Assembly: GCA_016928095.1 (NCBI GenBank)
Contig: JAFGLL010000005.1
Location: 1,102 to 65,101 of the forward strand
DNA from: Thermoplasmatota archaeon
GTDB taxonomy: Archaea > Thermoplasmatota > Penumbrarchaeia > Penumbrarchaeales > Penumbrarchaeaceae
Direction: 5' to 3'
Length of the DNA: 64,000 nt
The notes below the pieces were generated by a model. That model saw nothing but the letters and a program-made list of their open reading frames with translations. It did no database searches and was not told the origin of the DNA. The position numbers and the translations under genes are program-made. This document shows, in pieces, positions 1-64,000 of the stretch (positions are counted from its first letter, which is position 1; each line of letters begins with the position of its first letter).

Positions 1-303
1 CTCATAGGGGTGGTGATAGGGTCAAAACCCGGGCAGAACAGGAAGGACCTTGCCGGCAGAGCGCTATCGGCTTGCAGGGAAGAGGGACATCTCTCCTCTC
101 CGATCGTCATGGATGATCTTGACCCTATGAAATTACACTCCCTCGGGATCGATGTCGCCGTGATCACAGCATGTCCAAGGATAGCATACGATGATGCACC
201 GAGATACGCTGCGGAGAACGTTGTGGTCATCACTTACGACGAACTGATGATCGTCATCGGCAGGAAAATATGGGAGGAATATACCTTCGATGAGAGATGG
301 TGA
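1..303 (+). CDS. dph2: Diphthamide synthase Dph2 (2-(3-amino-3-carboxypropyl)histidine synthase), C-terminal fragment; 5' end lies outside the window
   Basis: Frame 1 is open from nt 1. The motif VITACPRIAYDDA matches the conserved C-terminal ACPRIAIDD region of archaeal Dph2. Stop at 301-303. Confidence 0.5.
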   Translation, partial: LIGVVIGSKPGQNRKDLAGRALSACREEGHLSSPIVMDDLDPMKLHSLGIDVAVITACPRIAYDDAPRYAAENVVVITYDELMIVIGRKIWEEYTFDERW

Positions 304-461
304 AGCATCAAAAAAGGTGTCTTCCCATGTGTATTTTCTGCCCGGGTGACTGGGGGTCATTCATGGAACCTTGATACATTGAAGGGGCATGAGAATGAGG
401 GGGACATCTACCCATATCTATTTAGCATAGGTACATTTACATACGTTAGGGATGAACCAAA

Positions 462-989
462 ATGGGCTCTGATATCTTTTCGGTCCGCATCGAAGAAAGC
501 AATGGGGTCAAGGTCTGGGAAATGGATGACATACCCCGACCCAACGAGGTGAACTGCGGTACGGCCCACTACCACGGACAGAGGAACGTTGAGCACCTCC
601 TCAAGGTAATAAATCAAAAGGCATTCATGAACCATGAGGACCGTTTCCTGGACCCGCTCTTCTCGATATTCCAGAGCAGTCTCGAACAGGGCGTCGAGGA
701 TGAGGGGACCATCCAGTGGGATGACCGCTCCCATTATACACGGATCAGCTGGACGGGATATACCTGGAAACTGCCTCCGGAGATCAAGAGAAGGATGGTC
801 ATCATAGATATCACCACACCGGGAGAGGACTTCCGGTCAGGTGAGATCATGGTACCTTTGAGGAAGATAGCCGATGATGGGGGCGACATCCTCATTCCGC
901 CCAAGATCGTATCGAAAATGAACCTGAGGATCGGCTGTCCTGTCAACGTCAGGATCCGCTTCCGTGACTGTGTGGACGTGCTTTCCTGA
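462..989 (+). CDS. Hypothetical protein with AbrB/SpoVT-like (swapped-hairpin) C-terminal segment
   Basis: 175-aa ORF with ATG start. C-terminal GEIMVPLRKIADDGGDILIPPKIVSKMNLRIGCPVNVRI resembles AbrB/MazE-type beta-barrel DNA-binding domains. No other recognisable motifs. Confidence 0.35.
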   Translation: MGSDIFSVRIEESNGVKVWEMDDIPRPNEVNCGTAHYHGQRNVEHLLKVINQKAFMNHEDRFLDPLFSIFQSSLEQGVEDEGTIQWDDRSHYTRISWTGYTWKLPPEIKRRMVIIDITTPGEDFRSGEIMVPLRKIADDGGDILIPPKIVSKMNLRIGCPVNVRIRFRDCVDVLS

Positions 990-1022
990 GGTTGTTGTTA
1001 TTTTAGGGTTCTGTATGGAGGA

Positions 1023-1661
1023 TCAGATCCTCTTGACCGAATCAAGAACCTCGAACCAGTTCTTCCACGGGATGCACTCCCTCCCCTCCTTTTTGCATAT
1101 CTCGAGAAGTCTGTCCCTGGCAAAGAGGATGTCTGCCTTCCTCGAGACGCATACATCGGTCGTTCCGTCACCAATGAAGATCACTCGATCCGCTCCTTCC
1201 TTGAGCCTTTCGAGATGGGAGCATTTGCAATTGGCATTCACGGGGCAACCCTTGCGATGATGCGGGAACTCTATGGTCGTTCCGATCTCTGAAGGGACCG
1301 TCCTGTTCGAAGTGTAAGGTATCCAATTCAGCCCCCAATGTCCCAACAGGATATCTATCGTGAAATCGAAGCCGTCGGAGCATATCTCGAGATATATATC
1401 GTTCTCCCTGCACCAATCAGCGAACTCGGTGAACCCATCCCTCATCTTCACCCTTCCTTTCAGGAAGGCTTCGGCCTCCTCCATGGACACCTTCACCATC
1501 CCCGCCTGCTGTCCGAGAGCTTCCATTATGGTGATCTCGTGGGCGTAAGCCCTCCTCTCTAGAGAATACCAATCACCAACTGCAAATCTGTAGAGGATCT
1601 CGTAGGATGCATCCCTGTCCGCGATGGTCCCGTCGAAATCCACCATGACCGCAAATGTCAT
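1023..1661 (-). CDS. HAD-superfamily IB hydrolase (phosphoserine phosphatase / MtnX-like)
   Basis: ATG verified at 1661 (MTFAVMVDFDGTIADRD, HAD motif I DxDGT). Later motifs GDGTTDV and IFIGDG fit HAD motif IV. The longer ORF to 1874 starts at a non-ATG codon and would overlap the start of the divergent gene at 1771. Confidence 0.65.
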   Translation of the reverse strand: MTFAVMVDFDGTIADRDASYEILYRFAVGDWYSLERRAYAHEITIMEALGQQAGMVKVSMEEAEAFLKGRVKMRDGFTEFADWCRENDIYLEICSDGFDFTIDILLGHWGLNWIPYTSNRTVPSEIGTTIEFPHHRKGCPVNANCKCSHLERLKEGADRVIFIGDGTTDVCVSRKADILFARDRLLEICKKEGRECIPWKNWFEVLDSVKRI

Positions 1662-1741
1662 CGATCGTTCAATATCAAGCTGCAATACTAATCTTGTGCT
1701 GTAGCCCTTCTTTAAAACAATGCACTTAAGATGATAATCGA

Positions 1742-1749
1742 TAAATATG
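1742..1749 (+). promoter_or_regulatory. TATA-box-like element (ATAAATAT) about 25 nt upstream of the ATG at 1771; likely leaderless transcript
   Basis: AT-rich octamer in an otherwise GC-rich spacer. A second TTTAAAA lies at 1713-1719. Confidence 0.4.
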
Positions 1750-1770
1750 CAGGCTACCTCTTGATGGTGC

Positions 1771-4746
1771 ATGGCCACTCTCGGAAGAAGGCTTGCTTCA
1801 TTCTTTATCGCCATCACAGTCCTGACAGGCTCCCTGCTCATTCTCGTTCCAAAAGAGACCTCTGGACTGAGCATTATGGCAGTTACACCTCTGGATGATC
1901 CGGATCTTCCCCCATGGGGGTACTACAAGGGGATCCTTCCGAACCCGATCGAAGGGGGGGACCTCTCGCTTGCATATCGAAACGCATCCCGGTTCACACA
2001 GTTCGTTCCGGTATGGGGCGCTCCCTCTCCGTTCTACAACCTATCGACGGACCTGGAAGGTCCATGGGGAGAGGTCAACGTGGACCAACTGATCAGGGAG
2101 AACGGCATGTTCCCTCTGGTCAATATGAACTTCTACGAAGAAGGTCTCACCCTTGTCCAACACCCATCCATTCCATCCTCCACCCTGAACTCGCCTGAAT
2201 GGAGGTCGCTCTACCTGCAGAGCGTCAAGGACGTGATCAACGCAAGCCGCCCCCTCTACATATCACTGGGCAACGAGGTCAACCTCTGGTTCGAGAAGTA
2301 CGGGAACGCTTCAGGCGACGATAACGGATTCCAGTACTACGTCAGCCTCTACCAGGAGGCCTATGATAAGGTCAAGGCCATCTCTCCCGCAACACAGGTC
2401 TTCTGCACTTTTGCCAGGGAGGTCGTCTCCGAGAACAGGGAGGCTGACATGTCCGTCACGGAGATGTTCGACCCGGACAGGCTGGACCTCGTCGTGCTGA
2501 CCTCCCATCCATTCTCGGTCACGGGTATCGACAGGGTCTCTGACATCGATGATGATTACTACTCCGGAGTGCTCGACCACACAGGCCCCAAACCCTTCGG
2601 ACTCTCGGAGATATCGTGGACGAGCCATACCGATAACGGGGGGGAAGAGGAGCAGGCCAACTTCATAAGGAACGCGACATCCAGGCTCACCATCGACCAG
2701 GGACTCGATATGGAGATCATCGGATGGACCCGGCTCCATGATCCCGCCCCCGGGGAAATGACAGGGCTCATGGACCAGGAAGGGACCGCGAAAAAAGCCC
2801 TTGCCGCATGGACCAACAATACAGGACCGTCCTATGACAGGGACCACCGGACCATCGAACTCTACGAGGATTTCGGTTCGTACGATCATGATCTCGGAAC
2901 CATATTCTTCGACATGGACCCCTGGGACGTTCTCGAATACGAGATCTGGAACGGGACAGCGTATTCGAACACAACGACCACGGTGAAAGTGAACGCCCTT
3001 ATCCGGGAGAGGACGCTGGTCCTCACATCTGTCGAGAACGCTACCGGGAGCATGCAGCTCAGGATCAAGGTTACGGATTGGATGGGCGATTCGAACTGGA
3101 CGTTCATACTTGTCGACCTTACCGGGATCAACGATGCACCCGCTTTGAAGGGGGCTATTGATGAGCTTGTTTTCTCCGAAGGGGGATCACCCTTCTATGA
3201 CCTTTCCTATTTCATCTTTGATGTGGATGACGCCTTGAACACTCTCCACCTGGAGATCATCGAGGCCCCGGGGCTCATCATATCGGTGGATCTTTCCATC
3301 TCACCCTACATGGTCATCTATTCGGACCAGGATGAATTCCACGGAGAGACCCATATATTCATGAGGGTCTCCGACCCCCATGACGCTGGTTGCGATATCC
3401 TGATCCCTGTAAGGATACTGCCAATAAACGATCCACCCACGATCGAAGCTCCGGCCGAGATAACCTTTCAGGAGGATTCCGTGAAGGAACTCGACTTCTC
3501 CGAATGGGCCATGGACCAGGATGACACCGATCTCCTCTGGAACTTCACCGTCAGCGAGGATGCCCAGGTTTTTCTCGAGATGGAGAACACCACCCTCAGG
3601 ATGACACCGGCATTGAACTGGTTCGGGTCGTTCGTTCTCGATGTGAACGTCTCGGATGGTGAGGAGTTCGTGTCCTGCGGTGTTCCAGTCATCGTGACCC
3701 CGGTGAACGACGCACCGATCATAAACGACCCTCCATCCATTTACATCCTTGAGGACGAGGATCACCTGTTCGACCTTGAGGACCTCTCCCCGTACGACCC
3801 TGATGGGGACATGCTCTACTGGTACCTGGAGAACGCATCGTCTCTTATTCGGTCCGTTGCGATCTATGAAAACAACACCATCAGGATCAGACCTTACCTG
3901 GACGGTTTCGGTGTGGGGACCTTCACCTTGAGGGTCCAGGACGGTAGGGGGGGAGTTGCCCATGCAGAATACATCGTGTATATCGAGGCTGTCAACGACC
4001 CACCGGAATTCATAGCTCCCGATGATTGGTCCCTTCAGGTCGAGAGGGGGACCTGCAGGATGGTCGATCTGAGGTTCGTACCCTATTTCGTCGAAGATGT
4101 GGACGATCCCTCGATATCATTGATGGCGGTTACGGACCATCCCACGGCTACCGTCAACGGTCTCGTGATCAACATCTCTGTTCCCCTTGACGCAGCCCCG
4201 GGGATCATCATGATGAAAGTATACATCACTGACCCCCATGGCGCCTCCTCGACTGCTCACAACCTTACCCTGGAAGTGATCGACCCCAACGGGAACATGG
4301 GGGATCTGGACATAGACGATATTTACATAATTAACGAGGATGGCGGTGTATTGATCACGGCCAGCGGTGAGACGGGACAGGTAATATGGGTCGTCTTCAC
4401 CAGGTTATCCGAACCGATCGGATCGTACCGGATGATAGAAAGCCACAAGGACCCGGGAACCTATACTCTGGAATTGATAGACCCGGGATGGGGGGACGGG
4501 ACCGAGGTCTCTGTACATCTCTCCAGGTCCAGAGATGGACCGAACGAATCGGGAGAGCTCCCGACGGTCTTCATCTACAGCACGGGGGATAAGGATCGAT
4601 CCGAAGATGGCGACCAGATCTATCCATACATTATCGGGATCACTTCGCTACTGCTGCTGGTCATACTTATAGGAGCGGTGATGTTTATAAGGAGCAGAAC
4701 GAAGATGGTTTCCGAACCCGATGATGGACCGGTCCTTGAGGAGTGA
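1771..4746 (+). CDS. Type-I membrane-anchored surface glycoprotein: N-terminal TIM-barrel glycosidase-like region (GNEV motif) followed by cadherin-like repeats
   Basis: ATG at 1771. N-terminal hydrophobic signal/anchor (FFIAITVLTGSLLILV). Repeated (V/I)NDAP and VNDPP motifs are typical of cadherin-like domains. LYISLGNEVNLW resembles the GH5-type NEP catalytic motif (weak). C-terminal TM LLLVILIGAVMFI plus short acidic tail. Many NxS/T sequons. Confidence 0.65.
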   Translation: MATLGRRLASFFIAITVLTGSLLILVPKETSGLSIMAVTPLDDPDLPPWGYYKGILPNPIEGGDLSLAYRNASRFTQFVPVWGAPSPFYNLSTDLEGPWGEVNVDQLIRENGMFPLVNMNFYEEGLTLVQHPSIPSSTLNSPEWRSLYLQSVKDVINASRPLYISLGNEVNLWFEKYGNASGDDNGFQYYVSLYQEAYDKVKAISPATQVFCTFAREVVSENREADMSVTEMFDPDRLDLVVLTSHPFSVTGIDRVSDIDDDYYSGVLDHTGPKPFGLSEISWTSHTDNGGEEEQANFIRNATSRLTIDQGLDMEIIGWTRLHDPAPGEMTGLMDQEGTAKKALAAWTNNTGPSYDRDHRTIELYEDFGSYDHDLGTIFFDMDPWDVLEYEIWNGTAYSNTTTTVKVNALIRERTLVLTSVENATGSMQLRIKVTDWMGDSNWTFILVDLTGINDAPALKGAIDELVFSEGGSPFYDLSYFIFDVDDALNTLHLEIIEAPGLIISVDLSISPYMVIYSDQDEFHGETHIFMRVSDPHDAGCDILIPVRILPINDPPTIEAPAEITFQEDSVKELDFSEWAMDQDDTDLLWNFTVSEDAQVFLEMENTTLRMTPALNWFGSFVLDVNVSDGEEFVSCGVPVIVTPVNDAPIINDPPSIYILEDEDHLFDLEDLSPYDPDGDMLYWYLENASSLIRSVAIYENNTIRIRPYLDGFGVGTFTLRVQDGRGGVAHAEYIVYIEAVNDPPEFIAPDDWSLQVERGTCRMVDLRFVPYFVEDVDDPSISLMAVTDHPTATVNGLVINISVPLDAAPGIIMMKVYITDPHGASSTAHNLTLEVIDPNGNMGDLDIDDIYIINEDGGVLITASGETGQVIWVVFTRLSEPIGSYRMIESHKDPGTYTLELIDPGWGDGTEVSVHLSRSRDGPNESGELPTVFIYSTGDKDRSEDGDQIYPYIIGITSLLLLVILIGAVMFIRSRTKMVSEPDDGPVLEE

Positions 4747-4852
4747 AGAACAGCTCCACCATGCTGGTACAAGTAAGCTGGGGCTTCAGGAGGCCATTTG
4801 CTTTCATCCAACCGGTCCGGGTCACGACATCCAGCAGGATCGACCCTGGTGA

Positions 4853-5701
4853 TCATTTTATGTAGTTGTAAGAAAAGCTCCCTGTAATATCGAAGCCTTT
4901 CTCATCGAAGGCGTATCTTACCCAGTCCCTGCCCTTCACATCCTGCAGCCCCTTGACCATCATCAAGAGCCCTACCTTTTCCTCCTTGAGGACGAAGGTA
5001 CCATCCATGACATGCTCCAGTGCGTTTATCTCCTCGGGTTTGTGGATGCCGCTTGCCAGATCGAACATGGCTATGCCGTTGTAAGCCTTCGTCTTGGCAA
5101 TCATGTTGGTCAAGAACGAAAGGGTCTTGTTGATCCCGTGGGTCCGGAGTATCGGCGATAGCGAATCGAAGATCAAACGGTGGTAGAAGAAATTCTCCCT
5201 GTACCCGGACTGGAAGTTGTCTATGGAGTGTGATACCGCATCCAGGTCCCCCACACCGTTCAGGTAAAGAGCGAAAGGGTTCTTTCCCATGAGCCCGACG
5301 GTCTTTGCATGGCAGTCAACATATGATAGAAGGCCGGACCGCTCCCTGTCCTCCAGTTTGAAGTCCATCTCGACTATGGTCTTCCTGAACTTCGAGGTGG
5401 TCGATTGAGTGAGGATGACAAGCGCGGGTATGCCGGACCTGATACCCTCGGCAATGAACTGGGACAGAAGGATGTCCTTACCGATGAATGCGGGACCCTG
5501 TATCAAACTGCATGATCTGAATGGTAATCCCCCCCCCAGCAGCTCATCTATCCGTTTCCCGCCCGACCTTGCCTTGGTGGGTTTTCCTCCGCTGGGTCTC
5601 TTGACCGGCATCTTCTTCTGTCCAAAGGAAGCTCCTACATTCGGTGCTCCTCCACCGGCATTTGCTTGATGGAAAACTGAAGCCGATCTCTCGAAATGCA
5701 T
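4853..5701 (-). CDS. KaiC/RecA-superfamily ATPase-like protein (ArlH/FlaH-like fold) with degenerate Walker A
   Basis: IDELLGGGLPFRSCSLIQGPAFIGKD is the canonical KaiC-domain N-terminus, but with GKD instead of GKT/S. ATG verified at 5701. The track start at 5758 is TTG. A Gly/Lys-rich low-complexity N-terminal extension is present. An alternative ATG lies at 5611. Confidence 0.55.
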   Translation of the reverse strand: MHFERSASVFHQANAGGGAPNVGASFGQKKMPVKRPSGGKPTKARSGGKRIDELLGGGLPFRSCSLIQGPAFIGKDILLSQFIAEGIRSGIPALVILTQSTTSKFRKTIVEMDFKLEDRERSGLLSYVDCHAKTVGLMGKNPFALYLNGVGDLDAVSHSIDNFQSGYRENFFYHRLIFDSLSPILRTHGINKTLSFLTNMIAKTKAYNGIAMFDLASGIHKPEEINALEHVMDGTFVLKEEKVGLLMMVKGLQDVKGRDWVRYAFDEKGFDITGSFSYNYIK

Positions 5702-5824
5702 AGGTATCACCTGGGGGAGATCTGCCGCGTCGGCATTTCTGGCGACCCCGACGAACAATGAACGGTTACTATTTAATCATAACGAGCATAGGATCATATC
5801 ATCGAAACATATCCCGGGGCCGTC

Positions 5825-6838
5825 TCAACTTATGCCAAGGGCCTTGTTCGTCTTGTGGATTGAGGCGAGATTGTCATCTGTGAGCCTGAACATCGCCCTT
5901 ATACAATCGACGTTCTCGGGAACGACATCGGATTCCTGATGTATGGCCTGGTAATAATAGAGGGTGTCGCCGACGACATGGACACCATCCTTCCATACGG
6001 CTATCTCGTTCAGGTCCGCGCGCGCTCTTTTCATGTCCCTTGCCATCTCCATGATCTGGGCTGTGGAAAGGACCCCTTCTCCTCCATCGACCAGTTTGAC
6101 CCTCGGGGTGTTCTTCCAGATCGAGATCACCTCTTCGGAAGTTGCCGGTCTGTTCAGAACGACCACGTTACAGTGCAGATGCATGATCGTTGTGGGAACG
6201 GCCACCGCCATGGTGTCTATATCGACGTTCTCTATGACCGTTTTAAGGTCGGGTCCATGGTGGGAGGGGACCTTGAGGACGGGGATTATGGCATTCATGG
6301 GGCCTTTTTTGGAATCGTTTGGATCCGTTCCCCTTCTCACCATGGTAGCATAGACCTTCTTGATACCGATCTCCTTCATCAGCGGAAATATCGTCCTGGC
6401 AAGTCCGGTAGTGTTGCAGCTGACCACCCTGGTGTAATCCACGCCAAGGTTCTGCGAATAATTGGATAGAGAGTTGAAAGAGCATCCCACCGCCTCGTGC
6501 TTCTCTCCCCCTTGGAATATTGCTTTTACCCCGGCCCTCCTGTAGGTTTCGAGGTTGTTCACACCGAGTTTCCCCGGGGTGCAATCGATGACAATGTCTG
6601 CGATCTTGAGGAGATCATCCAGGGTTCCCTTGACGGGGATCCCGGCCTCTTCGAACTTGACCCTGTTCTCGGGTATGGCAACGTAAAGGTCGAATCCCTT
6701 TTCAACTGCCATCCTGGCCTCGAATGTCGGCCTGGTCTTGGTAACTCCCACAATCGTCATATCGTCCTGTAGGGACACGGCATCTGCCACCCTCTTGCCG
6801 ATCGTCCCGTACCCGTTGACCGCTACTTTCACTATCAC
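5825..6838 (-). CDS. gap: Archaeal type-II glyceraldehyde-3-phosphate dehydrogenase, NAD(P)-dependent
   Basis: MIVKVAVNGYGTIGKRVADAV is the hallmark N-terminal Rossmann motif of archaeal GAPDH. 337 aa, full length. TATA-like AGATTTATCTATC lies 27-38 nt upstream on the minus strand. Confidence 0.9.
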   Translation of the reverse strand: MIVKVAVNGYGTIGKRVADAVSLQDDMTIVGVTKTRPTFEARMAVEKGFDLYVAIPENRVKFEEAGIPVKGTLDDLLKIADIVIDCTPGKLGVNNLETYRRAGVKAIFQGGEKHEAVGCSFNSLSNYSQNLGVDYTRVVSCNTTGLARTIFPLMKEIGIKKVYATMVRRGTDPNDSKKGPMNAIIPVLKVPSHHGPDLKTVIENVDIDTMAVAVPTTIMHLHCNVVVLNRPATSEEVISIWKNTPRVKLVDGGEGVLSTAQIMEMARDMKRARADLNEIAVWKDGVHVVGDTLYYYQAIHQESDVVPENVDCIRAMFRLTDDNLASIHKTNKALGIS

Positions 6839-6907
6839 GAGATCACCTGTTACCCTTATCGGGAGCAGATAGATAAATCTTGGTGGGGGTGGTCTTTTGG
6901 ATGTCGA

Positions 6908-6917
6908 AAAGTATTAA
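6908..6917 (+). promoter_or_regulatory. AAAGTATTAA motif (putative BRE/TATA) 29 nt upstream of the surface-protein gene ATG at 6946
   Basis: An identical decamer recurs at 8105-8114 upstream of the next surface-protein gene. Confidence 0.4.
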
Positions 6918-6945
6918 CCCGTCACAGAACAATTGGGTCAGGGGA

Positions 6946-8085
6946 ATGCAAATGCTCCTGATGGAACAACGGTCGAGATCGATGTATCTTGTTATCGGGG
7001 CGATGCTTGTACTGTACGGTCTGACGATCATGCACTGGGAGGTCTCCGCTCACCCGCCGGAGGACATCGAGCTTATGTATGATTACGCTTCCCAGATCCT
7101 CAACATCACCATAACGCACACCACACCGGCTCCATCCCAGCATTACATCGGGTCCGTTGAGGTTTTCAGGAACAATATCTCAGTGATCGAAGAGACCTAC
7201 GAGAGCCAGCCAACGGTCAGGGTGTTCTACCTTGAGTTCGAGGTATTGGCCGAGGACGGTGATGTCCTCAAGGTCAAGGCCGCATGCAACCTGTGGGGGG
7301 AACTGGAAGAGGAGACAATTGTCGAAGGACCCAGGGAACGTATGTACATCGAGGTGAACCCAAAGATCGAGGAGCTCGAGATGGGGGAGGAGCGGGATCT
7401 CACGGTCAATATCTATGAAGTGTCCGATGATGACCCACTTGAGGGGGTCGTCGTGCAGGTCACTGCATGGCTGGGTACGGTAACCGAGGTGAACGACCTT
7501 GGGTTGGGAGGCTACTCCTTCACATATACCGCGCCCGAGCTGGAGACCGAGGATATAGATGTCATCAATATTTCCGCGTCGAAGAACGGTTATCACAGCA
7601 CCTATCATGAGTTCGAGATCGACATACTGCTGCCTTTGGACCCTGACAGGATCATAGAGGTGACCCTATCGCCAAGGTTTACGATGATAGAAGAGGGAGA
7701 GAGCAAGGAGGTCACAGTTATAATTGAAGCTGGCGGATCAGGATTGGACGTCGATGATATCAAGGTGGACAGATCGGGAGGGACCTATTCCACCGAGAGG
7801 TCGGACGTCGGTGTCTTCATGATCACGTTCAAGGCAAGTGAGGTCACCACCAACCAGCAGGGGTGGCTCAAGGTCACTGCCGAGATGGAGGGATACCGGA
7901 GCGGTTCCGCGCAGATGTCATTCACCATCGTGGATATCGGCACCCCGGATGACGATGATGACACCGGCGTTTCGAACGATAAAGGGCTCTTCAACACTAC
8001 CACCATCGCCATATCGATCATCATCCTGGTAATTATCGTCGGGATAGTGGTATTCATCATCCATCAGAGGAGAAAAAAGGGATAG
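6946..8085 (+). CDS. Membrane-anchored surface protein, hypothetical
   Basis: N-terminal TM/signal (MYLVIGAMLVLYGLTI), acidic beta-rich ectodomain, C-terminal TM (IAISIIILVIIVGIVVFII) plus HQRRKKG stop-transfer. ATG at 6946 lies 29 nt after an AAAGTATTAA motif. The track ORF starts at 6880. Confidence 0.5.
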   Translation: MQMLLMEQRSRSMYLVIGAMLVLYGLTIMHWEVSAHPPEDIELMYDYASQILNITITHTTPAPSQHYIGSVEVFRNNISVIEETYESQPTVRVFYLEFEVLAEDGDVLKVKAACNLWGELEEETIVEGPRERMYIEVNPKIEELEMGEERDLTVNIYEVSDDDPLEGVVVQVTAWLGTVTEVNDLGLGGYSFTYTAPELETEDIDVINISASKNGYHSTYHEFEIDILLPLDPDRIIEVTLSPRFTMIEEGESKEVTVIIEAGGSGLDVDDIKVDRSGGTYSTERSDVGVFMITFKASEVTTNQQGWLKVTAEMEGYRSGSAQMSFTIVDIGTPDDDDDTGVSNDKGLFNTTTIAISIIILVIIVGIVVFIIHQRRKKG

Positions 8086-8104
8086 GTGTTTCACAGATGC
8101 ACCA

Positions 8105-8114
8105 AAGTATTAAG
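8105..8114 (+). promoter_or_regulatory. AAAGTATTAA motif, second copy, 82 nt upstream of the ATG at 8196
   Basis: Same decamer as at 6908-6917, in the same orientation. Confidence 0.35.
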
Positions 8115-8195
8115 CAAGGGGAACGGAGATTCCTTTGATATCCGGGTTCGAAGATCACAAAACACGATATTGCATGATATGGTAAACCATGAGGT

Positions 8196-11100
8196 ATGGA
8201 GATGATTATGGGCCGTTTCTTGATCTTATCCATCGTTACTCTTCTAATTTCTCCAGGCCTCCTGCAAAACCAGTCCTTTTCCCATGGACCGGACCATCAA
8301 GGCATCCTGGCAAGCTATGGACCGATAGAGATAGGCTCAGATCCTGAACTGATAACAACGGTCGGTAACGAAGGATGGCCCGGGAACGGTACTGAAGGCG
8401 ACCCTTTTATCATCAGAGACCTTGAATTAGATGGTGAGGGAAGAATATCATATGGTATTTTTATATACAACACGACATTGTATCTGACTATAGAAAACTG
8501 CACAATGATCGAATTCTCCCAGTCCGGAATAATCATCATTGATTGTTCGAACATCAAGATAACGAACAACCTTCTGGAAAATTGCACCCGGGGGGTCGAG
8601 GTTTTCAGCTGTTCTATCACGGAAATTTCGGATAATACTATCAAAGGAAGTGCTCTCGGTATATGTGCTTATAAGGGTAATTTCGATTCGATCATCGATA
8701 ATACGATCAACCTCCCTGAATTTGAAGGCATACACATCGAAAATGAAACGAATTGTATGGTGTACAGGAACAACATCAGTTTAGGGAGCGATGATGGATT
8801 CGGTGCCGATATCCGGGGATGTACCTACCTGGACCTGGATCATAACGAAATAATATCAGGTTCCGAAGTTCCAAAACCGCTGAAGGTCACCAACTGCGCT
8901 ATGATGCAAATAAGATACAATCATTTCGAGAACGGAAGCGAGATATATCTGGGAGACACCATCGGATACACTTTCGTAGAGAACGAGATGCATAATGTCC
9001 CGGTAAGACTCGATAGATGCACCTTAGAGATCCGGGACAACGATTTTTTCGGATGCGGTGTGATCATCGACGAATACTCCTCTGGTCCGTGGCTTCAGAA
9101 CCTCGATCTGGACACTACGAATTCTGTGAACGGCAAGATGATATTGTTTGCACGTTCGAACTCGTCACTGAACGAGCTGGCGCTGGGGTCAGAGATAGGC
9201 CAGCTGATAGTCTTCAATGTAAAGGAGGGTGTGGTGTCCCCAATCGAACTCGGCAATACGACGGTCGCGATCCAGGTTGTGGGATGTGACGGATTGACCA
9301 TCGACGGTCCGACGATATCCGATTGCTTATACGGAATGATCATACAGGACACCATGAATTCATCCATTTTGAATTCCAATATTTCACGATCAGGAAGGAA
9401 CGGCATAAGGATGTTCGAGAGCTGGAACAATGAAATTGTCGGCAACCTCATTCTTGATACGGAGAGATACGATCAGGAAGAGGGGGGCATATTTCTTCAC
9501 AAATGTCAAGATTGCATGATAGAGGGAAACACCGTGTTCAGCCATTTGGACCCGGACTCCCCTTACGGTATCCAACTCTCATGGTCCGATGAGAACGTCA
9601 TTACAAATAACTACATGTTCTACAACGGCGGCACTGGGGACTCCTACCGTAACTGGGAATTCCAATCATATGACCTAATGGGTAATAACTGGTGGAACTC
9701 TCCCACAGATATAGGCAATTACTGGAGGGACTGGAGAGGTCCGGATTCCGAAAGGGACGGCATCGTCGATCTGCCCTATACCATAGGAGCTACCGGAGCT
9801 TTGATGCCGCAAGACCATTATCCTCTAGCAACATGCCCGGTGGTCACCCCCCCGACCAATCTCTCGATAACAACCGTTGATAAAAAGCTCATGATATCCT
9901 GGAGTGAACCTGACCAAACAGCTTTCTTTAAGATCAGATCTTACAAAATATGGATCGGGACTGGCACTTTACTTGGACACCAGGCAACTGTAAATGCTGG
10001 ATCTCTGTATTATCACCATATTTTTGCGCAACCCGGTGTAGAATATCATTACATGGTAACAGCTGTGAACCAGTTGATAGAGAGTGATCCGTCCGAAGTG
10101 GTGAGAGGAACGCTTGAGATTGATCCCACAACTGTTAACATCACATCACCGATAAACGGGTCCTTCCATAGCAAAAAGGATATCACAGTGGAATGGGAGG
10201 TCTTCGATAACGGAAGCGGTCTAGACCATTTCGAGATAAAGCTGGACGAAGGTATGTGGAAAGAGGTCGAGCTGAACAGAACAAAGCTGTTCACCGATCT
10301 TCAGGAGGGTATGCATACTGTTCACGTGGCTGCCATTGACAACTACCACAGTGTTCAAATGGACTCCGTTAATTTCACGGTGGATCTGACAGAACCGGAC
10401 CTGACCATTATCAGGCCTGACAACGGCTCGTTCGTCAATACACGACACGTTATCATAGAATGGACCTCTTCCGATGAACTTTCGGGAACGGCAGGTTTCG
10501 AGGTAAGGGCGGACTTCGGTAACTGGACACCGGCGGATAATGATAAATGGCACACGCTCCTGTTCTCCAATGATGGCTTTCACACTGTGGAGGTCGCTGC
10601 CATTGATAAGGCGGGCAACAGGCTCGAGAAGGGCGTATCCTTCACCATGGACACCTATCTCCCGGAGCTCACGGTCCTCTCCCCTGATGAGGGGGTCTAT
10701 TACCGTAGCGGGGATGTGAAGGTAATATGGAACGGCAGCGACAATGGGACCGGACTGGAAAGTTACTGGTTCCGTATGAACGATCTGGGTTGGACATCCA
10801 TGGGGTTGAGGACCGACAGGTCCCTGTGGGGCCTTCCAGACGGCCATTACAGGATAGATATCAAGGCTGTCGATATAGCGGGGAACGGACGTGTGAGGTC
10901 CGTATCTTTTTTTATCGACGGAACTTCACCCAACCTGAGGATCCTGGATCCCGTGGACGGCTCGTTCATCAGCAATTCCCCGGTCACAGTCAGGTGGAAC
11001 GGTACGGATGATACCTCCGGTATCGATCACTTCGAGATAAGGATCGAGGGGGATCAATGGAGGGATGTCGGGGACGATCTCACCTTCACCATGGTCAACC

Positions 11101-11834
11101 TCATGGAGGGGATTTATCTGTTCAGCGTGAGGACGTGGGATAGAGCGGGGAACGACATCACGGTCTCCACTTCCTTCACCCTTGACCAGACCCGACCCGA
11201 GGTCGTAACCTTTTCTCCGGTCGGGAATGAGGTGGATGTCGATACAGTCATCTCAATGACGTTCAACGAGAGGATGCACATACCGACCATGCAGTTCCAT
11301 ATGGATGATGTCAAGGGCGAGCTGGTATGGAAAGGGGACCGTCTGATATTCATGCCGGGGGGGGACCTGAATTTCGGTACGGATTACACCGTCACTGCTG
11401 TCGGATGGGACCTCGCAGGAAATAGACTAGAGAACTTCGTCTGGAAGTTCACGACCCACAACAAAGGGACCGTTCAGGGGTATATCGTGGACAAAAGGGG
11501 GAGACCTGTCGAATTCGCAAGGATATATGCCCTGGGAGAGAACGGGACCAGGTCCAGAGAGGATGGGTTTTTCACCATCGACCTAACTGCCGGGAACCGG
11601 ACCGTCCTCTTCGAGGCCGAGGGTTTCAGGACCGTAAAGCTCGAGATGGAGATCGAACCCGGGGAGGTCCATGTAATAGACCGGTTGGTCCTCTCAGAGG
11701 ATAACAAGAGCCCTTTATCCTTGCTATCCTGTCTGCTTTGGGCCTTTTTGGTAATGGTGTCCATGATGCTTATAACAGGTGTGGCTCTGTGGTTGAGCTA
11801 CAGGGCCAGAGACCATGATATCCCGGAGGAATGA
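8196..11834 (+). CDS. Giant surface protein: right-handed parallel beta-helix region, four tandem ~93-aa Ig-like repeats, carboxypeptidase-regulatory-like domain, C-terminal TM anchor
   Basis: ATG at 8196 with GAGGT 5 nt upstream. Signal peptide MGRFLILSIVTLLISPGLL. Beta-helix repeats (ITNNLLENCTRG, ISDNTIKGS, IIDNTIN). Repeats with V(E/I)W..SD..SG...FE(I/V)R signatures run from about 10.12 to 11.22 kb. CarboxypepD_reg-like GTVQGYIVDKRGRPVEFARIYA. C-terminal TM LSCLLWAFLVMVSMMLITGVALW. Confidence 0.7.
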   Translation: MEMIMGRFLILSIVTLLISPGLLQNQSFSHGPDHQGILASYGPIEIGSDPELITTVGNEGWPGNGTEGDPFIIRDLELDGEGRISYGIFIYNTTLYLTIENCTMIEFSQSGIIIIDCSNIKITNNLLENCTRGVEVFSCSITEISDNTIKGSALGICAYKGNFDSIIDNTINLPEFEGIHIENETNCMVYRNNISLGSDDGFGADIRGCTYLDLDHNEIISGSEVPKPLKVTNCAMMQIRYNHFENGSEIYLGDTIGYTFVENEMHNVPVRLDRCTLEIRDNDFFGCGVIIDEYSSGPWLQNLDLDTTNSVNGKMILFARSNSSLNELALGSEIGQLIVFNVKEGVVSPIELGNTTVAIQVVGCDGLTIDGPTISDCLYGMIIQDTMNSSILNSNISRSGRNGIRMFESWNNEIVGNLILDTERYDQEEGGIFLHKCQDCMIEGNTVFSHLDPDSPYGIQLSWSDENVITNNYMFYNGGTGDSYRNWEFQSYDLMGNNWWNSPTDIGNYWRDWRGPDSERDGIVDLPYTIGATGALMPQDHYPLATCPVVTPPTNLSITTVDKKLMISWSEPDQTAFFKIRSYKIWIGTGTLLGHQATVNAGSLYYHHIFAQPGVEYHYMVTAVNQLIESDPSEVVRGTLEIDPTTVNITSPINGSFHSKKDITVEWEVFDNGSGLDHFEIKLDEGMWKEVELNRTKLFTDLQEGMHTVHVAAIDNYHSVQMDSVNFTVDLTEPDLTIIRPDNGSFVNTRHVIIEWTSSDELSGTAGFEVRADFGNWTPADNDKWHTLLFSNDGFHTVEVAAIDKAGNRLEKGVSFTMDTYLPELTVLSPDEGVYYRSGDVKVIWNGSDNGTGLESYWFRMNDLGWTSMGLRTDRSLWGLPDGHYRIDIKAVDIAGNGRVRSVSFFIDGTSPNLRILDPVDGSFISNSPVTVRWNGTDDTSGIDHFEIRIEGDQWRDVGDDLTFTMVNLMEGIYLFSVRTWDRAGNDITVSTSFTLDQTRPEVVTFSPVGNEVDVDTVISMTFNERMHIPTMQFHMDDVKGELVWKGDRLIFMPGGDLNFGTDYTVTAVGWDLAGNRLENFVWKFTTHNKGTVQGYIVDKRGRPVEFARIYALGENGTRSREDGFFTIDLTAGNRTVLFEAEGFRTVKLEMEIEPGEVHVIDRLVLSEDNKSPLSLLSCLLWAFLVMVSMMLITGVALWLSYRARDHDIPEE

Positions 11835-11837
11835 ACT

Positions 11838-14594
11838 CTATTCCTCCACCCAGTCCTCAGATCTTCTGGATGCTCCCACAAGGAAAATGGCAACAGCTGC
11901 AATGATAACAAGTGCAGATACGATGATGATCCACCACGGGATGTGGTTCTTTTCATCATGGACCGGTCCATTGGTCCTATCGTGATATAGGACCACGGTA
12001 AAATGAACAGTGCACTCCGCCCAACCGGGAGAGGGGGACTCGGCGGACACATTTAGCACTGCCGCGTAACTGCCAGGAAGCAATCCGGACAGGGTCACCG
12101 ACTGGCCTTCGTAAAAGGTGCCGTTGATGTACCAGGTGAACCTCAGCGTCCTGCTGTCGTTGTGTTCTGCCCTGAAGACGATCTCCTCGGTGTTATTGAA
12201 GACCTCTCCCTCCACGGGACTCGAGATCGATACTCCGGATGGAGGTCGGGGTTCGGGCTCCTCGGGGTCCGGAGGTGGGATGATCCTTATCGACCAGTTG
12301 AAGCTTTCCTCGTAGCTTCCAGCAGATATGACCAGCTCGAGGTCAACGGTCCCCTCCGAAATAAGGTTTTGTTCGATGGGAGAGAATATGAATTCGGTCA
12401 GGTTCCCCACCTCCGATCCCTCCAAGTACCATCGGGTATTGACAGGATCCCCATCGGGGTCTTCCACCTGAACGCTGAATTCCAGAGAACCGTTGTGGTC
12501 GACATCAATGGGGCCGGGAGTGGGAGTGACGTTCACGGTCGGATGGAGGTCGACATCAAGAACGTTCACCGTCCAGTTATGGGTAATGTTCAGGGATCGG
12601 TCCTCACTGTCGCTGATCCTGACCTCTATGATGAACGGAGAGCCTTCGGATGAGTTGGGACCCGTGTGGTCCGAGAAGAACACGACATAGGAACCGTCAG
12701 AGGGCTGCAGACCTCCGGATCCCCCATTGACGCTCCATTCGATCAAGGGGGCCGTCATATCCGGGTCCACGGTATCGATCGAAAGCGCCTGTGTCCCACC
12801 TTCGTAGATATCCAGCTCGGCTTCCTGGGGGGAGATGGTCAGCAGCTGCGGCGCTCTGTTGACATTGCTGACCGTCAGGTTCCAGACCAGTGTACCGTTC
12901 TCGTTCGCATGGATATATGAAGGGTCCAGCGAATATGCGATGATGTAAGGAGCGTCCCTCGAGGAAAGGTCCCCAAGGAAATCCAGTGATATGTTCAGGT
13001 CATTGTCCCGATCCACCTCGGTTCCGTCGATCGACCAGTTCCAGGTCGGTATCTGTTCTTCCCCCCTGTAGGCGACCGCGGTGATGTTCACCCAATCTCC
13101 CTCGCTGAAGAAGATATCACCAGCCGGAATGCTGGATGACAGATTTAGGTATGGTCTCTCCTTTACCGTGAACAGGACCTTCACCCTGTTGTTCGTTTCA
13201 TTGTACTCGTGCACCTCATCCATGACATCCACTATGAGCTCCAGCAAATGGTTCCCGGGGAGCAGCTTCCCGAGGATCACCGAGTTAGAATGGACCTCCT
13301 TGGCCTGAAGACCGTCCACCATCTCGGAATGGACCTCGGTCCCGTTCTCATCGAGGAGAAGCAGGGAGAACGGTCCGGTCCCGTGGTTCATGGTGTTGTA
13401 AACCTTTAACTCTGCTGTGAAGATGTCATCCTTTGTCCCCTCGTTAGTATGGGAGACCCTCAGGGAACTCTCATCCACCATGAGGTCCAGGGCTTTAGTG
13501 GTCACCGTGCAGACATCATGCTCCTCCGAAGCACCCACGAAAGCAAGTATTCCGAATGACCCATGATCGAAGGAGGTCGGAGTATTGTCCGGATACCTCG
13601 GGGCCGTAAGGGTCCTGGTGAATGTCTGCTGCGGCCCTGTCAATGGTATGGTTGCCGCAATATGACCTCCGGGGAACAGAATGGAAACGACGGTGTTCCC
13701 GGTCGTCAGGAAACCGCTCACATTAAAAGAGGAATCCTCCATGACAGGCTCCTCCGTATCGACCCATATCATTATCGTTGTCTCCTCGGGCTCCCGATGG
13801 TAATCCATCAGTTTCCAGGGGACGGTGAGCTGAAGTCCTTGAATGTCCAGGTCGAAGACCCTCTCTATCGTGTTACCCACCGTTCCATTGTTGTAAAGTA
13901 CCGGAACATCGTCATCGGAAACGGGATAGGTCATGAAGGTCCCGGCGGGCACGGTCCTCTCGACAGGCGAACCGCAGGACATGTTCTGAAGCACGGAAGT
14001 CACCTCACCCGTGCCTCCAGGGGTCCTGGTGGTGACGTTCACCTCCCATTCCTCATCGGGTATCAGAGGGAAATCGTACTGCTCCATGGGCGGGTCGTAC
14101 TCGTTACCGAATGGGTAATTCCCGTTGATGGAGGAGAGGGTGCCGGACACGCTTGCGTTGACCACCATCCTGTACATGGACAGGTCCTGTATCCTCTCCC
14201 ACATGTATCCCGTCAGGTTGACGTATATGGTCTCATCGATGCCTAATAATGGTATGTAGAGCCGCCCCGTGAGGTTCCCGACGATATCCGTGATAAACAC
14301 TGGAGAATTGTCCTTTGTCAGGTCCAGTGTTATCAGTACGGTGGACATGTTCATCCACCCCGTAACAGGGACATTGAAACCCAGATATGAAACCGAAAAA
14401 CTTGTCGAATAGTTCCAGTAGTCCCCCACCCTCCATGTGGGCATATCGACCCCTTCTGACGGATCGAACTCCGGATCGGGGACCAGGGTTCCCTCTGACC
14501 CGATACCGACCAGGCCCATAGGCGCAAGGCTCATCATCAAGAGTGCAATGGCCGTGGCCATTATCCTGCGGGGATCAAATGCGACCATATTCAT
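11838..14594 (-). CDS. Large surface protein with CARDB-like domain and C-terminal TM anchor
   Basis: ATG verified at 14594 (MNMVAF). N-terminal signal AIALLMMSLAPMGLVGIGS. CARDB-type motif EYNETNNRV. C-terminal TM IIIVSALVIIAAVAIFLVGA plus tail RRSEDWVEE. Convergent with the previous gene, 3-nt spacer. Confidence 0.65.
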   Translation of the reverse strand: MNMVAFDPRRIMATAIALLMMSLAPMGLVGIGSEGTLVPDPEFDPSEGVDMPTWRVGDYWNYSTSFSVSYLGFNVPVTGWMNMSTVLITLDLTKDNSPVFITDIVGNLTGRLYIPLLGIDETIYVNLTGYMWERIQDLSMYRMVVNASVSGTLSSINGNYPFGNEYDPPMEQYDFPLIPDEEWEVNVTTRTPGGTGEVTSVLQNMSCGSPVERTVPAGTFMTYPVSDDDVPVLYNNGTVGNTIERVFDLDIQGLQLTVPWKLMDYHREPEETTIMIWVDTEEPVMEDSSFNVSGFLTTGNTVVSILFPGGHIAATIPLTGPQQTFTRTLTAPRYPDNTPTSFDHGSFGILAFVGASEEHDVCTVTTKALDLMVDESSLRVSHTNEGTKDDIFTAELKVYNTMNHGTGPFSLLLLDENGTEVHSEMVDGLQAKEVHSNSVILGKLLPGNHLLELIVDVMDEVHEYNETNNRVKVLFTVKERPYLNLSSSIPAGDIFFSEGDWVNITAVAYRGEEQIPTWNWSIDGTEVDRDNDLNISLDFLGDLSSRDAPYIIAYSLDPSYIHANENGTLVWNLTVSNVNRAPQLLTISPQEAELDIYEGGTQALSIDTVDPDMTAPLIEWSVNGGSGGLQPSDGSYVVFFSDHTGPNSSEGSPFIIEVRISDSEDRSLNITHNWTVNVLDVDLHPTVNVTPTPGPIDVDHNGSLEFSVQVEDPDGDPVNTRWYLEGSEVGNLTEFIFSPIEQNLISEGTVDLELVISAGSYEESFNWSIRIIPPPDPEEPEPRPPSGVSISSPVEGEVFNNTEEIVFRAEHNDSRTLRFTWYINGTFYEGQSVTLSGLLPGSYAAVLNVSAESPSPGWAECTVHFTVVLYHDRTNGPVHDEKNHIPWWIIIVSALVIIAAVAIFLVGASRRSEDWVEE

Positions 14595-15559
14595 CCATCA
14601 ATGTCAGGGTTTAATATTCTTTTTCTCCGGATCTGTGATATCCCTACTCCTGCCAGAAGCACACATCCCGCTCCGAGCTGTACCGGACCCAGTCTGTCTC
14701 CCAGCATGAAGAAACCCACAAGATACGAGAACACCGGCAGGAGGAACACGAAGAAACCGACCCTCGAGAGCTCCCCCGAACGAATGACCCTGTACCATAT
14801 CGTAGGTGTTACCCCGTATAGACAGATGGAGATGTAAAAGAGTGCCAACCATACGTCGGCCCCTGCATGGAATATCCATGCGGGACCCTCCCACCCCATG
14901 ATCCAGGTGAACACCGTCACCGGGAGCAGAATTGCCGCACCGTACATAGCATTCACGGATACCAGATGGACCGGGCTTGCTCCGCGGTTCATGGCGTATT
15001 TCAGTATCAATCCGGATATTGAATAGCTCAAACCCGTGATAAGGTTCAGAAAGGCCCCGATGGTCTCACTTGACCCCAGGTCCCATTGACCTGACCCGTA
15101 GGTCGTCAACACCATGGCTGCCGGGACCGTGACCAGGAGACCTGCCAATTTCCAGGGACCGAGCTTCTCGTGAAGGAATATCACAGCAAGGATAATGGTA
15201 AAGACCGGACCCACACCCTGGATCATGGCTGTCAAGGAGGATGTGGAGCCCGGGTCCATCATCGTCATGCCCAGGTTCTGCAGGATGTTCGGCAGGACCG
15301 TGCTGAAAAAAGCAAAACAGACAACCGTCACCAGGCCTCCCTTCCCCTCGAGACCGGCCAGAAGGAGGTTCTTTCTTGCGAACAAGCCATTTCTGGACCC
15401 GAACCTGCCGAGAAGGAAGAACATGGACAACATGAAAACAGAGACCAGAAAAGCACGGAGGAACCCGAGGGTCACGGGAGGGATCACCTCCAGAGCAAGG
15501 ACCAGCCCCCAGAAACTGGTACCGAAAAGCACCATGCACAGGATGGCAAGACCGCTCAT
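14591..15559 (-). CDS. DMT-superfamily (EamA-like) transporter
   Basis: 10 predicted TM helices in two EamA-like halves. ATG verified at 15559 (MSGLAILCMV). The stop overlaps the ATG of the downstream surface-protein gene in an ATGA arrangement (14591-14594). Confidence 0.75.
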   Translation of the reverse strand: MSGLAILCMVLFGTSFWGLVLALEVIPPVTLGFLRAFLVSVFMLSMFFLLGRFGSRNGLFARKNLLLAGLEGKGGLVTVVCFAFFSTVLPNILQNLGMTMMDPGSTSSLTAMIQGVGPVFTIILAVIFLHEKLGPWKLAGLLVTVPAAMVLTTYGSGQWDLGSSETIGAFLNLITGLSYSISGLILKYAMNRGASPVHLVSVNAMYGAAILLPVTVFTWIMGWEGPAWIFHAGADVWLALFYISICLYGVTPTIWYRVIRSGELSRVGFFVFLLPVFSYLVGFFMLGDRLGPVQLGAGCVLLAGVGISQIRRKRILNPDIDG

Positions 15560-15915
15560 CCTGTCAATGATGGGGCGACCGGGGCGAACATCCCGCTGTC
15601 TTGGAACCATGAGTGGGAAATATACACCCGGTAAATGAAGATATCAAGACCCGGGCCGTTTTAAAAACCGAAAGGATTTAATCCGGACTTGGTCATGAAA
15701 GTGGTCGAACGGGTGAGATCGCCCATGACCGGGCAGGCTAATGTACCCATCGGGTCATGATCGCCCCGGAAAGGCTCCCACCCCGTATGAAGGACCGTCA
15801 AGAAGAACCATGGTGTTTTGAGATGAGGGACAGGGAGAACAGACTGGCGACCCGGAAAAGGGCGAAAAAGAGTGCACCGTGGGGAACACCGAAAAAGCTC
15901 ACTCCTCTGGGATAC

Positions 15916-16509
15916 ATGGTCCGTGAGGTCTGGAGGAACCGATCAAGGACCTTCATGTCCGCGGCAGGGATCGCCAGCCTTGCTCTCCTGTTCATCCTTT
16001 TTTCTTCCATGGAGCAAGGTCTGGACGATCACTTCAGGGGCGAGACCGAAGATGTACCGACCGAGGAGAGCATCGAATTGTTCAAGGTAAAGCAGGTCAT
16101 GGATGATTGGGTATACCTCATCTCGGCACTCTGCTGGACCTTGATGGTCCTGGTGATCGTGAATACCGCTACGATCACGGTGGTCGAGAGGAAGTTCGAA
16201 CTGGCGAGCCTGAGGGCACTTGGCCTGAGCTCGGTCCAGGTCTCTTTCCTTGTGGGAAGCTCAATGATGCTCATCGTGTCCTTCGGGATAATGGCCGGTA
16301 TCATCGCTTCTGTTGTGATCATCCCCCTACTCGATATTGCGAACCTGTCCTTGCTGGGAGGTGGATTGGACCTGCCGCTGGTCTACGATCCGATCTCCAT
16401 CGTCAACACCCTTCTCCTGGGCCTGGGGGCCGGTGCCCTGGGTCTTATCCCGCCACTATTGATGATCATCAGGTCCTCACCCATGGAGGTGCTCAGGGAT
16501 GCCGGATAG
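15916..16509 (+). CDS. ABC transporter permease, FtsX-like (short 4-TM form)
   Basis: MVREVWRNRSRTF...TM is the typical FtsX/MacB-type N-terminus. ASLRALGL motif. 4 TM segments. The track ORF starts upstream at 15757. The stop overlaps the ATPase gene start. Confidence 0.6.
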   Translation: MVREVWRNRSRTFMSAAGIASLALLFILFSSMEQGLDDHFRGETEDVPTEESIELFKVKQVMDDWVYLISALCWTLMVLVIVNTATITVVERKFELASLRALGLSSVQVSFLVGSSMMLIVSFGIMAGIIASVVIIPLLDIANLSLLGGGLDLPLVYDPISIVNTLLLGLGAGALGLIPPLLMIIRSSPMEVLRDAG

Positions 16510-17233
16510 ACCGTTCATAGAGACCATTGACGTTGTCAAGACATACAAGGTGGGATCATCCATGGTAACTGCCCTGGACCATTTCTCGATAGGGATAGAG
16601 GAAGGAGAAATGGTCGCTATAATGGGCCCCTCCGGATCGGGGAAGACGTCTCTGCTGAACATGATCGGCGGTCTTGACAGACCGGATTCGGGTGCGGTGA
16701 GGGTGAAAGAGGTGGAGATCAACAGACTCGGCGAGGAGCAGAGGGCCAGGTTCAGGAAGAACAACATCGGTTTCATATTCCAGTTCTTCAACCTGATTCC
16801 TTCGCTCACCGCCATCGAGAACGTCCTTGTCCCTGTCATGTTCGAAAGGGAGACCCCCGTGAAAAGGGCGGGAGAGCTGCTGGAGAGGGTGGGTCTCGGA
16901 GACCGCTTCGATCACCTGCCGGGAATGCTCTCGGGCGGGGAGAGGCAGAGGGTGGCCATTGCCAGAGCGCTCATCAATGACCCCATGCTCATCCTGGCGG
17001 ATGAGCCCACAGGGAACATCGACAGCGAGACCGCACGCGAGATAGTATCACTGTTCCGGGAATTGAACGACGAGGGCAAGACGCTGATACTGGCGACACA
17101 TGACAGGATCGTTGCCGGGAGGGCCAAGGTCATGATCAAGATCAGGGACGGACGTATGGTCAGGGGTAAGGCTCATTCAAGGGACGGCATGAGAAGCCTC
17201 TCTCCCGACAAAGGAGGGGGAGTGCCGGAATGA
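16499..17233 (+). CDS. ABC transporter ATP-binding protein (MacB/LolD type)
   Basis: Walker A GPSGSGKTS, Q-loop, signature LSGGERQRVAIARAL, Walker B ILADEPTGNID, H-loop ATHD. Confidence 0.9.
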   Translation: MPDRPFIETIDVVKTYKVGSSMVTALDHFSIGIEEGEMVAIMGPSGSGKTSLLNMIGGLDRPDSGAVRVKEVEINRLGEEQRARFRKNNIGFIFQFFNLIPSLTAIENVLVPVMFERETPVKRAGELLERVGLGDRFDHLPGMLSGGERQRVAIARALINDPMLILADEPTGNIDSETAREIVSLFRELNDEGKTLILATHDRIVAGRAKVMIKIRDGRMVRGKAHSRDGMRSLSPDKGGGVPE

Positions 17234-17916
17234 ACGAAACCGACAGGTCTTTCAATTCGGCCACATACGCCCTTTCCCATATCCGGCACGATCTGTTCAG
17301 GTCGATAACAACGGTGGTGACCATAAGCCTCACCATAGCTTTCATACTCCTGACCACTTCCCTGCTTTTCGGACTGGTGAACGAGATATCCGAAACCGAC
17401 GAGAAGGCGTCCATTCTCGACGGCATGATACCGGGATCGGTCTCCATGTTCGAGGAGTTCAGGATAGATGGGAGCCAGCTGTCAAAGGAGAGTAAGGCCT
17501 CACTGGTGAACTATCTGCTTGTCACATCGGTCCTGGTAATAATGGTGGCCTTCTTCATCATGTTCAATACCATGTCCATCTCGGTCCAGGAGCGGAGGGG
17601 TGAGATAGGGGTCCTCCGATCCGTGGGCTTTTCATCCAGAGAGGTCATGAAGATATTTCTTACAGAAGGAGGGGTCATTGGAATGATATCGTTCCTCAGT
17701 GCGCTGTTCTTGGGGACCCCATTCATCGTGAACCTTGCCGCTTATCTGATAGAACGGGGTGATGGTGGGATATTCTTCGTACAACCCATGATCCCCCTGC
17801 AGCTGGTGGCCATTATAGGGGCTCTGACAATGCTGCTGACGGTCTTCACGACATATCTGGCAGCAAAGAAGACCCTGAGGGTCCGTCCCGTGGAAATGCT
17901 CAGACCCACCAGATGA
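17230..17916 (+). CDS. ABC transporter permease, FtsX-like
   Basis: ATGA overlap with the ATPase gene. N-terminal TM, periplasmic loop, three C-terminal TM helices. SVGFSSREV motif of the FtsX family. Confidence 0.7.
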   Translation: MNETDRSFNSATYALSHIRHDLFRSITTVVTISLTIAFILLTTSLLFGLVNEISETDEKASILDGMIPGSVSMFEEFRIDGSQLSKESKASLVNYLLVTSVLVIMVAFFIMFNTMSISVQERRGEIGVLRSVGFSSREVMKIFLTEGGVIGMISFLSALFLGTPFIVNLAAYLIERGDGGIFFVQPMIPLQLVAIIGALTMLLTVFTTYLAAKKTLRVRPVEMLRPTR

Positions 17917-17979
17917 GGATCTCCAGGATCGAAGGTCCATGAGGCTATGGTTATATAGAAGCAGCGGATTGTAAACCGG

Positions 17980-18585
17980 ATGGCCCATATCGAAGCCCTG
18001 AGAAGTTCCCTTGTAAGTGTGCTTGATGAGGATGAGAAGGTCCGTGACGAGGCGTTCTCCCTGTCACGAGACCTGATCCGCTCATGCCGAAAGCTCATCT
18101 CCGAACTGGTGCAGGAGAAGATCGTGGACATGTCCGGATTGAGAAGCGAAGTGTCCAGGGTGATGGAGATACACGAAAGGGGAGGACGTGGACTGGCCTT
18201 CGTGGAAGATGCGCTTGCCGAGTACTGCGAGGTGGAGGTCCTCCGGTCAACGCTTATCGTGGAGGACATACCTCTCCCCGGATCGTTGGGGGTTCCTGAG
18301 AGGGCTTTTGTCCTTGGTCTGTGCGATTCGGTGGGAGAGATGAGGAGGGTGACGCTCAACAGACTGCTTCGCTCCGATCTCGGGGGTGCATCGGAGATGT
18401 ACGAGAATATGAAGGTGATAGGGCATCTCATCGAGGGTCTGGTATATCCTTCGGGGATGATCCCGCTCAAGAAAAAGCAGGATGTCGTCAGGTCGCTCCT
18501 GGACAGGACCGGAGGTGAATTAGCCGTTGCATTGTATTCACCGGGGCGGGTCCCGTTGGACCTCGGGGGCACCGAACATGAATGA
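17980..18585 (+). CDS. Translin-family protein (putative)
   Basis: All-helical ~200-aa protein. ERAFVLGLCDSVGEMRR matches the conserved translin/TRAX GxxDxxGELxR motif. Confidence 0.45.
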   Translation: MAHIEALRSSLVSVLDEDEKVRDEAFSLSRDLIRSCRKLISELVQEKIVDMSGLRSEVSRVMEIHERGGRGLAFVEDALAEYCEVEVLRSTLIVEDIPLPGSLGVPERAFVLGLCDSVGEMRRVTLNRLLRSDLGGASEMYENMKVIGHLIEGLVYPSGMIPLKKKQDVVRSLLDRTGGELAVALYSPGRVPLDLGGTEHE

Positions 18586-20170
18586 TAAGGGAAGCAGGAA
18601 GGACCCTGCGGATACGGTGAAAAAGGGAGGTAAGCTCGAGGATATGGTCGAATACTTCTCCGGGGTCGGCCACCCACACCCTATTTCAGAGGTCGTCGAG
18701 GACCTCAGACAGAAGATGCTCTCAAAAGGGTTCGATGAGGTCCAGACCTCCGACTTCCTGCCTCTAAGGGACATCAAACAGCTTACCGGAAACCTATATC
18801 CTGCCTTCATGGACTCGATCTACCATCTATCATGGCTCAGAATGAGACCGATAGCTCCCAGCAAGGAGATCGAAATGGTCCTCAATGAACGTGATCCGGG
18901 AATGGATCAGGCAAGACTGTGGAACATCCTTGACGCCATGGACGAAGATACCAGCGGAGAGGACCTCCTTGGGAAGTTAGTGGATGGACTTGGCATCTCA
19001 CACACCGAAGCTATCGCCATCATGAACATGGTCCCGGAGCTAACCCACGGAGAAAGGGTGGATGAGGAGGAAACGCTCAGGTCTTTCATGCCCACATCAT
19101 GGATATCCACCCTCGAAGCAACCTATGACCGCGAAGCGTTCCCTATCAGGCTTTTCACTATCGCATCACTCTTTAGAAGAGAACCCCGGCAGGACAGCAG
19201 GCATTTCAGGACATACCACATACTGTCCATTGCCATTCTTGATGAGGATATGGACCTGAGGAAGGGAAAACGCATCCTTCGTAGGTTGTTCGACCTGATC
19301 GAGCTGGACGATACCAGAACGATCGAGAAGCCATATCACTTCCCCTATTTCGAGAAGGGGACGGAGCTGGAGATCTTCGGTGGTGACCTGGAACTCGGAA
19401 CCTGCGGAATGGTGTCCAGGAATGTCCTCGGAGAGAGGAACATAGACGCTCCCGTGTTCATAGCGGATATTGGTGTCGAGAGGACCCTGATGTACAAGCA
19501 CGGATATCCCGATATAAGGGAACTCTACTTCCCGCAGTTCTTCGCGGCCTGGAACCTGACGGACGAGGAGATAGCAGCATCGATCAAATACATCAGAAGA
19601 CCCCAGACCGATTACGGCAGGGAGATCTCCAATGCCATTTACAAATGCTACAAGGAGAACGCAGAGAGCCCTGAAGTGAACAGGAAGGTAGCATGGAGCG
19701 GTATCCTTGTGGGCTCGGATTATGGCAACTTCCTCGTTTCCAGGGAGCGCGCTGCAGAGATGAGGATGCAGGGAAGGCCTGCAGAGGTCGTCCTCGTGGA
19801 GGGGGCCCCGGGCCACGGTCTGACGGGGCCGGCGGCCTTCAACGAGGTATGGGTCAAGGATGGAGAGATCATAGGGGCCCCTCCGGACCTTTCCAGGAAA
19901 ATGGAGGTGTCCGGAGCCATAAGGACGAACCGATCCTATGTGAAAGGGTTCGCAAGACTGGCCGCCTGGAAGATCGAAAAGGCGGTGGGGATCGGCCATA
20001 CCGTGAAGCTATTGGAGAACGTGAAAGACCTTGAAGGCATGAACATGAGGTTGACCTCCAAGGCCCTGCAATACATTCTGAGCCACAAGAAGAAAGTGGA
20101 CATCAGGGGTCCGGTCTATCTGAAGTTCCTGTTCCACACCTCGGGCAGTCCCAAGGACCTGGACGAATAG
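18578..20170 (+). CDS. sepS: O-phosphoserine--tRNA(Cys) ligase (SepRS)
   Basis: Class-II aaRS related to PheRS-alpha. LFTIASLFRREPRQDSRHFRTYH compares with SepRS motif-2 LFSIDRCFRREQGEDATRLYTY. DIGVERTLMYKHGYPDIRELYFPQ compares with GLGVERLAMILYGYDDVRKMVYPQ. C-terminal anticodon-binding end YILSHKKKVDIRGPVY. ATG verified at 18578 (8-nt overlap with the upstream stop). The track ORF begins at 18527. Confidence 0.8.
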   Translation: MNDKGSRKDPADTVKKGGKLEDMVEYFSGVGHPHPISEVVEDLRQKMLSKGFDEVQTSDFLPLRDIKQLTGNLYPAFMDSIYHLSWLRMRPIAPSKEIEMVLNERDPGMDQARLWNILDAMDEDTSGEDLLGKLVDGLGISHTEAIAIMNMVPELTHGERVDEEETLRSFMPTSWISTLEATYDREAFPIRLFTIASLFRREPRQDSRHFRTYHILSIAILDEDMDLRKGKRILRRLFDLIELDDTRTIEKPYHFPYFEKGTELEIFGGDLELGTCGMVSRNVLGERNIDAPVFIADIGVERTLMYKHGYPDIRELYFPQFFAAWNLTDEEIAASIKYIRRPQTDYGREISNAIYKCYKENAESPEVNRKVAWSGILVGSDYGNFLVSRERAAEMRMQGRPAEVVLVEGAPGHGLTGPAAFNEVWVKDGEIIGAPPDLSRKMEVSGAIRTNRSYVKGFARLAAWKIEKAVGIGHTVKLLENVKDLEGMNMRLTSKALQYILSHKKKVDIRGPVYLKFLFHTSGSPKDLDE

Positions 20171-20258
20171 GTGGGTCATCTGTTCGATGGTTTCTTTCGG
20201 CCAACCCCAGGTGGACGCTTTAAACCGGCAGCCGGTGAATGATGGTCGGTGGTAGTAC

Positions 20259-21977
20259 ATGGGAACCCTCACAGGACAGAGGTGGAGATATCACGAGGAG
20301 AACCCGGAATTCGCAGTCCATATCTCCGAGAAGCTGGATATACACCCTGTCCTGGCAAGGATCATGGTAGGTCGATCGGTGGCTAGCGCAGAGGAGGCCT
20401 ACGACCTGCTCCATCCAACTTTGAGGAACCTCCATGACCCCTTTCTGTTCTCGGGCATGGAAGAAGCGGTGAAAAGGATCGAAAAGGCCCTTTCGTGTGG
20501 GGAGGGTATCACCGTTCATGGTGACTATGATGTGGACGGGATCTCCTCCACGGCCCTTCTGGTGAATGCCTTCAAAGGTTCCAAAACACATGATGAAATC
20601 GGATATTTCCTTCCATCGAGGTTCGAGGAGGGATACGGTCTTTCCATGACATGTCTTGAAGATATGAAGGATCGGGGGGATACCTTACTGATCACAGTGG
20701 ATTGCGGGATCAAAGCGATCGAAGAGGTTAAAAAGGCAAGGGAAATTGGTATCGATGTCATAGTGACCGACCACCACGAACCGGGACCCCAGATACCTGA
20801 TGCATTATCTGTTATCGATCCCAAATGGAAAGGATCGGGATACCCCTTCCGTGAACTCGCTGGTGTGGGAGTCGCTTTCAAACTGGCCACGGCACTCAGG
20901 ATGAGAGAGCTTACAGACCTGGATGTCAGAGGGCTCCTTGACCTTGTTGCACTTGGAACGGTATCCGACCTGGTACCGTTGGTGGGAGAGAACAGGGTAC
21001 TTGTCCACTTCGGGCTAGAACAGATCGGCTCCACCTCACGCATAGGACTCTCATCGTTGATGGCAGGATCTGGGATAGACCCGAGGAACGGGGTCAGGAC
21101 CAGCGATATAGCTTTCAAAATCGGGCCAAGGTTGAACTCCGCGGGAAGATTGTCGCACCCCGGGATGGCTCTCGATCTCATGCTCACTTCGGACCGGTTC
21201 GATGCGGAGCTTTTCACCAGGGAGCTGAACACCCTGAACTTCAAGAGGCAGGCAATAGGGAAGAGGCTCGTATCGGAGATACTTGAAGAGATCGAGGGAT
21301 CTGGCCTTGGCGGGGATCCGGCGATAGTGGTCGGAAAGGAAGGATGGAACCCCGGCGTTATCGGGGTATCCGCTGCCAAACTCGTGGAGATCACCGGGAA
21401 ACCCAGCATAATCCTGTCCATCGATGGCGATACGGCCAGGGGTTCTGCCAGAGCACCCCGCGGATTCAACATCACGGAGATGCTGGGTCTTGTATCCGAC
21501 ATATTGAAGGAACATGGCGGCCATGAAAGAGCGGCCGGTCTGACCATCTCGAGTGAGCTGGTCCCCGAGCTTCGGAGAAGGTTCTGCGGACTTGTGGATG
21601 AATTATATCCGGACCGGACCTTCGAACCGGTGATCGACATCGATCTCGACCTGACCCTGTCGGAACTCGACCTCTCTGCGATCAGTGCCCTGGACCTGTT
21701 GGGTCCATTCGGGATGGGCAATCCTCAGCCTGTCATTTCCATCCGTGACGTCTCCATCGGATATGATATATCTTCTGTTGGGGAGGGAAAACACTTGAAG
21801 TTCTCCGTCACTGACCAGGAACTTACGCTTGGATGCATCTGGTTCAATATGGGCGAACATTCCGGAGAGCTTGCTCCGGGGACGATGGTCTCGATCGCCG
21901 GGATGCCCGAGGTCCACAGCTGGAGGGGTGATAAGGAACTGCAGCTCAGGGTTATAGACCTCTCCTTAATCGGATGA
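20259..21977 (+). CDS. recJ: Single-stranded-DNA-specific exonuclease RecJ (bacterial type, DHH/DHHA1 + C-terminal OB fold)
   Basis: DHH motifs VHGDYDVDGISS, IVTDHHEP, VIDHH-like. DHHA1 GGHERAAG. 572 aa. ATG at 20259. Confidence 0.85.
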   Translation: MGTLTGQRWRYHEENPEFAVHISEKLDIHPVLARIMVGRSVASAEEAYDLLHPTLRNLHDPFLFSGMEEAVKRIEKALSCGEGITVHGDYDVDGISSTALLVNAFKGSKTHDEIGYFLPSRFEEGYGLSMTCLEDMKDRGDTLLITVDCGIKAIEEVKKAREIGIDVIVTDHHEPGPQIPDALSVIDPKWKGSGYPFRELAGVGVAFKLATALRMRELTDLDVRGLLDLVALGTVSDLVPLVGENRVLVHFGLEQIGSTSRIGLSSLMAGSGIDPRNGVRTSDIAFKIGPRLNSAGRLSHPGMALDLMLTSDRFDAELFTRELNTLNFKRQAIGKRLVSEILEEIEGSGLGGDPAIVVGKEGWNPGVIGVSAAKLVEITGKPSIILSIDGDTARGSARAPRGFNITEMLGLVSDILKEHGGHERAAGLTISSELVPELRRRFCGLVDELYPDRTFEPVIDIDLDLTLSELDLSAISALDLLGPFGMGNPQPVISIRDVSIGYDISSVGEGKHLKFSVTDQELTLGCIWFNMGEHSGELAPGTMVSIAGMPEVHSWRGDKELQLRVIDLSLIG

Positions 21978-22057
21978 GGTGGGATAGCATCGTTCGATGG
22001 TAAGATATACCTCGTGATGGGTATGGACATGTTGGAAAATTTCTGCAGGGTGGCCTT

Positions 22058-22666
22058 ATGAGAAATGTCAAGATTATGGGATTCGATCTTGATGGGACAC
22101 TGGTCAAAATGAAGCTTGACTTTGGTGCCTTCCGAAAGGATCTGCAAATTCCCAAGGGGGATACCCTCCAGTATATAACATCGATGGTCGGACCGAAGAA
22201 AAAGGAGCTTCTATCCAGATTGGAGGAGATGGAAAAGGAGGCTGCCAGGAAAGCGGAGATCGCTCCCGGGGCAAGGGAGCTTCTTGAACTGTGTCGGGAC
22301 CTTGGGATGAAAGTGGTGGTGATCACCAGGAACTCTCTGGAAGCAACCACTCTGACCCTCGACGTTCTTGGTATCGAGGTGGATATGATACTCTCCAGAG
22401 AGCACGCCGCCCCCAAACCGTCCCCCGAGGCCATCAACATAGTTCTGGACCACTACGGCATCGAACCCTATCAGATGGCCTTCGTCGGGGATTATATCTA
22501 TGATGTACAGGCCGGCAACCGGGCAGGTGTAAGGACCATCCTCCTCACCTCACAGGAGAGAGCGGATGAGTGGATACCATTTGCGGACCACATCGCCGAG
22601 GACCTTTACGAGGTGATCGATATGATCAAGAGTTCAAGAGAGGTCATGTCCGATGAAAAAGGATGA
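22058..22666 (+). CDS. HAD-IA family hydrolase (phosphoglycolate phosphatase-like)
   Basis: Motif I FDLDGTLV, motif II ITRNS, motif III/IV K...FVGDYIYDVQAG. Confidence 0.75.
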   Translation: MRNVKIMGFDLDGTLVKMKLDFGAFRKDLQIPKGDTLQYITSMVGPKKKELLSRLEEMEKEAARKAEIAPGARELLELCRDLGMKVVVITRNSLEATTLTLDVLGIEVDMILSREHAAPKPSPEAINIVLDHYGIEPYQMAFVGDYIYDVQAGNRAGVRTILLTSQERADEWIPFADHIAEDLYEVIDMIKSSREVMSDEKG

Positions 22667-23426
22667 GCTATTCAACATGGAAGGTGGAACTCGACTCACG
22701 CTCCTGCTGGTAGATTCGGAGCTGGAACTCGTACCCCGGGAGTTCTGGTCGCACCCGGCCGTGGTGCAGAACGCCAGAAAACGCGGGAAGAGACCGCACA
22801 TGGTCCTTCTCGATTCATCTCTCCATCACTCGCTTTTTGCCAACCCGGATGAGAGGAACAGGAGGGGGAGGCCCGATATCGTCCATCAGTTCCTTCTCCT
22901 CTCCCTTGACTCCGTTCTGAACCAGCAAAGGAGGCTGGGCATCTATGTCCATACAAGGAACGACCAGCTCATCTGGGTCGATCCGGCCACCAGACTCCCG
23001 AAGAACTACAACCGTTACAGCGGCCTTTTCGAGGAACTCCTGATGACCGGGTCAGTACCGTCCGGAAGGGAGCCCCTTTTGATATCGACCGAAAAGATGG
23101 ACCTTTGTTCATCCATAGAGCTTATCAGGTCCGGTATGGACCCGGAAGGATCGGGTACCAAGATCATCCTTCTACATCCGGAAGGAGAGCTGACGGAGAG
23201 CTGGAACATGTTCTCAAAGGCCGTGAAGCAGGAAGGTAATAAGCAAATAATATGTCTTGTCGGCGGTTTCTCCAGCGGGGATTTCAGATCACCAGTGGGG
23301 GATATTTCCGATATCAGGGTAGCTCTTCCCGGCGGGATGCTGAAGGTATGGACGGTCATCTCCGAACTGCTGGTGGGTTTCAGGATCGCATGCTCAGAGG
23401 AAGCCGTATTTCTGAAGGAGCATTAG
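22653..23426 (+). CDS. nep1: Ribosomal RNA small-subunit pseudouridine-N1 methyltransferase Nep1 (Emg1, SPOUT fold)
   Basis: Hallmark RPDIVHQFLL motif. LLLVDSELELVP N-terminus. ~250 aa. 14-nt overlap with the HAD gene (alternative ATG at 22677). Confidence 0.8.
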   Translation: MKKDELFNMEGGTRLTLLLVDSELELVPREFWSHPAVVQNARKRGKRPHMVLLDSSLHHSLFANPDERNRRGRPDIVHQFLLLSLDSVLNQQRRLGIYVHTRNDQLIWVDPATRLPKNYNRYSGLFEELLMTGSVPSGREPLLISTEKMDLCSSIELIRSGMDPEGSGTKIILLHPEGELTESWNMFSKAVKQEGNKQIICLVGGFSSGDFRSPVGDISDIRVALPGGMLKVWTVISELLVGFRIACSEEAVFLKEH

Positions 23427-24293
23427 GTCCTCGGTGGATATCTTCTCCCCCTTCTTGAACTTCTCGTAGATCCTCTCTGCTTCGGCCTTGCCTGTCTGTG
23501 CGGGTGAAGAGGTCTGGACCTGGGTCTTCCCCGGTTTCCTCTCGGTAACCTTCTTCCTCTGCCTGAGGCCGAATATGATCTTATCGATATCGTGGACCAG
23601 ATGGATGAGGTCGATATGCTTGTGGTGCTCCTCGTCAGCCTTGATCTTCGATTCCACAAAGCTCTCCTGTGAACTGTCCGCTTCCTTCCTTATCCGGTCC
23701 GATTCGGAGAACCTCTCGATCATGGCTTCGTGCTCTTTCTGGGCCAGGTCCGCGTATTCGTTGACCCGATGGTGGGATTCATCCATCCTCTTCTTTGCAT
23801 CCCTAACCTTCTGGATGAGGTCGCGGATCTCATCGTTGCCTTCCATCTCCTTCTCTTTCTTCTTTATTTCCCTCTTGATCTGTGATATCTTCTCAATGAG
23901 CGCCCTTTCCTTATCGGCTTCCAGCACGGAGGTCTGCTGTTTGAACTCGAGCCCGTGAAGCTCCTTCTTGAGCTTTCCCAGGGATTGCTCCTCCGAGGAG
24001 GATATCCTGCTCTTCTTCAACTTGTCAAGCTGGGATTTCAGATCGGTGTAATCTCTTGTGAGGGTGTCCCTTGTGCTTTTCTCCTCGCGGACCTTGACGT
24101 TCAGATCGTCCCTCTTGTCCTTGAAGCGGTTGGCCTCCAGAAGCAGTTTCTTGACCTGGGAGTTCAGCTGGTCCCTCTGTTCCGCATAACGCTTGGTTTC
24201 CTGGTTCATACGGTCGCGTTTCTTCCTATGGGCTTCAGCTTCCTGGTTGAGCTTGTTCCTTTTATGGTCGAGTTCCTCAAGGTATTCCGACAT
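23394..24293 (-). CDS. Coiled-coil protein (long charged heptad-repeat helix), hypothetical
   Basis: ATG verified at 24293 (MSEYLEELDHKRNKL). ~250 residues of K/E/R/D-rich heptads. Conserved-looking C-terminal RIYEKFKKGEKISTEDLMLLQKYGFL. The track ORF extends to 24368. Confidence 0.45.
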   Translation of the reverse strand: MSEYLEELDHKRNKLNQEAEAHRKKRDRMNQETKRYAEQRDQLNSQVKKLLLEANRFKDKRDDLNVKVREEKSTRDTLTRDYTDLKSQLDKLKKSRISSSEEQSLGKLKKELHGLEFKQQTSVLEADKERALIEKISQIKREIKKKEKEMEGNDEIRDLIQKVRDAKKRMDESHHRVNEYADLAQKEHEAMIERFSESDRIRKEADSSQESFVESKIKADEEHHKHIDLIHLVHDIDKIIFGLRQRKKVTERKPGKTQVQTSSPAQTGKAEAERIYEKFKKGEKISTEDLMLLQKYGFL

Positions 24294-24505
24294 TGGACAT
24301 CCCACGTTCGCAGTTATTGGCACAAAAAGGGAGCTCAAACACTCCCCGGCAGGCAGAGCGACAGGCAATACAGGGGCTCCTTTTTAAGGGTTTCTCTTTT
24401 CAAATACCAAAGATGAACCAAGATTCCAGCAAGTAACTAGGGTCAGGAAGCCAAAGGATTATCTATCGCCACTTGAATTCCGTGGAACTTACGGAGGATA
24501 GGGAA

Positions 24506-25147
24506 ATGGACATCCTGGAGATCGGACTCATCGCATCGATCGTGATCCTCACCATGGTACTTCTTGTATGGGCCCTTTTCAGCTCCCTGATCATCATACA
24601 GGAATACGAGATCGGGGTGTACATGAGGTTGGGTCGATATAAAAGAAAGCTCCGTCCGGGGGTCCACCTGGTCACACCGTTCGTTTCCAGGGTGTTCAGG
24701 GCGGATACCCGGATACAGACATTGGACCTGGGGAGACAGGAGGTCATGTCCAGGGACCTTGCCCCTATGGTGGTCGAGACCATTGTGCAGTATAGATTGG
24801 CCGAACCCGACAAATGCATACTCAAGGTGGACAAGTACCGATCCACCCTCACACAGGTCGCACAGGCAACCATGCGAAAACTCGCCCTGATGTACGATCT
24901 CGAGGACCTGATACGTCTCCAGGGAAAGGTCAACGAAGAGTTCAGCAAGAAGATGATTGCCGAGGGTGAACCCTTCGGTGTTGATATTGTCAGGACCGAG
25001 ATCAAGGACATAGACCCGGCAGGCCCGATAAAGGCTGCAATAGAGGACAGAATAGCGGCGGAAAGGGAAAGGCAGGCGACGATCCTCCGGGCTGATGGGA
25101 GAAAACGCGCCCTGATCATGGAGATGGAGGGTCGGAGCGCCAAGTGA
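24506..25147 (+). CDS. SPFH/band-7 (stomatin/prohibitin-like) membrane protein
   Basis: ATG at 24506 preceded by GGAGGAT 8 nt upstream. The track start at 24473 is TTG. N-terminal TM, then SPFH core (YEIGVYMRLGRYKRKLRPGVHLVTPFV...), C-terminal coiled coil. Confidence 0.8.
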   Translation: MDILEIGLIASIVILTMVLLVWALFSSLIIIQEYEIGVYMRLGRYKRKLRPGVHLVTPFVSRVFRADTRIQTLDLGRQEVMSRDLAPMVVETIVQYRLAEPDKCILKVDKYRSTLTQVAQATMRKLALMYDLEDLIRLQGKVNEEFSKKMIAEGEPFGVDIVRTEIKDIDPAGPIKAAIEDRIAAERERQATILRADGRKRALIMEMEGRSAK

Positions 25148-25175
25148 TTTGAAAAAATATGTGCATAATGGGAAT

Positions 25176-25185
25176 TTTATAATAC
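25176..25185 (+). promoter_or_regulatory. TATA box TTTTATAATA about 25 nt upstream of the wHTH/TerB-like gene
   Basis: Strong AT-rich element preceded by a purine-rich stretch (GAAAAAA) that could act as a BRE. Confidence 0.5.
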
Positions 25186-25209
25186 CTGATAATTTGTTAT
25201 ATCGGCCTG

Positions 25210-26226
25210 ATGACCAAGAAGATCACCCTCACCGTGGATGAAAGGGCCATTATACATCTCATGGAGTTCATTCCCAATGAGGATGAGTTCGAAGCCCCCG
25301 AAGGAGCAACGCAGGCAGGGATAGCCAGAGGGATCGGGATCGAGAGAAAACATATACCCAGGGCCGTAAATAAACTGATAACCGACAATATCCTCGATAC
25401 GAAGGTATCCCACGTGAAAGGTGGCAGGCAGCGGAAGAAGGTCTATTTCCTGACCTTCGAGGGGAAGGCCCTCGCAAGGAGGATCTGGGAGAACCTTTCC
25501 AAGAAAAGGGTGCTCCTGAGGGACGAGACAGGGAACGATAAGGAGATCACTTTCTCCGAGCTGTGCTTTACATTCCAGGTGAACAAGACCCCCGTCCAGC
25601 TCATGATGGAGATGGAGGAAGGGAATGTATACAATCCGCACAGAACCTCTCAGCGAGAGGTTTCTGTGGACCGTAAAGGACCCAGGACACAGGCCACTTC
25701 CGATGCCAAGGACATCTACATGAAAGCCCTGAAGGTCGCCTGGGAGGATTCCATACTGACCAAGGAAGAGGTTGCTTTACTGAAGGGGTTGAGGGAATCC
25801 CTAGGGATATCGGAACGGGAGCACATGGACCTCCAAAGCGGATTGATAGGGCTTGAAGAGGTAAAAAAGGGATTGAACAAGACCGAGATCTACCGACGTA
25901 TCCTTGAGGTCGCACTCAGGGATGGTATATTGACCTCGGATGAGCAGGATATCCTCAATGAGCTCGAGAGGAGCCTGGGACTGGAAGAGAGCCAGGCTAC
26001 CAAATTGAAGATGGAGATGAAGCTTCTGGAGGGGGAAGGAATCATGACCTCCGACAGGAAGAGGGAGAACTTCAAGGAGATATACGGCTCCGTGATCCGG
26101 GAATCCATGAAAGACGGCAGGATCAGCCGGGACGAGCAGAACATCATCATCCTTCTCAAGAAGCTCCTGGACATAGGAGACAGAGAGCACCTGGACATCT
26201 TCGAGGAGGTAAACAGGGAGAGTTGA
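25210..26226 (+). CDS. Winged-helix DNA-binding protein fused to three tandem ~55-aa TerB/DjlA-N-like helical repeats
   Basis: N-terminal wHTH (TQAGIARGIGIERKHIPRAVNKLI...KVYFLTFEGKALARRI). Three repeats share (D/E)IY..(A/I)L..A..DG.(I/L)(T/S).(D/E)E...L..L...LG. Strong TATA TTTTATAATA at 25176-25185, 25 nt before the ATG. Confidence 0.55.
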   Translation: MTKKITLTVDERAIIHLMEFIPNEDEFEAPEGATQAGIARGIGIERKHIPRAVNKLITDNILDTKVSHVKGGRQRKKVYFLTFEGKALARRIWENLSKKRVLLRDETGNDKEITFSELCFTFQVNKTPVQLMMEMEEGNVYNPHRTSQREVSVDRKGPRTQATSDAKDIYMKALKVAWEDSILTKEEVALLKGLRESLGISEREHMDLQSGLIGLEEVKKGLNKTEIYRRILEVALRDGILTSDEQDILNELERSLGLEESQATKLKMEMKLLEGEGIMTSDRKRENFKEIYGSVIRESMKDGRISRDEQNIIILLKKLLDIGDREHLDIFEEVNRES

Positions 26227-26302
26227 GTCCATGTCCCTGTAAGAATGTTAAAATACCATCAACAGATTTGGCACGAACATACATGAAAAGAGGTGCATGA
26301 AC

Positions 26303-26581
26303 ATGCTCGAGGAGGTCAGTGTGCTTAACAACCTGGAGGTATTCACTCCATGGGGCGTAAGGATCGGGGATGTAAACAATGTGGAGATCGACTCCGAGAC
26401 TTCGACGATAGAGAACCTTTTCCTTGAAACGACCAATGAAAAGCTCGTTTCCAGAGGGGACAGCATCCTGATCCCGTTCAGATGGGTCCAGGCTGTCGGG
26501 GATATCATCATCCTGAAGCATTTTCCGGAGGATCTCCCGATCAGGTCCAAGGATGACGATGGACTGGAAGAATACAGGTAG
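26303..26581 (+). CDS. PRC-barrel domain protein
   Basis: LEVFTPWGVRIGDVNNVEIDSETSTIENLFLE and ILIPFRWVQAVGDIIILK fit the PRC barrel. GAGGTG lies 7 nt upstream of the ATG at 26303. The track start is 26297. Confidence 0.6.
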   Translation: MLEEVSVLNNLEVFTPWGVRIGDVNNVEIDSETSTIENLFLETTNEKLVSRGDSILIPFRWVQAVGDIIILKHFPEDLPIRSKDDDGLEEYR

Positions 26582-26590
26582 GCGGTCGCT

Positions 26591-26800
26591 GTGGCTCAGC
26601 GCAAGGAACCCGTGGAAAAGACCTGCGATGTAAGCGGATGCAAAGAGCAGGCTGTCAGGTCTGTGAGTATCAAGAAGGCTAAAGCCTCCGGCCTATCCCT
26701 GGAGGGGGATAGAGGCAACGTTCATCTCTGCAGGGAACATTACAGGGAGTTCAAGAAGAGCACGAAGGAGGACCGGAAGCTTCAGAGAATGGGCTGGTGA
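26591..26800 (+). CDS. Small putative zinc-binding protein (C-x4-C...H-x-C-x2-H)
   Basis: 69-aa ORF with GTG start. Ligand pattern CDVSGC...HLCREH. Basic and K-rich. No similarity I can name. Confidence 0.3.
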   Translation: MAQRKEPVEKTCDVSGCKEQAVRSVSIKKAKASGLSLEGDRGNVHLCREHYREFKKSTKEDRKLQRMGW

Positions 26801-26887
26801 ACCTTCGGGATGTTCTGCCGGCCAATATTACCACCTTCCGTCAGATATATATCGGAGTATGTTTTCAACCAGTTCGAGCCATTGCAC

Positions 26888-26969
<82 letters not shown>

Positions 26970-27199
26970 TAATCTCTCAGAAAGGATATTTTCTGATCCG
27001 ATATTCTCATAGCATTTCAATACACCCACACGATCCGCTTGATACCTGGGCATTCCACGCACCGACCATCATGAGATGGTCCGAACAAGTAGCTTGAAAA
27101 GGATGATCACTCCACCTGGACCGGAAATACAACAAAGCTTATTGTGGATGACGTCATTCTTCGGATGCATCCATTTCTAGCATATCAGGTGATCGGACA

Positions 27200-27730
27200 A
27201 TGGCAGACAGGAAAGAGGAAAGGGAACTCCTGAAGGAACTCGACGGGGACAGGTACTCCGCTCTGACCTTCATGCATCTTCGGAACTTGTGGGCGGTGGA
27301 TGGACTGTACTATCTGGGGATAGAGAAGAGGTTCGGAACGGAAGCAGCCACCGAGATAGATGCCGAGGTCTGGGCCGTCATGGGAAAGATCGAGGCCAGG
27401 AGATTGAAGAAGCTGTTGGGTCTGGGGAACACACTCGAGGATATGATAAGAGGCCTCAAGTATTCCGGTTGGACAATGGACCTCGAGGACAAGGAATGGG
27501 AATATCACCCGGGAAGGACCGTCCTGAGGAACGTCGAATGCAGGGTCCAGAACACCCGTTTGAAGGACGGTCTTTCGGTATTCCCCTGCAAGAAGGTACG
27601 CTTCGGCTTCCTGAAGGCCTTCGCCAGGGAGTTCAATGAGGATCTGGAAGTGAACTGTATCCGGTGCCCCCCCGACGATCGGATGGGGCGTATATGGTGC
27701 GAATGGACGTTCAGTATGAAGGAGGGATGA
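27200..27730 (+). CDS. Hypothetical Cys-containing protein, first gene of a CoA-metabolism cluster
   Basis: ATG at 27200 with AGGTGA 9 nt upstream. 176 aa. Cys residues in ECRV, FPCKK, CIRCPPDD and WCEW contexts. Immediately followed by the dehydratase gene (stop and start 1 nt apart). Confidence 0.45.
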   Translation: MADRKEERELLKELDGDRYSALTFMHLRNLWAVDGLYYLGIEKRFGTEAATEIDAEVWAVMGKIEARRLKKLLGLGNTLEDMIRGLKYSGWTMDLEDKEWEYHPGRTVLRNVECRVQNTRLKDGLSVFPCKKVRFGFLKAFAREFNEDLEVNCIRCPPDDRMGRIWCEWTFSMKEG

Positions 27731-27731
27731 A

Positions 27732-29189
27732 ATGAGGACATCTGAAGAGTACAGGGAGAGCCTGAGACGGATGAGGCCGAACATCTACAAGTTCGGCGAA
27801 TTGATCAAGGACGTGACCGCACATCCTTCCACAAAAAGGACGGTGGAGGGCCACGCCCAGATATTCGATGCCGCATTGAAGGAAGATTACAGGGACCTGC
27901 TGACAACCACCTCCCACCTCACGGGGAAGAGGGTGGTCCGCTATCTTTCCATCATCAGGAACGCCGAGGACATGATCAACAATTGCCGGATGAAGAGGCT
28001 CATGTTCAACCTGACAGGAACATGCACCGGGGGAAGGTGCGCCGGTTTCAACGGTATCAACGCCATGTGGGCGGCCACTTACGACATGGACCAGGAGCTG
28101 GGGACGGATTACCATCAAAGGCTGACCGAATGGTTGATAGGGGCGCAGGAGGCCGACATCACCCTTGCGGGAGCGCTGACCGATCCGAAAGGGGACAGGT
28201 CAAGGTCCGCCTCACAGCAGGACGACCCTGACATGAACCTGAGGGTCGTGGAGAGAAGGGATGATGGCATAGTTGTCCGGGGTGCAAAGGTGATGATATG
28301 CGGAATAGCGGCAGCCAACGAGATATTCATCCTCCCCGGAACAGGGTACAAGGAGCCAGATAAGGACTATGCCGTATCCTTTGCGATACCAAGGGATATC
28401 GAGAACCTTACCATTGTCGAGACCAGACACCCGAGCGACAGGAGGGAGGAGGAGGAGGGGTTCGACAACCCGGTAGACCATGGCGGGATCACACAGGCGT
28501 ACCTGCTCTTTGAGGATGTGTTCATACCCAGGGAGCGCGTGTTCATGTGCGGAGAGCACACCTATTCCATGAAGGCCGTTATGAACTTCATCGCCCCTTA
28601 CAGGGCTGCCATAGGAGGATGCGTGGCAGGACAGGGGGACCTGATGATAGGTGCCTCTATCCTGATCGCAAGGTCGAACGGCCTTCACGAGAAGGTCTTC
28701 AAGGACAAGATCACCCAGATGGCCATCAACAATGAGACGACCTTCGGAATGGGCGTGGCCGCAAGCGCGCTCGGAAAACTCCATCCTTCCGGTGCATGGG
28801 CCCCCGACATGCTCATATCCAACGTGAACAAGGTCCACGTTGCCACGCTGCCGTACGAAACAAAGAGGCTCGCCCAGGAGATCGCAGGCGGGATCGCAGA
28901 GACCGGATGCCTCCCATCATACAGGGACATCCAGGATCCCAGGTACGGGAGTCTTCTGAAGAAGTACCTCGGTGCAAGTATCGATGGCGAAACTCGGGCA
29001 AGGATAGGGAGATTGATAGAATGGCTCACCATCGGCGCTGGCGTTCCCGGTTGTATGCACGGAGGGGGGTCCCCCGATGGTGCCAAGCTCATGATCAACC
29101 TTAATTCGAACCTTCGATCATACATTGACATGGCCAGGAACGTCGGAGGGATAACAGAAGAGATCCCCGCACCCGAGAAGAAGAAATGA
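27732..29189 (+). CDS. 4-hydroxybutyryl-CoA dehydratase / vinylacetyl-CoA isomerase family protein (AbfD/HpaB fold)
   Basis: ~485 aa, acyl-CoA-dehydrogenase-like fold. CTGGRC cluster consistent with the [4Fe-4S] CxxxC ligand pair of AbfD. GGAGGGA 6 nt upstream of the ATG. Confidence 0.65.
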   Translation: MRTSEEYRESLRRMRPNIYKFGELIKDVTAHPSTKRTVEGHAQIFDAALKEDYRDLLTTTSHLTGKRVVRYLSIIRNAEDMINNCRMKRLMFNLTGTCTGGRCAGFNGINAMWAATYDMDQELGTDYHQRLTEWLIGAQEADITLAGALTDPKGDRSRSASQQDDPDMNLRVVERRDDGIVVRGAKVMICGIAAANEIFILPGTGYKEPDKDYAVSFAIPRDIENLTIVETRHPSDRREEEEGFDNPVDHGGITQAYLLFEDVFIPRERVFMCGEHTYSMKAVMNFIAPYRAAIGGCVAGQGDLMIGASILIARSNGLHEKVFKDKITQMAINNETTFGMGVAASALGKLHPSGAWAPDMLISNVNKVHVATLPYETKRLAQEIAGGIAETGCLPSYRDIQDPRYGSLLKKYLGASIDGETRARIGRLIEWLTIGAGVPGCMHGGGSPDGAKLMINLNSNLRSYIDMARNVGGITEEIPAPEKKK

Positions 29190-29333
29190 CCACCTTCGAA
29201 CTGCCGGACATGGTTATGATAACGGTTAAGTAGGACTACCTTTTTCCGTTTTCTGCCCCCCCCTGAACGATAGCTATCCCGGTAGATCAAGGGACGATGG
29301 ATATCCGATGGGGTGGACGGAAAGGTGATGGAA

Positions 29334-30983
29334 ATGGATCCCGTTGAGTGCCGATCGGAAAGCCCAAAGGATTACGACACATTGTACAAGGAATTCAAAT
29401 GGGAGGTCCCAGAATACTACAACTTCGGCTTCGATGTGGTAGATAGATGGGCAGAGGACAGGACCAAGTTGGCACTTGTATCCATCCACGCGGATGGGGA
29501 GAAATCCAGCTACCACACTTTCTATGACCTGAAGGTACTCTCCGACCGTTTCGCCAACGTCCTGCTGGACCTCGGGGTCAGAAAAGGGGACAGGGTCCTG
29601 GTCATGCTGGAATCCATTCCACAGTGGTATGTCGTCCTGATAGCCATGTTCAAACTCGGGGTCATCCCGATGCCGGGTACCGTCCTCCTCACTTCGAAGG
29701 ACATCAAGTTCCGTATCAACCGCGCGGAAGCGAACATGGTGATCACCGATGTCAATCACATAGGAAGGGTGGAGAGGATCGCAGAAGAATGCCCTTCGCT
29801 CAAGTACAAGATGGTCATCGACGCCCCGGTCATGGAATGGCTTTACTACAGAGATGAGATGGAAAAGGTCTCGATGGACCTGGACGCTGGCAGGATCGCA
29901 CGGACACGGTCCGATGATCCGATGCTCATTTATTTCACATCAGGCACGACAGGTCACCCGAAGATGGTACTTCACACGCACGCCTACCCGCTTGGGCACC
30001 TTGTCACCGCAAAGTTCGCCCAGGCTCTGACATCCTGCGATCTCCACTGGACCATATCCGAGACGGGCTGGGCGAAGGCTGCCTGGGGCAAACTGTTCGG
30101 GCAGATGATAGTGGGCGCTGCTATAATACAGTGGGAGACCCCCGGCAGGTTCGATCCGGACGGCCTCCTTCGGGCAATGGAGAAATACGGTGTGACGACC
30201 TTCTGCGCACCGCCGACAGTTTACAGGATGCTTATACAGCAGGATCTTCGCAAGTACAAATTGTGCCTTCGTCACTGCATGTCCGCGGGGGAGCCCCTCA
30301 ATCCCGAAGTCATAAAGGTCTGGAAGGAGACCTTCGGACTGGACATCTACGATTTCTTCGGGCAGACCGAGACCGTATGCGTCCTGTCTAACTTTCCCTT
30401 CATGCCCATCAGGTACGGGTCGGTGGGAAAGCCCACACCGGGGCATGATGTCAGGATCGTGGACGATGAAGGGAAAGAGATGCCTCCAGGAGTGGAGGGG
30501 AATATAGCCATCTACCTTGGAGGCGTCAGGCCTCCGGGCCTGCTGAAGGAATACTGGAAGGACCCCGAAGCCATGGAGAAGGCCTTTCACCACGGGTACT
30601 ACTACACCGGAGATATGGCCTACAGGGATGAGGACGGCTATTTCTGGTTCGTTGGACGGGATGACGACGTCATCAAATCCTCGGGCTACCGCATAGGTCC
30701 CTTCGAGGTGGAATCAGCACTGATGGAGCATCCGGCCGTGGCAGAATGCGCGGTGGTCGGTGCCTCAGACCCCAAAGGTATCAGAGGCATCCTGGTGAAG
30801 GCCTATATCATCCTGGCCAAAGGGTATGAACCATCAACAGAGCTGACAAAGGATATCCAGGACCATGTGAAGACCACCACGGCCCCATACAAGTACCCGA
30901 GGCTCGTGGAATATGTCAAGGAGCTTCCCAAGACCATTTCCGGAAAGATCAAACGAAAGGAACTCCGGGAATCTGGAGGGTGA
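29334..30983 (+). CDS. AMP-forming acyl-CoA synthetase (ANL superfamily)
   Basis: AMP-binding motif YFTSGTTGHPKMV, YGQTE, C-terminal SGKIKRKEL. ATG at 29334 with AGGTG 6 nt upstream. The track ORF starts at GTG 29313. Confidence 0.85.
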   Translation: MDPVECRSESPKDYDTLYKEFKWEVPEYYNFGFDVVDRWAEDRTKLALVSIHADGEKSSYHTFYDLKVLSDRFANVLLDLGVRKGDRVLVMLESIPQWYVVLIAMFKLGVIPMPGTVLLTSKDIKFRINRAEANMVITDVNHIGRVERIAEECPSLKYKMVIDAPVMEWLYYRDEMEKVSMDLDAGRIARTRSDDPMLIYFTSGTTGHPKMVLHTHAYPLGHLVTAKFAQALTSCDLHWTISETGWAKAAWGKLFGQMIVGAAIIQWETPGRFDPDGLLRAMEKYGVTTFCAPPTVYRMLIQQDLRKYKLCLRHCMSAGEPLNPEVIKVWKETFGLDIYDFFGQTETVCVLSNFPFMPIRYGSVGKPTPGHDVRIVDDEGKEMPPGVEGNIAIYLGGVRPPGLLKEYWKDPEAMEKAFHHGYYYTGDMAYRDEDGYFWFVGRDDDVIKSSGYRIGPFEVESALMEHPAVAECAVVGASDPKGIRGILVKAYIILAKGYEPSTELTKDIQDHVKTTTAPYKYPRLVEYVKELPKTISGKIKRKELRESGG

Positions 30984-30986
30984 TGT

Positions 30987-33900
30987 TCACTTTTTCGGAG
31001 GTAGGGCCTTCTTACCAGCCTTTTCGCCCTTGAGCTCCTTCCTTCCGGTCTTGCCGTCGGGGATCTGCTTCCTGGGAGTTTCGACGATCTCCGCGTTCTC
31101 CTCCCTCTGCTGCTTGTCCATCCGGTAATAGGCATACCCCATGGCGGCGATTATCAGCAGGAGCAGTACAACGAACACGATCATGAGGGCCTGTACATTC
31201 GACCCGTTCTCATCGTCAGCATCACTATCCGGGCCGACATGGATATCTTTCGGATCGACTACCTGGATGGTCAGAGGCTGGGTATAGGAACTGATCCCGT
31301 CCAGCGAGGTGATGGTGATGTTCAGTGAGTACATTCCCACCTTGGCATCCTTTGCGGCATCGACGTGGAACGTCGTGTTGACGGAGGAGCCCGGTGCCAC
31401 CTCTATCTGGTTCGCGCCCGTCGTGATCTCCATATCCGATCTCAGCAACGCATCTCCATCCACCCTGATCTTGATATTGTCGAAGGTGAACCCGTGGTTG
31501 GAGACCGTCATATTGATGGTCACACCGCTGTCCTGATAGACGACCACAAGCATCCTCTGGAGCTTCAGGACCGGATTGTAAACACCGACGGACATGGAGA
31601 AATGCGATATCGGAGCGAAATCCTTTCCGTCAGAGGAGAGCAGATCGATATAGTACACCCCCTCCTGAAGGGGGGAGAGGATCGGATATCTGGTATCGGT
31701 CAGGACGGATATCCATGGAAGGACATCCGACCCTCCGTAGTATCTTCCTATTCTGATGAAATAATAGACCTTGTCGCCATCAGGGTCCTCTGCCGGCGTC
31801 CAGCTGATCACCGGAGTTCTATCACTGGTCGCCTTCGGCTCGAAGTCCACCACCGGATCGGGCGGGTAATTGGCATCGGTGGATATGATCAGGGTCGAAT
31901 TGGCCGCCGGACCTTTCAAACCATTCGATTCAGGTACGACCTCCACAAGATAGAGGTGACCCGGAACGAATAGCTGGTCGATCTCGGGGTCCCAGTAGGT
32001 GTTCCCGGGAGTTATCTCCTCATCCGTTGCAATGTAGATGAACGAAGACTGGTCGTACACGGATATCCTGTAGGTCACGAGATCACCATCCGGATCGAAC
32101 GAAGGGGACCAGGTGATATGCGGCCTTACGGACCCTGAGACCTTTGGTTGGATGGAGGAAACCTTAGACGGCGGGCGATCTCCCGCTTCTTCCTGGTCCT
32201 CCCGGACCACGATCTGTATGTTGGCGGACAGCCCCGAGTTGCCAAGGAGGTCCCTGGCCCTGACCCGGACGAAATTATAAAAACCGAACGAGAGGGACAG
32301 GTTGAAGCGGATCTCGACCGCATCCTCCACAACCTCATAGCTCCCCTTTATGCTGGACAGGTTCTGCCATGGAAGGAACTTATCTACACCGTCAACTGAA
32401 TAGGAGACATCTATGTTCTCCGGATCGACCCCTATTCCACCATCAGTGATGCTGGCCGTGAAGGACACGACAGTCTCGTTGAAAACGGCCCCCGACCTGG
32501 GTGATGTCATGAGAACGGATGGACCGGTCGCATCCACCCAAACCTTGTAGGTCTCGCTGATGGAGTACTCCTCGTCCTCCCCCCCGTTCCCCAGCATGTC
32601 CTTTGCCCTGAACCTGATCAGGTTATTCATTCCCTCGAGGAATGTGACATTGACATCGTAGAGAACGGTCAGGTTGTCTATTATGTTGACGTCACCCTTC
32701 CTCTGCCATCGGTCCCATTCGCCCTTCTCCTCCTGAAAGGTCTGATAGAATACGGACCATGGATCGACCCCGGAGATATCATCCTTGATCAACAGCTGGA
32801 ACCTTACTATGTTCCGGTCGATCCATTCGTTCTCCTCCGGTTCCCAGAGCTCGAAGGTCGGACCGTTCTGATCGATCTTCGGAAGGTTCATCACGGGGGT
32901 GGTCACCAAGGTCCTGTTCCCGGAAGCGGCCCTTGCCTCGAAGAAGAAGTAGAGGTCAAGCTCTCTTTCAACATCAAGCGAGAGCAGATATGTCTCACCG
33001 TTGCGGTAATCGAAATCCGGGGCCGGGCTTTTTCGCATTGTCATGGGGAAAGGGGAACCGGGGTACGGGAACAGAGACCCGCCCATGGTCCGGTAGGAGA
33101 TGTTCACCTTGGGGAAGCCCAGATCGGGAGGATCGTTCTCGACATCGTAGTAAGTGACCTTGAAATGGAAGGTATCGTCCACGACACCCATCACCGGGTC
33201 CACTGACCCTTCCTCTAGCCTGGGTCCAGAACCGGCTTCCCCGGACTGTGTGGTCCTGGTGAAGAATATATCCGTCTGTCCCTCCCTCCGATTATCTCTC
33301 CAGACGAAATATCCCAATCCTCCATCCTCCACTGCAACTGCCGGATCGTCCTGTACAGTTCCCTGGACCGGCTCGTTCACAGTATAGGTTCGATCGAATG
33401 TTCCATTGGAGAATATCCTTGTCATCATGATATCGGACTTGAAATCAGAGATACCGGGTGATGACGTCCACGCTATGGTGATGTTACCCCCTGTGTCCAT
33501 GGCGATCCTGGGCTCCATCTGATAACCGGAGGTCTCGTTGGGGTGCACGCATCGGTCCAGAGTGAACGTCATACCTAGGTCCATGGATGATGCCATGTAG
33601 ATATCGGCAGAGGTTGATCTGGGGTCCCTCCACACTATGTGAACAACATCCTGGTCCGCTACGATATCGGGCTCGCCCTGGTCCGATCCGGTCGGGTCCC
33701 TGCTGATCCTGATGGACGGATCGAAGGTATCGCCCCCATCCAGCGAGGTGGCCATGTAGATGTCATCGTCCCAGACCCTGTCGTCCACCCAGGTAACATG
33801 AACGCGGTCGCTCTCGGGAAAGCTCACCCTGGGGACAGTGCATTTGTAGATCGTTGTCACGTCGGAGATCTTTACAGCTCCCTCGAAACCGGAACCTCTA

Positions 33901-34487
33901 TCGATCGATCCGTAGATCTGAGGATATCCTGGCCGGTCCCTGGTGTCCTCCCAGACCACTGCCAGCTCATCATAAGGCGAGACATCGATGTCGGGGAAGG
34001 ACTGGGTTCCGGAAAAATGGTCGTTCACCTTGGTGTTGGTCGAATAACTGGACCCGTGATCCTCGGAGCGAGCATAGAATATCATCGACCTGCCTTCGCG
34101 GTCGTCGCTCCATACCACATGGACCGTTCCGTCCGAAGCCACTACCGCATGTGGATACATCTGGCTTGTGAGATCGTCCGTCAAGGTCGCTGTCTTCATA
34201 GTATCGTCCACCCTGACCTCCTGACCAAAGGTCAGACCGCCATCATGCGATGCTCTCGAAAATACATCCCAGTTACCATCCCTCCGGTCCTGCCAGAATA
34301 TGTACACATCATTGCCATCCGCCACGATGTCCGGTGAACTCTGGGACTCGGTGCCAAGGTCCTTGTTGATGATCCGGTCGCTTTCGAAAGCTATGGAACC
34401 CCCGGCATCGTCAACATTGAACAGCATCAAGGTCGTGCACACCAGCATCAAGATGACCAGTGCGCTCCATGCTCTCACGTTGTTCAT
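30987..34487 (-). CDS. Large surface protein with BNR/Asp-box beta-propeller (sialidase-like fold) and FN3-like domains, C-terminal TM with basic cytoplasmic tail
   Basis: ATG at 34487 preceded by GGAGGTGG. Signal peptide WSALVILMLVCTTLML. Asp-boxes SHDGGLTF, SEDHGSSY, SLDGGDTF, SSMDLGMTF. C-terminal TM ALMIVFVVLLLLIIAAMGYAYY plus K-rich tail. The start overlaps the upstream gene's stop (ATGA). Confidence 0.7.
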   Translation of the reverse strand: MNNVRAWSALVILMLVCTTLMLFNVDDAGGSIAFESDRIINKDLGTESQSSPDIVADGNDVYIFWQDRRDGNWDVFSRASHDGGLTFGQEVRVDDTMKTATLTDDLTSQMYPHAVVASDGTVHVVWSDDREGRSMIFYARSEDHGSSYSTNTKVNDHFSGTQSFPDIDVSPYDELAVVWEDTRDRPGYPQIYGSIDRGSGFEGAVKISDVTTIYKCTVPRVSFPESDRVHVTWVDDRVWDDDIYMATSLDGGDTFDPSIRISRDPTGSDQGEPDIVADQDVVHIVWRDPRSTSADIYMASSMDLGMTFTLDRCVHPNETSGYQMEPRIAMDTGGNITIAWTSSPGISDFKSDIMMTRIFSNGTFDRTYTVNEPVQGTVQDDPAVAVEDGGLGYFVWRDNRREGQTDIFFTRTTQSGEAGSGPRLEEGSVDPVMGVVDDTFHFKVTYYDVENDPPDLGFPKVNISYRTMGGSLFPYPGSPFPMTMRKSPAPDFDYRNGETYLLSLDVERELDLYFFFEARAASGNRTLVTTPVMNLPKIDQNGPTFELWEPEENEWIDRNIVRFQLLIKDDISGVDPWSVFYQTFQEEKGEWDRWQRKGDVNIIDNLTVLYDVNVTFLEGMNNLIRFRAKDMLGNGGEDEEYSISETYKVWVDATGPSVLMTSPRSGAVFNETVVSFTASITDGGIGVDPENIDVSYSVDGVDKFLPWQNLSSIKGSYEVVEDAVEIRFNLSLSFGFYNFVRVRARDLLGNSGLSANIQIVVREDQEEAGDRPPSKVSSIQPKVSGSVRPHITWSPSFDPDGDLVTYRISVYDQSSFIYIATDEEITPGNTYWDPEIDQLFVPGHLYLVEVVPESNGLKGPAANSTLIISTDANYPPDPVVDFEPKATSDRTPVISWTPAEDPDGDKVYYFIRIGRYYGGSDVLPWISVLTDTRYPILSPLQEGVYYIDLLSSDGKDFAPISHFSMSVGVYNPVLKLQRMLVVVYQDSGVTINMTVSNHGFTFDNIKIRVDGDALLRSDMEITTGANQIEVAPGSSVNTTFHVDAAKDAKVGMYSLNITITSLDGISSYTQPLTIQVVDPKDIHVGPDSDADDENGSNVQALMIVFVVLLLLIIAAMGYAYYRMDKQQREENAEIVETPRKQIPDGKTGRKELKGEKAGKKALPPKK

Positions 34488-37400
34488 TGCCCCACCTCCC
34501 ATTCATCCTCATCATCCGGATCTTCCTCCTCCATCTCCAGGTCCTCGAGGTCCTCCTCATCGTAGAGGTCAAGGTCCTCCTCATCCACCTCTTCCTCTTC
34601 CTCGTCCTCCTCCTCGTCCGATACCGGAATTTCCTCTGCCTCATCGTTCACATCCTCTTCCGTTAGTTCCTCCGGTTCCTCCTCCAGGTCCTGGTCGGTA
34701 TCTTCCACCAGTCCCTCCTCACCAGGTTTTAAAAGGAGCTCTTTCCTTTTCCGTCCTCTCTTCTTTTTACCTGCCTTTTCCATCTTTACCTTGTCCTCGG
34801 CTGTGAAAACGGAACCGCATTTCATGCAGTACTCGTCCGTTAGCCTGACATCGTTTCCGCAGTAAGGGCATACCGGAACAAAGTGGTCAGGTTCGTAAAC
34901 AGCATCCACCAGAGGTTGATCGGGCTCGCGTGGAGATCCCGATCTGCTCCTTTTTATCAGCAGATAGACCAGCAGCCCACCTATGATGAGGCCGATGAGG
35001 AGAGAGACCAGCAGGAGCGGGAACCAGTCACAGAACCTGTCCCATATCGAACCTTTGTTCCCGCCATCTCCCGATGACTCCTCATCCTGCACAACAACAC
35101 TTAGGAGGTACCTTTCGGATTCAACCACATTCTTTCCGTCGGAGACCACCAGCCATATCCTGTGTACACCGGGAGTGTTCAATGTTGCATTGAGGACCCT
35201 TCCGCTGCCCAGGCTGTCCTGCAATGGATAGAACTCGAGGTCGGAATACCAGACATAAGTGAGTTCCAGTCCTTCCGGATCGTATGAGACCGACCCATCA
35301 AGGACAATGGTATCACCCTGCTTGATGGTGTCCACGGCCGGGTAGATCGTGAAGACCGAGATCGGTAGGAGGTCCCTTTCGGTGATCGCAACCTCTATCT
35401 TGACAGGGGCCGAGACCACCCATCCGTTGCCAGCACTGTCTATGACCCGGAACTTTATCTGGTTGAAAGGACCTTCGTCGAAGAGGACCTCGACGGAAGC
35501 TGCGTACGACCCGCCCCCCCGATCCTCCAGATCGTCAACCTTCAGCCACGGGGAATACCCACCAACACCAAATTGGACCCACCCGCTAATCGTCGAATAG
35601 GAGAACTCTACATTGGATGTTTCCAATCCGGACCCCTCCTCCATTATGAAAGCGGTCACCATCACATCTCGGTCCCTGAGCACCGTGGACCCGTTGGGGA
35701 GGAAACCGTTGAATACGGGCATCTCGTCATCTATGTAGATAGAAACGAGATCGCTCTCCACCATATTTCCCGCAATATCGCTCACCATCCACTGGCCGAA
35801 ACCCCAACCACGGTAGGATGGTAGTACATTGACCGAAGGGGAAGCGCTGGCACCGGCTCCGGACATACCCAGATCGGTCCAGGGCAGGGTATAAAGCTCA
35901 TCCCTCGAGCCGATCCGGTAGTTTATGGAATCCAGCAGGAGACCCGATCCGGTATCCTCGATATAACAGCCCAACGAGAAGGATCCCGGACCGACAAGCA
36001 TGCCGTCCTGATCGCCGATATCGATGGTGGGAAGGTTGATGTCCATATTGTAGGAGAATGGAAGAGATATCGAGGTCTGTCCGGCCAGATCGCTCACCTT
36101 CCATTGTATGTAATTCCCGAAACCATTGGCGGAGGGGACCGTCGCATTCAACCGGACTGAACCATCGAAGGTCGTGATCTCCCTGACAGGCATCCAATCC
36201 GATAAGATCCTCACATCCGAGCGGAAGACCCGATACATTGCAGAGGATATGTCGATACCCACACCGTCATCGGAGACCATTATGGAAAAGCCGTTCGTGA
36301 AGTCGTTTATCCATGCGTTATCCCCTGGGAGAGCACCGTAGAACCTGGGATCATTGATATCCAAAAATAAGGTACGGTTCTCGAAAGGACCGATGTTCCC
36401 GGCCCTGTCACAGGCGAAGAACGAGAGGGTATAGGCTCCTCCGGGAAGGAATATCAGATCGCCGGGGACCAGGTAATCCATCTCAGAAATGATGTTCAGA
36501 TCCTGCCCCAAGACCCGCAGGGTGTAGTTCGATATACCGGAACCTCCCTGGTCCGAAACCTCGGTCCAGTAGACCTCTATGAACTGATCATCATCCACGT
36601 CCGAGATGCCGGATTCCTTCCCGTCGGGGAAGATATTGAAAGATGAGACCGGAGGTGGTTTTACCGTATCGACGTTTAGCTTGAAGGTTACATCCTGACT
36701 CCATTCGGCCCCCCTGGGAAGCGTCCCGTTCGTCAGCCTGTATGTCAGGTCCCTTCCATATAACCCCCCACCAGGAACGGCTGTGATATTGTCCAGGAAG
36801 GACCCGTTCATAACTGCCTTACCGATGGTGATACCATCGGGGCGTTTCAGGGATATCTCCACTCTCGTGGCGTTGGGACCGAACGGTACTCCGGATGTCC
36901 CGTGGACCAGTGAGACATTGCAGACATTGAATTCCGAATCCTCCTTCATCCAGCCTTTGACGGGGGATCCTTCGGGGTCAAGTACCTTGAGATATGAGCT
37001 GTCCAGCCCGATCTCCCTATCGACAACGAACTCGTCGTTGAGGTAATTGGAGTGCGATCCGACCGTGCCACTGGTCGAGGTCACTATCAGGTCGGGGTCC
37101 GGAAGGTCCCAGCCGACCTTGACCATGAACACAACGAACCAAGATTGGACCCCATCGGTCCTGCCAGTACTCAGTGAAGGATATAACATGAGCTGGTCCT
37201 CGAAGTCCCCGGTGGCGATGATGGAGAATTCTTTGGTAGATGTGTCGAAGCTGAGCTCGGCGAAACCTGCAGCATCCTGGCTCATCATCTGGACATTTAC
37301 TGTGTCAATATGTTCGTAACCTACCTGGGAGCGTGCCGCTACCTTGAACTGATAAGGACCCTCCCCGGGTGCCAGGATATCCCTTGGTCTATCGAGTGGG

Positions 37401-40400
37401 CCGGCTATCTCCACAGCGCCTGAGATCTCAAGGGGTTGGGTCCTTACCGATAGGCTGAACAGGTCCTTCCCCTCCCAAAGATATACCACGCCAGGGCTGC
37501 TGCCGTCCAGCAAGGGATCGGCACCCGGAGCTCCGATGAACAGGTCATACTTGCCATCACCCGTGATGTCCTTCCCCGCAAGGGCGGACCCTGCCTCATC
37601 ATTGTCCATGAAGCCGGAGATCAGCGGCAGGGAGGAAGTATTGATGGTCAAAGAGGAGGTCAGTAAAGAATGTGGGAACACATGGACACAACCCGTGACG
37701 AGACCGCTTATCGGGTCCTGAAACCCCTTGGCCCCTATGAACACGTCCAGATCTCCATTCCCGTCAATATCCCCCAGGTCCACCGAGGATCCGGTCCTCT
37801 GATTGACCTGATCACCGCATACCGACACATTGAACTCTGTCCTCAGGGAGATCGTTCCCGAGGGCATCCTTGATGCAAGGAACTCCCCCTGAAGTATGAA
37901 TAGGTTCCCTCCTTCCTTGACGGTTCTCTGAAATCCATCTCCCGATGGGCTTCCCAGGAAGAGTTCGGCCTTCCCATCATCATCCATATCCCTGGCCACA
38001 AGAGATGATCCCACCTCATCATAGGGCCAGGCTCCGAATATACGAAGGCTCGGTTCTGTTACAAGATCGATATCCTGGTTCCAGGTACTCCTGCCCCGCA
38101 GGACATAGGTCACTCCCTGTCTGGTGATGGACCCGGCCTTCGACTTGGGTGCCCCTATCGCCAGGTCACCGATCCCGTCCCCATCCATGTCATCGATGGC
38201 CAGGGTCTCCCCGATGAACTCTGTATCCTCCGTTCCGATGATCTTGACATCATAGATATTGCGGACGCTCCTACTTGTCGTTCCGGAGAGGGGTCCGAAC
38301 ATGATATAGACCATTCCGGCATGGTACCTGTCAGCGGTCTCGGCTCCGTGATCGTAGGGAGCGCCGAATGCCAGGTCGTCGATCCCGTCACCGTTCAGGT
38401 CTCCCACTGCAATTGCGGACCCGATCCGTTCGACAAGGTAGCCGGTATAGGTCAGGTTGGTTCTGGTCATCATGTAGGACCTCGTGCCCCCCCAGAAGAT
38501 GTGGACACTTCCAGCGTCGTTGTACAGCCCGCTGATCTGTGCGGAGGGCGCACCGACCACAAGATCGGGATAGCCATCATTGTTGAGGTCTCCTGTTGCC
38601 ATTGCCCAGCCGAAACGGGAAAAGCTCATGGCATCATTGTAGCGAATATCAGTAGAATCCGCTGCGTAATATCTGCCGCTCCAACCAGCTGGCTCACCGA
38701 AGAACATATGCGCGTATCCTGTCCGACCCGGGTCACCTCCGAGATAATCCCCCACTACCAGGTCATCGTTCCCATCCTGGTCGAAGTCCTCCACTACCAT
38801 CGCGGACCCGAAGCAGGAGGCATTGAACTGACCGACGAACGATGCATCGAAAGAACTTGATTGAGATAGGAAGCTTACAAGGCCGGTCCCCACCGTGGGG
38901 CCCAGATCGACGACCTCTTTGGGGGAGGATATCAGGACCTCCTCCTGACCGTCGATCAGCATCTCCGATGCGGCCATGCTCTGGAAAGCACCGCATTCCC
39001 TTGACCTGCCCTTGTATGCTTTTATGGAGTCTTGGAATGTGAGGACGGAAGGGAACGATCCATCAATGTCGAACAGATAGGCCTCTCCGCAGTCGAACTC
39101 AAGGTTGTCCACACCGTCACCTCCCGGTGCGGCTACAAGCAGTTCGTCGTAACCATCACCGTCAATATCCGCCCCGAGGGTCGTCTTCCCCCAAAGATCG
39201 GATGAATCCACTCCGTACGATGTTGTACTGGCATCCGAACGCCCCAGCTGAATGTCGGTTGTGACATTGCGTCCGATGTGGATATCGAACTGTCCGGCCT
39301 TCTTCCTCCAGGTTTCCACACCAGGTGCATAGGGAAGGCCGATCACGAGATCGTCCTCATCCCCGCCCCCAAGGTCCGCGAACGTCAGGGAAGCCTCCTC
39401 CCAACCACCGGATCGGAGGCTGAACTGAACATCTGGATAGAAATCTGTTCCCTGGTGGACCTGGATGTCGGTTCCCAGAGGGACCCCCGGATATGTGTAA
39501 CCCCCGAGCATGATGACGGCATAACCCTCCCCATTGAACCTGTAGCTGAACGAGAGATCGCCAATGGAATCTCCATTGAAATCCCCCACTGCCAGGCCAT
39601 TCCCTATATGAGTGGCATATGCATCGGCGGTCACGACGGCTTCTCCGAAATATCTTACCATGGGTCTGGAAAAGGAAAGATCGACCGTACCAATGCCCGT
39701 TCCAACCCCTTTGATCACCTCGATCTCCCAGGAGCCAAAGCATTCGTTATCATATTCGGATTCGACCGGATCAGCTTTCCCACCGTGCCCCTCGCTCCGT
39801 ATTACCAATTCAGGTACACCATCGTCGTCGAGGTCGCCCGCCTCGAGAGCAGTACCCAGCCGGTCGCCACCTTCCCTGCCGTATACATGACAGAAAAGCC
39901 CCACCCTGTCGATCTGCATCGAAGTACCAAAGGAGACCCGCTGCCTGCCCGTTATCACATAAACCTCTCCCGAGTCCCTCCGGCCGTTCAGGGGACCATC
40001 TGCAAAGGGAGCTCCGATCATCAGATCGTCCCTTCCGTCCAGGTTGAGGTCCTCAACGAGAAGGGAGCTTCCGAACCAATCATCGACATCACCCGCTGTA
40101 ATGACAAGGTCAGCATCGTAGTGCCCGATCAATGTGAAAAGTTCATCCGGTTCACGAGCAAAATATACCATAACCGCACCTCCACCCGCACCAAGTCTTG
40201 ACATCGGGGCCCCGATCACGATGTCACCCCTTCCGTCTCCGTCGAGGTCGCCGGATGCGACCGTTGAACCGAAGGGTACCCCCGATTCTCCCCCCAGTAT
40301 GGACATGGTATCATCCCTGCCAAGGACCACGTATGAATCCTGGTCCAGGGATGCGGGGGTTTCAGACCGTGTTTCGTTCCCCCCGATTACCGTTGGCAGG

Positions 40401-40501
40401 GCTGATGTTATTAGGGTGATCATTATTACAAGAGATGATAGTACGGGACTTCGGGACACGCTCTTCCTCCTCTTGATATTGGTCAGGTGGCATTTGCGCA
40501 T
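34484..40501 (-). CDS. Giant (2005 aa) integrin-alpha-like surface receptor: ~14 FG-GAP repeats (two beta-propellers), Ig-like domains, TM helix, cytoplasmic zinc ribbon and polyacidic tail
   Basis: ATG verified at 40501. FG-GAP/Ca-binding repeats such as GDLDGDGRGDIVIGAP, EDLNLDGRDDLMIGAPF, GDLNNDGYPDLVVGAPS, DDMDGDGIGDLAIGAPKS. TM LLLVSLLIGLIIGGLLVYLLI. Cytoplasmic CPYCGNDVRLTDEYCMKCG followed by ~75 residues that are mostly D/E. Confidence 0.75.
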   Translation of the reverse strand: MRKCHLTNIKRRKSVSRSPVLSSLVIMITLITSALPTVIGGNETRSETPASLDQDSYVVLGRDDTMSILGGESGVPFGSTVASGDLDGDGRGDIVIGAPMSRLGAGGGAVMVYFAREPDELFTLIGHYDADLVITAGDVDDWFGSSLLVEDLNLDGRDDLMIGAPFADGPLNGRRDSGEVYVITGRQRVSFGTSMQIDRVGLFCHVYGREGGDRLGTALEAGDLDDDGVPELVIRSEGHGGKADPVESEYDNECFGSWEIEVIKGVGTGIGTVDLSFSRPMVRYFGEAVVTADAYATHIGNGLAVGDFNGDSIGDLSFSYRFNGEGYAVIMLGGYTYPGVPLGTDIQVHQGTDFYPDVQFSLRSGGWEEASLTFADLGGGDEDDLVIGLPYAPGVETWRKKAGQFDIHIGRNVTTDIQLGRSDASTTSYGVDSSDLWGKTTLGADIDGDGYDELLVAAPGGDGVDNLEFDCGEAYLFDIDGSFPSVLTFQDSIKAYKGRSRECGAFQSMAASEMLIDGQEEVLISSPKEVVDLGPTVGTGLVSFLSQSSSFDASFVGQFNASCFGSAMVVEDFDQDGNDDLVVGDYLGGDPGRTGYAHMFFGEPAGWSGRYYAADSTDIRYNDAMSFSRFGWAMATGDLNNDGYPDLVVGAPSAQISGLYNDAGSVHIFWGGTRSYMMTRTNLTYTGYLVERIGSAIAVGDLNGDGIDDLAFGAPYDHGAETADRYHAGMVYIMFGPLSGTTSRSVRNIYDVKIIGTEDTEFIGETLAIDDMDGDGIGDLAIGAPKSKAGSITRQGVTYVLRGRSTWNQDIDLVTEPSLRIFGAWPYDEVGSSLVARDMDDDGKAELFLGSPSGDGFQRTVKEGGNLFILQGEFLASRMPSGTISLRTEFNVSVCGDQVNQRTGSSVDLGDIDGNGDLDVFIGAKGFQDPISGLVTGCVHVFPHSLLTSSLTINTSSLPLISGFMDNDEAGSALAGKDITGDGKYDLFIGAPGADPLLDGSSPGVVYLWEGKDLFSLSVRTQPLEISGAVEIAGPLDRPRDILAPGEGPYQFKVAARSQVGYEHIDTVNVQMMSQDAAGFAELSFDTSTKEFSIIATGDFEDQLMLYPSLSTGRTDGVQSWFVVFMVKVGWDLPDPDLIVTSTSGTVGSHSNYLNDEFVVDREIGLDSSYLKVLDPEGSPVKGWMKEDSEFNVCNVSLVHGTSGVPFGPNATRVEISLKRPDGITIGKAVMNGSFLDNITAVPGGGLYGRDLTYRLTNGTLPRGAEWSQDVTFKLNVDTVKPPPVSSFNIFPDGKESGISDVDDDQFIEVYWTEVSDQGGSGISNYTLRVLGQDLNIISEMDYLVPGDLIFLPGGAYTLSFFACDRAGNIGPFENRTLFLDINDPRFYGALPGDNAWINDFTNGFSIMVSDDGVGIDISSAMYRVFRSDVRILSDWMPVREITTFDGSVRLNATVPSANGFGNYIQWKVSDLAGQTSISLPFSYNMDINLPTIDIGDQDGMLVGPGSFSLGCYIEDTGSGLLLDSINYRIGSRDELYTLPWTDLGMSGAGASASPSVNVLPSYRGWGFGQWMVSDIAGNMVESDLVSIYIDDEMPVFNGFLPNGSTVLRDRDVMVTAFIMEEGSGLETSNVEFSYSTISGWVQFGVGGYSPWLKVDDLEDRGGGSYAASVEVLFDEGPFNQIKFRVIDSAGNGWVVSAPVKIEVAITERDLLPISVFTIYPAVDTIKQGDTIVLDGSVSYDPEGLELTYVWYSDLEFYPLQDSLGSGRVLNATLNTPGVHRIWLVVSDGKNVVESERYLLSVVVQDEESSGDGGNKGSIWDRFCDWFPLLLVSLLIGLIIGGLLVYLLIKRSRSGSPREPDQPLVDAVYEPDHFVPVCPYCGNDVRLTDEYCMKCGSVFTAEDKVKMEKAGKKKRGRKRKELLLKPGEEGLVEDTDQDLEEEPEELTEEDVNDEAEEIPVSDEEEDEEEEEVDEEDLDLYDEEDLEDLEMEEEDPDDEDEWEVGQ
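34492..34499 (-). promoter_or_regulatory. Shine-Dalgarno GGAGGTGG, 4 nt upstream of the ATG at 34487
   Basis: Placement favours the internal Met as the true start. The same motif recurs before the ATGs at 42546, 24506 and 27732. Confidence 0.5.
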
Positions 40502-40522
40502 GAACTACGATGCCGTCGCCCA

Positions 40523-40533
40523 GATATCTTTAG
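40523..40533 (-). promoter_or_regulatory. TATA-like TAAAGATAT about 22-32 nt upstream of the 2005-aa integrin-like gene ATG (40501)
   Basis: A further TTATAAAAAG at 40555-40565 could serve the divergent DUF2085 gene. Confidence 0.35.
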
Positions 40534-40653
40534 CCCGATTTCAACAATTACAGATTATAAAAAGATTGTGGGGCAGATATGTATTGGCAGAGCGAGGCCA
40601 GAGGTGCCTATCCATAAAGATTTATCTCCTATGGACACCTCTGCATACCGAAA

Positions 40654-41061
40654 ATGAACGAAAATGACAGCGTTCTCAGGTCGAAAATGACCGTTAATGA
40701 CCTCGGTGGTCCGATCGTGGATGACAGGTGTAGATCTCTTAGGATCGCCTGCCACGGTGACCCTGACCGATGTTTCTGGCTAAGAGGGAGACCTTTACCT
40801 CTCTGTTCGCGATGCACGACATTCTACCCCTCTATACTGATCGGTCTGGTCCTGGGGATCCCCCTTGTCATCACTCTGGAGATCTCTGCATTGATCGTCC
40901 TCATATCATTCATCCTGCTCCAGCTCCCGCTTGTTATCGACGGCTTCACGCAGTACAATGGTTGGAGGAGGTCCAACAATGTATTGAGAGCGGTCACCGG
41001 TGTCCTCTCAGGGTTCGGTATCGGTGGTGGAATAACCTACATGATGACAACGATCTTCTGA
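40654..41061 (+). CDS. DUF2085-family membrane protein
   Basis: CFWLRGRPLPLCSRCTTFY matches the DUF2085 signature. Three predicted TM helices. An alternative ATG at 40687 is possible. Confidence 0.6.
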   Translation: MNENDSVLRSKMTVNDLGGPIVDDRCRSLRIACHGDPDRCFWLRGRPLPLCSRCTTFYPSILIGLVLGIPLVITLEISALIVLISFILLQLPLVIDGFTQYNGWRRSNNVLRAVTGVLSGFGIGGGITYMMTTIF

Positions 41062-41062
41062 T

Positions 41063-41463
41063 TCAGTAGAAGCTCTTGCACTTCGGGCAGAACCAGGATT
41101 CCACCCTCTCTTTATAGACCATTCCGGTCCCGCAGACCGGGCAGGATTCACCTTTCTTCTTCTTACCGTCCTGGTCCATGAACATCCTATCGTATGCCGG
41201 CTCTTTCTGTACCCCTGCCTCATCGGGGCCTTTGAAATCAAAATCATCACTGGAGTGGGACGCGATCTTCTGCCCGGCCCCGCATTCGGAACATCTTCCG
41301 GATCCCTTCGAGACCTTCGCGCCGCAGTTCCAGCATTTTATCTTGGAGGCTTTTTTTACAGGTCGTTGAGGTTCGATCTCATCCTCTTCTTCATAAGAGG
41401 ACGAGCGCTTCTTCTTTTTTTTCTTGTGAGGGGGTTCCTCTTCGACCGCTAGAGAGGCTTTAC
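41063..41463 (-). pseudogene. Out-of-frame (+1) continuation of the poly-Glu zinc-ribbon gene, encoding two further zinc ribbons; probable frameshift at an A10 homopolymer
   Basis: Frame is open from 41463 with no ATG before KIKCWNCGAKVSKGSGRCSECG...CPVCGTGMVYKERVESWFCPKCKSFY*. It opens with EEEPPHKKKKKKR, continuing the repeat style of the upstream ORF. A stop lies just upstream in this frame. Confidence 0.45.
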
Positions 41464-42546
41464 CTACCTTCTTTTTTTTTTCCTCTTGGGAATATCTATC
41501 TCCTCATCCTCTTCATGATGAGCCGGATGCTTCTTCTTCATCTTGCGGGGAGGTTCTTCTTCATCATCGTCATAATTGGTCGGACGCTTCTTCTTCTTCA
41601 TCTTGCGGGGAGGTTCTTCTTCTTCCTCTTCCTCCTCGGGTTCTTCCCTCAGAACACCTTTACGACCGCAATCATCGCATATGAATTTCAATGGTCTCCT
41701 TCTGGACCTTATCTTGATGATATTTCCGCATTTACACCGGATCTTGAGGACTTCTTCCTCCTCGTCTTCTTCCTCCTCTTCGTCCTCTTCCTCTTCCTCC
41801 TCTTCCTCTTCTTCCTCTTCGTCCTCTTCCTCTTCCTCCTCCTCGTCCTCTTCCTCTTCCTCCTCCTCGTCCTCTTCCTCCTCCTCGTCCTCTTCTTCCT
41901 CCTCGTCCTCTTCCTCTTCTTCCTCCTCGTCCTCTTCCTCTTCCTCCTCCTCGTCCTCTTCCTCTTCTTCCTCCTCGTCCTCTTCCTCTTCCTCCTCCTC
42001 GTCCTCTTCCTCTTCTTCCTCCTCTTCTTCCTCTTCGTATCGATCTCTGGACTTCTTCTTTCCAGTTCCCACTACGAAGATCTCCTCCTCATCATCCTCG
42101 AGGCTTATAGGACGGTAGCTGGACCTTACAGCTCCCTCATCTCCATCGCTGGTGATGTCAAAGCCTCTCTTTTTTACTGGCTTCTTCCCCTTCTCCTCAC
42201 CTTTTGGTTTCTTTTTTGAGACAGTGGTCTCTTCTTCCAGAACCACCTTCTTCTTGAGAGGCTTGCCCTCGTCCTTGTGCTTCTTTTTAAGAGGCTTTTC
42301 CCCGTCAGTATGCTTCTTCTTGAGAGGCTTGCCTTCGTCAGCATGCTTCTTCTTCAAAGGCTTGCCCTCGTCCTTGTGCTTCTTTTTAAGAGGCTTCTTC
42401 TCGGGAACCCCGTACTTTTCCTCGTATTTTTTAGCGAACACCCTGGCCTTCTTGGCAAGGTCCCCCTTGGGGACCCAACCACATTCTTGACACCTGTCAA
42501 AGGGATAATCCATTTTAGCCTTGCATTTCTTGCACGGGACCTTCAT
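41464..42546 (-). CDS. Cytoplasmic multi-zinc-ribbon protein with five KPLKKKH(K/A/T)DEG repeats and a ~94-residue poly-Glu/Asp tract
   Basis: ATG at 42546 (MKVPCKKCK) preceded by GAGGTGGG. The track ORF starts at ATG 42573. Zinc ribbons CKKC...CQECG and CKCG...CDDCG. E/D tract encoded at 41758-42039. C-terminal EEEPPRKMKKK repeats. The ORF stops just after an A10 run. Confidence 0.6.
   Translation of the reverse strand: MKVPCKKCKAKMDYPFDRCQECGWVPKGDLAKKARVFAKKYEEKYGVPEKKPLKKKHKDEGKPLKKKHADEGKPLKKKHTDGEKPLKKKHKDEGKPLKKKVVLEEETTVSKKKPKGEEKGKKPVKKRGFDITSDGDEGAVRSSYRPISLEDDEEEIFVVGTGKKKSRDRYEEEEEEEEEEEDEEEEEEEDEEEEEEEDEEEEEEEDEEEEEEEDEEEEEDEEEEEDEEEEEEEDEEEEEEEDEEEEEEEEEEEEDEEEEEDEEEEVLKIRCKCGNIIKIRSRRRPLKFICDDCGRKGVLREEPEEEEEEEEPPRKMKKKKRPTNYDDDEEEPPRKMKKKHPAHHEEDEEIDIPKRKKKRR
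41758..42039 (-). repeat. Imperfect GAG/GAA/GAC trinucleotide array (~94 codons) encoding poly-Glu/Asp
   Basis: The plus strand reads (CTC/TTC/GTC)n with a periodic 7E+D or 5E+D pattern. Visible directly in the sequence at 41.76-42.04 kb. Confidence 0.9.
42250..42399 (-). repeat. Five tandem 33-nt repeats encoding KPLKKKH(K/A/T)DEG
   Basis: The plus strand shows five iterations of gaggcttgccctcgtccttgtgcttctttttaa-like units. Confidence 0.85.
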
Positions 42547-42715
42547 CCATCCCACCTCTTGTATCGATGACATACATCATGCATACAAAATAAAAAGGTT
42601 TCCCACTTTTTCAATGATTCTTCATCACCTATGTATAGGAACCCGCAGATATCATCATTTGCCTCCGATGGAGGCTGACCCGCGGTCTCCACGGAGGGTG
42701 GACGGTCCAAGACTG

Positions 42716-45700
42716 TCAGTCCGCCATCATTTCTCTATCCTCTTCCGAGGCTCCCGCTCCATCAGGGTCAATAAGGTCCTCCGGTCCGGGATGGCTGATC
42801 TCTTCCTCCCTGTGATCCTCCATAGGATGATCGCCGGATGGACCCTCATCCAATGAGCCCTCCTCGATCTCGTCCTCGGGAAGGTCCATTCCGCATTCAG
42901 GGCAGTAGGACATGCTTTCCTCGATGGACGCACTGCAGAAAGGGCACTCCTTACGGGTCATTTTCTCCTGCTCGGACCATGTTGGTCCATCGTTCGTCTT
43001 CTCCGGTTCGGCAGCTTCTTCCGATCCCTGCGTCATATCATCTTTTCTCTTGTGGAACAGGACGACCGCCAAGATCACCGCCCCCAGCAATATGATGATG
43101 ACGACCACTATCAATATAACAAGCCAGAGTCCAGAACTCGTTCCATCCACCTCTGGAACACTTTCAGGATCAAGGGGGTCCGAACCCTTCTCGTATTCCT
43201 CCAGGTTCGTATAACCGTCCACATCCATATCACCCTGGGCATCTGATGCCCATTTCGGGTTCATTCCCCAACCTACTTCTATACCGTCCGGAATGCCGTC
43301 ATCGTCCGTATCGGGATTGTCCGGTTCCGTCCCCAACTGGTATTCCTGGAGGTTTGTCAGTCCGTCCCTGTCCTGGTCTTCGGCCGCATCCGTATTGTCT
43401 GCGGGGGACAGGAAATCGTAGCCGATCTCGTAGATGTCCGGTATGCCGTCACCATCCCCGTCGATATCCTCGACCGAGATGGTCCTGAACGTGATCACGA
43501 GATCATTTGCGGAATTCCCGCTAAGGTCCCTGATGGGTCCAAGGGTGAAGGTATAGTTCGTTCCATCCTGGAGTGAATCCTCAGGGTGATAAGTGATGGT
43601 CCTGGTCTCCACGTTCAGTTCGAAATCAAGTATCACGGAGGAATACCCGCCCTCGGGGACCAAGGATGCCAGAAGAGCATCCCATTCTATGAGCTCGGAG
43701 AACCTTATGGAGATAGAGGGTCCGAGTTCGATGTTGACCGCTCCATCCTCCGGTTCGACCGATATGACACCCGGTGCCTGAGTGTCCGGGATGGCCACGA
43801 TGAGATCATACTCCAGGGTCTCCCAGTTCCCCGCGATATCGTAACCTGTTACCGTCAAAGAATAGGAACCGACATCAAGGTCTATCGATAGGTCCGTTCC
43901 CTGGACCTCTTCATAAGTGTAGTTGTTCGAAATGGTCCAGGTGACATGATCGACCCCGCTCTCATCGGTTATATTCAGCTCAAGGTCGACGTTCTGTCCC
44001 TCGTAGGACATGATCGTCCCTCCGTCGACCCCCTCTATGAACATTTCAGGGTCCTTCAGGTCCACCCATATGTTCGATGAGTTAAATGGACCAGCATTCA
44101 GGGATGGGTCAATGGACCTGAACTGGGCAGTGTGTTTTCCTTCGTTGAGGAAGAAATAGTACTGGAATACACCCCCATAGGTGGTCCATCTCTCTATTAT
44201 CCCTTCGGGGTCCGTGAAATCCTTTCCGTCCAGCTTGATCTCGATCACTGTCCTGTTCTCTCCTGTGACATTGACCTTGAACCCAACGAGAGATGTGTTG
44301 AAGAACAAAGAGCCAGGTATATACTGTACTGCATCCAAGGGGAAGAACTCAAGCCTTGGTGCGACAGGGGGTGTAATATCAAGGGTTGTAAATGCTACGG
44401 TCGAAGATGGAGGGCCGAAGTTCGGGGTCTCGGCATCATCGACCGCAACGATATAGGCTTCTATCTCGGTTTCGGAGGGCAGGCCGGTGATCTTCTCGGT
44501 CACTGACATCCAGTTGTCGATATAGATCGAGAGGTTCCATGAACTATCGACGGCTTCCAAGAATATCCAGAAGCCGATAATATCATCACTTGGACTTGGG
44601 GTCCATTTCAGCTGCACCCAATCCCCTCCGAAACCCTCTACAGTGAAATTCCTGGGAGGTTGGGGTGGAATGATATCGAGGGTCTTTCCAAAGACCGGAC
44701 CGAAGAACCCCAACGTATTTGCATAATAATCCTCTGATCGGATGCTGATATTCCAGAGAGTATCATGCTCCAGGCCATCGATGATGAAACTCCTTGCCTT
44801 GTCCTTGGCATTCACGGACTTGGTCTCGGAAATATGAGCGCCATCTCTCCTGTAATCTATTCTGAACCATTGTAGATCTCCCGGAGGGTTCGGAAGGTCC
44901 CATAGAACTTCTATCGTTGTCCCGGTCCTATTGCCGACGGTCAGGTTTTCCACTTTTGGAGGTGGTGTGAAATCCAGGTACCAGGTCATATTGAAGTTAT
45001 CTCCAATAAAAAGACCCGGATCCTTGAGGTCGTTCCGCCAGTATGCTGCTGACGCGGACCGCTCCCACCTCATTGTGATCTCGACCTTGACAGACGATGT
45101 GGATCCCATATGCTTGTACTGATTGACAGCAATAGGAGGCATTATTCCATCCGATCCGGTCACCAGACCGGTCAATGTGGGATCGAAGACCGTCCATTCA
45201 TCAAGCTCGGTCGGATATTTTTTACCATATACCTTGACCGATACAAGATCCACACCCTTTTGTTCGTAATCATCGATCGCCCTTAAGAAGAACCATTTAC
45301 CCTCGTGCACTTCTGCAGAACTCTGAGCCGTGACGTTTCTTGGAGCGTTGAATGTGCAGTTGACGACCCAGCCATAGCCACCCGTCATACCCCTGAAACC
45401 TGCCGAATTCCCCATGAGGGTCGAATTGTAGACATATGCTCTTGACCCCATGCCCATCGTCTTTACCCCTCCAGCAGACCCCATCATCAGTATATGGTCC
45501 AGGTATCCGTATCCTCCCTGAGTGATGTTGATACCATCGTAAAAGAAGGATGTATGAGATCTATCGAAAATTATTGGAGATGCTTCTGTTCCGGCGGCCA
45601 GAATGGCACCTTCCACCCAGATCCCGACCGACGGAGGGAGTTGGACCGTAACTCCGGGATCGATCCTCAGGGTCCTGCCCACAGGTACTGACACGTTCCC

Positions 45701-45898
45701 CTCGAGCAATACGGGGGAGTCTGCAATTCCCCATCGGGTGTCACCGGTAAGAGGCCCCTCCGGGACCACGATCCCCGACACTATCTCGGGAACCATGAAC
45801 GTGAAGATGAGGGTCAGTGACGATAGAAGCAGTAAGGATATCACTGCCATGGTCGACAAGTTACGAGAACTGGCGGTGTAATTTATATCGAGGCCCAT
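42716..45898 (-). CDS. Large (1060 aa) surface protein with thrombospondin type-3-like Ca-binding repeats, TM helix, cytoplasmic zinc ribbon and acidic tail
   Basis: ATG verified at 45898 with GGAGAG upstream. N-terminal anchor [23 protein letters not shown]3-like DxDxDGxxD repeats ([38 protein letters not shown]). [27 protein letters not shown]. Cytoplasmic [19 protein letters not shown] followed by a D/E-rich tail. Confidence 0.65.
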
Positions 45899-46006
45899 GA
45901 TCGCTACTCTCCTGATATTTCACTCCAACTTGGGTTGTGTGGTAAGGGTGGGATCTTGTAATAAACCTTTACTCTGAGATCAAAAAGAATAACAAAGGTG
46001 CAAACC

Positions 46007-46207
46007 TTATATCAGACTCCAGACCCAACCCTTCTTTGCAGGGTCCATCCGGCTCTTGATGATACCTTTGGTCTTCATGAGCATCAGCGTCCTTACCGCC
46101 CCGTCGGGACAGGCCTCTCCTCTCCTCTTGATCTCCCTCTCAAGCTCCGAGGTGGACATCTCCCCTTGCTCCCTAAGGATCTTCAATATCTTCTCTTCTT
46201 CCGTCAT
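46007..46207 (-). CDS. Small winged-helix DNA-binding protein (putative transcriptional regulator)
   Basis: 66 aa. EEKILKILREQGEMSTSELEREI is HTH-like, followed by a beta-hairpin wing KGIIKSRMDPAKKGWVWSL. ATGA overlap with the upstream SNF transporter gene. Confidence 0.45.
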   Translation of the reverse strand: MTEEEKILKILREQGEMSTSELEREIKRRGEACPDGAVRTLMLMKTKGIIKSRMDPAKKGWVWSLI

Positions 46208-47829
46208 GTACCTACCTCCTGGGTCATGGGTCCCTCACTATCCATCGCTTCCCTGATCTCCAATACCTCGACCAGAGGGCCTTCAAGGATATCTATATCG
46301 TCATCTATGGACCGTCCCATGTCCATTCCCTCATCTATCATCCTCGGTCCCACCCTTTTACTTATGAAGATCAGGACCGCCAGTGATACCCCCCACTGGA
46401 GCAGGAGGATGCCGAGACCTAACACACCTCCCAACCACCACTCCTCCGAAGGAGCGGTCAAGGTCTGGATCAGGAACCAACCGGACATCACCGCGAGCTC
46501 GATGGGTATGATGAACTTGAAAAGGACATCGAACCATCTTCCTACCTTGATATCATCATATCTGCTGTTGATCATATTGTTCCTGAACCGGGTTATCCCG
46601 TACTTCACGACAAGGTAGTATATGAACGCACCAGACACAATAAGACCAAGACCCCATACGAAGTCCTGATTGTCAAGGAACACGGGTAGGGGGGTCCCGC
46701 TTACCGGGAGAATTATCAGAGCCGAGGGAAGGCCCAATATCAACATACCCACTGTGAGAAGGCGGATCGCCTTCTTCCTGTCCCATCCCGCATCGACGAA
46801 GTTCTTCACGGCATTCTCATATGTCGCTATCATTGAGGTCAGCGCTGCAAAGGCCATCGCCATGAAGAAAAACACTGCGATAATGGGGCCTCCCGCCATC
46901 TCGCCGAAAAGGCTTGGGAGATAGATGAACGTAAGGCCTGAACCCCCTTCCTCAACGGCAGCTTCTGCCATTGCAGGTGATGGGCTGACGGCGAAAACCG
47001 TTGCAAATATCATGATCCCCGCAACCAATGCAATGGTGGTATCCCCCAGACCTGTCAGGAAGGTATTGAGGTTCGTGTCGCTCTTCCTCTTCGTATAAGC
47101 CCCATAGGTTATGGCCATGCCCATACCGGCGCTGCAAGACCAGGCCGATTGGGCCAGTGCAGATATCCAGGTCCTTGCATTGAGCAGAGACCCCATATGC
47201 GGCGTGAATAGATATGCGATCCCATCAAACGCTCCCGGGAGGAGAAGCGCCCTGATCATTCCAATTATAAGAAGTACGAAAAGTGCCGGTATGAGGACCT
47301 TGTTCACTCTCTCAACGCCCTTTTCAACACCCCGGTATACGATGATGACGGTTATTGCAATGGCCAACACCTGAAAGAACACGACAAGGAGCGGGGAGCC
47401 GAGGAAACCCTCCCAAGAATCCCTGGCACCCTGTGCGCTGTGGAACGAGACCGATCCGGTGACGGAACCCAATGCATACCGAAGGGTCCAGCCCATCACG
47501 ACAGCGTAGTAGAAACCGATGGCTGTGGATATCCATGTAAGCCAGGCACCCATCCAGGTCTTCTTTATCCCCAGGAACTGTGCGAACGTCCCCATTGTCC
47601 CCCTTCGAGACTTCTTGCCGAGATTGAACTCCACAAGCAGTATCGGTATAGACCAGATGAAGAGAAAGATGACATAGGGGATCATGAAGGACCCGCCTCC
47701 GTTGTTGGCCACCTCCTTGGGGAACCTCCAGATATTACCGGTCCCGATGGCTGCACCAAGTGCGGCCATGAGAAGACCCCACCGGTTCGTGAACAGCCCT
47801 CCGACCTTGGAAGCCGTTTCAATCACCAC
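46204..47829 (-). CDS. Sodium-dependent transporter, SNF/NSS (SLC6) family
   Basis: TM1 signature WGLLMAALGAAIGTGNIWRFP. 11-12 TM helices. GTG start at 47829. Overlaps the M14 peptidase gene by 11 nt and the downstream HTH gene by 4 nt. Confidence 0.85.
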   Translation of the reverse strand: MVIETASKVGGLFTNRWGLLMAALGAAIGTGNIWRFPKEVANNGGGSFMIPYVIFLFIWSIPILLVEFNLGKKSRRGTMGTFAQFLGIKKTWMGAWLTWISTAIGFYYAVVMGWTLRYALGSVTGSVSFHSAQGARDSWEGFLGSPLLVVFFQVLAIAITVIIVYRGVEKGVERVNKVLIPALFVLLIIGMIRALLLPGAFDGIAYLFTPHMGSLLNARTWISALAQSAWSCSAGMGMAITYGAYTKRKSDTNLNTFLTGLGDTTIALVAGIMIFATVFAVSPSPAMAEAAVEEGGSGLTFIYLPSLFGEMAGGPIIAVFFFMAMAFAALTSMIATYENAVKNFVDAGWDRKKAIRLLTVGMLILGLPSALIILPVSGTPLPVFLDNQDFVWGLGLIVSGAFIYYLVVKYGITRFRNNMINSRYDDIKVGRWFDVLFKFIIPIELAVMSGWFLIQTLTAPSEEWWLGGVLGLGILLLQWGVSLAVLIFISKRVGPRMIDEGMDMGRSIDDDIDILEGPLVEVLEIREAMDSEGPMTQEVGT

Positions 47830-49549
47830 CTTTCTTGGACCTCAGGGCTATCGTTATTCCACCGACGAAACCACCCCAGATCGTTCCAAGGGTGAAGAGC
47901 ATCACGAACATCGTCGAGACCCCGAACACGAGATACCTTACCCTCTCACCATCCACCCTCAGGATATGGAACTGGTTCGGGGCGAATGTGGGTTCCGTGA
48001 CCGACCTTCCCTCTGAATCCACCAACTTGAAATAGAACCTGAGCTCGCTGTCCTTTGAGACCCTGAGGACCTCCGCTGTCAGACCGCCCTCATCGTCCTT
48101 CACGATGGGTGCGGTCATCCATTCGCCTTCTCCCCAGCAATAATATACCCTCGTACGGTCAAGGTTGATGGGATACGGGTATCCATGGTCCATGTATGTG
48201 AGTTTCAGCCGGATACCGTCACGTGTCTGCTCCCAGCTGGTCGAATTCTCATCGAACCTTATGAAACTCTCATAAGGGTTCGCGGCGGCATGGCAGAGAT
48301 AGAGGGTCGGATCCAGATTGATCCTGCAGTTGGTCATGATCTCTTCAGCAGGGATGGTATGACGGTCCCCTATCTCGAACGTGTATCCGAAGGTCCCATA
48401 CTGGGAGTAGAACCAATCGTTGAACTCGCCTGTAACGGGGTAGAGGTCGTATCCCTGCATGGGGGCATAACCGTTCATCTCCGCCATCCTGGTCCCGAGC
48501 TGCTCCATTACCTCTGCGTCCCTCGTCGGCTCCGGGGTATTGCCCCAGGGCCAGAGGACAAGCTCGGAATACGAGTGATAGGTGATCGCGACCGGATAAT
48601 GATGACTGTCGCCCAGGGCCCTTATTGCTATGGTCTCAGCTGATGAGAAACCCCCTGCCGGATCCTCGTCGACCTTTCCATCGCCATCATTATCGATCCC
48701 ATCCCAAGGGTCCTCATCTACTCCTTCGTCCGGCCCTAACGGTATGTATCCAGGACGTACATCTATCGGGATGATGGCATCTCCGTCATCATCGACATTG
48801 TCCGGTGGCCCTCTGTAAGAAGACCCGCTTGTAACCAAAACGTTCGACCCTCCAGACTCATGCCATGCCCACCCATAGTTCCTGTTGATGTCGACACCAT
48901 ACGATAGAGGGACCACATCCGGGGAGAGCAGACCACCTGGGCCGAACTCGATCAGATAATTGGGCTCCCTGTTCTTCCTCCAATTCCTATCGACCTCATG
49001 CGAATACTGAACCCCGTCGGGGTTCACCATCGGGATAAAATAGACCTCACGGTTGTCAACGATGTACGTGGATATGCTTCCATTCACCCCTCCACCTCCA
49101 TAATTGTTCACAAGGAACGAAAGGACATAGAGAGGGACCTCATATGATATCCATTCGTTACCATGATGGGCTCCAACAAGCAGGACGTTCTCCTCCACGG
49201 TAACTCCCCCATCATCCTCCAGGCCGGGATTGTCGGATAGCTTCAGGCACCATAGATCCCTGCCCTCATGGGTCTTCCCCATGGACCAGAGCTTGACTAT
49301 ATCGGATCTGGTCTGTTCCAGGAATTGCAGATACTCTGTCATGGTATTGTAATCGAAATATGATGTGAAGTTGGACTCCTCCATGACACCAGAGGGTGCC
49401 AGGATGGACAATGAGGTCCCGGCAGAACCTGTGCCGGTCCATTCCGCTTCCCTTGGCCCGCCCGATAGGAACAGAAGCGCGGAGCTTAGTAAAAGCACCG
49501 TGAACAGAATGGTCCTGGACAGGGGCCCTGAGGTGTTGGAGCCCTGCAT
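47819..49549 (-). CDS. Secreted and membrane-anchored M14-family zinc carboxypeptidase
   Basis: ATG verified at 49549. Signal peptide TILFTVLLLSSALLFL. Zinc-binding HHGNEW (HxxE). Ca-binding-like insert DGIDNDGDGKVDED. C-terminal TM MFVMLFTLGTIWGGFVGGITIAL. TATA-like TTATAT lies 24-29 nt upstream. Confidence 0.75.
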   Translation of the reverse strand: MQGSNTSGPLSRTILFTVLLLSSALLFLSGGPREAEWTGTGSAGTSLSILAPSGVMEESNFTSYFDYNTMTEYLQFLEQTRSDIVKLWSMGKTHEGRDLWCLKLSDNPGLEDDGGVTVEENVLLVGAHHGNEWISYEVPLYVLSFLVNNYGGGGVNGSISTYIVDNREVYFIPMVNPDGVQYSHEVDRNWRKNREPNYLIEFGPGGLLSPDVVPLSYGVDINRNYGWAWHESGGSNVLVTSGSSYRGPPDNVDDDGDAIIPIDVRPGYIPLGPDEGVDEDPWDGIDNDGDGKVDEDPAGGFSSAETIAIRALGDSHHYPVAITYHSYSELVLWPWGNTPEPTRDAEVMEQLGTRMAEMNGYAPMQGYDLYPVTGEFNDWFYSQYGTFGYTFEIGDRHTIPAEEIMTNCRINLDPTLYLCHAAANPYESFIRFDENSTSWEQTRDGIRLKLTYMDHGYPYPINLDRTRVYYCWGEGEWMTAPIVKDDEGGLTAEVLRVSKDSELRFYFKLVDSEGRSVTEPTFAPNQFHILRVDGERVRYLVFGVSTMFVMLFTLGTIWGGFVGGITIALRSKKGGD

Positions 49550-49572
49550 CGTGCTGGTAAGGTAACCTGGTG

Positions 49573-49578
49573 TTATAT
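49573..49578 (-). promoter_or_regulatory. TATA-like element (ATATAA on the minus strand) 24-29 nt upstream of the M14 carboxypeptidase ATG
   Basis: Only AT-rich hexamer at the appropriate distance on the minus strand. Confidence 0.4.
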
Positions 49579-49768
49579 CGTTTTCTATTCATCCAGAGGA
49601 ACGTTCAGGCATGGCTGGTTACGAGGGGCTACAAGAGGCCTTGGCGTGCCATGTTTCAGCGGGTCACGGGGCCGTCCGATGTTACTTTTAAAAAGGGGGA
49701 TCGGTCTCCACAGGAAATCCCCCCCAACCTTGAAATAATACCAATATGATAGGTCCTTATCCCCGCGG

Positions 49769-49779
49769 ATAAAATAAAT
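49769..49779 (+). promoter_or_regulatory. TATA box ATAAAATAAAT 17-27 nt upstream of the sensor-like gene ATG at 49796
   Basis: Sits in the 246-nt divergent intergenic region. The transcript is probably leaderless. Confidence 0.45.
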
Positions 49780-49795
49780 TCTGGGGTAATTCCGT

Positions 49796-51310
49796 ATGGG
49801 TGAATGGATACGCAAACTCTTCTCGGATAGCGTTAGCCAGTCCGCGAAGCAAAAAGGGGAAGACGCCTCCAACGAACAGCTAAGAGCTACCCGTGGTTCT
49901 TTCCGGATCGATAGATCGGGTTCGACTAGGAACGGGGAAACCGAGCTTGAGGATATCTTGGATATACGCTCCGCCATCTCCGGTCTCCTGTCCTCCCTTC
50001 TCGATGTCGAGGATATGCCCACCCTGACCGAGGTACTTTCCAGAGAACTCCCCGCCATAATACCTTTCGATATCGGTACCTTGAGATGGAACTCTCCCGA
50101 TAGCGGGTCCGAAGACCCTCTTTACCAGGTGGAGGACGATTTTCCGGAGAGCGCGGAGTTCATCGCCCTGGGAAGCATTCTTGAAGGTGCCAGCGACGTC
50201 CGGGTCCAAGGCCCTGAAGGGTTCCAGTGCGATGGAACATGGAGCGGGCATATGGATGGGATCTGTCGTGCCAGGACAATGGCGGGTGAACCTCTCCTTG
50301 TCCGTATGCACTCCGGACTCATCATTCCCCTTAACAGCAGGGACGGGTCGATCGGTGTGATACTGCTGTTCTCGACCCGGGAGGGAGCGATGGACGGAAA
50401 GGCCGATGATGAAGAAATGAGGCCGATCTGGAATGGGATCGGTTCAACACTTCGCCGGATCCTCGGGTCCATCGATGCTATGGACGAACTGCAACGGACC
50501 AGAGAGCTCCTCAACAGCAGCGATGAGCTTCTCGTCCTCTGGAAAGAGGCAGGGAACCTGTGGGAAATAGATTGCAACTCCAGAGCCGAGAGCTTTATCC
50601 AGAAGGACCGGATAACCCCCGAGATGATGGAGGGGCCTTTCTTCGCTCCACCCGGCAAGGAGTGGGACCGTGCCATGTCCGCATGGAGAAAGGCTTTCGA
50701 GGAGGGGGGAACGGACCTGGTGGAACTGAAACTCGTTTCGGTGAAAGGTGAGAGGATCCCGCATCTGTGCATCTTCTCCCCATATCAGAAGGATGACGAT
50801 GTCCTTGGTGTGAGGATGACCGGCATCCCCTCGGATTTCCTTATGAGGTCCATGGCCATGGTCAGGTCGGAGGAACCTCAAGTTCACCACGAACGGGTGG
50901 ACCTGTTCTCCCTCATCGGGGAAGAGATATGTTCACTCGGTGAGGATAGATACGGGATGGAAGTCCAAATGGAACCTCCCACCGGACCTCTGGAGATCAG
51001 CGGTCATCCAATGCTAAGGGTAGCTTTCAGGTCTCTCCTCGAGAGGGCCAGGGAGCTCTCTTTGCCCGGGCATGCGGTCTCGGTAGGGATCTCGACCGAT
51101 ATCCGGGGGATCAAGGTCTCGATCAAGTGCAAGGAGATACCCACGAGAGAAGAAGTCCACGAGGACGCTTCAGGGGGTGGGTCAGGGACCAAAGAGAAGA
51201 TACAATATGCAAGATGCATCATCGAGCTTCACGGTGGAAGCCTTGATAACGGAAGCAAGGGAGGAGAGGGCTCGATGTTCAGGGTCATGCTCCCATGGTC
51301 AACGCACTGA
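49796..51310 (+). CDS. Sensor-like protein with GAF/PAS-type regions and C-terminal HATPase_c-like domain (histidine-kinase-like ATPase)
   Basis: C-terminal GGGSGTKEKIQYARCIIELHGGSLDNGSKGGEGSMFRVMLPW resembles the G2 box/ATP lid of HATPase_c. No clear H-box. TATA ATAAAATAAAT lies 17-27 nt before the ATG. Confidence 0.4.
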   Translation: MGEWIRKLFSDSVSQSAKQKGEDASNEQLRATRGSFRIDRSGSTRNGETELEDILDIRSAISGLLSSLLDVEDMPTLTEVLSRELPAIIPFDIGTLRWNSPDSGSEDPLYQVEDDFPESAEFIALGSILEGASDVRVQGPEGFQCDGTWSGHMDGICRARTMAGEPLLVRMHSGLIIPLNSRDGSIGVILLFSTREGAMDGKADDEEMRPIWNGIGSTLRRILGSIDAMDELQRTRELLNSSDELLVLWKEAGNLWEIDCNSRAESFIQKDRITPEMMEGPFFAPPGKEWDRAMSAWRKAFEEGGTDLVELKLVSVKGERIPHLCIFSPYQKDDDVLGVRMTGIPSDFLMRSMAMVRSEEPQVHHERVDLFSLIGEEICSLGEDRYGMEVQMEPPTGPLEISGHPMLRVAFRSLLERARELSLPGHAVSVGISTDIRGIKVSIKCKEIPTREEVHEDASGGGSGTKEKIQYARCIIELHGGSLDNGSKGGEGSMFRVMLPWSTH

Positions 51311-52129
51311 TCACCATGGGTCGATCAGACCTCTCTTTACCGCATGTTCATAAGACCCGGATGTGAAATGGACCAGAAGATGGTTTCTGGCCGAGGAGGC
51401 TAGCTCCATTACCTGGTCAAGTGTTAGATGGACACCTGTTGACTCCGGTGAGGTTTCGGCAAACGTGGCCTCCATTATCAGAAGGTCGGAACCCTTGGCG
51501 AACTCCGTTATGGGCGAAATGTCACCAGTATCACCGGTATATACTACCGACTCGCCGTCCATTTCGAAGCGGTACGAGAGCGCGACCACAGGCCCCCCGA
51601 CCTTGCCGGGTCTGCTGTTGCGGTGCATTGAAGATATGCAGGATATTCCTACAAGGCCCATGTTCGCTCGAGCCCCATCATCTAGCGGTACAAGGTCTAT
51701 ATCGAACAGCGGCTCTTCCCAGAGATGGTCGGTGAAATGGTCGACGATGGATTCGATGGGGGCCGCATCCTGCGGATACAGTATCGGGAACGGGGCCTCC
51801 CTTCCTGAAAGCTGAAGGAAGTTGAGAAGTGTGACAAGACCCGCATAATGATCGTAATGCGGGTGAGATATCACAGCCCCGATGATGGCCTCTCCGGCTT
51901 CCTTCAGATTCCTTTCCGAAACATCATACCCTGTTTTCCTCCGGTAACGTTCGACCTCGATGATGTCCTGGACACAACCGTCCCCGCAGTCGACAATGAT
52001 GCGGCCTTGCGGGGTATCCAGAAAAATGTTGGTGGACAGACCGGCCAATGAATACCGGGTGAATACCTTGAAGACCCTGCCGGACCATGTCCTGACATGG
52101 GGTGGTGGGGGGAGATCGTGATCCGCCAT
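51311..52129 (-). CDS. Metallo-beta-lactamase (MBL)-fold metallohydrolase (RNase Z-like)
   Basis: HxHxDH motif ISHPHYDHYAG. Additional D/H ligands (TGDTGD, HFT). 272 aa. Confidence 0.65.
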   Translation of the reverse strand: MADHDLPPPPHVRTWSGRVFKVFTRYSLAGLSTNIFLDTPQGRIIVDCGDGCVQDIIEVERYRRKTGYDVSERNLKEAGEAIIGAVISHPHYDHYAGLVTLLNFLQLSGREAPFPILYPQDAAPIESIVDHFTDHLWEEPLFDIDLVPLDDGARANMGLVGISCISSMHRNSRPGKVGGPVVALSYRFEMDGESVVYTGDTGDISPITEFAKGSDLLIMEATFAETSPESTGVHLTLDQVMELASSARNHLLVHFTSGSYEHAVKRGLIDPW

Positions 52130-52163
52130 GGGACCGAAATGACGACCTGAATGAAAACCTTAT

Positions 52164-53300
52164 CTAATTATAGAGCGGGACCGGAAGCTTCTTTCTCCTC
52201 CGACGTTCGACGTTCCTGGAATAATGCCTCCTCTTCCTGTATCCCACGAAAAGGTCCGTGATGTCCTGCGACCGTGATTTCTTGAACGATGACCTTTTCA
52301 GGTACCCCCGATCCTCCGCGTTCCTCACAAGCTCCATACCCCTGTCGGTCCTTATCACCGGGGCTCCGAAAGAGATATCCGAGAGCTCGCCTGAATAGTC
52401 CGGACAGAACATGCACCTGGGCCATTTGGGACCCATATTGACGTTTCGGAGAAAACTGCTGATGAGCATCTCCTTTGTTATGATATTTCCATCGATGGTC
52501 CTGACCTCCAATCCGATCCTTGTCGAGGAGACCTTTCGATAACGGAAGGACCTTACATTATTCGCGGGGACGTCCATCAACCTCGATACCGTCGCTCTCC
52601 AACCATCCTCGCTCATATTGGGAGCTCCGCAGTTCAATGATATCAGGTATTCGATCTTCGATGTGAGGTGTTCCAAGGCAGGGTCGGCCTGCATGTTCCT
52701 CACCGCCTGGACCTGACATGGCAGGCCAACGACTGCGATCTTCTTGATATCCGGGTCCTTTTGGACCAATGGTAGCAACGTCAGCACCGAGCTGAAAACA
52801 TATTTGGATGATGCAGCCTGGATGACCTCCTCCTTTGTCCGGGCTATGATCCCTTTCCCGGTCGATAGACTGCCATTGTCCGACCAGTCGGTGACCAGTG
52901 CAGCATCGATCGATCGCGCCTCCAGTGCGGCGGCCAGGACAGAAGATACCCTGCCCCCGAAATATCCGGCCTTCATGAATTCCCGGGAGACAGAGGTCAG
53001 ATGCCTCCTCTCTTGGTATATTCCGTTCTTCCCCCCTGGGCGGGACCTCCTTGAACGTGAGAAAAGACGCTTCTCATGGGCCGACATGTCCACACCTTTT
53101 CCGGGACATATCCTGAGACATGCTCCGCATTTGATACAATCGCCGATCAGCACAATACTCTCTTTTCCAAACTCAAGGACATTGACCGGACAGGAAGCAA
53201 CACATCCCCCGCAACGGGTGCACAGCCCTGCATCCACGACCTCCCTTCTGAGGTCCTCGAAACCCACCCCGTTCAGAAGACAACCTCCCTCAACCTTCAT
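52164..53300 (-). CDS. Coenzyme F420-dependent oxidoreductase beta-subunit family protein (FrhB/FdhB/FqoF-like) with N-terminal 2x[4Fe-4S] ferredoxin domain
   Basis: CTRCGGCVASCP and CIKCGACLRICP ferredoxin motifs. FrhB_FdhB N and C regions follow (VVGLPCQVQAVR, LISLNCGAP, CMFCPDYSGELSDISFG). Start taken at ATG 53300 (GGTGGA upstream) to avoid a 62-nt overlap. Confidence 0.65.
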   Translation of the reverse strand: MKVEGGCLLNGVGFEDLRREVVDAGLCTRCGGCVASCPVNVLEFGKESIVLIGDCIKCGACLRICPGKGVDMSAHEKRLFSRSRRSRPGGKNGIYQERRHLTSVSREFMKAGYFGGRVSSVLAAALEARSIDAALVTDWSDNGSLSTGKGIIARTKEEVIQAASSKYVFSSVLTLLPLVQKDPDIKKIAVVGLPCQVQAVRNMQADPALEHLTSKIEYLISLNCGAPNMSEDGWRATVSRLMDVPANNVRSFRYRKVSSTRIGLEVRTIDGNIITKEMLISSFLRNVNMGPKWPRCMFCPDYSGELSDISFGAPVIRTDRGMELVRNAEDRGYLKRSSFKKSRSQDITDLFVGYRKRRHYSRNVERRRRKKLPVPLYN

Positions 53301-56300
53301 CTTCGGTCCACTTTCCACCTGTCCCTCCGACCGAGGCGATGTCCTCATCATAGAGTGCCTCCGAACCTTCGAGCTCCATTACGACCTGAGGGTCGGCCGG
53401 CGTCCTTCTGAGAAAAACGAACAGGAGGAACAGCAGTGCGATCAGGGCTATCGCGATCCCGATCCCGCCCAGTATCATCTGAAGGTCCACCTTGCTGTCT
53501 GACCCATTTTCATCTTCAATATCGCCTATGATGTTCACCTTGAACACCAGATACACGGTGTTCACTCCATCCGAGATCGAGACCCTGACATGGTTCAGAC
53601 CAGTATCTTCCGAGGACCCGTTGATGTGCAGGAACCCGTCCTCCCCTACCCATACAATGGATGAATTGCTGCCGAATGCCAGCGGGTCCCCTTCCTCGTC
53701 TGTCACATTGATACGGATAACCCTTATCTCCCCCACGTTCAGCGTTACATCGGGCACCTCCTGAACCTCAGGCGGATCGTTGACCCCGATAACGGTGATC
53801 CTTAGTGTAAGGAAAGACCGTTCACCCTCCGCATCCCTGATGATCAATTCAAGATCGTTGATGCCCACATCCTCCTGCACCGGCTCCCACTGGACAATTC
53901 CGGTGAATTGGTCAACAGAAATGCGGTCGCCCTCGTAATGGAAAGTAAAGGACCCGCTATCCACATCGGCACCTATCAACTGGAACGAGAAGGGTTCATC
54001 CTCGAGGATGGAAAGCTCGATGACACCCTGAACCGCATCAACGAAGATGGGGGGGTCGTTGACTGGCAAGACAGTGATATTGACGGTCGTCATCAAAATG
54101 GAGAGGCCGTCGGAAACGGATAGCTCGACCCGGGCGTCTCCCCACCAATCCGGAGGGGGGAAGTAAATAAGGAACTTGCCCTCATCCCCCCGGTCATCGA
54201 TACTGGCGGTCATGTTCGCAGTGGAAAAGACCAGGAACTCCAGGCCTTCCGCCAGGGTATCATCGTCCGTGACCATTCCATCGAGACGGAGGGTGTTCGA
54301 CCTGGAATCCTCCAATATGGTGATCGTCGGAGGAGTCTCCCATCTCGGTGGAAGGTCTATCTGCAATAGTGAACGTACCGGTTCATCCGTGAAGTCCGGC
54401 GGATACCTGTCCATCGGGTCCATGATAATGAACATCAGGCTATCTTTTAGCGGAGCCTGGAAAGGTATGGTTCCATTTCCCCAGCCATCCGCTGCTATTA
54501 CATTCAGAGGGATAACTTCTGAGATGGCTGTACCGTTCAGGTCGGGGTCCCCAATGAACAGCTGGACCTCGAGCGGAGCATCGACAAGACCCAGGTTGAG
54601 GACGCTGAAGTCTATGGTGAGCTCTGCATCCGGAGCCGACATGGAAAACGGTCTGATAGCTCCGGAATCCACACTGAACTCGAATTGAGGCCCCGGATTA
54701 TCGAACCATATCTCCAGATGATCGTTCATATGGTCCAGATCGGGAGATGTGGAATCCAGGTCCATCAGGAAACCATGGTATCCCGGCCTCACGGTCCAGT
54801 TGAAGGACGTTCCCACCACCTGGTCAGGCTCTATCGTTCCGAGCTGATATGACACATAAGGTCCTGAAGGGTCCCCGTTACCACCTTCGTATGTGACGTG
54901 AAAGCCCACGTTCTCGGCTGACATCCCGCCTCTGTTTCCCACTTCCAGGTTGACCGAGACCTCCTCCCCTATGGACGAGTTCTCGGGGGTCACCTGATAT
55001 GATGCCGAGATGTAGATGTCAGAGACCGCAGGTTGAACCGTGTATTGATAGAAAGATGGGACCATGTTGTGTCCCGAAAGTGTAAGGTTTATGCTTTTAG
55101 AGCTTCCAAGGTCAAGTGTCGCATTGACCCATCCGTCAGCGTTCCCGGTGAGAACGATATAGACATCATCGTTGTAAATGGTGACCCGTGGGTTCGGGAC
55201 CGGTACCTTGTCACGGTCGTAAATTATGAACCTTGTCGTATGGTTGCCGTTGTAGAAGTTCGTGCCTACCGCTGCCGTTCCCATGAACTTCCTTGCCGGT
55301 GCCGTGTAGATGTCAACATATGGATCGCCCAACAATATATATCCATAGATCATGCTCAATATCGTCTCTTTGACCTCCATTTCCGGGGTCAGCCACTTGT
55401 TCTCGTACCTGTCCTTCAGGACGAAAAGGGTCCTCCCAGGTCGGGTCTCTCCAGACCCCAAGAAGAGCTTCCAGAACTCCTCGTCGAGGTACCAGTTACC
55501 CCAGGATCTGGTCATCTCTTCACCCCTTGCCGAGGTCCCGGTGGATGATATCAGGCCGATGGCCCCACCGGTGGACGAGGTCAGCCAGGTCTCCAGGGAC
55601 TTATCCTCATAGTAGCCTGTCTGGAAGAACTTGGCCGAATCGCAGGTCGATGCATATATGAAAGACATCATGTCCCCGTTGGAGAATATCGAATGGTCCG
55701 AGTACCCCAAAGGCTCGTTCCAGATCCATGTGGTCCCGTTACCCGTGGGGGGCCCGTAGTCGTTCAGGGCATAGGCCTCATACCTTGCCTGACCGGCGAA
55801 GTTCAGCATGGATGCACCGGCATTGAACGCACTCAGCATGTTGGCCCTGTTCAGAGTATCCTTCCCATCCGTGGTAGAGTAGTTGCCACCCTCCAGCTGC
55901 GGATAGTCATAGAGGGCTTTCAGTTCGATCTGAGGTGGCAGGTTCCCTTCCACCTTCTTTGCCACCTTATATGCGTTGGACTTGTAATCATAGTAACGGT
56001 TAGGGTCGAAGTTCCTGTTGGGGGGCTCCATCACCGATGCCCAGTTCAGGAACCTCTCCATCCATGAACCCAGGGGCGGGTTCTTCTCGTATCTTAGCAG
56101 TTTGTTCACGTAGTTGGCGGCCTGTCCCTCGGTGGAAGCGGGGACCCTTCCGACGTAAATATCCCATTCCAGATCCCCTTCTACCTCCCCGAGGACGGAC
56201 AATTCTCCGAACTTGGAATCCCCATCCGCATCCCAATCGGAATCGAGACCGGCATAATAAACGTCCGAATAATGATAGTTATCGAACGGCTGGCCCCTGT

Positions 56301-56829
56301 CGTAAGCATAGTGCCACAACGGTCTTGGCATAAGATGCTCTGAATCTCCGACTATGAGGAGCCACATGAAGGAGGGATAGGCATCATGAAGGGAGCGGAG
56401 GAAATTATGGACCTTCTGTTCGCGGTCAATACCGGAGTATGTGCTCTCGATCGGCTCGATGGTGTATACCCTTGCGGGAAGTCCGGTCTTTGTCCTGTGA
56501 ACGGCCAGCGGTATTACCTTCTCTTTGAACTCATCCGGACACAGGATAACATACGCTGGATCGAGTTTTGGGAACACCACTCCCAGTGGTATCTCGTCAA
56601 CAAGCACACCCCCGGCCCGTGTCATGGGCTCGGTTACGGGTTTCGAGGAACCCCCCGTATAGAGAGTGGGCACCAGCAGTATGATGACCAGCAGAAGGAC
56701 AGATAGTTGTAAACATGCACCGCCGGAGAGCTTCCGCTCGAGTGATGGTGGATACATTTCAAGGCTCCCGAATGGCACCATCTGATAGATGGAAGATATC
56801 CTTTTCGGTCCCATGTGAAGATCGAGCAA
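53290..56829 (-). CDS. Large surface protein: putative clan CD gingipain-like (C25) cysteine peptidase domain plus cadherin-like repeats, C-terminal TM anchor
   Basis: Signal-anchor LQLSVLLLVIILLV. GYSDHSIF ... IYASTCDSAKF resembles the gingipain His/Cys dyad motifs (HGSETAW / ACVNGDF), with shorter spacing. IYVGRVPASTEGQAANYVNKLLRYE is C25-like. VNDPP cadherin-like repeats. C-terminal TM IGIAIALIALLFLLFVFL. Confidence 0.45.
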   Translation of the reverse strand: MLDLHMGPKRISSIYQMVPFGSLEMYPPSLERKLSGGACLQLSVLLLVIILLVPTLYTGGSSKPVTEPMTRAGGVLVDEIPLGVVFPKLDPAYVILCPDEFKEKVIPLAVHRTKTGLPARVYTIEPIESTYSGIDREQKVHNFLRSLHDAYPSFMWLLIVGDSEHLMPRPLWHYAYDRGQPFDNYHYSDVYYAGLDSDWDADGDSKFGELSVLGEVEGDLEWDIYVGRVPASTEGQAANYVNKLLRYEKNPPLGSWMERFLNWASVMEPPNRNFDPNRYYDYKSNAYKVAKKVEGNLPPQIELKALYDYPQLEGGNYSTTDGKDTLNRANMLSAFNAGASMLNFAGQARYEAYALNDYGPPTGNGTTWIWNEPLGYSDHSIFSNGDMMSFIYASTCDSAKFFQTGYYEDKSLETWLTSSTGGAIGLISSTGTSARGEEMTRSWGNWYLDEEFWKLFLGSGETRPGRTLFVLKDRYENKWLTPEMEVKETILSMIYGYILLGDPYVDIYTAPARKFMGTAAVGTNFYNGNHTTRFIIYDRDKVPVPNPRVTIYNDDVYIVLTGNADGWVNATLDLGSSKSINLTLSGHNMVPSFYQYTVQPAVSDIYISASYQVTPENSSIGEEVSVNLEVGNRGGMSAENVGFHVTYEGGNGDPSGPYVSYQLGTIEPDQVVGTSFNWTVRPGYHGFLMDLDSTSPDLDHMNDHLEIWFDNPGPQFEFSVDSGAIRPFSMSAPDAELTIDFSVLNLGLVDAPLEVQLFIGDPDLNGTAISEVIPLNVIAADGWGNGTIPFQAPLKDSLMFIIMDPMDRYPPDFTDEPVRSLLQIDLPPRWETPPTITILEDSRSNTLRLDGMVTDDDTLAEGLEFLVFSTANMTASIDDRGDEGKFLIYFPPPDWWGDARVELSVSDGLSILMTTVNITVLPVNDPPIFVDAVQGVIELSILEDEPFSFQLIGADVDSGSFTFHYEGDRISVDQFTGIVQWEPVQEDVGINDLELIIRDAEGERSFLTLRITVIGVNDPPEVQEVPDVTLNVGEIRVIRINVTDEEGDPLAFGSNSSIVWVGEDGFLHINGSSEDTGLNHVRVSISDGVNTVYLVFKVNIIGDIEDENGSDSKVDLQMILGGIGIAIALIALLFLLFVFLRRTPADPQVVMELEGSEALYDEDIASVGGTGGKWTEDEG

Positions 56830-56859
56830 TGTAATTTGTATATCGTGATACGCGAGGTT

Positions 56860-58434
56860 TCAGAAGCTCATGGCACCCACTCCCCAGTCGGGATGCTGCC
56901 TTATGGATGCATCGATCGGAAGATAATATATCCGGTACTCGTGGACATCGGGATCGAGGAAGTGGTCCTCCTGCTCTATGATGGCCTTAATACGGTAGTT
57001 CGTTTCGACGAAATCCACGAAACCCTCCATTTCCTGTATGCGGTAGGTGATCACCACGGCTTCCACCGCGAACTCGATACAGGTCTTGTTGAGCTCGTCA
57101 TCCGTTATGTAAGGATACTGCAGGACGGCCACGTTCACCAGGTTCGGGGGAACGGGGCGGTAAGCCTTGACCGGTACGAGCGGGTCCCCCGATATGACAA
57201 AATCGTTCTCGTCGGTGATCTCCATCAATATGTCAGCTGCACGATCATCTATGGACCGGCCGCTCTCCTTCACCAACCATGAGAAACCGCCACCGATGAC
57301 CGCGGCGAAGAGAATGAGACCGACCTCGGTGTAGATGAGCATCCTTCGGGTTGCCCTCGGATGCCTGCTGATATACTTCTTTTTCGAAAGCCATCTTGTG
57401 AAATTGATGATGCCCACACCCGCAGTGAGCGATATCGCGGGGGACAAAAAGATGAGATGGTGTATCCAGGTGGTCGCCTGGAATATGAACCACAGCAGAT
57501 ACACGCCGGAAATTATCAGTATCACCCCTTCAGGTCTTCTATAGAGGGACCTTAACCCGAATGGTAGGAATGGGATCGCACCGGCGTTCAGAAGGAGGAA
57601 CAATCCGAAAAATGAAAGCTTGGTGCTGAAGGGGGAGATCGGTCTGCCGAGCTGATTGAACAATACTCCCTGGATCACCTCTCCCACCCCGTACCTTGCC
57701 ATGATGAAAAGGATTATGAGTGTGAACGATAGGGAGAACAGGAGTATATGCTCTATCCTGACCTTCGCCTTCTTTGGAGGCGTGAACCGGTCAAGTCCGA
57801 ACCTCCTGGCTGCTTCCCATCCGGACACCCAGTCATACACGAGGATGAGGCCTGCCGCCCCTGCAGCCAGGACACCGAACAATTTGACCATCGAAGCGAC
57901 CGCCATCATAGCACCCAGAAGGAAAAGGGACCTCTTCTCCCCGCTTTGTCTGAACTTGACCAGCGAAGCGACCCCCATGGATACCCAGAAAAGGCAGAAC
58001 ATATCAAGCGATGCCAACCTGGCCTCGTGGAGGAACATGATGTCCAGGGCGGCAAAGGCCCCTGCGGCGACCATGACATGCCTGCCGCCTATCCTGAAGC
58101 CCACCCACATTACAAAGGCCATTACCACAAGCGAGGACAGTGTCGAAAAAAGCCTGAATATCACCGGATCGGCCTCGATGATACTGTAGACCGTCAACAT
58201 CAGCGGAGCCTGGACCGTGTTTATCTGGGAGTACAGCTCGTAGCCGAAATTGTACATCCTCCCTGCCATGATGTCTATTCCTTCGTCGACCCCGTTCGGA
58301 AGGAGCCCTTTTGAGATGTAGAACACCCTTGGGATCGTTGCTATTAGCAGGATGATCGCGGCAAGGACCATGTTGCTGTGTCTGGAATGGATTATACTAT
58401 CTTGGAACCTGAGGAAGGCGGAGGTCTTCTCCAT
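56860..58434 (-). CDS. GT-C fold glycosyltransferase (GT39/PMT- or ArnT-like, polyprenyl-phosphate-sugar dependent)
   Basis: ATG verified at 58434. ~12 TM helices. First extracytoplasmic loop carries acidic residues (NGVDEGIDIM). C-terminal soluble domain. The track ORF extends to 58986 at a non-ATG start. Confidence 0.5.
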   Translation of the reverse strand: MEKTSAFLRFQDSIIHSRHSNMVLAAIILLIATIPRVFYISKGLLPNGVDEGIDIMAGRMYNFGYELYSQINTVQAPLMLTVYSIIEADPVIFRLFSTLSSLVVMAFVMWVGFRIGGRHVMVAAGAFAALDIMFLHEARLASLDMFCLFWVSMGVASLVKFRQSGEKRSLFLLGAMMAVASMVKLFGVLAAGAAGLILVYDWVSGWEAARRFGLDRFTPPKKAKVRIEHILLFSLSFTLIILFIMARYGVGEVIQGVLFNQLGRPISPFSTKLSFFGLFLLLNAGAIPFLPFGLRSLYRRPEGVILIISGVYLLWFIFQATTWIHHLIFLSPAISLTAGVGIINFTRWLSKKKYISRHPRATRRMLIYTEVGLILFAAVIGGGFSWLVKESGRSIDDRAADILMEITDENDFVISGDPLVPVKAYRPVPPNLVNVAVLQYPYITDDELNKTCIEFAVEAVVITYRIQEMEGFVDFVETNYRIKAIIEQEDHFLDPDVHEYRIYYLPIDASIRQHPDWGVGAMSF

Positions 58435-58651
58435 TTCGAGATCGTTGTCATCGACCGCCAAGTAACGACCCGGAGTCCCAACCCGTTCGGGGTTATTTCT
58501 GTTTTGGTATATACCCCCCAAGGACAAGGGGGCCAACGTCCAATAACTGTTCCACATGCTATATAACGGCACAAGGATATGAGGCCTTGCAGAGGGTCCC
58601 AGCTCGGAGCATCGGTTCCAGGGGTCGGGACACATCACAGGGGTCTTTCGT

Positions 58652-61600
58652 ATGGAGCTTGGCAATAGCAATACAGGAAAGGATAGGACAAAGATGCTGG
58701 TCATGGCACTTATTACAATGGGATTCGTGCTCCTTCTGGTCGTCCCATTGCTCGGGGTGCTGATACTCAATGATGAGGAAGGACCCGGCGATGACATCAT
58801 GTATGTGGACCAGAAAGGAGCCGTGACCGGTGATGCTTCAATGAGTTCCGCATCCAGAGAGGCCTGGGAAAGGTATCTCGAAACCGCCCCGTCGGTCAAG
58901 CTGGAACCCCAGGGGATGAGGACAGACATAGAGGAAAGGGATCTCCAACTTCTCGATGATCTGCCCGGGAGTGTCACGGACAACACGGATTACGAGGAGC
59001 CTCCGGTTCCTGGAAGCTATGATGACCAGGAAACCGGGGCCCCGGGCGAGATGAGCAACGATAGGGAGGCCGATGATGATGATTCGAAAGCCTCCGAAGA
59101 GAGGGAGGTCGAGGAGGCAGATATCGTCAGGTCCGTTGGCGATCGTATCTACGTTCTGAACAATTACATGGGTTTCCTCTCCGTCAATATGGAGGAACCG
59201 TCCGCCCCGTACATCGAGGGCAGGACACCGGTCCTTGGAACCCCGGTGAGCATGTATATAGTTGATTTCCTGGGCTTTGTAATAGCATCGAACGCCCCGG
59301 CCCTTGACGGGTCCGCGGGAGGCTCATCCGGCAGGTTGTACATACTCGACCTCACGGACAATACCGATCCGAGGATAGTGAAGACCGTGGAGCTGGATGG
59401 TTATCCTCTGGACAGCAGAAGGGTGGGCGAGGTGATATATGTCGTGACCAATGACTATGATTATTATTACGGGAACGGGATCTGGTGGGATGGAGCTGTT
59501 CGGGGCATCGAAGCGGATATGGCAATGGTGGAGGATCTTGATATTGACACCATGGAGGATGGCACGACCACCACGATAGTTTCCATAAGCTTCCGGAACC
59601 CTGAAAGCCTTGGAGAGGTGGATAGGGAGGAGATCCCCGGAGACTCCGGGAAGATCCACGCAAGCCAGTTCGCGATCTTTATCCCTCAGATAAAAGGAGA
59701 CTGGGATTCACCCGAAACGAAGTTCACATATGTTGATATCTCCGACCCTGAGGGGAGCATCAGGATAAAAGGCTCCATAACGATCCCCGGATATCTGGTG
59801 GACAGATACCAGATGGACCATTACAGGGGGATGTTCAGGGTCGTCACCCAGGAGAACCCGGACTGGGAAGAGACGGGGGATGTGTTCCCTTCATCCACCC
59901 TCTATGTGGTGGATGCACGGGACCCTGATGACATGGATATCATTGCCGACCTTTTGATAGACGATGAGGGGAACCTTATGGCTACAAGGTTCGAGGGCGA
60001 CCGTGCCTATACCATCCACCTCCCGGAATCGCTAGATCCGCTGGATGTGATCGACCTTGAATATCCGGATGACCCCAGATTGACCGACGTCCTGGAAATA
60101 CCGGGATGGGTCGAGCACATGGAGGTCCTAGGTTACAATATAATCGCCATCGGTGTGGACAACGAGGAAGGGCAGAAGGTCGCACTCTACCTCTTCGATG
60201 TCAACGACCCTGAGAACGCTATCCTGGAGGACCGCGTCGTCATTGGCGACGGTTACACGTACTCCGAAGCTAACTGGGACCCCAAGGCCTTGACGATCCT
60301 CGAGGATGAGAAGCTCGTGGTCCTTCCATACTCGAGCTACAGCTGGGGGTGGCTGGGAACGTCGGAGTACGGTGTCCAGCTTGTCTCCTACGACCTGGAA
60401 AAGGGAAACCTGGAAGCGAGGGGAAAGATAACCGGCACCTCACCTGTCACCCGGTCCAGGTCGGTGAACGGCAACCTGGTGACCACATCCGACAGGGTTC
60501 TCCAATCCATAGATCACAGTGATCCTGACCAACCTGTGTTGGAGGCTGTCCTGGACCTTGCAACCAATGTCAAGGATGCGTTCATCCAGGACAACAAGAT
60601 AGTTTCCCTCATCATGCCCGACTGGTCAAGCACCGGTGCCAAGATAAGGGTCTCCGAGATAGCGACACCTTACGATCCCGTTCTGGAGCTCGGGCCTGAA
60701 GGTCTGCAGTTCGAGGATATCAGGAGATCGGGGAGCATGGTCTTTATAAAAGGTATCAGACAGGGTCCAGATGTGGAGGATGGCCCTTACTGGGAGCTTT
60801 ATGCCTACGATATGACCGATCCTACGTCACCCGTAGAATTCAGGAAGGCCAGGACCGCCATACCGTATGAATACACCTCGGAAGCATTTTACGGGGAGCC
60901 CGAGATCATCCGGATGGACGAGAATAACTTCACAACGACGATAGATGATGGAGTACCGATCGAATACGTTAACTACGACCCTTACTCATGGACGATCATC
61001 GACGGTCCTGCAGTGGCGGTCTATCTGTCATATTACTACTATGGAGGATATTACAAGGAGGAGAGCAGACCATCGGGAACGACCGAGAGGGTCACGATCT
61101 TCCGATGGGGATCGGCCACGGAAGTGGAAAGACGGTCCATCGACCTCCCTGTCGATACCAACATCAACCACATTGTCGGTGGGTGGGACGGTGTCTATAT
61201 CCAATCCTACGATCGGTACTATGGAATGGACCTGACGAGGGTGGAATTCTACAGAGGCGTACCCGTGGTCACGGACAACCTCAGCGTCCAGGGGAGGCTG
61301 ATTGGTATGTCGGACGATATGGACCTGGTCTATACGGCCCTCGATTACTGGTGGGAGAACGACCAGCATAACACGATCAACGTCTACGATGTCTCATCGG
61401 GGTCCGCGGAATTCGTCATGGGGGTGGACCTCGGACAGTATTACGATAGGATCGACTTCCAGGGAGACAGGATCGTGGTCATATCCCAAGATCACGGTTA
61501 CCCCTATTACTATGAGGATAACATTGCGGAACCAACGATCCGCGAAGGAGCGGAGCCTTCCGAAGGGGGATCCTCGGACGAGAAGGTATCTTCCGACACG

Positions 61601-61906
61601 GATGCTCCTCAGGAGTGGATCGAACCCGAATACAAGACGACCGTCCATGTCATCGGACTGGTGGATGGTGTCTTCGAGACGCACGATACCTTCACGGTCG
61701 AAGGCATCTACTACTCGAGCATCGTCCTTGATGACATGGTCCTCCTTAACAGGGACTTCACCCTTCTGGGCATCTCCCTGTCCGGGGAGGGTCTTGAAGA
61801 GGTCGGTCCCTGGTCCGTTCATGGCTACATCCAGGGCGGTGATGTCTCCGGAGACCGACTGGTGCTCGCAATGGGAAATTGGGGTATAGAGACCGTCGAG
61901 CTCTGA
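58652..61906 (+). CDS. Secreted beta-propeller-domain protein (Beta_propel-like family), 1084 aa
   Basis: N-terminal TM/signal LVMALITMGFVLLLVVPLLGVLIL. Acidic linker. Repeated hydrophobic and YxxD-rich beta-strand blades. No C-terminal anchor. An alternative ATG lies at 58694. Confidence 0.45.
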   Translation: MELGNSNTGKDRTKMLVMALITMGFVLLLVVPLLGVLILNDEEGPGDDIMYVDQKGAVTGDASMSSASREAWERYLETAPSVKLEPQGMRTDIEERDLQLLDDLPGSVTDNTDYEEPPVPGSYDDQETGAPGEMSNDREADDDDSKASEEREVEEADIVRSVGDRIYVLNNYMGFLSVNMEEPSAPYIEGRTPVLGTPVSMYIVDFLGFVIASNAPALDGSAGGSSGRLYILDLTDNTDPRIVKTVELDGYPLDSRRVGEVIYVVTNDYDYYYGNGIWWDGAVRGIEADMAMVEDLDIDTMEDGTTTTIVSISFRNPESLGEVDREEIPGDSGKIHASQFAIFIPQIKGDWDSPETKFTYVDISDPEGSIRIKGSITIPGYLVDRYQMDHYRGMFRVVTQENPDWEETGDVFPSSTLYVVDARDPDDMDIIADLLIDDEGNLMATRFEGDRAYTIHLPESLDPLDVIDLEYPDDPRLTDVLEIPGWVEHMEVLGYNIIAIGVDNEEGQKVALYLFDVNDPENAILEDRVVIGDGYTYSEANWDPKALTILEDEKLVVLPYSSYSWGWLGTSEYGVQLVSYDLEKGNLEARGKITGTSPVTRSRSVNGNLVTTSDRVLQSIDHSDPDQPVLEAVLDLATNVKDAFIQDNKIVSLIMPDWSSTGAKIRVSEIATPYDPVLELGPEGLQFEDIRRSGSMVFIKGIRQGPDVEDGPYWELYAYDMTDPTSPVEFRKARTAIPYEYTSEAFYGEPEIIRMDENNFTTTIDDGVPIEYVNYDPYSWTIIDGPAVAVYLSYYYYGGYYKEESRPSGTTERVTIFRWGSATEVERRSIDLPVDTNINHIVGGWDGVYIQSYDRYYGMDLTRVEFYRGVPVVTDNLSVQGRLIGMSDDMDLVYTALDYWWENDQHNTINVYDVSSGSAEFVMGVDLGQYYDRIDFQGDRIVVISQDHGYPYYYEDNIAEPTIREGAEPSEGGSSDEKVSSDTDAPQEWIEPEYKTTVHVIGLVDGVFETHDTFTVEGIYYSSIVLDDMVLLNRDFTLLGISLSGEGLEEVGPWSVHGYIQGGDVSGDRLVLAMGNWGIETVEL

Positions 61907-61951
61907 TCATGGTCCAATAGACCTATTAACCCCAAGGAAGCTTCGGAACCG

Positions 61952-62944
61952 ATGACGGATGAGACCGTTCCGGGAGAGTTCGGGAGGTTAAAGAGGGCTT
62001 TCTTGCGGTTGAGCGACTTACCCGCAGTGAAGTACCTGAAATGGTCCAGATACACCAAGGGTGCATACAAGAAAATGTGGAAGGGGTTGTTGAAGTCACT
62101 CAAAGGCATCGCCTATATCATGATCCTGCTCTATTCCGTTCGGGAAATACCTGATCTGCCCCTCGGAATGGGTGTCCTGGTGATCCTTATCGGATTGAAG
62201 GGTGTCTACAATGTGGCAAGGGGCATCCAGATGTCCCGCAAGGCCAGATCGATGGCGGAAAAGAGCAAAGGTCCAAGGGACGAGCGCAGATGGCGGTACT
62301 TCATGTTATGGACGCACTCGACGGTCCTGATAGCCCTTGTTTCACTCAGCTTCTTGTTCATTGTCGAGCATTTCAAAGCTCCTCAGGTAATAAGGGGTGA
62401 CCACCCCTGGTATATGTGGCCTTTTATCTACACTGCGATATGGATCGTCTGGTCCGTTGTCACCAGATCGATGGTGATCGGGGGTGCACGGGCGTTCAAA
62501 GTTGGGGATAGACTTGCCAAGGTCCACCATGACAGAAAGATGCTTGCAGATGTCATCGGGAAGGACCGGAACGGGCGCTTCATTCTGGCATCAGTATATG
62601 TTCCCCTGTTCGGCCTGGCCTTCATGGTCATCCTGATCATTTTCGCAAAGGTGCTGCTGCGCTTCCTCCTCGAGAAAGTGTTCGAGATCGAGAATGCCAC
62701 CTCCATCGGTGAGGAGATGACGAGGATGGCATTCGGGTCCGGTTTCACCCTGTCGGACATAGACCCGTTCTTCGGAACGTGGTTCGGGCCTCTCATCCTC
62801 TATCTGGTCGTTGTGTTCCTGATATGCGTGTTCGCCTATCTCAGGTCCTTCGCGATGATCAGGGCGAATTACAGGAACAGGTTCCATTCGCATCTTGGCC
62901 GGAGGATCGTGCTCGCGAACGAGCTGAAGAAGCAGTTCAAGTGA
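61952..62944 (+). CDS. Multi-pass membrane protein, hypothetical
   Basis: 330 aa. ~6 predicted TM helices interspersed with basic loops. No recognisable motifs. Confidence 0.45.
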   Translation: MTDETVPGEFGRLKRAFLRLSDLPAVKYLKWSRYTKGAYKKMWKGLLKSLKGIAYIMILLYSVREIPDLPLGMGVLVILIGLKGVYNVARGIQMSRKARSMAEKSKGPRDERRWRYFMLWTHSTVLIALVSLSFLFIVEHFKAPQVIRGDHPWYMWPFIYTAIWIVWSVVTRSMVIGGARAFKVGDRLAKVHHDRKMLADVIGKDRNGRFILASVYVPLFGLAFMVILIIFAKVLLRFLLEKVFEIENATSIGEEMTRMAFGSGFTLSDIDPFFGTWFGPLILYLVVVFLICVFAYLRSFAMIRANYRNRFHSHLGRRIVLANELKKQFK

Positions 62945-64000
62945 TCATTCCCAATCAGCTTCTTCCTCATCCTCTTCCCATTCCATCCCGGCATTCTCGA
63001 GGTCCATACCGGAAGTCCTTCTGTATATCCTCACCAGCATGAACACCGTGAGCAGGACCATCCCTATCCCGGCGATCGATGCTATCAGGATCGGTAATGG
63101 ATCGATGCGGGAGAACAGAGCAGCCGCTCCCTTCTCCTCGACCTTCACTGTAAGGTTCAACCGCTCCGCCGGGATATCCCCGTTGGAACCCACCCATATC
63201 AATATATGATACTCCCCTACAATGATGTCCCCGGGGACATCGATGATGACCTGGAATGTCCTGTTATCACCCGGGTCTATCCTGTTGAAATTGGACGAGG
63301 AGAGCGATATCCATTCTTCCATGTACGAGGAGGAGGATATCCCTATATCGACACTGTCGATCGCGTTGCCCATGTTCCAGACAGTAACATCGAATTGAAC
63401 CATCTTTCCGGGACGCGTCCTGACCACCAAGTCCTGCAGGTCCGCCTCAATGATGAGGGAATAGACCTCATCGACGAAGATGGTCCTCTCGTAGTTCCTG
63501 AAGGTCCCCGCACCCTCGCTCCGAACGCTCAGCGAGAGGATGTAACTTCCCGCTAATGTCTCTTCGGGTATATCCAGTGTAATGCCGATCCGGCCCGACA
63601 TTGATGAGTTGAGGCTCATGTTCGTCATCGAGAGACTTACAGGCCATCCCTTTTCCATGGAGGCGTTGATGAAGAAAAGATCATTCGTATTCCCGAGGTT
63701 CCACAGGTCGAGCACGGCCTCAAACGTACTTCCGGGCAACACCTCCGGTCCAAAGAACTCTCCCCGAAGGTCGAACCCGAAGCTTTTTCTGATCTCCACG
63801 AGAAGGTCGACCGACCGGGGCATTCCACCGGACCATGGTGAGACCTCAACGGAGAAAAGGTATGTCCCGTTCTCGGGGAATTCCGATGTGATATCCAGGT
63901 AGACCCTTTTCCAGGAACCCTTTGCGACGCTGAACGACCGTGGGTTAAGTGCAATGGTCCAGTTGCCCTCGGGAAACGCGGTCATGGTGAGATTGTACTG
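62945..64000 (-). CDS. Surface protein with C-terminal TM anchor and acidic tail; N-terminus outside the window
   Basis: Frame is open to the window edge. Beta-rich ectodomain with NxS/T sequons. TM LPILIASIAGIGMVLLTVFML. Tail MEWEEDEEEADWE. No signal peptide after M at 63985, so the true start is probably upstream. Confidence 0.5.
   Translation of the reverse strand, partial: QYNLTMTAFPEGNWTIALNPRSFSVAKGSWKRVYLDITSEFPENGTYLFSVEVSPWSGGMPRSVDLLVEIRKSFGFDLRGEFFGPEVLPGSTFEAVLDLWNLGNTNDLFFINASMEKGWPVSLSMTNMSLNSSMSGRIGITLDIPEETLAGSYILSLSVRSEGAGTFRNYERTIFVDEVYSLIIEADLQDLVVRTRPGKMVQFDVTVWNMGNAIDSVDIGISSSSYMEEWISLSSSNFNRIDPGDNRTFQVIIDVPGDIIVGEYHILIWVGSNGDIPAERLNLTVKVEEKGAAALFSRIDPLPILIASIAGIGMVLLTVFMLVRIYRRTSGMDLENAGMEWEEDEEEADWE

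Follow-up and report, generated by a model that had tools for sequence, protein, structure and literature searches.

Recoding on homopolymeric or A-rich runs has been described in several genes. Transcriptional slippage, with a threshold of 9 nt, operates in mxiE of Shigella (T9), dnaX of Thermus thermophilus (A9), and the orfAB genes of IS elements (A9/T9) (PMC1088944). Ribosomal −1 frameshifting takes place on A_AAA_AAG in E. coli dnaX and on A_AAA_AAT in S. solfataricus fucA1, and it has been predicted on A_AAA_AAR in the Mg-chelatase gene of Methanococcales (PMC8211752, PMC5009743). Neither of these two reviews describes gene expression that makes use of slippage by the archaeal RNA polymerase. 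The window analyzed in our study was the whole 64,000-nt stretch at positions 1,102-65,101 of the forward strand of contig JAFGLL010000005.1 (GCA_016928095.1), from a Thermoplasmatota archaeon. All positions are window coordinates, and the region of interest was 34484-45898 (Table 1). With a probability of roughly 55%, we consider this region a lineage-specific cell-surface cluster of an uncultured Thermoplasmatota clade, in which ribbon-tailed receptors would accompany a recoded central gene whose recoding event is programmed. Recoding of this kind has rarely been documented in archaea.

The window was compared with related loci, and nine loci with DNA were available (the window, L002, L003, L004, L006, L008, L009, L010, and L013), obtained from independent Thermoplasmatota assemblies of different projects and assemblers. 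The relatives were all close (AMP-ligase 82-88% identical, HpaB 74%), and pS between lineages was 0.5-0.8, which is near saturation at synonymous sites. The central family and the DEYCMKC-type receptor tail had the same very narrow distribution, with 9 loci in the GTDB scan and 2 real loci in the metagenome scan.

Table 1. Features of the receptor and central-gene region, in window coordinates.
Feature	Position	Strand	Remarks
FG-GAP partner, 1171-aa type-I surface protein	30987..34502	-	weak BNR/beta-propeller signal
FG-GAP giant type-I surface protein, 2005 aa	34484..40501	-	Pfam FG-GAP
Polyacidic end of FG-GAP tail, 76 aa, terminating in DEWEVGQ	34487..34714	-	
FG-GAP tail zinc ribbon, CPYCGNDVRLTDEYCMKCG	34814..34870	-	Pfam Zn_Ribbon_1 E 8.6e-5, under gathering score
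FG-GAP protein TM helix	34952..35026	-	
DUF2085 (PF09858) membrane protein	40654..41061	+	Pfam E 2.8e-25, 89 bits vs 25-bit cutoff
−1-frame extension, predicted long isoform only	41063..41481	-	continues EEEPPHKKKKKK repeat
ZnR4	41078..41143	-	
ZnR3	41279..41335	-	
Central gene 0-frame ORF, 369 aa, predicted short isoform	41464..42573	-	ZnR1 and ZnR2 only
0-frame TAG stop, two codons past A10	41464..41466	-	formed from −1-frame codons GTA GGT
A10 slip site (T10 on + strand)	41472..41481	-	0 frame AAA AAA AAA AGA AGG TAG
ZnR2, accompanied by EEEPPRKMKKK repeats	41665..41736	-	
PolyE tract, 95-aa D/E, aa 180-274	41752..42036	-	
Conserved motif RGFDI..EEIFVVG	42067..42168	-	
Five KPLKKK repeats, aa 60-110	42244..42396	-	
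ZnR1	42478..42534	-	
TSP3-like type-I surface protein, 1060 aa	42716..45898	-	fn3, Big_5, four D-x-D-x-DG motifs
TSP3-like cytoplasmic ribbon, 19 residues	42890..42946	-	
TSP3-like protein TM helix	43055..43132	-	

The central gene was found in two overlapping frames. The stop-to-stop −1 ORF covered 41063..41503, with its first start codon at 41185, and the repaired (frame-shifted) protein had 503 aa and a net charge of −61. The first-pass annotation had described a single protein with no TM segment, five K-rich repeats, a long Glu/Asp tract, and four zinc ribbons. No TM segment was detected in the central protein, and the repeats and the tract (95 aa) were both recovered. As for the ribbons, two were indeed present in the 369-aa ORF, but the other two lay in the −1 frame and could be reached only via a frame shift at A10. 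This frame break was absent from the first-pass annotation, and it is the most solid unusual feature of the region. Apart from zinc ribbons, the central protein matched no Pfam or NCBIfam family; the −1-frame extension had an E of 4.1e-5 to Pfam Zn_Ribbon_1, and the AF2 model of ZnR4 reached pLDDT >90. Neither the sequence nor the length of the K-rich repeats and polyE tract was conserved among orthologues. The predicted full-length central product is a soluble, mostly disordered polyampholyte, with four small ribbons and one conserved linear motif beaded on K-rich and E-rich low-complexity linkers.

The A10 was the sole A/T run of at least 9 nt in the 64-kb window. In 9/9 loci, the A10-11 run, the TAG, and the −1 continuation occupied the same place, and the gene calls on a tenth contig (P0006) were split likewise. 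The run length was either A10 or A11, and the frame relation was unchanged, since the extra A of the A11 loci sat on the 5′ side. In L008 and L009, the −1 ORF opened just 16-22 nt ahead of the 0-frame stop, indicating that the shift was confined to the run. Other runs in the central gene were at most A8, no further A/T run of at least 10 nt occurred in any related locus, and the lysine codons elsewhere in the gene were 74% AAG (348/471). Furthermore, TAG was the 0-frame stop in all nine loci, while TGA ended 13 of the 14 window genes checked, and this TAG was formed from rare −1-frame codons (GTA 13%, CTA 5%, and ATA 34%).

Purifying selection acts on the −1 ORF, with pN/pS of 0.10-0.32 within clades and of 0.11-0.51 from the slip site through ZnR3, and the ribbon cysteines of the extension were invariant. 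Its first ATG, GTG, or TTG was downstream of ZnR3 in 6/8 loci. Among 1.84 billion representatives, close homologues of the C-terminal part were returned only as fragments of 50-105 aa, and no in-frame full-length homologue was returned. Among the usual marks of recoding, overlapping ORFs in −1 relation, a conserved slippery sequence, and purifying selection downstream were thus all present, and a stimulatory RNA element was not: RNAalifold gave 0 pairs downstream of the slip site, and upstream there was only a 4-bp stem (−2.8 kcal/mol) arising from E..EPP coding. On long runs, slippage can proceed without an element of this kind. We read the frame change as programmed recoding, by which the gene would give one isoform with two ribbons and another with four. 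Our firmest result is the need for a conserved −1 slip on ten or eleven A's to make the full four-ribbon protein predicted from the DNA.

Other origins of the frame break were weighed against the same data. A homopolymer sequencing or assembly error, or a decaying pseudogene, is very improbable. Homopolymers are error-prone, and in L009 the polyE tract close to the run contains a scaffold gap; however, nine independent assemblies agreed on the frame relation with two run lengths, both halves were open and under purifying selection, and the slip site was the only place with a conserved TAG out of frame and a bias toward AAA codons. The first-pass annotation had allowed for the central ORF being a pseudogene, which it is not; like both receptor genes, it is a real gene, and selection acts on all three. 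It is also improbable that the A-run is a DNA-level phase-variation switch, in which slipped-strand mispairing in replication would toggle truncated and full-length forms within populations. Homopolymers of this length (10-11 nt) mutate readily, the gene lies among surface-protein genes, which is the usual setting for such switches, and both lengths (10 and 11) were observed. Against this, all nine loci were in the −1 state and none was in frame, the additional A of the A11 loci was offset by the upstream context, and the near-identical L006 and L010 (pS 0.03), from different samples, had equal run length. Conservation of the 0-frame TAG would moreover be expected if the short product matters.

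If the event is programmed recoding, standard decoding would stop at the conserved TAG one or two codons past the run and give the two-ribbon protein, a −1 event would give the four-ribbon protein, and the event would set the ratio of short to long isoforms. The event is probably transcriptional slippage, in which RNA polymerase would insert one more A while copying the long homopolymer. Slipping of the ribosome by −1 on A_AAA_AAA/G is a more tentative route. Selection on at least 10 A's, and not just on a heptamer, together with the lack of a convincing RNA structure, favors polymerase slippage.

Both receptors possessed an N-terminal hydrophobic segment and a single C-terminal TM helix, followed after 26-33 residues by a C-x2-C-x10-C-x2-CG ribbon and then by an Asp/Glu-rich tail. 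The FG-GAP profile matched the 2005-aa protein with a Pfam E of 2.8e-71 over 9 stretches, which are stretches and not a blade count. Its N-terminal half consisted of FG-GAP beta-propeller repeats, Ig-like/PKD-like domains were also found, and the signal/anchor segment was at aa 20-41. The tail extended 153 aa past the TM helix (IKRSRSGSPRE..CPYCG..), in the order zinc ribbon, basic patch, and acidic tail. Orthologues were found in L001-L009 with 43-75% identity. The DEYCMKCG motif was invariant across 10 FG-type tails, one paralogue included, and the terminal W-[EG]-V was kept in all complete orthologues, in the paralogue L007, and in P0002. The 1171-aa gene, which overlapped the FG-GAP stop by 19 nt, was the conserved operon partner of the FG-GAP gene, with a paralogous pair in L007, and its product had a TM helix and a basic tail with no ribbon. 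In addition, three further surface proteins of the window terminated in ..DWVEE, ..ADWE, and ..KWTEDEG.

The 1060-aa protein had its four D.D.DG motifs at aa 811-895 and ended in a 57-aa acidic tail. It had previously been labeled a TSP3-repeat protein. The visible motifs agreed with the label, as did a match to NCBIfam throspo3_MtsD (thrombospondin-3; E 1.9e-7, far under its cutoff), but Pfam TSP_3 gave no match at E<=0.01. Its orthologues in L004, L009, and L010 retained the TM helix, the ribbon, and the acidic tail. The net charges of the two receptor tails were −46 and −30, and the N-glycosylation sequons were confined to the ectodomains (16 and 18, vs 0 in the tails).

The tail ribbons were among the best-conserved parts of these fast-evolving receptors, and among about 11 type-I surface proteins of the window, only the two that flank the central gene carried one. 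The Zn_Ribbon_1 pattern was found in both tails, ZnR1, and ZnR3, and all three scores to Pfam Zn_Ribbon_1 (PF13240), at 22.6, 18.4, and 23.7 bits, were under the gathering score of 25 bits. Ribbons of this type are generic and also occur on unrelated membrane and multi-ribbon proteins. The receptor tails had the generic cysteine pattern in common and no further specific similarity, and hhalign between a tail ribbon and a central ribbon gave a probability of 30% only. The layout of TM helix, zinc ribbon, and acidic tail that the first-pass annotation had reported was thus seen in both receptors and conserved in orthologues, and this part of its observation held, whereas the four-ribbon central protein in a single ORF did not.

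The DUF2085 membrane protein that had been noted alongside was confirmed by its Pfam match. Its gene was convergent with the central gene (stops 1 nt apart) and divergent from the FG-GAP gene, and wherever a related locus reached far enough, as in L013 and on the P0006 contig, its position was the same. The wHTH gene, also noted alongside, was not found in or adjoining the region. The FG-GAP, central, and TSP3-like genes did co-occur as proposed, with the same order in every sufficiently long locus (complete in L004 and L009, partial in L002, L003, L006, L008, and L010), within a narrow collinear clade. The genes for AMP-ligase, HpaB, and the SNF transporter, like the rest of the neighborhood, were collinear among the relatives; therefore, synteny says little about functional coupling, and among relatives this close, adjacency alone ties the central protein to the receptors.

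How the central protein relates to the receptors was considered in several ways. It is speculative, and rather doubtful, that the central ribbons and the ribbon/acidic tails form a sub-membrane scaffold; recoding would then fix the valency of this scaffold at two or four ribbons. The matching of charge blocks that had been suggested was weaker than stated, as the repaired central protein (−61) and both tails are acidic, which makes simple charge complementarity doubtful. A second, tentative explanation is that the genes are neighbors by descent only: the central protein would have an unrelated role, such as nucleic acid or ribosome binding, the tail ribbons would be generic juxtamembrane modules, and the recoding would be real and receptor-independent. 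The collinearity of the whole region among close relatives agrees with this, as do the purely generic cysteine pattern common to the two tails and the occurrence of acidic-linker multi-ribbon proteins and cytoplasmic-ribbon membrane proteins in unrelated organisms (P0010-P0022). ZnR4 also faintly resembled the ribosomal eS31/S27ae and eL43 ribbons in the PDB (E 0.03-0.9), although these matches were not significant. Descent alone is less easily reconciled with the flanking of the central gene by the sole two ribbon-tailed surface proteins, and with the equally narrow distribution of the central family and of tails of the DEYCMKC type.

A fuller version, in which an archaeal sub-membrane adaptor with valency set by A10-11 transcriptional slippage docks on the two receptor tails and links the surface to the cytoplasm, appears unlikely. 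If true, it would be a functional analogue of eukaryotic receptor-adaptor coupling made of entirely different parts, and the first demonstration that a cellular archaeal gene uses polymerase slippage in its expression. The integrin/talin-like outside-in module of the first-pass annotation, whose ectodomains would bind a ligand and whose ribbon tails would pass the signal on to a central adaptor, is hardly probable. Its FG-GAP propeller, Ig-like legs, TM helix, and tail follow the integrin alpha layout, the tails are conserved, and the genes are adjacent. However, no vWA/betaI protein, FERM domain (no match for vWA or FERM in any cluster protein), rod domain, or GFFKR-like motif was found in the cluster, no signaling output domain was linked to it, the wHTH gene was not found, and all partners were polyanionic. 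That interpretation was supported in so far as the genes are real, selected, and co-occurring, and weakened by the collinear close relatives, the generic ribbons, and the lack of a talin-like domain.

Compared with known systems, the FG-GAP protein resembled integrin alpha in its order of FG-GAP repeats, Ig-like domains, single TM helix, and cytoplasmic tail. It differed in having no beta partner and in its tail, a zinc ribbon with a long polyacidic stretch instead of the short GFFKR, and the neighboring central protein had no talin- or kindlin-like domains. Apicomplexan TRAP/MIC2 adhesins are type-I proteins with short acidic cytoplasmic tails, in which a sub-terminal tryptophan docks a cytoplasmic connector. 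The acidic FG-GAP tail likewise had a near-terminal tryptophan (DEWEVGQ), as did the ends of the three further surface proteins given above. The likeness is one of resemblance only; the adhesins belong to another domain of life, and no partner or motility apparatus was identified for the FG-GAP protein. The PF13240/DZR proteins P0010-P0016 had the same C-x2-C-x10-C-x2-CG ribbon, beaded between low-complexity linkers, which were acidic or proline-rich in these bacterial multi-ribbon proteins, and the membrane proteins P0020 and P0022 also had a ribbon on the cytoplasmic side. Unlike these, the ribbons of our study were on giant type-I C-terminal tails with a putatively recoded neighbor, and their scores were under the gathering threshold.

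The central gene shared with −1 frameshift genes the −1 relation of the ORFs, an A-rich slippery A_AAA_AAA/G, and two predicted products per gene. In contrast to the frameshift heptamers, its run was longer, its full length was selected, and a conserved stimulatory structure that would convince was not found. The fucA1 site is present in just two strains, whereas the central-gene site was kept across lineages with saturated synonymous sites. Compared with slippage genes, the central gene is archaeal, with A10-11 and a disordered multi-zinc-ribbon product, and it is known here from DNA alone. It had in common with them a long coding A/T homopolymer, two overlapping ORFs, a stop near the run, and a site kept against codon bias, and, as in mxiE, the longer product would need one non-templated nucleotide.

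Both large proteins flanking the central gene possessed an N-terminal hydrophobic segment and a single C-terminal TM helix, followed 26-33 residues later by a C-x2-C-x10-C-x2-CG zinc ribbon and then by an Asp/Glu-rich tail. N-glycosylation sequons occurred 16 and 18 times in the two ectodomains and not at all in the tails, which fits a type-I topology with cytoplasmic tails. The central 369-aa protein showed no TM segment; it carried five copies of the KPLKKK repeat and a D/E tract of 95 residues. These results, as well as the DUF2085 gene alongside, were in agreement with the first-pass annotation, whose observations were largely right and whose interpretation was partly supported; the wHTH gene it had placed here was not found in or near the region. 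The DUF2085 protein had its own cysteine-rich N-terminal segment (..CRSLRIACHGDPDRCF..PLCSRC..), and its gene lay tail-to-tail with the central gene, with 0-6 nt between them, in the three measurable contigs (the window, locus L013 and the contig of the related protein P0006). In addition, the FG-GAP gene overlapped the gene of a 1171-aa BNR-like surface protein by 19 nt, and this pair was kept in all loci. A second, paralogous pair of this type was present in MAG Zod_Metabat.266 (L007:1..4256), and its FG-like member still had a ribbon, an acidic tail and a WEV terminus. Across the window, large membrane-anchored surface proteins formed an island, with housekeeping genes interspersed, and Rfam and tRNA scans of the window gave a single match, to a tRNA.

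Positions of the features in the window
Feature	Position	Strand	Remarks
Big_9/cadherin-like surface protein	1771..4746
C9 run	5529..5537		inside span of ORF 4853..5758 (-)
NosD/beta-helix surface protein	8196..11834	+
G8 run	11357..11364		inside span of ORF 8196..11834
CARDB surface protein	11838..14594	-	acidic tail end ..SEDWVEE
tRNA-Arg(CCT)	26888..26965
C8 run	29256..29263
FG-GAP protein, 2005 aa	34484..40501	-	long ORF; Pfam FG-GAP repeats E 2.8e-71, nine stretches; acidic tail end ..DEDEWEVGQ
Overlap with 1171-aa protein gene	34484..34502
DUF2085 gene	40654..41061	+	strand opposite to central gene
Stop-to-stop ORF, -1 frame	41063..41503
Central gene 0-frame ORF, 369 aa	41464..42573	-	long ORF
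A10 run	41472..41481	-
PolyE tract	~41751..42036		DNA tandem repeats, periods 18/24 nt
KPLKKKH repeats	42247..42396		DNA tandem repeats, period 33 nt
TSP3-like protein, 1060 aa	42716..45898	-	long ORF; Pfam fn3 + Big_5
TM-anchored M14 carboxypeptidase	47819..49549
C25 peptidase	53290..56829	-	acidic tail end ..GKWTEDEG
Beta-propeller protein	58652..61906
Type-I surface protein	62945..63985	-	acidic tail end ..EEEADWE

The four zinc ribbons previously claimed for the central protein were distributed over two reading frames. Two of them (ZnR1 and ZnR2) were encoded by the 369-aa ORF, and a motif scan located two more (ZnR3 and ZnR4) in a stop-to-stop ORF in the -1 frame relative to it. This second ORF contained no ATG, GTG or TTG before 41185, well beyond its first ribbon. 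The 0-frame ORF ended with ...AAG AGG AAA AAA AAA AGA AGG TAG, and the A10 run in it was the sole A/T homopolymer of at least 9 in the 64 kb; the G/C homopolymers of the window are included in the table. With one added A the two ORFs were joined into a 503-aa protein with four ribbons, in which the EEEPP[RH]K(M)KKK repeat ran on across the junction. The four-ribbon count thus holds for the joined protein, but it needs a frame change that had been left unmentioned.

Relatives were first found in Thermoplasmatota using the C-terminal half of the FG-GAP protein as a query. Scanning GTDB with a single genome for each species yielded nine loci, all from Thermoplasmatota/Thermoplasmatales MAGs, a metagenome scan with the alignment of the central C-terminal part gave two further real loci, and a contig look-up added L013. 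The junction was contained in nine loci (the window, L002, L003, L004, L006, L008, L009, L010 and L013). In each of these, the 0 frame ended with AAA AAA AAA AG[AG], then zero or one codon and TAG, after which coding continued in the -1 frame. Six loci had an A10 run and three an A11 run; in the latter the extra A lay 5', which left the frame relation as it was. In L008 and L009, the -1 ORF opened just 16-22 nt before the 0-frame stop, and the shift must therefore be on the run. Furthermore, a tenth contig (that of P0006; gene calls only) showed the same split calls adjoining DUF2085.

A sequencing artefact or a decaying pseudogene would also break a reading frame at a homopolymer. However, synonymous differences between lineages were near saturation (pS 0.5-0.8), and the run and the TAG were conserved. 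Within clades, the pN/pS of the post-shift ORF was 0.10-0.32, which indicates purifying selection, and that from the slip site through ZnR3 was 0.11-0.51. In this very Lys-rich gene, 74% of the Lys codons elsewhere were AAG (348/471), no other run exceeded A8, and the slip site was the sole A/T run of at least 10 in each related locus. The 14 window genes checked for stop usage had 13 TGA, one TAG and no TAA, while the recoding stop was TAG in 9/9 loci and was formed from rare -1-frame codons (GTA 13%, CTA 5%, ATA 34%). Moreover, an exhaustive HMMER search of 1.84 billion representative proteins with the 146-aa -1 ORF returned no in-frame full-length homologue; the close homologues of the central C-terminal part were all fragments of 50-105 aa. 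Gene callers break the central gene into pieces. From these comparisons, error or decay is unlikely, and the A10-11 site appears to be kept by selection. Separate initiation or reinitiation of the -1 ORF was likewise unlikely, as no start codon preceded the conserved ZnR3 in 6/8 loci. Read-through of the TAG was rejected because the 0 frame beyond it meets more stops and the conserved ribbons sit in the -1 frame. Phase variation, in which the A-run itself would change in the DNA, was disfavoured since all nine loci were in one state, the near-identical pair L006/L010 included.

In the alignment of the repaired orthologues, the conserved blocks were ZnR1 with a short helix-like stretch, a linear motif ([RS]GF[DS]I..G[DS]DEGAV[RK]SSYRP[IM]SL[ED]DD[DE]EEIFVVG), ZnR2 (LKIRCKCGN.IKI.S..RPLKF.CD.CGRKG.LREEP), ZnR3, an FDF..P..G stretch, and ZnR4 at the C-terminal end. 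The K-rich and E-rich linkers varied freely in sequence and length, and the polyE tract was 95 aa in the window and 17-45 aa in the other loci. Copy numbers of the tandem polyE and KPLKKKH repeats differed widely among orthologues, and the L009 scaffold had an N-gap within the polyE tract. For the central C-terminal part, AF2 was confident of nothing but the ribbons, giving isolated ribbons amid disorder. No database record matched the 369-aa ORF exactly, NCBIfam gave no match for the central or the DUF2085 protein, and profile matches in the PDB, to ribosomal ribbons, were not significant. In L003:3..600, the ORF preceding the slip site began with a TPR-like sequence (LNPEASRIWYSKGVVLMDSGKF..) in place of ZnR1/ZnR2, which was either a domain swap or a contig-end misassembly.

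Ten FG-type tails, including the L007 paralogue and the related protein P0002, shared one order of elements: TM helix, 25-30-aa linker, ribbon (CP[YH]C[GD]..DEYCMKCG.VF..DK..M), basic patch and an extended acidic region whose sequence varied. Every FG-type tail with its C-terminus included ended in a [DE]W[EG]V[GDR]x motif. The orthologues of the 1060-aa protein (L004, L009, L010) retained the TM helix, ribbon and acidic tail, and lacked the terminal motif. The two tail types had only the generic PF13240 pattern in common; the tail ribbons scored under the Pfam gathering threshold, and hhalign of the FG ribbon with central ZnR3 gave only 30% probability. The remaining type-I surface proteins in the window had short tails without ribbons, and thus the ribbon-tailed receptors were exactly the pair flanking the central gene. 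The ribbon tails, together with the terminal W-[EG]-V, flag a cytoplasmic interface previously uncharacterised in such wall-associated archaeal giants. Of the approximately 11 type-I surface proteins encoded in the window, four had a tryptophan a short distance from the C-terminus of an acidic cytoplasmic tail (chance ~0.02 by a rough binomial estimate), a possible common motif for docking or sorting.

The gene order (SNF transporter, TSP3-like, central, DUF2085, FG-GAP, 1171-aa partner, AMP-ligase, HpaB) was identical wherever contigs reached. The enzymes of this neighbourhood were 74-88% identical between loci; the loci thus come from closely related genomes in which the region is collinear, and the synteny adds little. 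A distant homologue, P0003 (one case; 23% identity), had a Pro/Gln-rich tail without a ribbon. Its contig (L014:1..23975) carried a head-to-tail array of seven giant paralogues of 1270-1406 aa, with no Pfam matches in its proteins and no central-like gene. The first-pass annotation had coupled acidic tails to lysine-rich repeats by matching charge. This argument is weak, as the central protein was itself net acidic (-61 repaired, -67 for the short ORF), like the tails, and basic only in its N-terminal 150 residues (+22). A receptor-adaptor module is a reasonable reading, though a tentative and rather doubtful one. The integrin/talin analogy is more improbable still, and the cluster proteins contained neither an integrin-beta-like nor a FERM domain, nor a domain for signalling output.

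A heptamer is sufficient for ribosomal slippage. At least ten A's were kept in every lineage despite the AAG preference, and RNAalifold gave 0 pairs downstream of the run and only a 4-bp stem upstream, explained by E..EPP coding. Clade-specific GAGGAGG..CCTCC stems were accounted for by the same coding. The known substrate of transcriptional slippage is runs of about 9 or more (PMC1088944). With this threshold, the long run and no convincing structure, polymerase slippage at A10-11 is favoured, with a probability of roughly 0.6; a -1 ribosomal frameshift on A_AAA_AAA/G would be the less probable route, with perhaps a one-in-three chance. Under either mechanism, the templated message would give the two-ribbon protein and the shifted message the four-ribbon protein. 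Whether archaeal RNA polymerase or the archaeal ribosome slips on A10-11 is thereby made a testable question. If polymerase slippage operates, the longer product requires one non-templated base, as in Shigella mxiE. In Archaea, a 2021 review gives one demonstrated -1 frameshift, S. solfataricus fucA1, whose site occurs in two strains only (PMC8211752), and a site has been predicted in the Mg-chelatase genes of Methanococcales (PMC5009743). No report was found in the literature on the central gene or its clade. The putative recoding site described here, the main result, was found in every sampled lineage of its clade despite codon bias and saturated synonymous divergence. Therefore, it is a strong new candidate of a known mechanism class, in a domain where such cases are scarce.

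Follow-up and report, generated by a model that had tools for sequence, protein, structure and literature searches.

A predicted zinc ribbon with polybasic and polyacidic segments in the cytoplasmic tail of an integrin-alpha-like surface protein from uncultured Thermoplasmatota

The stretch of DNA analyzed here (the window; 64,000 nucleotides from a Thermoplasmatota archaeon, GCA_016928095.1 JAFGLL010000005.1:1102-65101) encodes on its minus strand a type-I surface protein of 2005 residues, hereafter called the giant, which sits in a fixed locus with a BNR-like type-I protein, a second ribbon-tailed adhesin, two soluble zinc-ribbon proteins of extreme charge, a DUF2085 protein and a winged-helix protein:

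30987..34487, minus: BNR/beta-propeller-like type-I protein of about 1166 residues, translationally coupled to the giant, with a basic, LPP-containing cytoplasmic tail
34484..40501, minus: the giant
40654..41061, plus: DUF2085 membrane protein with an N-terminal cysteine cluster (Pfam, 2.8e-25)
41063..41503, minus: small double zinc-ribbon protein (CWNCG..CSECG and CPVCG..CPKC; start position approximate in the window)
41464..42573, minus: soluble zinc-ribbon protein of 369 residues (motif and charge analysis)
42716..45898, minus: second type-I adhesin (fn3, Big_5) of about 1060 residues, with a TM helix, a zinc ribbon (nt 42893-42946) and an acidic tail
46007..46207, minus: stand-alone winged-helix protein of 66 residues at the head of the locus (Pfam HTH_12, 23.1 bits; cut-off 21.4)

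From its N- to its C-terminus the giant has a signal-like segment, some 14 FG-GAP/Ca-loop repeats, enough for two propellers, a stalk of Ig-like/PKD type, one TM helix and a tail in the cytoplasm. The Pfam FG-GAP family matched the ectodomain in nine stretches (2.8e-71), and the Ca-loops of the DxDxDG type, 12 found by regular expression and two degenerate ones by eye, are spaced about 65-70 residues apart. With eukaryotic integrin alpha subunits the giant shares these blades (alpha-V, alpha-4, alpha-5 and alpha-IIb, E down to 4.6e-11, the propeller blades of alpha-V and alpha-IIb being the nearest solved sequences), an Ig-like stalk, a single TM helix with GxxxG and a putative pairing with a co-expressed type-I protein. 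It differs from them in having 14 repeats rather than 7, in lacking GFFKR and any match to Integrin_alpha2 (thigh/calf; none in Pfam at E <= 0.01, where only a weak PKD_4 match appeared), in having a BNR-like partner, with no match to a VWA domain, instead of a beta-I/VWA subunit, and in carrying a tail of 156 residues with a zinc ribbon, which is not known from any integrin. The tail of integrin alpha-IIb is reportedly also basic, then PPL, then acidic. Orthologues of about 2000 residues (P0001-P0024) came from Thermoplasmatota MAGs, and the giant belongs to a conserved set of type-I surface proteins, integrin-alpha-like with a double FG-GAP propeller, in an uncultured clade of this phylum.

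The whole portion C-terminal to the TM helix (nt 34487-34955, minus strand; aa 1850-2005) begins with KRSRSGSPREPDQ and can be divided, together with the helix that precedes it, as follows:

34955..35023, minus: TM helix FPLLLVSLLIGLIIGGLLVYLLI (aa 1827-1849; hydropathy scan; AF2 helix, pLDDT >90)
34871..34954, minus: juxtamembrane stop-transfer KRSRS and conserved linker PLVDAVYEPDHFVP (aa 1850-1877; AF2 pLDDT about 80)
34811..34870, minus: four-Cys zinc ribbon CPYCGNDVRLTDEYCMKCGS (aa 1878-1897; AF2 pLDDT 94-96)
34721..34810, minus: helix VFTAEDKVKMEKAG, then polybasic KKKRGRKRK and an LLP-type motif (aa 1898-1927, net charge +8)
34487..34720, minus: polyacidic, intrinsically disordered segment (aa 1928-2005)
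34493..34499, minus: Shine-Dalgarno sequence GGAGGTG within codons W2001-E2002-V2003, 5 nt upstream of ATG 34485-34487

An initial annotation had described this interval as a four-Cys ribbon followed by mostly D/E residues, and both elements are present where it placed them. After the basic stop-transfer, CPYCGNDVRLTDEYCMKCG (aa 1878-1896; nt 34817-34870) forms a C..C-x10-C..C array with the knuckles CPYC-x10-CMKC, and is followed by the short helix, KKKRGRKRK and 78 residues of net charge -50. The final 75 residues of the protein include 48 D/E (64%) and no K or R; the D/E content of the ectodomain is 14.9%. Structure prediction with AF2 was confident for the TM helix, ribbon and post-ribbon helix (pLDDT 94-97; about 95 for the last, model residues 84-100) and left the remainder disordered, with no secondary structure in the acidic segment (pLDDT 42-60). 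An antisense ORF lies opposite the tail-coding region (34300..34806, plus strand) and is probably a by-product of GAG/GAA-rich codons read on the other strand, and an Rfam scan of 33500-36000 returned only a sub-threshold snoRNA-like match, which we dismissed.

The four cysteines occur with identical spacing in 22 of 22 complete orthologue tails, which span 100 to 37% identity, and also in a relative (P0028) only 24% identical. Invariant among the orthologues are the ribbon residues C, P, C, Y, C, C and G and the F that follows, an F and a D of the post-ribbon helix and, in a 21-sequence alignment (A2), the two glycines (G20 and G24) of the GxxxG in the TM helix (LIGLIIG). The linker PLVDA.YEPD is conserved at the sequence level, as are the K-rich patch and LLP/LPP. 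The acidic segment is kept in composition and in length (87-127 residues past the ribbon), is poorly alignable in sequence and carries short, slippage-like repeats of the GAG/GAC type. Ribbon, helix, polybasic patch and a polyanionic disordered segment of 80-100 residues all persist in orthologues with as little as 37% overall identity. With Cys at about 0.8%, chance would give roughly 0.01 occurrences of CxxC-x(5-25)-CxxC in six frames of 64 kb; this expectation, together with the invariance of the motif in complete orthologue C-termini, argues that it is not a product of chance. Coiled-coil or heptad periodicity in the acidic segment was considered and rejected: the hydrophobic spacing is 3,5 (an 8-residue repeat, seen by eye in one orthologue), which suits slippage repeats better than an amphipathic helix, and AF2 places no helix there.

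The topology that had been proposed, a receptor-like single-pass protein with its tail inside the cell, held up. In the hydropathy scan a signal-like segment appeared at the N-terminus and a single TM helix towards the C-terminus; summed over 24 orthologues, K+R within 15 residues of the TM helix number 29 outside and 74 inside; and NxS/T sequons number 12-24 per ectodomain, with none in the tails of 23 of the 24 orthologues and one in that of P0007. Because of these flanking charges and the distribution of glycosylation sequons, the tail is assigned to the cytoplasm. Cysteines that vary among orthologues and a tail outside the cell, the two findings that the initial annotation had named as fatal to its reading, were accordingly not what we observed. 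Unlike proteins with archaeosortase-type signals (PGF-CTERM and others), the giant has no PGF/PEF motif before the TM helix, and 156 residues follow it.

The four-Cys element is predicted to be a small folded zinc ribbon on which a short helix forms a cap. Pfam Zn_Ribbon_1 (PF13240; gathering cut-off 25 bits) scored 26.4 on a 168-residue tail alone and 22.6 on the whole giant, and one orthologue (P0015) carries a precomputed PF13240 match. A Foldseek search of the AF2 tail model against the PDB gave no match with E below 1; local matches of 22-25 residues at about 1 A rmsd, all with E >1, were to RanBP2/NZF fingers and L40e. NCBIfam matches to the tail were weak and included TcaA. With Zn_Ribbon_1 (PF13240) and DZR (PF12773) domains, such as the TcaA-type N-terminal ribbon, the element shares two CxxC knuckles, a spacer of about 10 residues, the pattern CPxCG...(Y/F)CxxCG and a position directly adjoining the cytoplasmic end of a TM helix. 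It differs in lying C-terminal to the TM helix of a type-I adhesin and in being followed by a helix, a polybasic patch and a polyacidic tail of 80-100 residues.

Acidic C-terminal tails that end in an aromatic residue are found at the C-terminus of bacterial SSB, in the acidic 'A' region of WASP-family proteins and in the tails of ribosomal stalk P-proteins. The giant shares with these docking tails a long acidic disordered segment and a conserved Trp among its last five residues (invariant in alignment A2), but its terminal W-E/G-V codons are fixed as a Shine-Dalgarno sequence for the gene downstream. These codons read TGG GAG GTG or TGG GGG GTG in nine of nine loci, and the Val codon is always GTG, against a background of 22-39% (P about 2e-5; joint about 3e-8). 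The downstream start overlaps the giant stop as ATGA, TTGA or GTGA, and the start of the BNR-like gene is likely the ATG at 34487 rather than 34502. SD-like motifs precede 15 of the 35 genes in the window, against 17% in the background. P0028 alone (..LSWD*) has kept the terminal W where it does not double as an SD sequence. Since the codons are fixed at synonymous sites, conservation of W-E/G-V does not prove a peptide motif. A docking peptide resembling the SSB tip or the WASP acidic region was demoted in view of these codons and the overlapping downstream start, and the element is largely an embedded Shine-Dalgarno sequence for the overlapping gene. That gene adjoins the giant in every related locus examined, its predicted product shares a basic region plus LPP with the giant's tail, and the two genes are translationally coupled. 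An invariant WEV that is a ribosome-binding site shows how searches for peptide motifs can be misled in compact operons.

Synteny at the locus is kept from 76 to 37% identity and recurs in independent metagenome loci. The DUF2085 gene is present in four of five related loci (L001, L002, L003 and L124), none being called in L125, the double zinc-ribbon protein has orthologues in L001, L002, L003 and L125, and the winged-helix protein, whose similarity to BlaI/Penicillinase_R is weak, is conserved in L001, L003, L124 and L125. The 369-residue protein lies beside the giant in eight loci (L001, L002, L003, L124, L125, L127, L128 and L130), and a metagenome scan found a distant homologue with no giant nearby (L131/L132). 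The 369-residue protein opens with a zinc ribbon, continues with lysine-rich repeats (net +17) and a block of poly-E/D (net about -75), and after a second ribbon (CKCGNIIKIRS..CDDCG) finishes rich in K and E; it has no Pfam or NCBIfam match, and a homologue search with its N-terminal 72 residues returned no candidates. In the second adhesin the four cysteines are kept in six of six loci and the acidic tail in composition only. A histidine kinase lies near the giant in some loci, outside the conserved core.

How unusual the tail is depends on how much of it is considered. An exhaustive profile search found the complete module (TM helix, linker, ribbon, helix and K patch) only in this family and its close relatives, whereas the simpler succession of TM helix, ribbon and acidic residues recurs elsewhere. 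Unrelated surface proteins, some from Thermoplasmata MAGs, have a TM helix and then one to six ribbons interleaved with acidic stretches. Given these proteins and the second adhesin, the initial annotation's view of the layout as non-standard is not supported, and the same adhesin shows that the neighbors do not all end in a short basic tail. Among the matches listed for a degenerate DNA pattern (CP.C-x9-YC..CG..F), ribbons came from many bacterial and archaeal phyla, so the bare motif is of the generic Zn_Ribbon_1 type, and at least five were giant-family loci. In a sample of 120 of these generic ribbons from diverse genomes, 60 adjoin a TM-like segment, and most of the proteins with a ribbon after a TM helix stop right at the ribbon. 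The layout is thus less unusual than first thought and is a variant of known parts. Full-text literature searches found no description of this tail or of any FG-GAP/zinc-ribbon protein in Thermoplasmatota.

The tail may have a signalling or docking function, as initially suggested, and the reading that we favor, with a probability of roughly 40%, is that of an electrostatic docking or clustering platform in the cytoplasm. The ribbon, helix and lysine patch would be positioned at the inner face of the membrane, with the ribbon possibly contributing a specific protein-protein contact, and the acidic segment would reach into the cytoplasm and bind lysine-rich partners, linking or clustering the surface proteins of the locus. 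Gene neighborhood and charge complementarity suggest as first candidate partners a K-rich zinc-ribbon protein, whose gene lies two genes upstream, and the coupled BNR-like protein through its basic tail. Segments of the giant tail carry +8 and -50, and blocks of the 369-residue neighbor +17 and about -75. The acidic block of the latter is far larger than its basic block, so simple charge pairing between the two proteins is not obviously favorable, and the distant homologue of this neighbor that has no giant close by also speaks against the docking reading. The slippage-type repeats of the acidic segment and its conservation in composition only suit a non-specific role equally well.

Such a role is the essence of a somewhat unlikely alternative, in which the ribbon, small and quick to fold, would act as a plug that, with the lysine patch, holds the C-terminus inside and firms the anchoring of an 1800-residue ectodomain on one helix, while the acidic segment would serve no dedicated partner and act as a spacer, entropic or electrostatic, or as a cation buffer. 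It would account for an acidic part that is constrained only in composition and length and encoded by repeat-like codon arrays, and it agrees with the explanation at the nucleotide level of the sole sharply conserved C-terminal 'motif' and with the many unrelated membrane proteins that end in a ribbon directly after a TM helix. TM-adjacent zinc ribbons being common, the ribbon could have a generic, non-signalling role. Against a passive anchor stand the sequence-level conservation of the linker, the F and D of the post-ribbon helix, the K patch and LLP/LPP, the constant presence in the locus of genes for soluble ribbon proteins with complementary charge, and the other large type-I proteins in the window, which manage with tails of 8-44 residues.

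We consider it unlikely that the tail transduces a signal, with ligand or force altering TM packing through GxxxG or freeing a contact between lysine patch and acidic segment, so that the exposed ribbon and basic region would meet an effector such as the winged-helix protein, or with intramembrane proteolysis releasing the tail as a soluble regulator. The invariant GxxxG, the adjacent blocks of opposite charge and the conserved winged-helix protein with its weak BlaI/Penicillinase_R likeness would suit this, as would an analogy with membrane-tethered regulators. With the ZAS/zf-HC2 anti-sigma factors the giant may share a design principle, in which a soluble partner is held by a small zinc-binding domain on the cytoplasmic side of a single-pass protein. 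But the zinc domain of those factors is N-terminal and has HxxxCxxC ligands, whereas that of the giant is C-terminal and CxxC...CxxC; archaea, and this locus, have no sigma factor; and the ribbon has no Pfam match to TFB/TFIIB or anti-sigma zinc domains (for zf-HC2, none at E <= 10). The conserved core of the locus encodes no protease, kinase or recognized signalling domain, and AF2 gave no confident fold-back of the tail. It is distinctly improbable that the locus as a whole is an archaeal analogue of the integrin adhesion complex, of independent origin or sharing only the FG-GAP propeller, in which soluble zinc-ribbon polyampholyte adaptors would read the zinc-ribbon, polybasic and polyacidic tails of a two-subunit receptor (the GxxxG-packed giant and its BNR partner) and, with the winged-helix regulator, would couple attachment outside to organization or gene expression inside.

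Very improbable, in our estimation, is a nucleic-acid tether, in which ribbon and adjoining lysine patch would bind RNA or DNA at the membrane, in the manner of ribosomal-protein ribbons or of the RanBP2-type fingers that bind ssRNA, and the acidic tail would be an autoinhibitory nucleic-acid mimic. RanBP2/ZRANB2 fingers and archaeal ribosomal L40e, the nearest local matches in structure, and weak NCBIfam matches of tail and neighbor to S27ae and L37ae point that way, yet none of them is significant (E >1, or scores well short of the family cut-offs), these fingers bind proteins too, Ran and ubiquitin among them, and the locus contains no nucleic-acid-related genes. A mis-called read-through into low complexity, or a tail outside the cell, can be dismissed, since the same in-frame tail with the same overlapping stop occurs in 22 orthologues from independent assemblies and the positive-inside rule and sequons place it in the cytoplasm.

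The giant is an archaeal surface protein with a structured and conserved intracellular tail, and genes for soluble zinc-ribbon proteins of extreme charge constantly accompany it. If, as under the docking reading, the tail recruits soluble ribbon proteins, the locus would offer a tractable case of inside-outside coupling at the archaeal surface and would also give a role to the very common membrane-proximal Zn_Ribbon_1 domain.

The giant's C-terminal region comprises the following features:

34484..40501 (-): giant gene, an ORF encoding 2005 aa
aa 1827-1849 (-): single C-terminal TM helix, FPLLLVSLLIGLIIGGLLVYLLI
34487-34955 (-), aa 1850-2005: tail, all residues past the TM helix

The tail runs through KRSRSGSPREPDQPLVDAVYEPDHFVPV, CPYCGNDVRLTDEYCMKCGS and VFTAEDKVKMEKAGKKKRGRKRKELLLKPG into 78 residues with a net charge of -50, and the protein ends in DEDEWEVGQ ahead of the stop codon. 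Asp and Glu make up 64% of the final 75 residues, which contain no K/R, and 14.9% of the ectodomain. Pfam recognized the knuckle as Zn_Ribbon_1 (26.4 bits for the tail alone and 22.6 bits for the whole protein, with a cut-off of 25 bits), and based on this match and the composition, the initial annotation of a zinc ribbon followed by a mostly D/E tail was accurate. Its assignment of the tail to the cytoplasm was also upheld. Counting K+R up to 15 residues from the TM helix and summing across 24 orthologues gave 29 on the N-terminal side versus 74 on the tail side, and NxS/T sequons numbered 12-24 per ectodomain and zero per tail, except for one in a single orthologue. These asymmetries, together with the hydrophobic, signal-like segment at the giant's N-terminus, place the predicted location of the tail in the cytoplasm.

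AlphaFold2, run on a 21-sequence whole-tail alignment that includes the TM helix (A2), produced a confident TM helix, a linker with pLDDT ~80, a ribbon with pLDDT 94-96 and a helix over FTAEDKVKMEKAGKKKR with pLDDT ~95, while the last ~88 tail residues were without secondary structure (pLDDT 42-60). A Foldseek comparison of the tail model with the PDB gave no significant match. The best local superpositions, which were not significant (22-25 residues, ~1 Å), were to RanBP2/NZF fingers and archaeal L40e, minimal zinc ribbons whose ligands are proteins or RNA.

The ectodomain has ~14 FG-GAP/Ca-loop repeats spaced at 65-70 residues (12 identified by regex, two degenerate ones by eye), a number that would fill two seven-bladed propellers, and Ig-like/PKD-like domains lie between the repeats and the TM helix. 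The nearest solved structures by sequence are the Ca-binding blades of integrins alpha-V, alpha-4, alpha-5 and alpha-IIb (best E 4.6e-11), making the label "integrin-like" fair for the repeats; the giant shows none of the other integrin-alpha hallmarks (a single propeller, thigh/calf domains, GFFKR and a beta-I partner). An identical database entry, MBN1389098.1, is named [quoted passage not shown].

A database search identified ~24 full-length orthologues of ~2000 aa, with identities of 100 to 37%. Their sources are without exception Thermoplasmatota/Thermoplasmata MAGs or metagenome contigs, and the tail layout is kept in every orthologue with a complete C-terminus. The invariant columns of a 22-sequence orthologue alignment (A1) are C-P-x-C, then Y-C-x-x-C-G, then F, so that the four Cys are conserved, as expected of the metal-binding knuckle first proposed. 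In A2, a C-terminal Trp, D72, D86 and the two Gly of a TM GxxxG are invariant as well. Conservation also extends to the linker PLVDA.YEPD, to VFT..DK..M past the ribbon, and to the K-rich patch and an LLP/LPP motif. The acidic segment keeps its length (87-127 aa past the ribbon) and composition (33-57% D/E), but its sequence, partly short codon repeats, is alignable only poorly. The more distant homologue P0028 (2311 aa, 24% identity) shares the tail plan.

The layout proved less unusual than initially considered, and it does not set the giant apart from all of its neighbours, as the window encodes a second such protein, which has its four Cys in each of the six loci compared:

42716..45898 (-): second adhesin, 1060 aa, fn3/Big_5, with TM, zinc ribbon and acidic tail

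An exhaustive profile search with A1 against 1.84 billion representatives returned 2371 matches at E <= 1e-3, and the full module in one stretch was limited to the giants, fragments of them, and the relatives P0028 and P0163. Ribbons with acidic runs recur in six unrelated surface proteins (P0237, P0254, P0188, P0249, P0203 and P0192, only the last with a taxon label, Thermoplasmata MAG), in which a C-terminal TM is followed by 1-6 ribbons alternating with acidic runs. A degenerate DNA scan of GTDB genomes for CP.C-x9-YC..CG..F gave at least 120 matches, of which 120 were classified; those listed came from Firmicutes, Chloroflexi, Bacteroidota, Asgard, methanogens and others. Among these 120, a TM-like segment was just upstream of the ribbon in 33, just downstream in 27 and absent in 60, and long acidic tails were found only on Thermoplasmatota giants. 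From the second adhesin, the profile search and the scan, the giant's ribbon is, as judged by sequence, of the generic membrane-proximal Zn_Ribbon_1 kind. What is specific to the family is that linker, ribbon, helix, K patch and polyacid are combined on the giant ectodomain, an architecture for which a literature search found no description.

Four other large type-I proteins of the window [11838-14594 (-), 1771-4746 (+), 8196-11834 (+) and 53290-56829 (-)] have very short tails with acidic C-termini (listed as ..SEDWVEE, ..GPVLEE, ..HDIPEE and ..GKWTEDEG), a feature that may be common to them. No downstream Shine-Dalgarno (SD) sequence accounts for the Trp of the 11838-14594 protein, as its gene is convergent with its neighbour.

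The giant's neighbourhood is conserved from 76% to 37% identity in the related loci L001, L002, L003, L124 and L125, and also in further metagenome loci L127, L128 and L130. The order is Peptidase_M14, SNF transporter, winged-helix protein, ~1060-aa ribbon-tailed adhesin, a 312-397-aa soluble protein, a small double-ribbon protein, DUF2085 (encoded on the other strand and called in four of five loci, L125 being the exception), the giant, an overlapping ~1170-1195-aa BNR-like type-I protein, and then AMP-binding and HpaB genes. In L002 an extra 1472-aa FG-GAP/PA14 type-I protein [5255-9673 (-)] with a short acidic tail (..REIDEE) and without a ribbon lies between DUF2085 and the giant. Three genes of the locus are:

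46007-46207 (-) in the window; L001 4115-4339; L003 4226-4429; L124 4707-4949; L125 4463-4705: stand-alone winged-helix protein, 66-80 aa (Pfam HTH_12, 23.1 bits)
41464-42573 (-): 369-aa protein with ~115 consecutive near-pure E/D residues and five KPLKKKH repeats
41063-41503 (-): small double zinc-ribbon ORF, its frame overlapping the 369-aa gene end across an A10 run (41472-41481)

The winged-helix protein, directly upstream of the ~1060-aa adhesin and with weak Penicillinase_R/BlaI-like similarity, is a possible candidate for locus regulator. The soluble proteins, the 369-aa product of the window included, consist of an N-terminal ribbon, a lysine-rich region, a huge poly-E block, a second ribbon (CKCGNIIKI..CDECGRKG) and a K/E-rich end; the blocks differ greatly in length among the orthologues, which span 312-397 aa, and three short islands remain conserved, namely the N-terminal ribbon, the second ribbon and GFD..DEGAVRSSYRPISLEDDEEEIFVVG. 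L131 (761-1720) and L132 (8775-9734) encode a distant homologue that is 47% identical over the second ribbon; there, the retrieved flanks (~8-10 kb) had no FG-GAP giant and a different large ORF adjoins, indicating that the family is not strictly tied to the giant. The window's double-ribbon ORF has no ATG/GTG/TTG ahead of its first ribbon, and its 115-aa orthologue in L001 is encoded separately and has an ATG of its own. The missing start codon in the window may reflect an assembly indel, a frameshift or a non-canonical start.

Within the tail, W-E/G-V comes closest to a motif; it lies exactly two codons ahead of the stop and is encoded by TGG GAG GTG or TGG GGG GTG in nine loci. The Val codon is GTG in all nine, although GTG accounts for only 22-39% of the Val codons of these genes (P ~2e-5; joint probability including GAG and GGG ~3e-8). 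In every junction compared [window 34484-34502 (-), L001, L002, L003, L124, L125, L022, L064 and L123] the BNR-like gene start (ATG/TTG/GTG) overlaps the giant stop as ATGA/TTGA/GTGA, so that GGAGGTG precedes the start by 5 nt. The window's BNR-like gene probably starts at the ATG at 34487 (MNNVRAWS...) rather than at the in-frame upstream ATG at 34502, whose L001 equivalent meets a stop. SD-like motifs precede 15 of 35 window genes, mostly internal operon genes, versus a 17% background. W-E/G-V and its fixed C-terminal distance are best explained as dual coding for an SD, and the fixed GTG codon and overlapping start weaken its reading as a conserved peptide motif; conservation of the Trp is then no proof of a peptide function. 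Only P0028 (..LSWD) has a terminal Trp without an SD role. A similar arrangement occurs in a distant locus:

L126, 2-1786 (+): partial 594-aa protein with zinc ribbon CPNCGTEVIETDEFCPVCG and a D/Y/F-rich acidic stretch of ~90 residues; C-terminus ..DEEDW

This protein is directly upstream of the BNR-like gene, for which GAGGAGGA again provides the SD, and as it carries both ribbon and acidic tail, no fewer than two proteins of this lineage have that design. The BNR-like gene of L126 is ahead of the giant, and this reversal implies that the two were paired before the gene order was set.

The established parts are a conserved, membrane-adjacent cytoplasmic four-Cys knuckle that is predicted to be folded, with its helix, then a patch of charge +8 and a disordered segment of charge -50, the invariant TM GxxxG, translational coupling to a second type-I protein, and persistent soluble ribbon proteins with extreme charge blocks. 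We infer, with a probability of roughly 0.4, that ribbon, helix and K patch would lie at the inner leaflet and that the polyanionic segment would be an electrostatic platform on which lysine-rich partners dock or cluster, with the ribbon possibly making a specific contact. Candidate partners are the +17 region of the 369-aa protein and the tail of the BNR-like partner, which is basic and has the same "basic region + LPP" motif as follows the giant's K patch. A passive anchor or charge brush is a less likely alternative. It is improbable that the tail is a signalling switch feeding the winged-helix protein, or is proteolytically released. Nucleic-acid tethering is very improbable, and an artefactual or extracellular tail is refuted.

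The initial interpretation is upheld in part: the tail carries a cytoplasmic zinc knuckle, its design recurs in a neighbouring gene, and a docking or signalling role is plausible. The giant is a new combination of known parts, in which an acidic disordered region and a membrane-proximal Zn_Ribbon_1 are joined to an FG-GAP surface protein. The value of the finding is twofold: the conserved locus offers a system open to testing, and "WEV", most probably a ribosome-binding site, serves as a caution.

What the first reader, a model, noticed from the sequence alone, without database searches (positions are those of the whole stretch)
41063..42573. Prokaryotic protein with a ~94-residue near-pure poly-Glu/Asp tract, KPLKKKH repeats and four zinc ribbons
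Homopolymeric acidic tracts of this length are very rare outside eukaryotes. The tract is written as a periodic GAG/GAA/GAC array (7E+D and 5E+D units), which implies expansion by replication slippage. The extreme segregation of charge (+ blocks, then - block, then + blocks) is what one sees in histone-chaperone or nucleoplasmin-like proteins, cation (Ca2+) buffers, DNA mimics or coacervate-forming proteins. The four zinc ribbons (CKKC/CQECG, CKCG/CDDCG, CWNCG/CSECG, CPVCG/CPKC) suggest nucleic-acid or partner-protein binding.
Basis: seen in the sequence. Interest (0 to 1): 0.75.

Follow-up and report, generated by a model that had tools for sequence, protein, structure and literature searches.

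The report
Frameshifted archaeal poly-glutamate zinc-ribbon gene
The poly-glutamate protein is real, but its four zinc ribbons lie in two reading frames joined at a run of ten A's that is kept in every relative found, so this archaeal gene most likely makes a short and a long protein by a programmed -1 frameshift, which is rarely documented in archaea.

Summary
The listed features are all present on the minus strand, but 41063-42573 is not one ORF. ORF1 (41464-42573; true start probably ATG 42546) holds zinc ribbons 1-2, five KPLKKKH repeats and a 95-residue tract (84 Glu, 11 Asp). It stops at TAG 41464-41466, just after an A10 run (41472-41481). Ribbons 3-4 lie in the -1 frame, with no start codon before ribbon 3.

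Twelve distinct relatives, all Thermoplasmatota MAGs or metagenome contigs, show the same layout:
- an A10 run (A11 in one lineage) in the same codon phase;
- a 0-frame stop 1-2 codons later;
- only the -1 frame open (checked over its full length in nine).

This is the only A/T run of 9 or more in the window. Lys codons elsewhere in these genes are 74% AAG. The -1 frame shows third-position substitution bias. One distant homolog (P0022) encodes both halves in one frame.

Best reading: one recoded gene giving a 360-aa and a 494-aa isoform, by transcriptional slippage or -1 ribosomal frameshifting. No experiment supports this yet.

The acidic tract is conserved in position but varies in length: about 17 to 105 residues across lineages, and 82-105 among four near-identical assemblies. 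This fits slippage-driven expansion.

Biochemical function is unknown. I infer a disordered, charge-block cytoplasmic adaptor. The chaperone, Ca2+-buffer and DNA-mimic ideas have no support.

The parts
42587..42598 (-). Putative archaeal TATA/BRE element (CCTTTTTATTTT), about 45 nt upstream of the conserved start
   Evidence: Nearly identical element at the same distance in L004 and L015, with A/T-rich equivalents in L021 and L023. Inferred from conservation only.
42551..42558 (-). Shine-Dalgarno-like GAGGTGGG in front of the conserved ATG
   Evidence: GAGGTGG is conserved in all five lineages that have a complete 5' end.
41464..42546 (-). ORF1, 0 frame (short isoform, 360 aa from the conserved start MKVPCKKC). 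The mechanical ORF starts 27 nt further upstream, at 42573 (369 aa). Stop is TAG 41464-41466.
   Evidence: Orthologs begin at MKVPC/MKVKC.
42481..42534 (-). Zinc ribbon 1 (CKKC..CQEC), followed by a conserved K-rich segment (DLAKKA..FAKKYEEKYG)
   Evidence: Invariant Cys in four lineages. Matches P0012 and P0022.
42247..42396 (-). Five KPLKKK(H) basic repeats, 33-nt period
   Evidence: Relatives carry different K-rich repeats at the same position.
42067..42168 (-). Conserved linear motif 1: RGFDITSDGDEGAVRSSYRPISLEDDEEEIFVVG
   Evidence: Conserved in WIN, L004, L015, L021 and L023.
41752..42036 (-). Acidic tract, 95 aa (84 E, 11 D), in E7D and E5D units. Hypervariable in length across the family.
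41665..41736 (-). Zinc ribbon 2 (CKCG..CDDCG), inside the conserved block VLKIRCKCGNIIKIRS..RPLKFICDDCGRKGVLRE
41530..41619 (-). EEEPPRKMKKK repeats. The same repeat continues in the -1 frame as EEEPPHKKKKKK at 41408-41443.
   Evidence: The Logan contig breaks here.
41472..41481 (-). A10 slippery run (AAA AAA AAA A in the 0 frame): the proposed site of the -1 shift or of a +1-nt transcriptional slip
   Evidence: The only A/T run of 9 or more in the 64-kb window and in each related locus checked. Conserved in 12 lineages in the same codon phase.
41063..41473 (-). ORF2, -1 frame (136 codons plus stop TGA 41063-41065). It adds the C-terminal extension of the 494-aa long isoform.
   Evidence: No start codon before 41185.
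41279..41335 (-). Zinc ribbon 3 (CWNCG..CSECG)
   Evidence: Weak Pfam Zn_Ribbon_1 match, 23.7 bits against a cut-off of 25. Conserved in most lineages; absent in L020, L023 and P0022.
41177..41248 (-). Conserved linear motif 2 (DDFDFKGPDEAGVQKEPAYDRMFM). By eye it resembles motif 1 (FD.x..DE(G/A)(A/G)V....Y).
   Evidence: Alignments A1 and A4. The resemblance to motif 1 is my own reading and was not tested.
41078..41143 (-). Zinc ribbon 4 (CPVCG..WFCPKC, ending KSFY at the C-terminus)
   Evidence: Best-conserved part of the family. pLDDT about 85. Weak similarity to eS31/S27ae and eL43 ribbons. The same ribbon type recurs in other, likely archaeal, proteins, many of which look membrane-anchored by eye.

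Best explanation
41063-42573 is a single recoded gene of a Thermoplasmatota archaeon.

Standard decoding gives a 360-aa short isoform. Its order is: zinc ribbon 1, K-rich repeats, a conserved motif, the poly-Glu/Asp tract, zinc ribbon 2, and EEEPPRKKK repeats. It ends at a stop codon two codons after an A10 run.

A fraction of expression shifts to the -1 frame at that run and gives a 494-aa long isoform. This adds more EEEPP(R/H)KKK repeats, zinc ribbon 3, a second conserved motif and zinc ribbon 4.

Shown: the ORF arrangement, its conservation, and coding constraint on the -1 frame.

Inferred: how the shift happens. I favour RNA polymerase slippage on the T10 template, which would add one A to the mRNA (about 50%). 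Ribosomal -1 slippage or sliding on A_AAA_AAA is the alternative (about 35%). Both may contribute.

Also inferred: the product is a largely disordered cytoplasmic adaptor with blocks of opposite charge. Its zinc ribbons would be docking modules, and the frameshift would set how many molecules carry the C-terminal ribbon. That ribbon type also ends many small proteins and some large surface-type proteins that look membrane-anchored by eye. The acidic tract would be a length-tolerant anionic spacer that expands and contracts by replication slippage.
For: 1. The frames meet at A10, and ribbon 3 has no start codon of its own in the window or in L004.
2. Twelve distinct lineages (WIN, L003, L004, L005, L015-18, L019, L020, L021/22, L023, L024, L025, L026) all have A10 (A11 in L021/22) ending in the same codon phase (AAA AAA AAA AGR). 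All have a 0-frame stop 1-2 codons later, built from different codons (AGA TAG, AGA AGG TAG, AGG TAA, AGA AAG TGA, AGG TTA TAG, AGG AGA TAA). All continue in the -1 frame.
3. In the nine lineages checked, the 0 frame stops after 1-2 codons, the +1 frame after 2-7, and the -1 frame stays open for 94-160 codons.
4. It is the only A/T run of 9 or more in the window and in each locus checked. Lys codons elsewhere in these genes are 26% AAA (140 of 538), and there are never more than two consecutive AAA codons.
5. Differences between L004, L005 and L019 in the -1 frame fall mostly at third codon positions: 42 of 55, 60 of 80 and 46 of 64. In the linker before ribbon 3 alone the counts are 17 of 25, 22 of 36 and 14 of 26.
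6. The EEEPPRKKK repeat continues across the shift.
7. P0022, a 218-aa single ORF, matches ORF1 (E 7e-13 and 3e-12) and ORF2 (E 7e-12). The fused polypeptide therefore exists in the family.
8. All 11 clusters holding the C-terminal domain are 83-115 aa. None of these relatives is fused in frame.
9. In bacteria, selection against A/T runs is evident from about 9 nt, and such runs are used for programmed slippage in dnaX and IS elements (PMC1088944). A_AAA_AAR sites with overlapping ORFs are accepted frameshift candidates, including in Methanococcales (PMC3711429, PMC5009743).
10. Adaptor idea: 57% of residues are charged, and the AlphaFold model shows two small ribbons joined by a disordered linker. 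The ribbon-4 type recurs in tandem in other proteins. It also sits at the C-terminal end of small proteins and of large surface-type proteins that carry hydrophobic, TM-like stretches by my inspection. Both giant neighbours carry weak zinc-ribbon matches near their C-termini.
Against: - There are no RNA or protein data, so the frameshift is inferred only from comparative sequence.
- No conserved RNA structure lies downstream of the run. A hairpin is present only in the L004/L005/L019 subgroup. This removes a classic -1 PRF hallmark.
- Programmed transcriptional slippage in a cellular gene has not been demonstrated in archaea, to my knowledge.
- In several lineages gene callers found a start codon for ORF2 (P0001-P0011), so some independent initiation cannot be excluded there.
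- The lineages are related, so 12 occurrences are not 12 independent events.
- Function is inferred from composition and module sharing only. Conserved synteny may simply reflect relatedness.
Confidence: 0.75

Rival explanations
1. Two independent genes. ORF1 and ORF2 are separately translated proteins, and the A10 run is just a lysine run at the end of ORF1.
For: Gene callers annotate ORF2 as a separate 83-115 aa protein in most relatives. Some lineages have an ATG or GTG upstream of ribbon 3 (L003, L005, L015, L019).
Against: - In the window and in L004 there is no ATG, GTG or TTG before ribbon 3, yet ribbon 3 is conserved.
- Putative start positions are not conserved between lineages.
- The sequence from the run to those starts is under coding constraint and continues the ORF1 repeat motif.
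- P0022 is a single fused ORF.
- A pure A10 is unexpected when only 26% of Lys codons are AAA.
Confidence: 0.08
2. DNA-level phase variation. The A run is a contingency locus that switches the C-terminal extension on (A11) and off (A10) by replication slippage in the population.
For: Homopolymer runs of 10 are hypermutable. The acidic array in the same gene does vary between near-identical populations.
Against: All 17 assemblies that cover the junction carry the out-of-frame length. These include four assemblies of one population (L015-18) and two of another (L021/22). The one A11 gains its extra A on the 5' side, in place of another base, without restoring the frame. Minority variants cannot be seen in consensus contigs.
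Confidence: 0.07
3. Sequencing or assembly error, or a decaying pseudogene. The true gene is one ORF, or the C-terminal part is dead.
For: Homopolymers and low-complexity repeats are error-prone, and many contigs break inside this gene. L023 has an extra frame break, and L005 looks chimeric.
Against: The same run length and the same frame relation appear in assemblies from NCBI, JGI, ENA and Logan, made with different assemblers. ORF2 has strong third-position bias and invariant cysteines.
Confidence: 0.03
4. The T10 run is conserved mainly as an oligo-T terminator for the convergent DUF2085 gene on the + strand. The frame change would then be incidental.
For: The DUF2085 stop codon abuts the ORF2 stop codon (41061 and 41063), and similarly in most lineages, so there is no intergenic room for a terminator. 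T8 and T10 are the first long T runs downstream on that strand. That archaeal RNA polymerase terminates at oligo-T is from my own knowledge.
Against: A terminator would need neither a fixed codon phase, nor a 0-frame stop within two codons, nor an open, constrained -1 frame. This idea may add to the recoding role, but it cannot replace it.
Confidence: 0.05

Closest known systems
Programmed transcriptional slippage at A/T runs of 9 or more (Thermus thermophilus dnaX; bacterial IS-element OrfA/OrfAB; Shigella mxiE) and selectively maintained poly(A) frameshifts in insect endosymbionts
   Same: A homopolymeric A run of 9 or more inside a coding region. The 0-frame product ends just after the run, and the -1 frame encodes a conserved extension, as in IS OrfA/OrfAB. 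The run is preserved across lineages despite available synonymous alternatives (PMC1088944; endosymbiont reference listed in PMC3711429).
   Different: All established cases are bacterial or viral. I know of no demonstrated case of programmed slippage by an archaeal RNA polymerase in a cellular gene. No mRNA data exist here.
Archaeal -1 frameshift candidates: Saccharolobus solfataricus fucA1 (A-AAA-AAT) and Mg-chelatase genes of Methanococcales (A_AAA_AAR)
   Same: An A-rich slippery site, two overlapping ORFs in a 0/-1 relation, and in-frame fused homologs elsewhere in the family (P0022 here) (PMC8211752, PMC5009743, PMC3711429).
   Different: - The fucA1 frameshift is confined to a few strains, and most homologs are full length. 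Here all close relatives are shifted.
- The run is 10 nt, longer than a heptamer requires.
- There is no conserved downstream structure.
- The protein is not an enzyme.
Ribosomal zinc-ribbon proteins eS31 (S27ae) and eL43 (L37ae)
   Same: The K-rich lead-in plus CPxCG..(F/Y)C.KC ribbon of ORF2 aligns weakly with them (E 0.003-0.07 against PDB). JGI auto-annotated one homolog as S27AE.
   Different: No Ribosomal_S27 match appears for the window protein at E up to 0.01. The architecture is completely different. Foldseek gives only generic zinc ribbons, such as RPA, TFIIB, RNA polymerase subunits and NudC, all with E above 0.07.
Eukaryotic acidic-tract proteins (nucleoplasmin, nucleolin, prothymosin-alpha)
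   Same: A long Glu/Asp tract next to basic blocks, and predicted disorder.
   Different: No nucleoplasmin core or other chaperone domain was found by Pfam. The tract length is not conserved, ranging from about 7 to 105 residues within the family. The comparison rests on composition only and on my own knowledge.
Uncharacterised, likely archaeal, proteins that carry the same C-terminal ribbon (P0015-P0019 with 5-6 tandem copies; small proteins P0079-P0100; large proteins P0088 and P0096)
   Same: They share the ribbon-4 signature C.xCG..(M/L).Y.E....(W/Y)YC..C..Y, often at the very C-terminus and preceded by K-rich or disordered linkers.
   Different: Most of these carry hydrophobic, TM-like stretches by my inspection. 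The window protein has none and has its own N-terminal ribbons. No Pfam family covers the module, so nothing is known about its partner.

Membership tests
Programmed transcriptional slippage (realignment) site | Homopolymeric A or T run of about 9 nt or more within the coding region | tested here: met
   A10 at 41472-41481. A10 or A11 in all 12 lineages.
Programmed transcriptional slippage (realignment) site | Run preserved by selection, with an ORF layout that needs one extra nucleotide in the mRNA | tested here: met
   Same codon phase in every lineage. Only 26% of other Lys codons are AAA. Only the -1 frame (the frame read from an A11 mRNA) stays open.
Programmed transcriptional slippage (realignment) site | mRNA population with a varying number of A's, made from a uniform DNA template | not testable with these tools
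   No read-level or transcriptome data are available.
Canonical -1 programmed ribosomal frameshift | Slippery heptamer X_XXY_YYZ in the 0 frame, with an overlapping -1 ORF | tested here: met
   A_AAA_AAA within AAA AAA AAA AGR. The -1 ORF is open for 94-160 codons in the nine lineages checked.
Canonical -1 programmed ribosomal frameshift | Stimulatory RNA structure 5-9 nt downstream of the slippery site | tested here: not met
   RNAalifold finds no consensus pairs in 8 lineages. Single-sequence folds are not more stable than shuffles, except in L005 and L019.
Phase-variable contingency locus | Run length differs between strains or assemblies, switching the frame on and off | tested here: not met
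   All 17 assemblies covering the junction are out of frame. Read-level minority variants were not testable.
Ribosomal protein eS31/S27ae | Match to Pfam Ribosomal_S27 (PF01599) above its gathering score, as a small stand-alone protein | tested here: not met
   No PF01599 match for the window ORF2 at E up to 0.01. Only weak PDB sequence matches, E 0.003 or higher.
Pfam zinc-ribbon families (Zn_Ribbon_1 PF13240, DZR PF12773) | Score at or above the curated cut-off | tested here: not met
   Ribbon 3 scores 23.7 bits against a cut-off of 25 for PF13240, and 19.1 against 27.3 for PF12773. The Cys4 spacing and the predicted beta-hairpins still fit a zinc ribbon.
Nucleoplasmin / histone-chaperone-like acidic proteins | A recognisable chaperone core domain in addition to the acidic tract | tested here: not met
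   Pfam finds nothing in ORF1 at E up to 0.01. A PDB profile search with the conserved ORF1 blocks gives only two chance-level L31 hits.

The most novel reading that the evidence does not exclude
This could be the first case of programmed transcriptional slippage in a cellular gene of Archaea. The site is ancient: it is fixed across a whole Thermoplasmatota clade. It would set the ratio of two isoforms of a hyper-charged zinc-ribbon adaptor. Only the long isoform carries the C-terminal ribbon that also ends many apparently membrane-anchored proteins, so the slip rate would control how much of the adaptor is tethered to their common partner. The poly-Glu tract would serve as a rapidly evolving spacer.
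Probability: 0.3. Interest if true: 0.75.

Novelty: new member of a known kind. Interest (0 to 1): 0.6.

Why it matters
[quoted passage not shown] Other cases, such as Mg-chelatase and viral tail chaperones, are predicted (PMC8211752, PMC5009743).

This locus offers a recoding candidate fixed in 12 lineages, with a simple and testable signal: ten A's followed almost at once by a 0-frame stop. It could show whether archaeal RNA polymerase, which is related to Pol II, slips productively on A/T runs. It could also show whether archaeal ribosomes slide on poly(A).

There is a practical lesson for annotation. The gene is split into two "hypothetical proteins" in every database record seen, and many assemblies break inside it.

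The protein family is uncharacterised. So is the recurring C-terminal zinc-ribbon module found at the ends of many other uncharacterised proteins.

Tried and rejected
- A protein search with a concatenated query lacking the poly-Glu tract found nothing at E up to 0.01. Exact look-up of the 369-aa ORF also found nothing.
- A profile of the three conserved ORF1 blocks found only P0012. The low-complexity ORF1 proteins seem poorly indexed.
- The metagenome DNA scan gave one close but truncated locus (L010) plus unrelated zinc ribbons.
- The search for a downstream frameshift-stimulating RNA structure found no conserved structure.
- Rfam found only one tRNA in the window.
- The AlphaFold model of ORF2 was of moderate quality (pLDDT 68), and Foldseek against PDB gave only generic zinc ribbons. 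A PDB sequence search gave weak eS31/eL43 similarity that fails the membership test.
- A rare or "hungry" Arg codon after the run was rejected, because AGG is the commonest Arg codon in this window.
- A literature search for the SRA run gave nothing.
- Contig look-up for P0008 returned no DNA.
- Chaperone, Ca2+-buffer and DNA-mimic functions were considered but have no supporting evidence.
Full report
**What is in the sequence.**

On the minus strand, an ORF runs from 42573 to a TAG stop at 41464-41466 and encodes 369 aa. It contains:
- zinc ribbon 1 (CKKC..CQEC, 42481-42534);
- five KPLKKK(H) repeats of 33-nt period (42247-42396);
- a conserved motif, RGFDITSDGDEGAVRSSYRPISLEDDEEEIFVVG (42067-42168);
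- a 95-residue acidic tract (84 Glu, 11 Asp; 41752-42036), written as E7D and E5D units with GAG, GAA and GAC;
- zinc ribbon 2 (CKCG..CDDCG, 41665-41736);
- EEEPPRKMKKK repeats.

The finding's span of 41063-42573 is 1511 nt, which is not a multiple of three. Ribbons 3 (CWNCG..CSECG) and 4 (CPVCG..CPKC) lie in the -1 frame. That frame has no ATG, GTG or TTG before 41185, which is downstream of ribbon 3.

The two frames meet at an A10 run (T10 on the + strand, 41472-41481). The 0-frame reading there is AGG AAA AAA AAA AGA AGG TAG.

**Is the run real?**

A Logan assembly of run SRR13394437 (L001) is 100% identical to the window over 36095-41559, including the run. That contig ends at 41559, inside the PPRKMKKK repeat, so it does not cover the acidic tract. 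Many other assemblies also break inside this gene. The exact number of units in the acidic array therefore cannot be checked here. Its longest exact internal repeat is 80 nt.

**Relatives.**

- A genome scan with the C-terminal 102 aa found three Thermoplasmatota MAG loci, L003-L005.
- A profile of the C-terminal domain found 11 protein clusters. Their contigs were fetched as L015-L022 and L024-L026.
- A profile of the ORF1 blocks found P0012, from Thermoplasmatales archaeon ex4484_6 (L023).

Synteny is conserved where the contigs reach far enough. A roughly 1070-aa fn3/Big_5 surface protein comes first, then this gene, then a convergent DUF2085 gene, then a roughly 2000-aa FG-GAP surface protein.

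In all 12 distinct lineages the following hold:
- ORF1 ends 1-2 codons after an A10 run (A11 in L021/L022, where the extra A is on the 5' side and keeps the frame relation).
- The run ends in the same codon phase (AAA AAA AAA AGR).
- The early 0-frame stop is built from different codons in different lineages.
- The C-terminal domain is in the -1 frame.

In the nine lineages checked, the +1 frame closes within 2-7 codons, while the -1 frame stays open for 94-160 codons.

**Is this more than chance or error?**

- The run is the only A/T run of 9 or more in the 64-kb window and in each related locus checked.
- In these very Lys-rich genes only 26% of Lys codons are AAA (140 of 538). More than two consecutive AAA codons never occur elsewhere. 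The other K-runs are broken up by AAG.
- The -1 frame is under coding constraint. Differences between L004, L005 and L019 fall at third codon positions in 42 of 55, 60 of 80 and 46 of 64 cases. The bias also holds in the linker between the run and ribbon 3.
- The EEEPP(R/H)KKK repeat of ORF1 continues in the -1 frame.
- An exhaustive profile search found P0022, a 218-aa single ORF. It has ribbon 1, ribbon 2 and ribbon 4 in one frame, and its junction reads PPRRKKRQRRDRE with no K-run. It matches both window ORFs (E 7e-13, 3e-12 and 7e-12).
- None of the 11 clusters is fused; all are 83-115 aa.

Together these results argue against sequencing error, a pseudogene, or two unrelated genes. They argue for a programmed -1 event that yields a 360-aa and a 494-aa isoform.

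The true start is probably the ATG at 42546 (MKVPCKKC). It is preceded by a conserved GAGGTGG and, about 45 nt upstream, by a conserved CCTTTTTATTTT.

**Mechanism of the shift (inferred).**

A conserved run of 10 is longer than the heptamer that tandem tRNA slippage needs. There is no conserved downstream structure. AGG, the kind of codon that follows the run, is the commonest Arg codon here, so a rare-codon pause is unlikely.

In many bacterial genomes, selection against A/T runs in coding regions is evident from about 9 nt. Such runs are used in dnaX and in IS elements to make ORF fusions (PMC1088944). I therefore favour RNA polymerase slippage adding one A. Ribosomal -1 slippage or sliding on A_AAA_AAA is the main alternative. 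Comparable A_AAA_AAR sites are accepted candidates in Mg-chelatase genes, including in Methanococcales (PMC3711429, PMC5009743).

DNA-level phase variation is not supported by the assembled consensus. All 17 assemblies covering the junction carry the out-of-frame length. Minority variants in the reads could not be checked.

According to a 2021 review, only fucA1 has been reported as programmed -1 frameshifting in archaeal cells (PMC8211752).

**The acidic tract.**

Its position is conserved, between motif 1 and ribbon 2. Its length and repeat unit are not:
- about 17 residues in L004;
- 42 in L021;
- about 60 in L023;
- 95 here;
- 82-105 in four near-identical assemblies (L015-L018). There, every ORF1 amino-acid difference lies inside the tract;
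- about 7 in P0022.

It suggests a length-tolerant anionic spacer rather than a precisely sized binding surface. In a survey of archaeal proteomes, low-complexity regions average 36 aa, with a maximum of 390 aa (PMC6821194). The tract is therefore unusual but not unique.

**Function (inferred, weak).**

Pfam finds nothing in ORF1 and only sub-threshold zinc-ribbon matches in ORF2. AlphaFold models ORF2 as two small ribbons joined by a disordered linker (mean pLDDT 68; about 85 for ribbon 4). Foldseek returns only generic zinc ribbons. Sequence similarity of ribbon 4 to eS31/S27ae and eL43 is weak (E 0.003 or higher) and fails the membership test.

More informative is where the ribbon-4 signature recurs:
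- in 5-6 tandem copies in other proteins;
- at the C-terminal end of small proteins and of large surface-type proteins that carry hydrophobic, TM-like stretches by my inspection.

Both giant neighbours carry weak zinc-ribbon matches near their C-termini. By my reading of their sequences, these lie on charged tails behind a hydrophobic segment.

My best guess is a disordered, block-charged cytoplasmic adaptor (57% charged residues). Its ribbons would dock onto partners, and the frameshift would decide what fraction carries the C-terminal docking ribbon. No evidence supports histone-chaperone, Ca2+-buffer or DNA-mimic roles.

**Verdict.**

- Observation: partly confirmed.
- Main result: a conserved A10 recoding site in an uncharacterised Thermoplasmatota gene family. 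It is a new member of a known kind of recoding signal, in a domain of life where few cases are documented.
- Next: read-level, transcript and peptide data would settle both the frameshift and the true tract length.

Noticed in passing
window 34484-40501 (-) and 42716-45898 (-); L003, L004, L005: The two giant surface-type proteins flanking the gene (FG-GAP, 2005 aa; fn3/Big_5, 1060 aa) each end, by my reading, with a hydrophobic segment, a zinc ribbon, a K-rich stretch and an acidic tail. The FG-GAP orthologs all end in a similar C-terminal motif (DEWEVGQ or DEWGVGP).
   Followed up: partly
window 40654-41061 (+) versus 41063 (-); T8 at 41415-41422 and T10 at 41472-41481: The DUF2085 gene is convergent with the target gene, and their stop codons abut. 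The same is true in most lineages. The T8 and T10 runs on the + strand could terminate the DUF2085 transcript, whose 3' end would then be antisense to all of ORF2.
   Followed up: no
L005 1-600: In this MAG contig the N-terminal part of ORF1 is replaced by an unrelated, TPR-like-looking sequence joined through a poly-Glu stretch, and ribbon 2 is missing. This is probably a chimeric assembly across GAG/GAA repeats.
   Followed up: no
L023 5001-5922 (Thermoplasmatales archaeon ex4484_6): Besides the A10 -1 junction at 5905-5914, this ortholog has a second frame break just upstream of motif 1. It could be an assembly error or a second frameshift.
   Followed up: no
L020, L023, P0022: These family members lack zinc ribbon 3 but keep motif 2 and ribbon 4, so ribbon 3 appears dispensable.
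   Followed up: partly
P0015-P0019, P0079-P0100, P0088, P0096 (one search hits): The ribbon-4 type (C.xCG..M.Y.E....WYC..C..Y) is a recurrent module not covered by any Pfam family. It occurs 5-6 times in tandem between low-complexity linkers, and at the C-terminal end of proteins that carry hydrophobic, TM-like stretches by eye.
   Followed up: partly
window 41559; L003, L019, L024, L025 contig ends: Short-read assemblies often break inside the acidic or PPRKKK repeats of this gene. Full-length copies are therefore under-represented in databases, and ORF1 homologs are hard to retrieve.
   Followed up: partly
window 1771-4746, 8196-11834, 11838-14594, 30987-34502, 53290-56829, 58652-61906: The window is unusually rich in very large proteins with surface-type domains (cadherin-like/Big_9, beta-helix/NosD, CARDB, peptidase C25, Beta_propel). 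The 1171-aa gene overlaps the end of the FG-GAP gene by 19 nt (34484-34502).
   Followed up: no
window 26888-26965 (+): A single tRNA-Arg(CCT) is the only RNA gene detected in the window.
   Followed up: no
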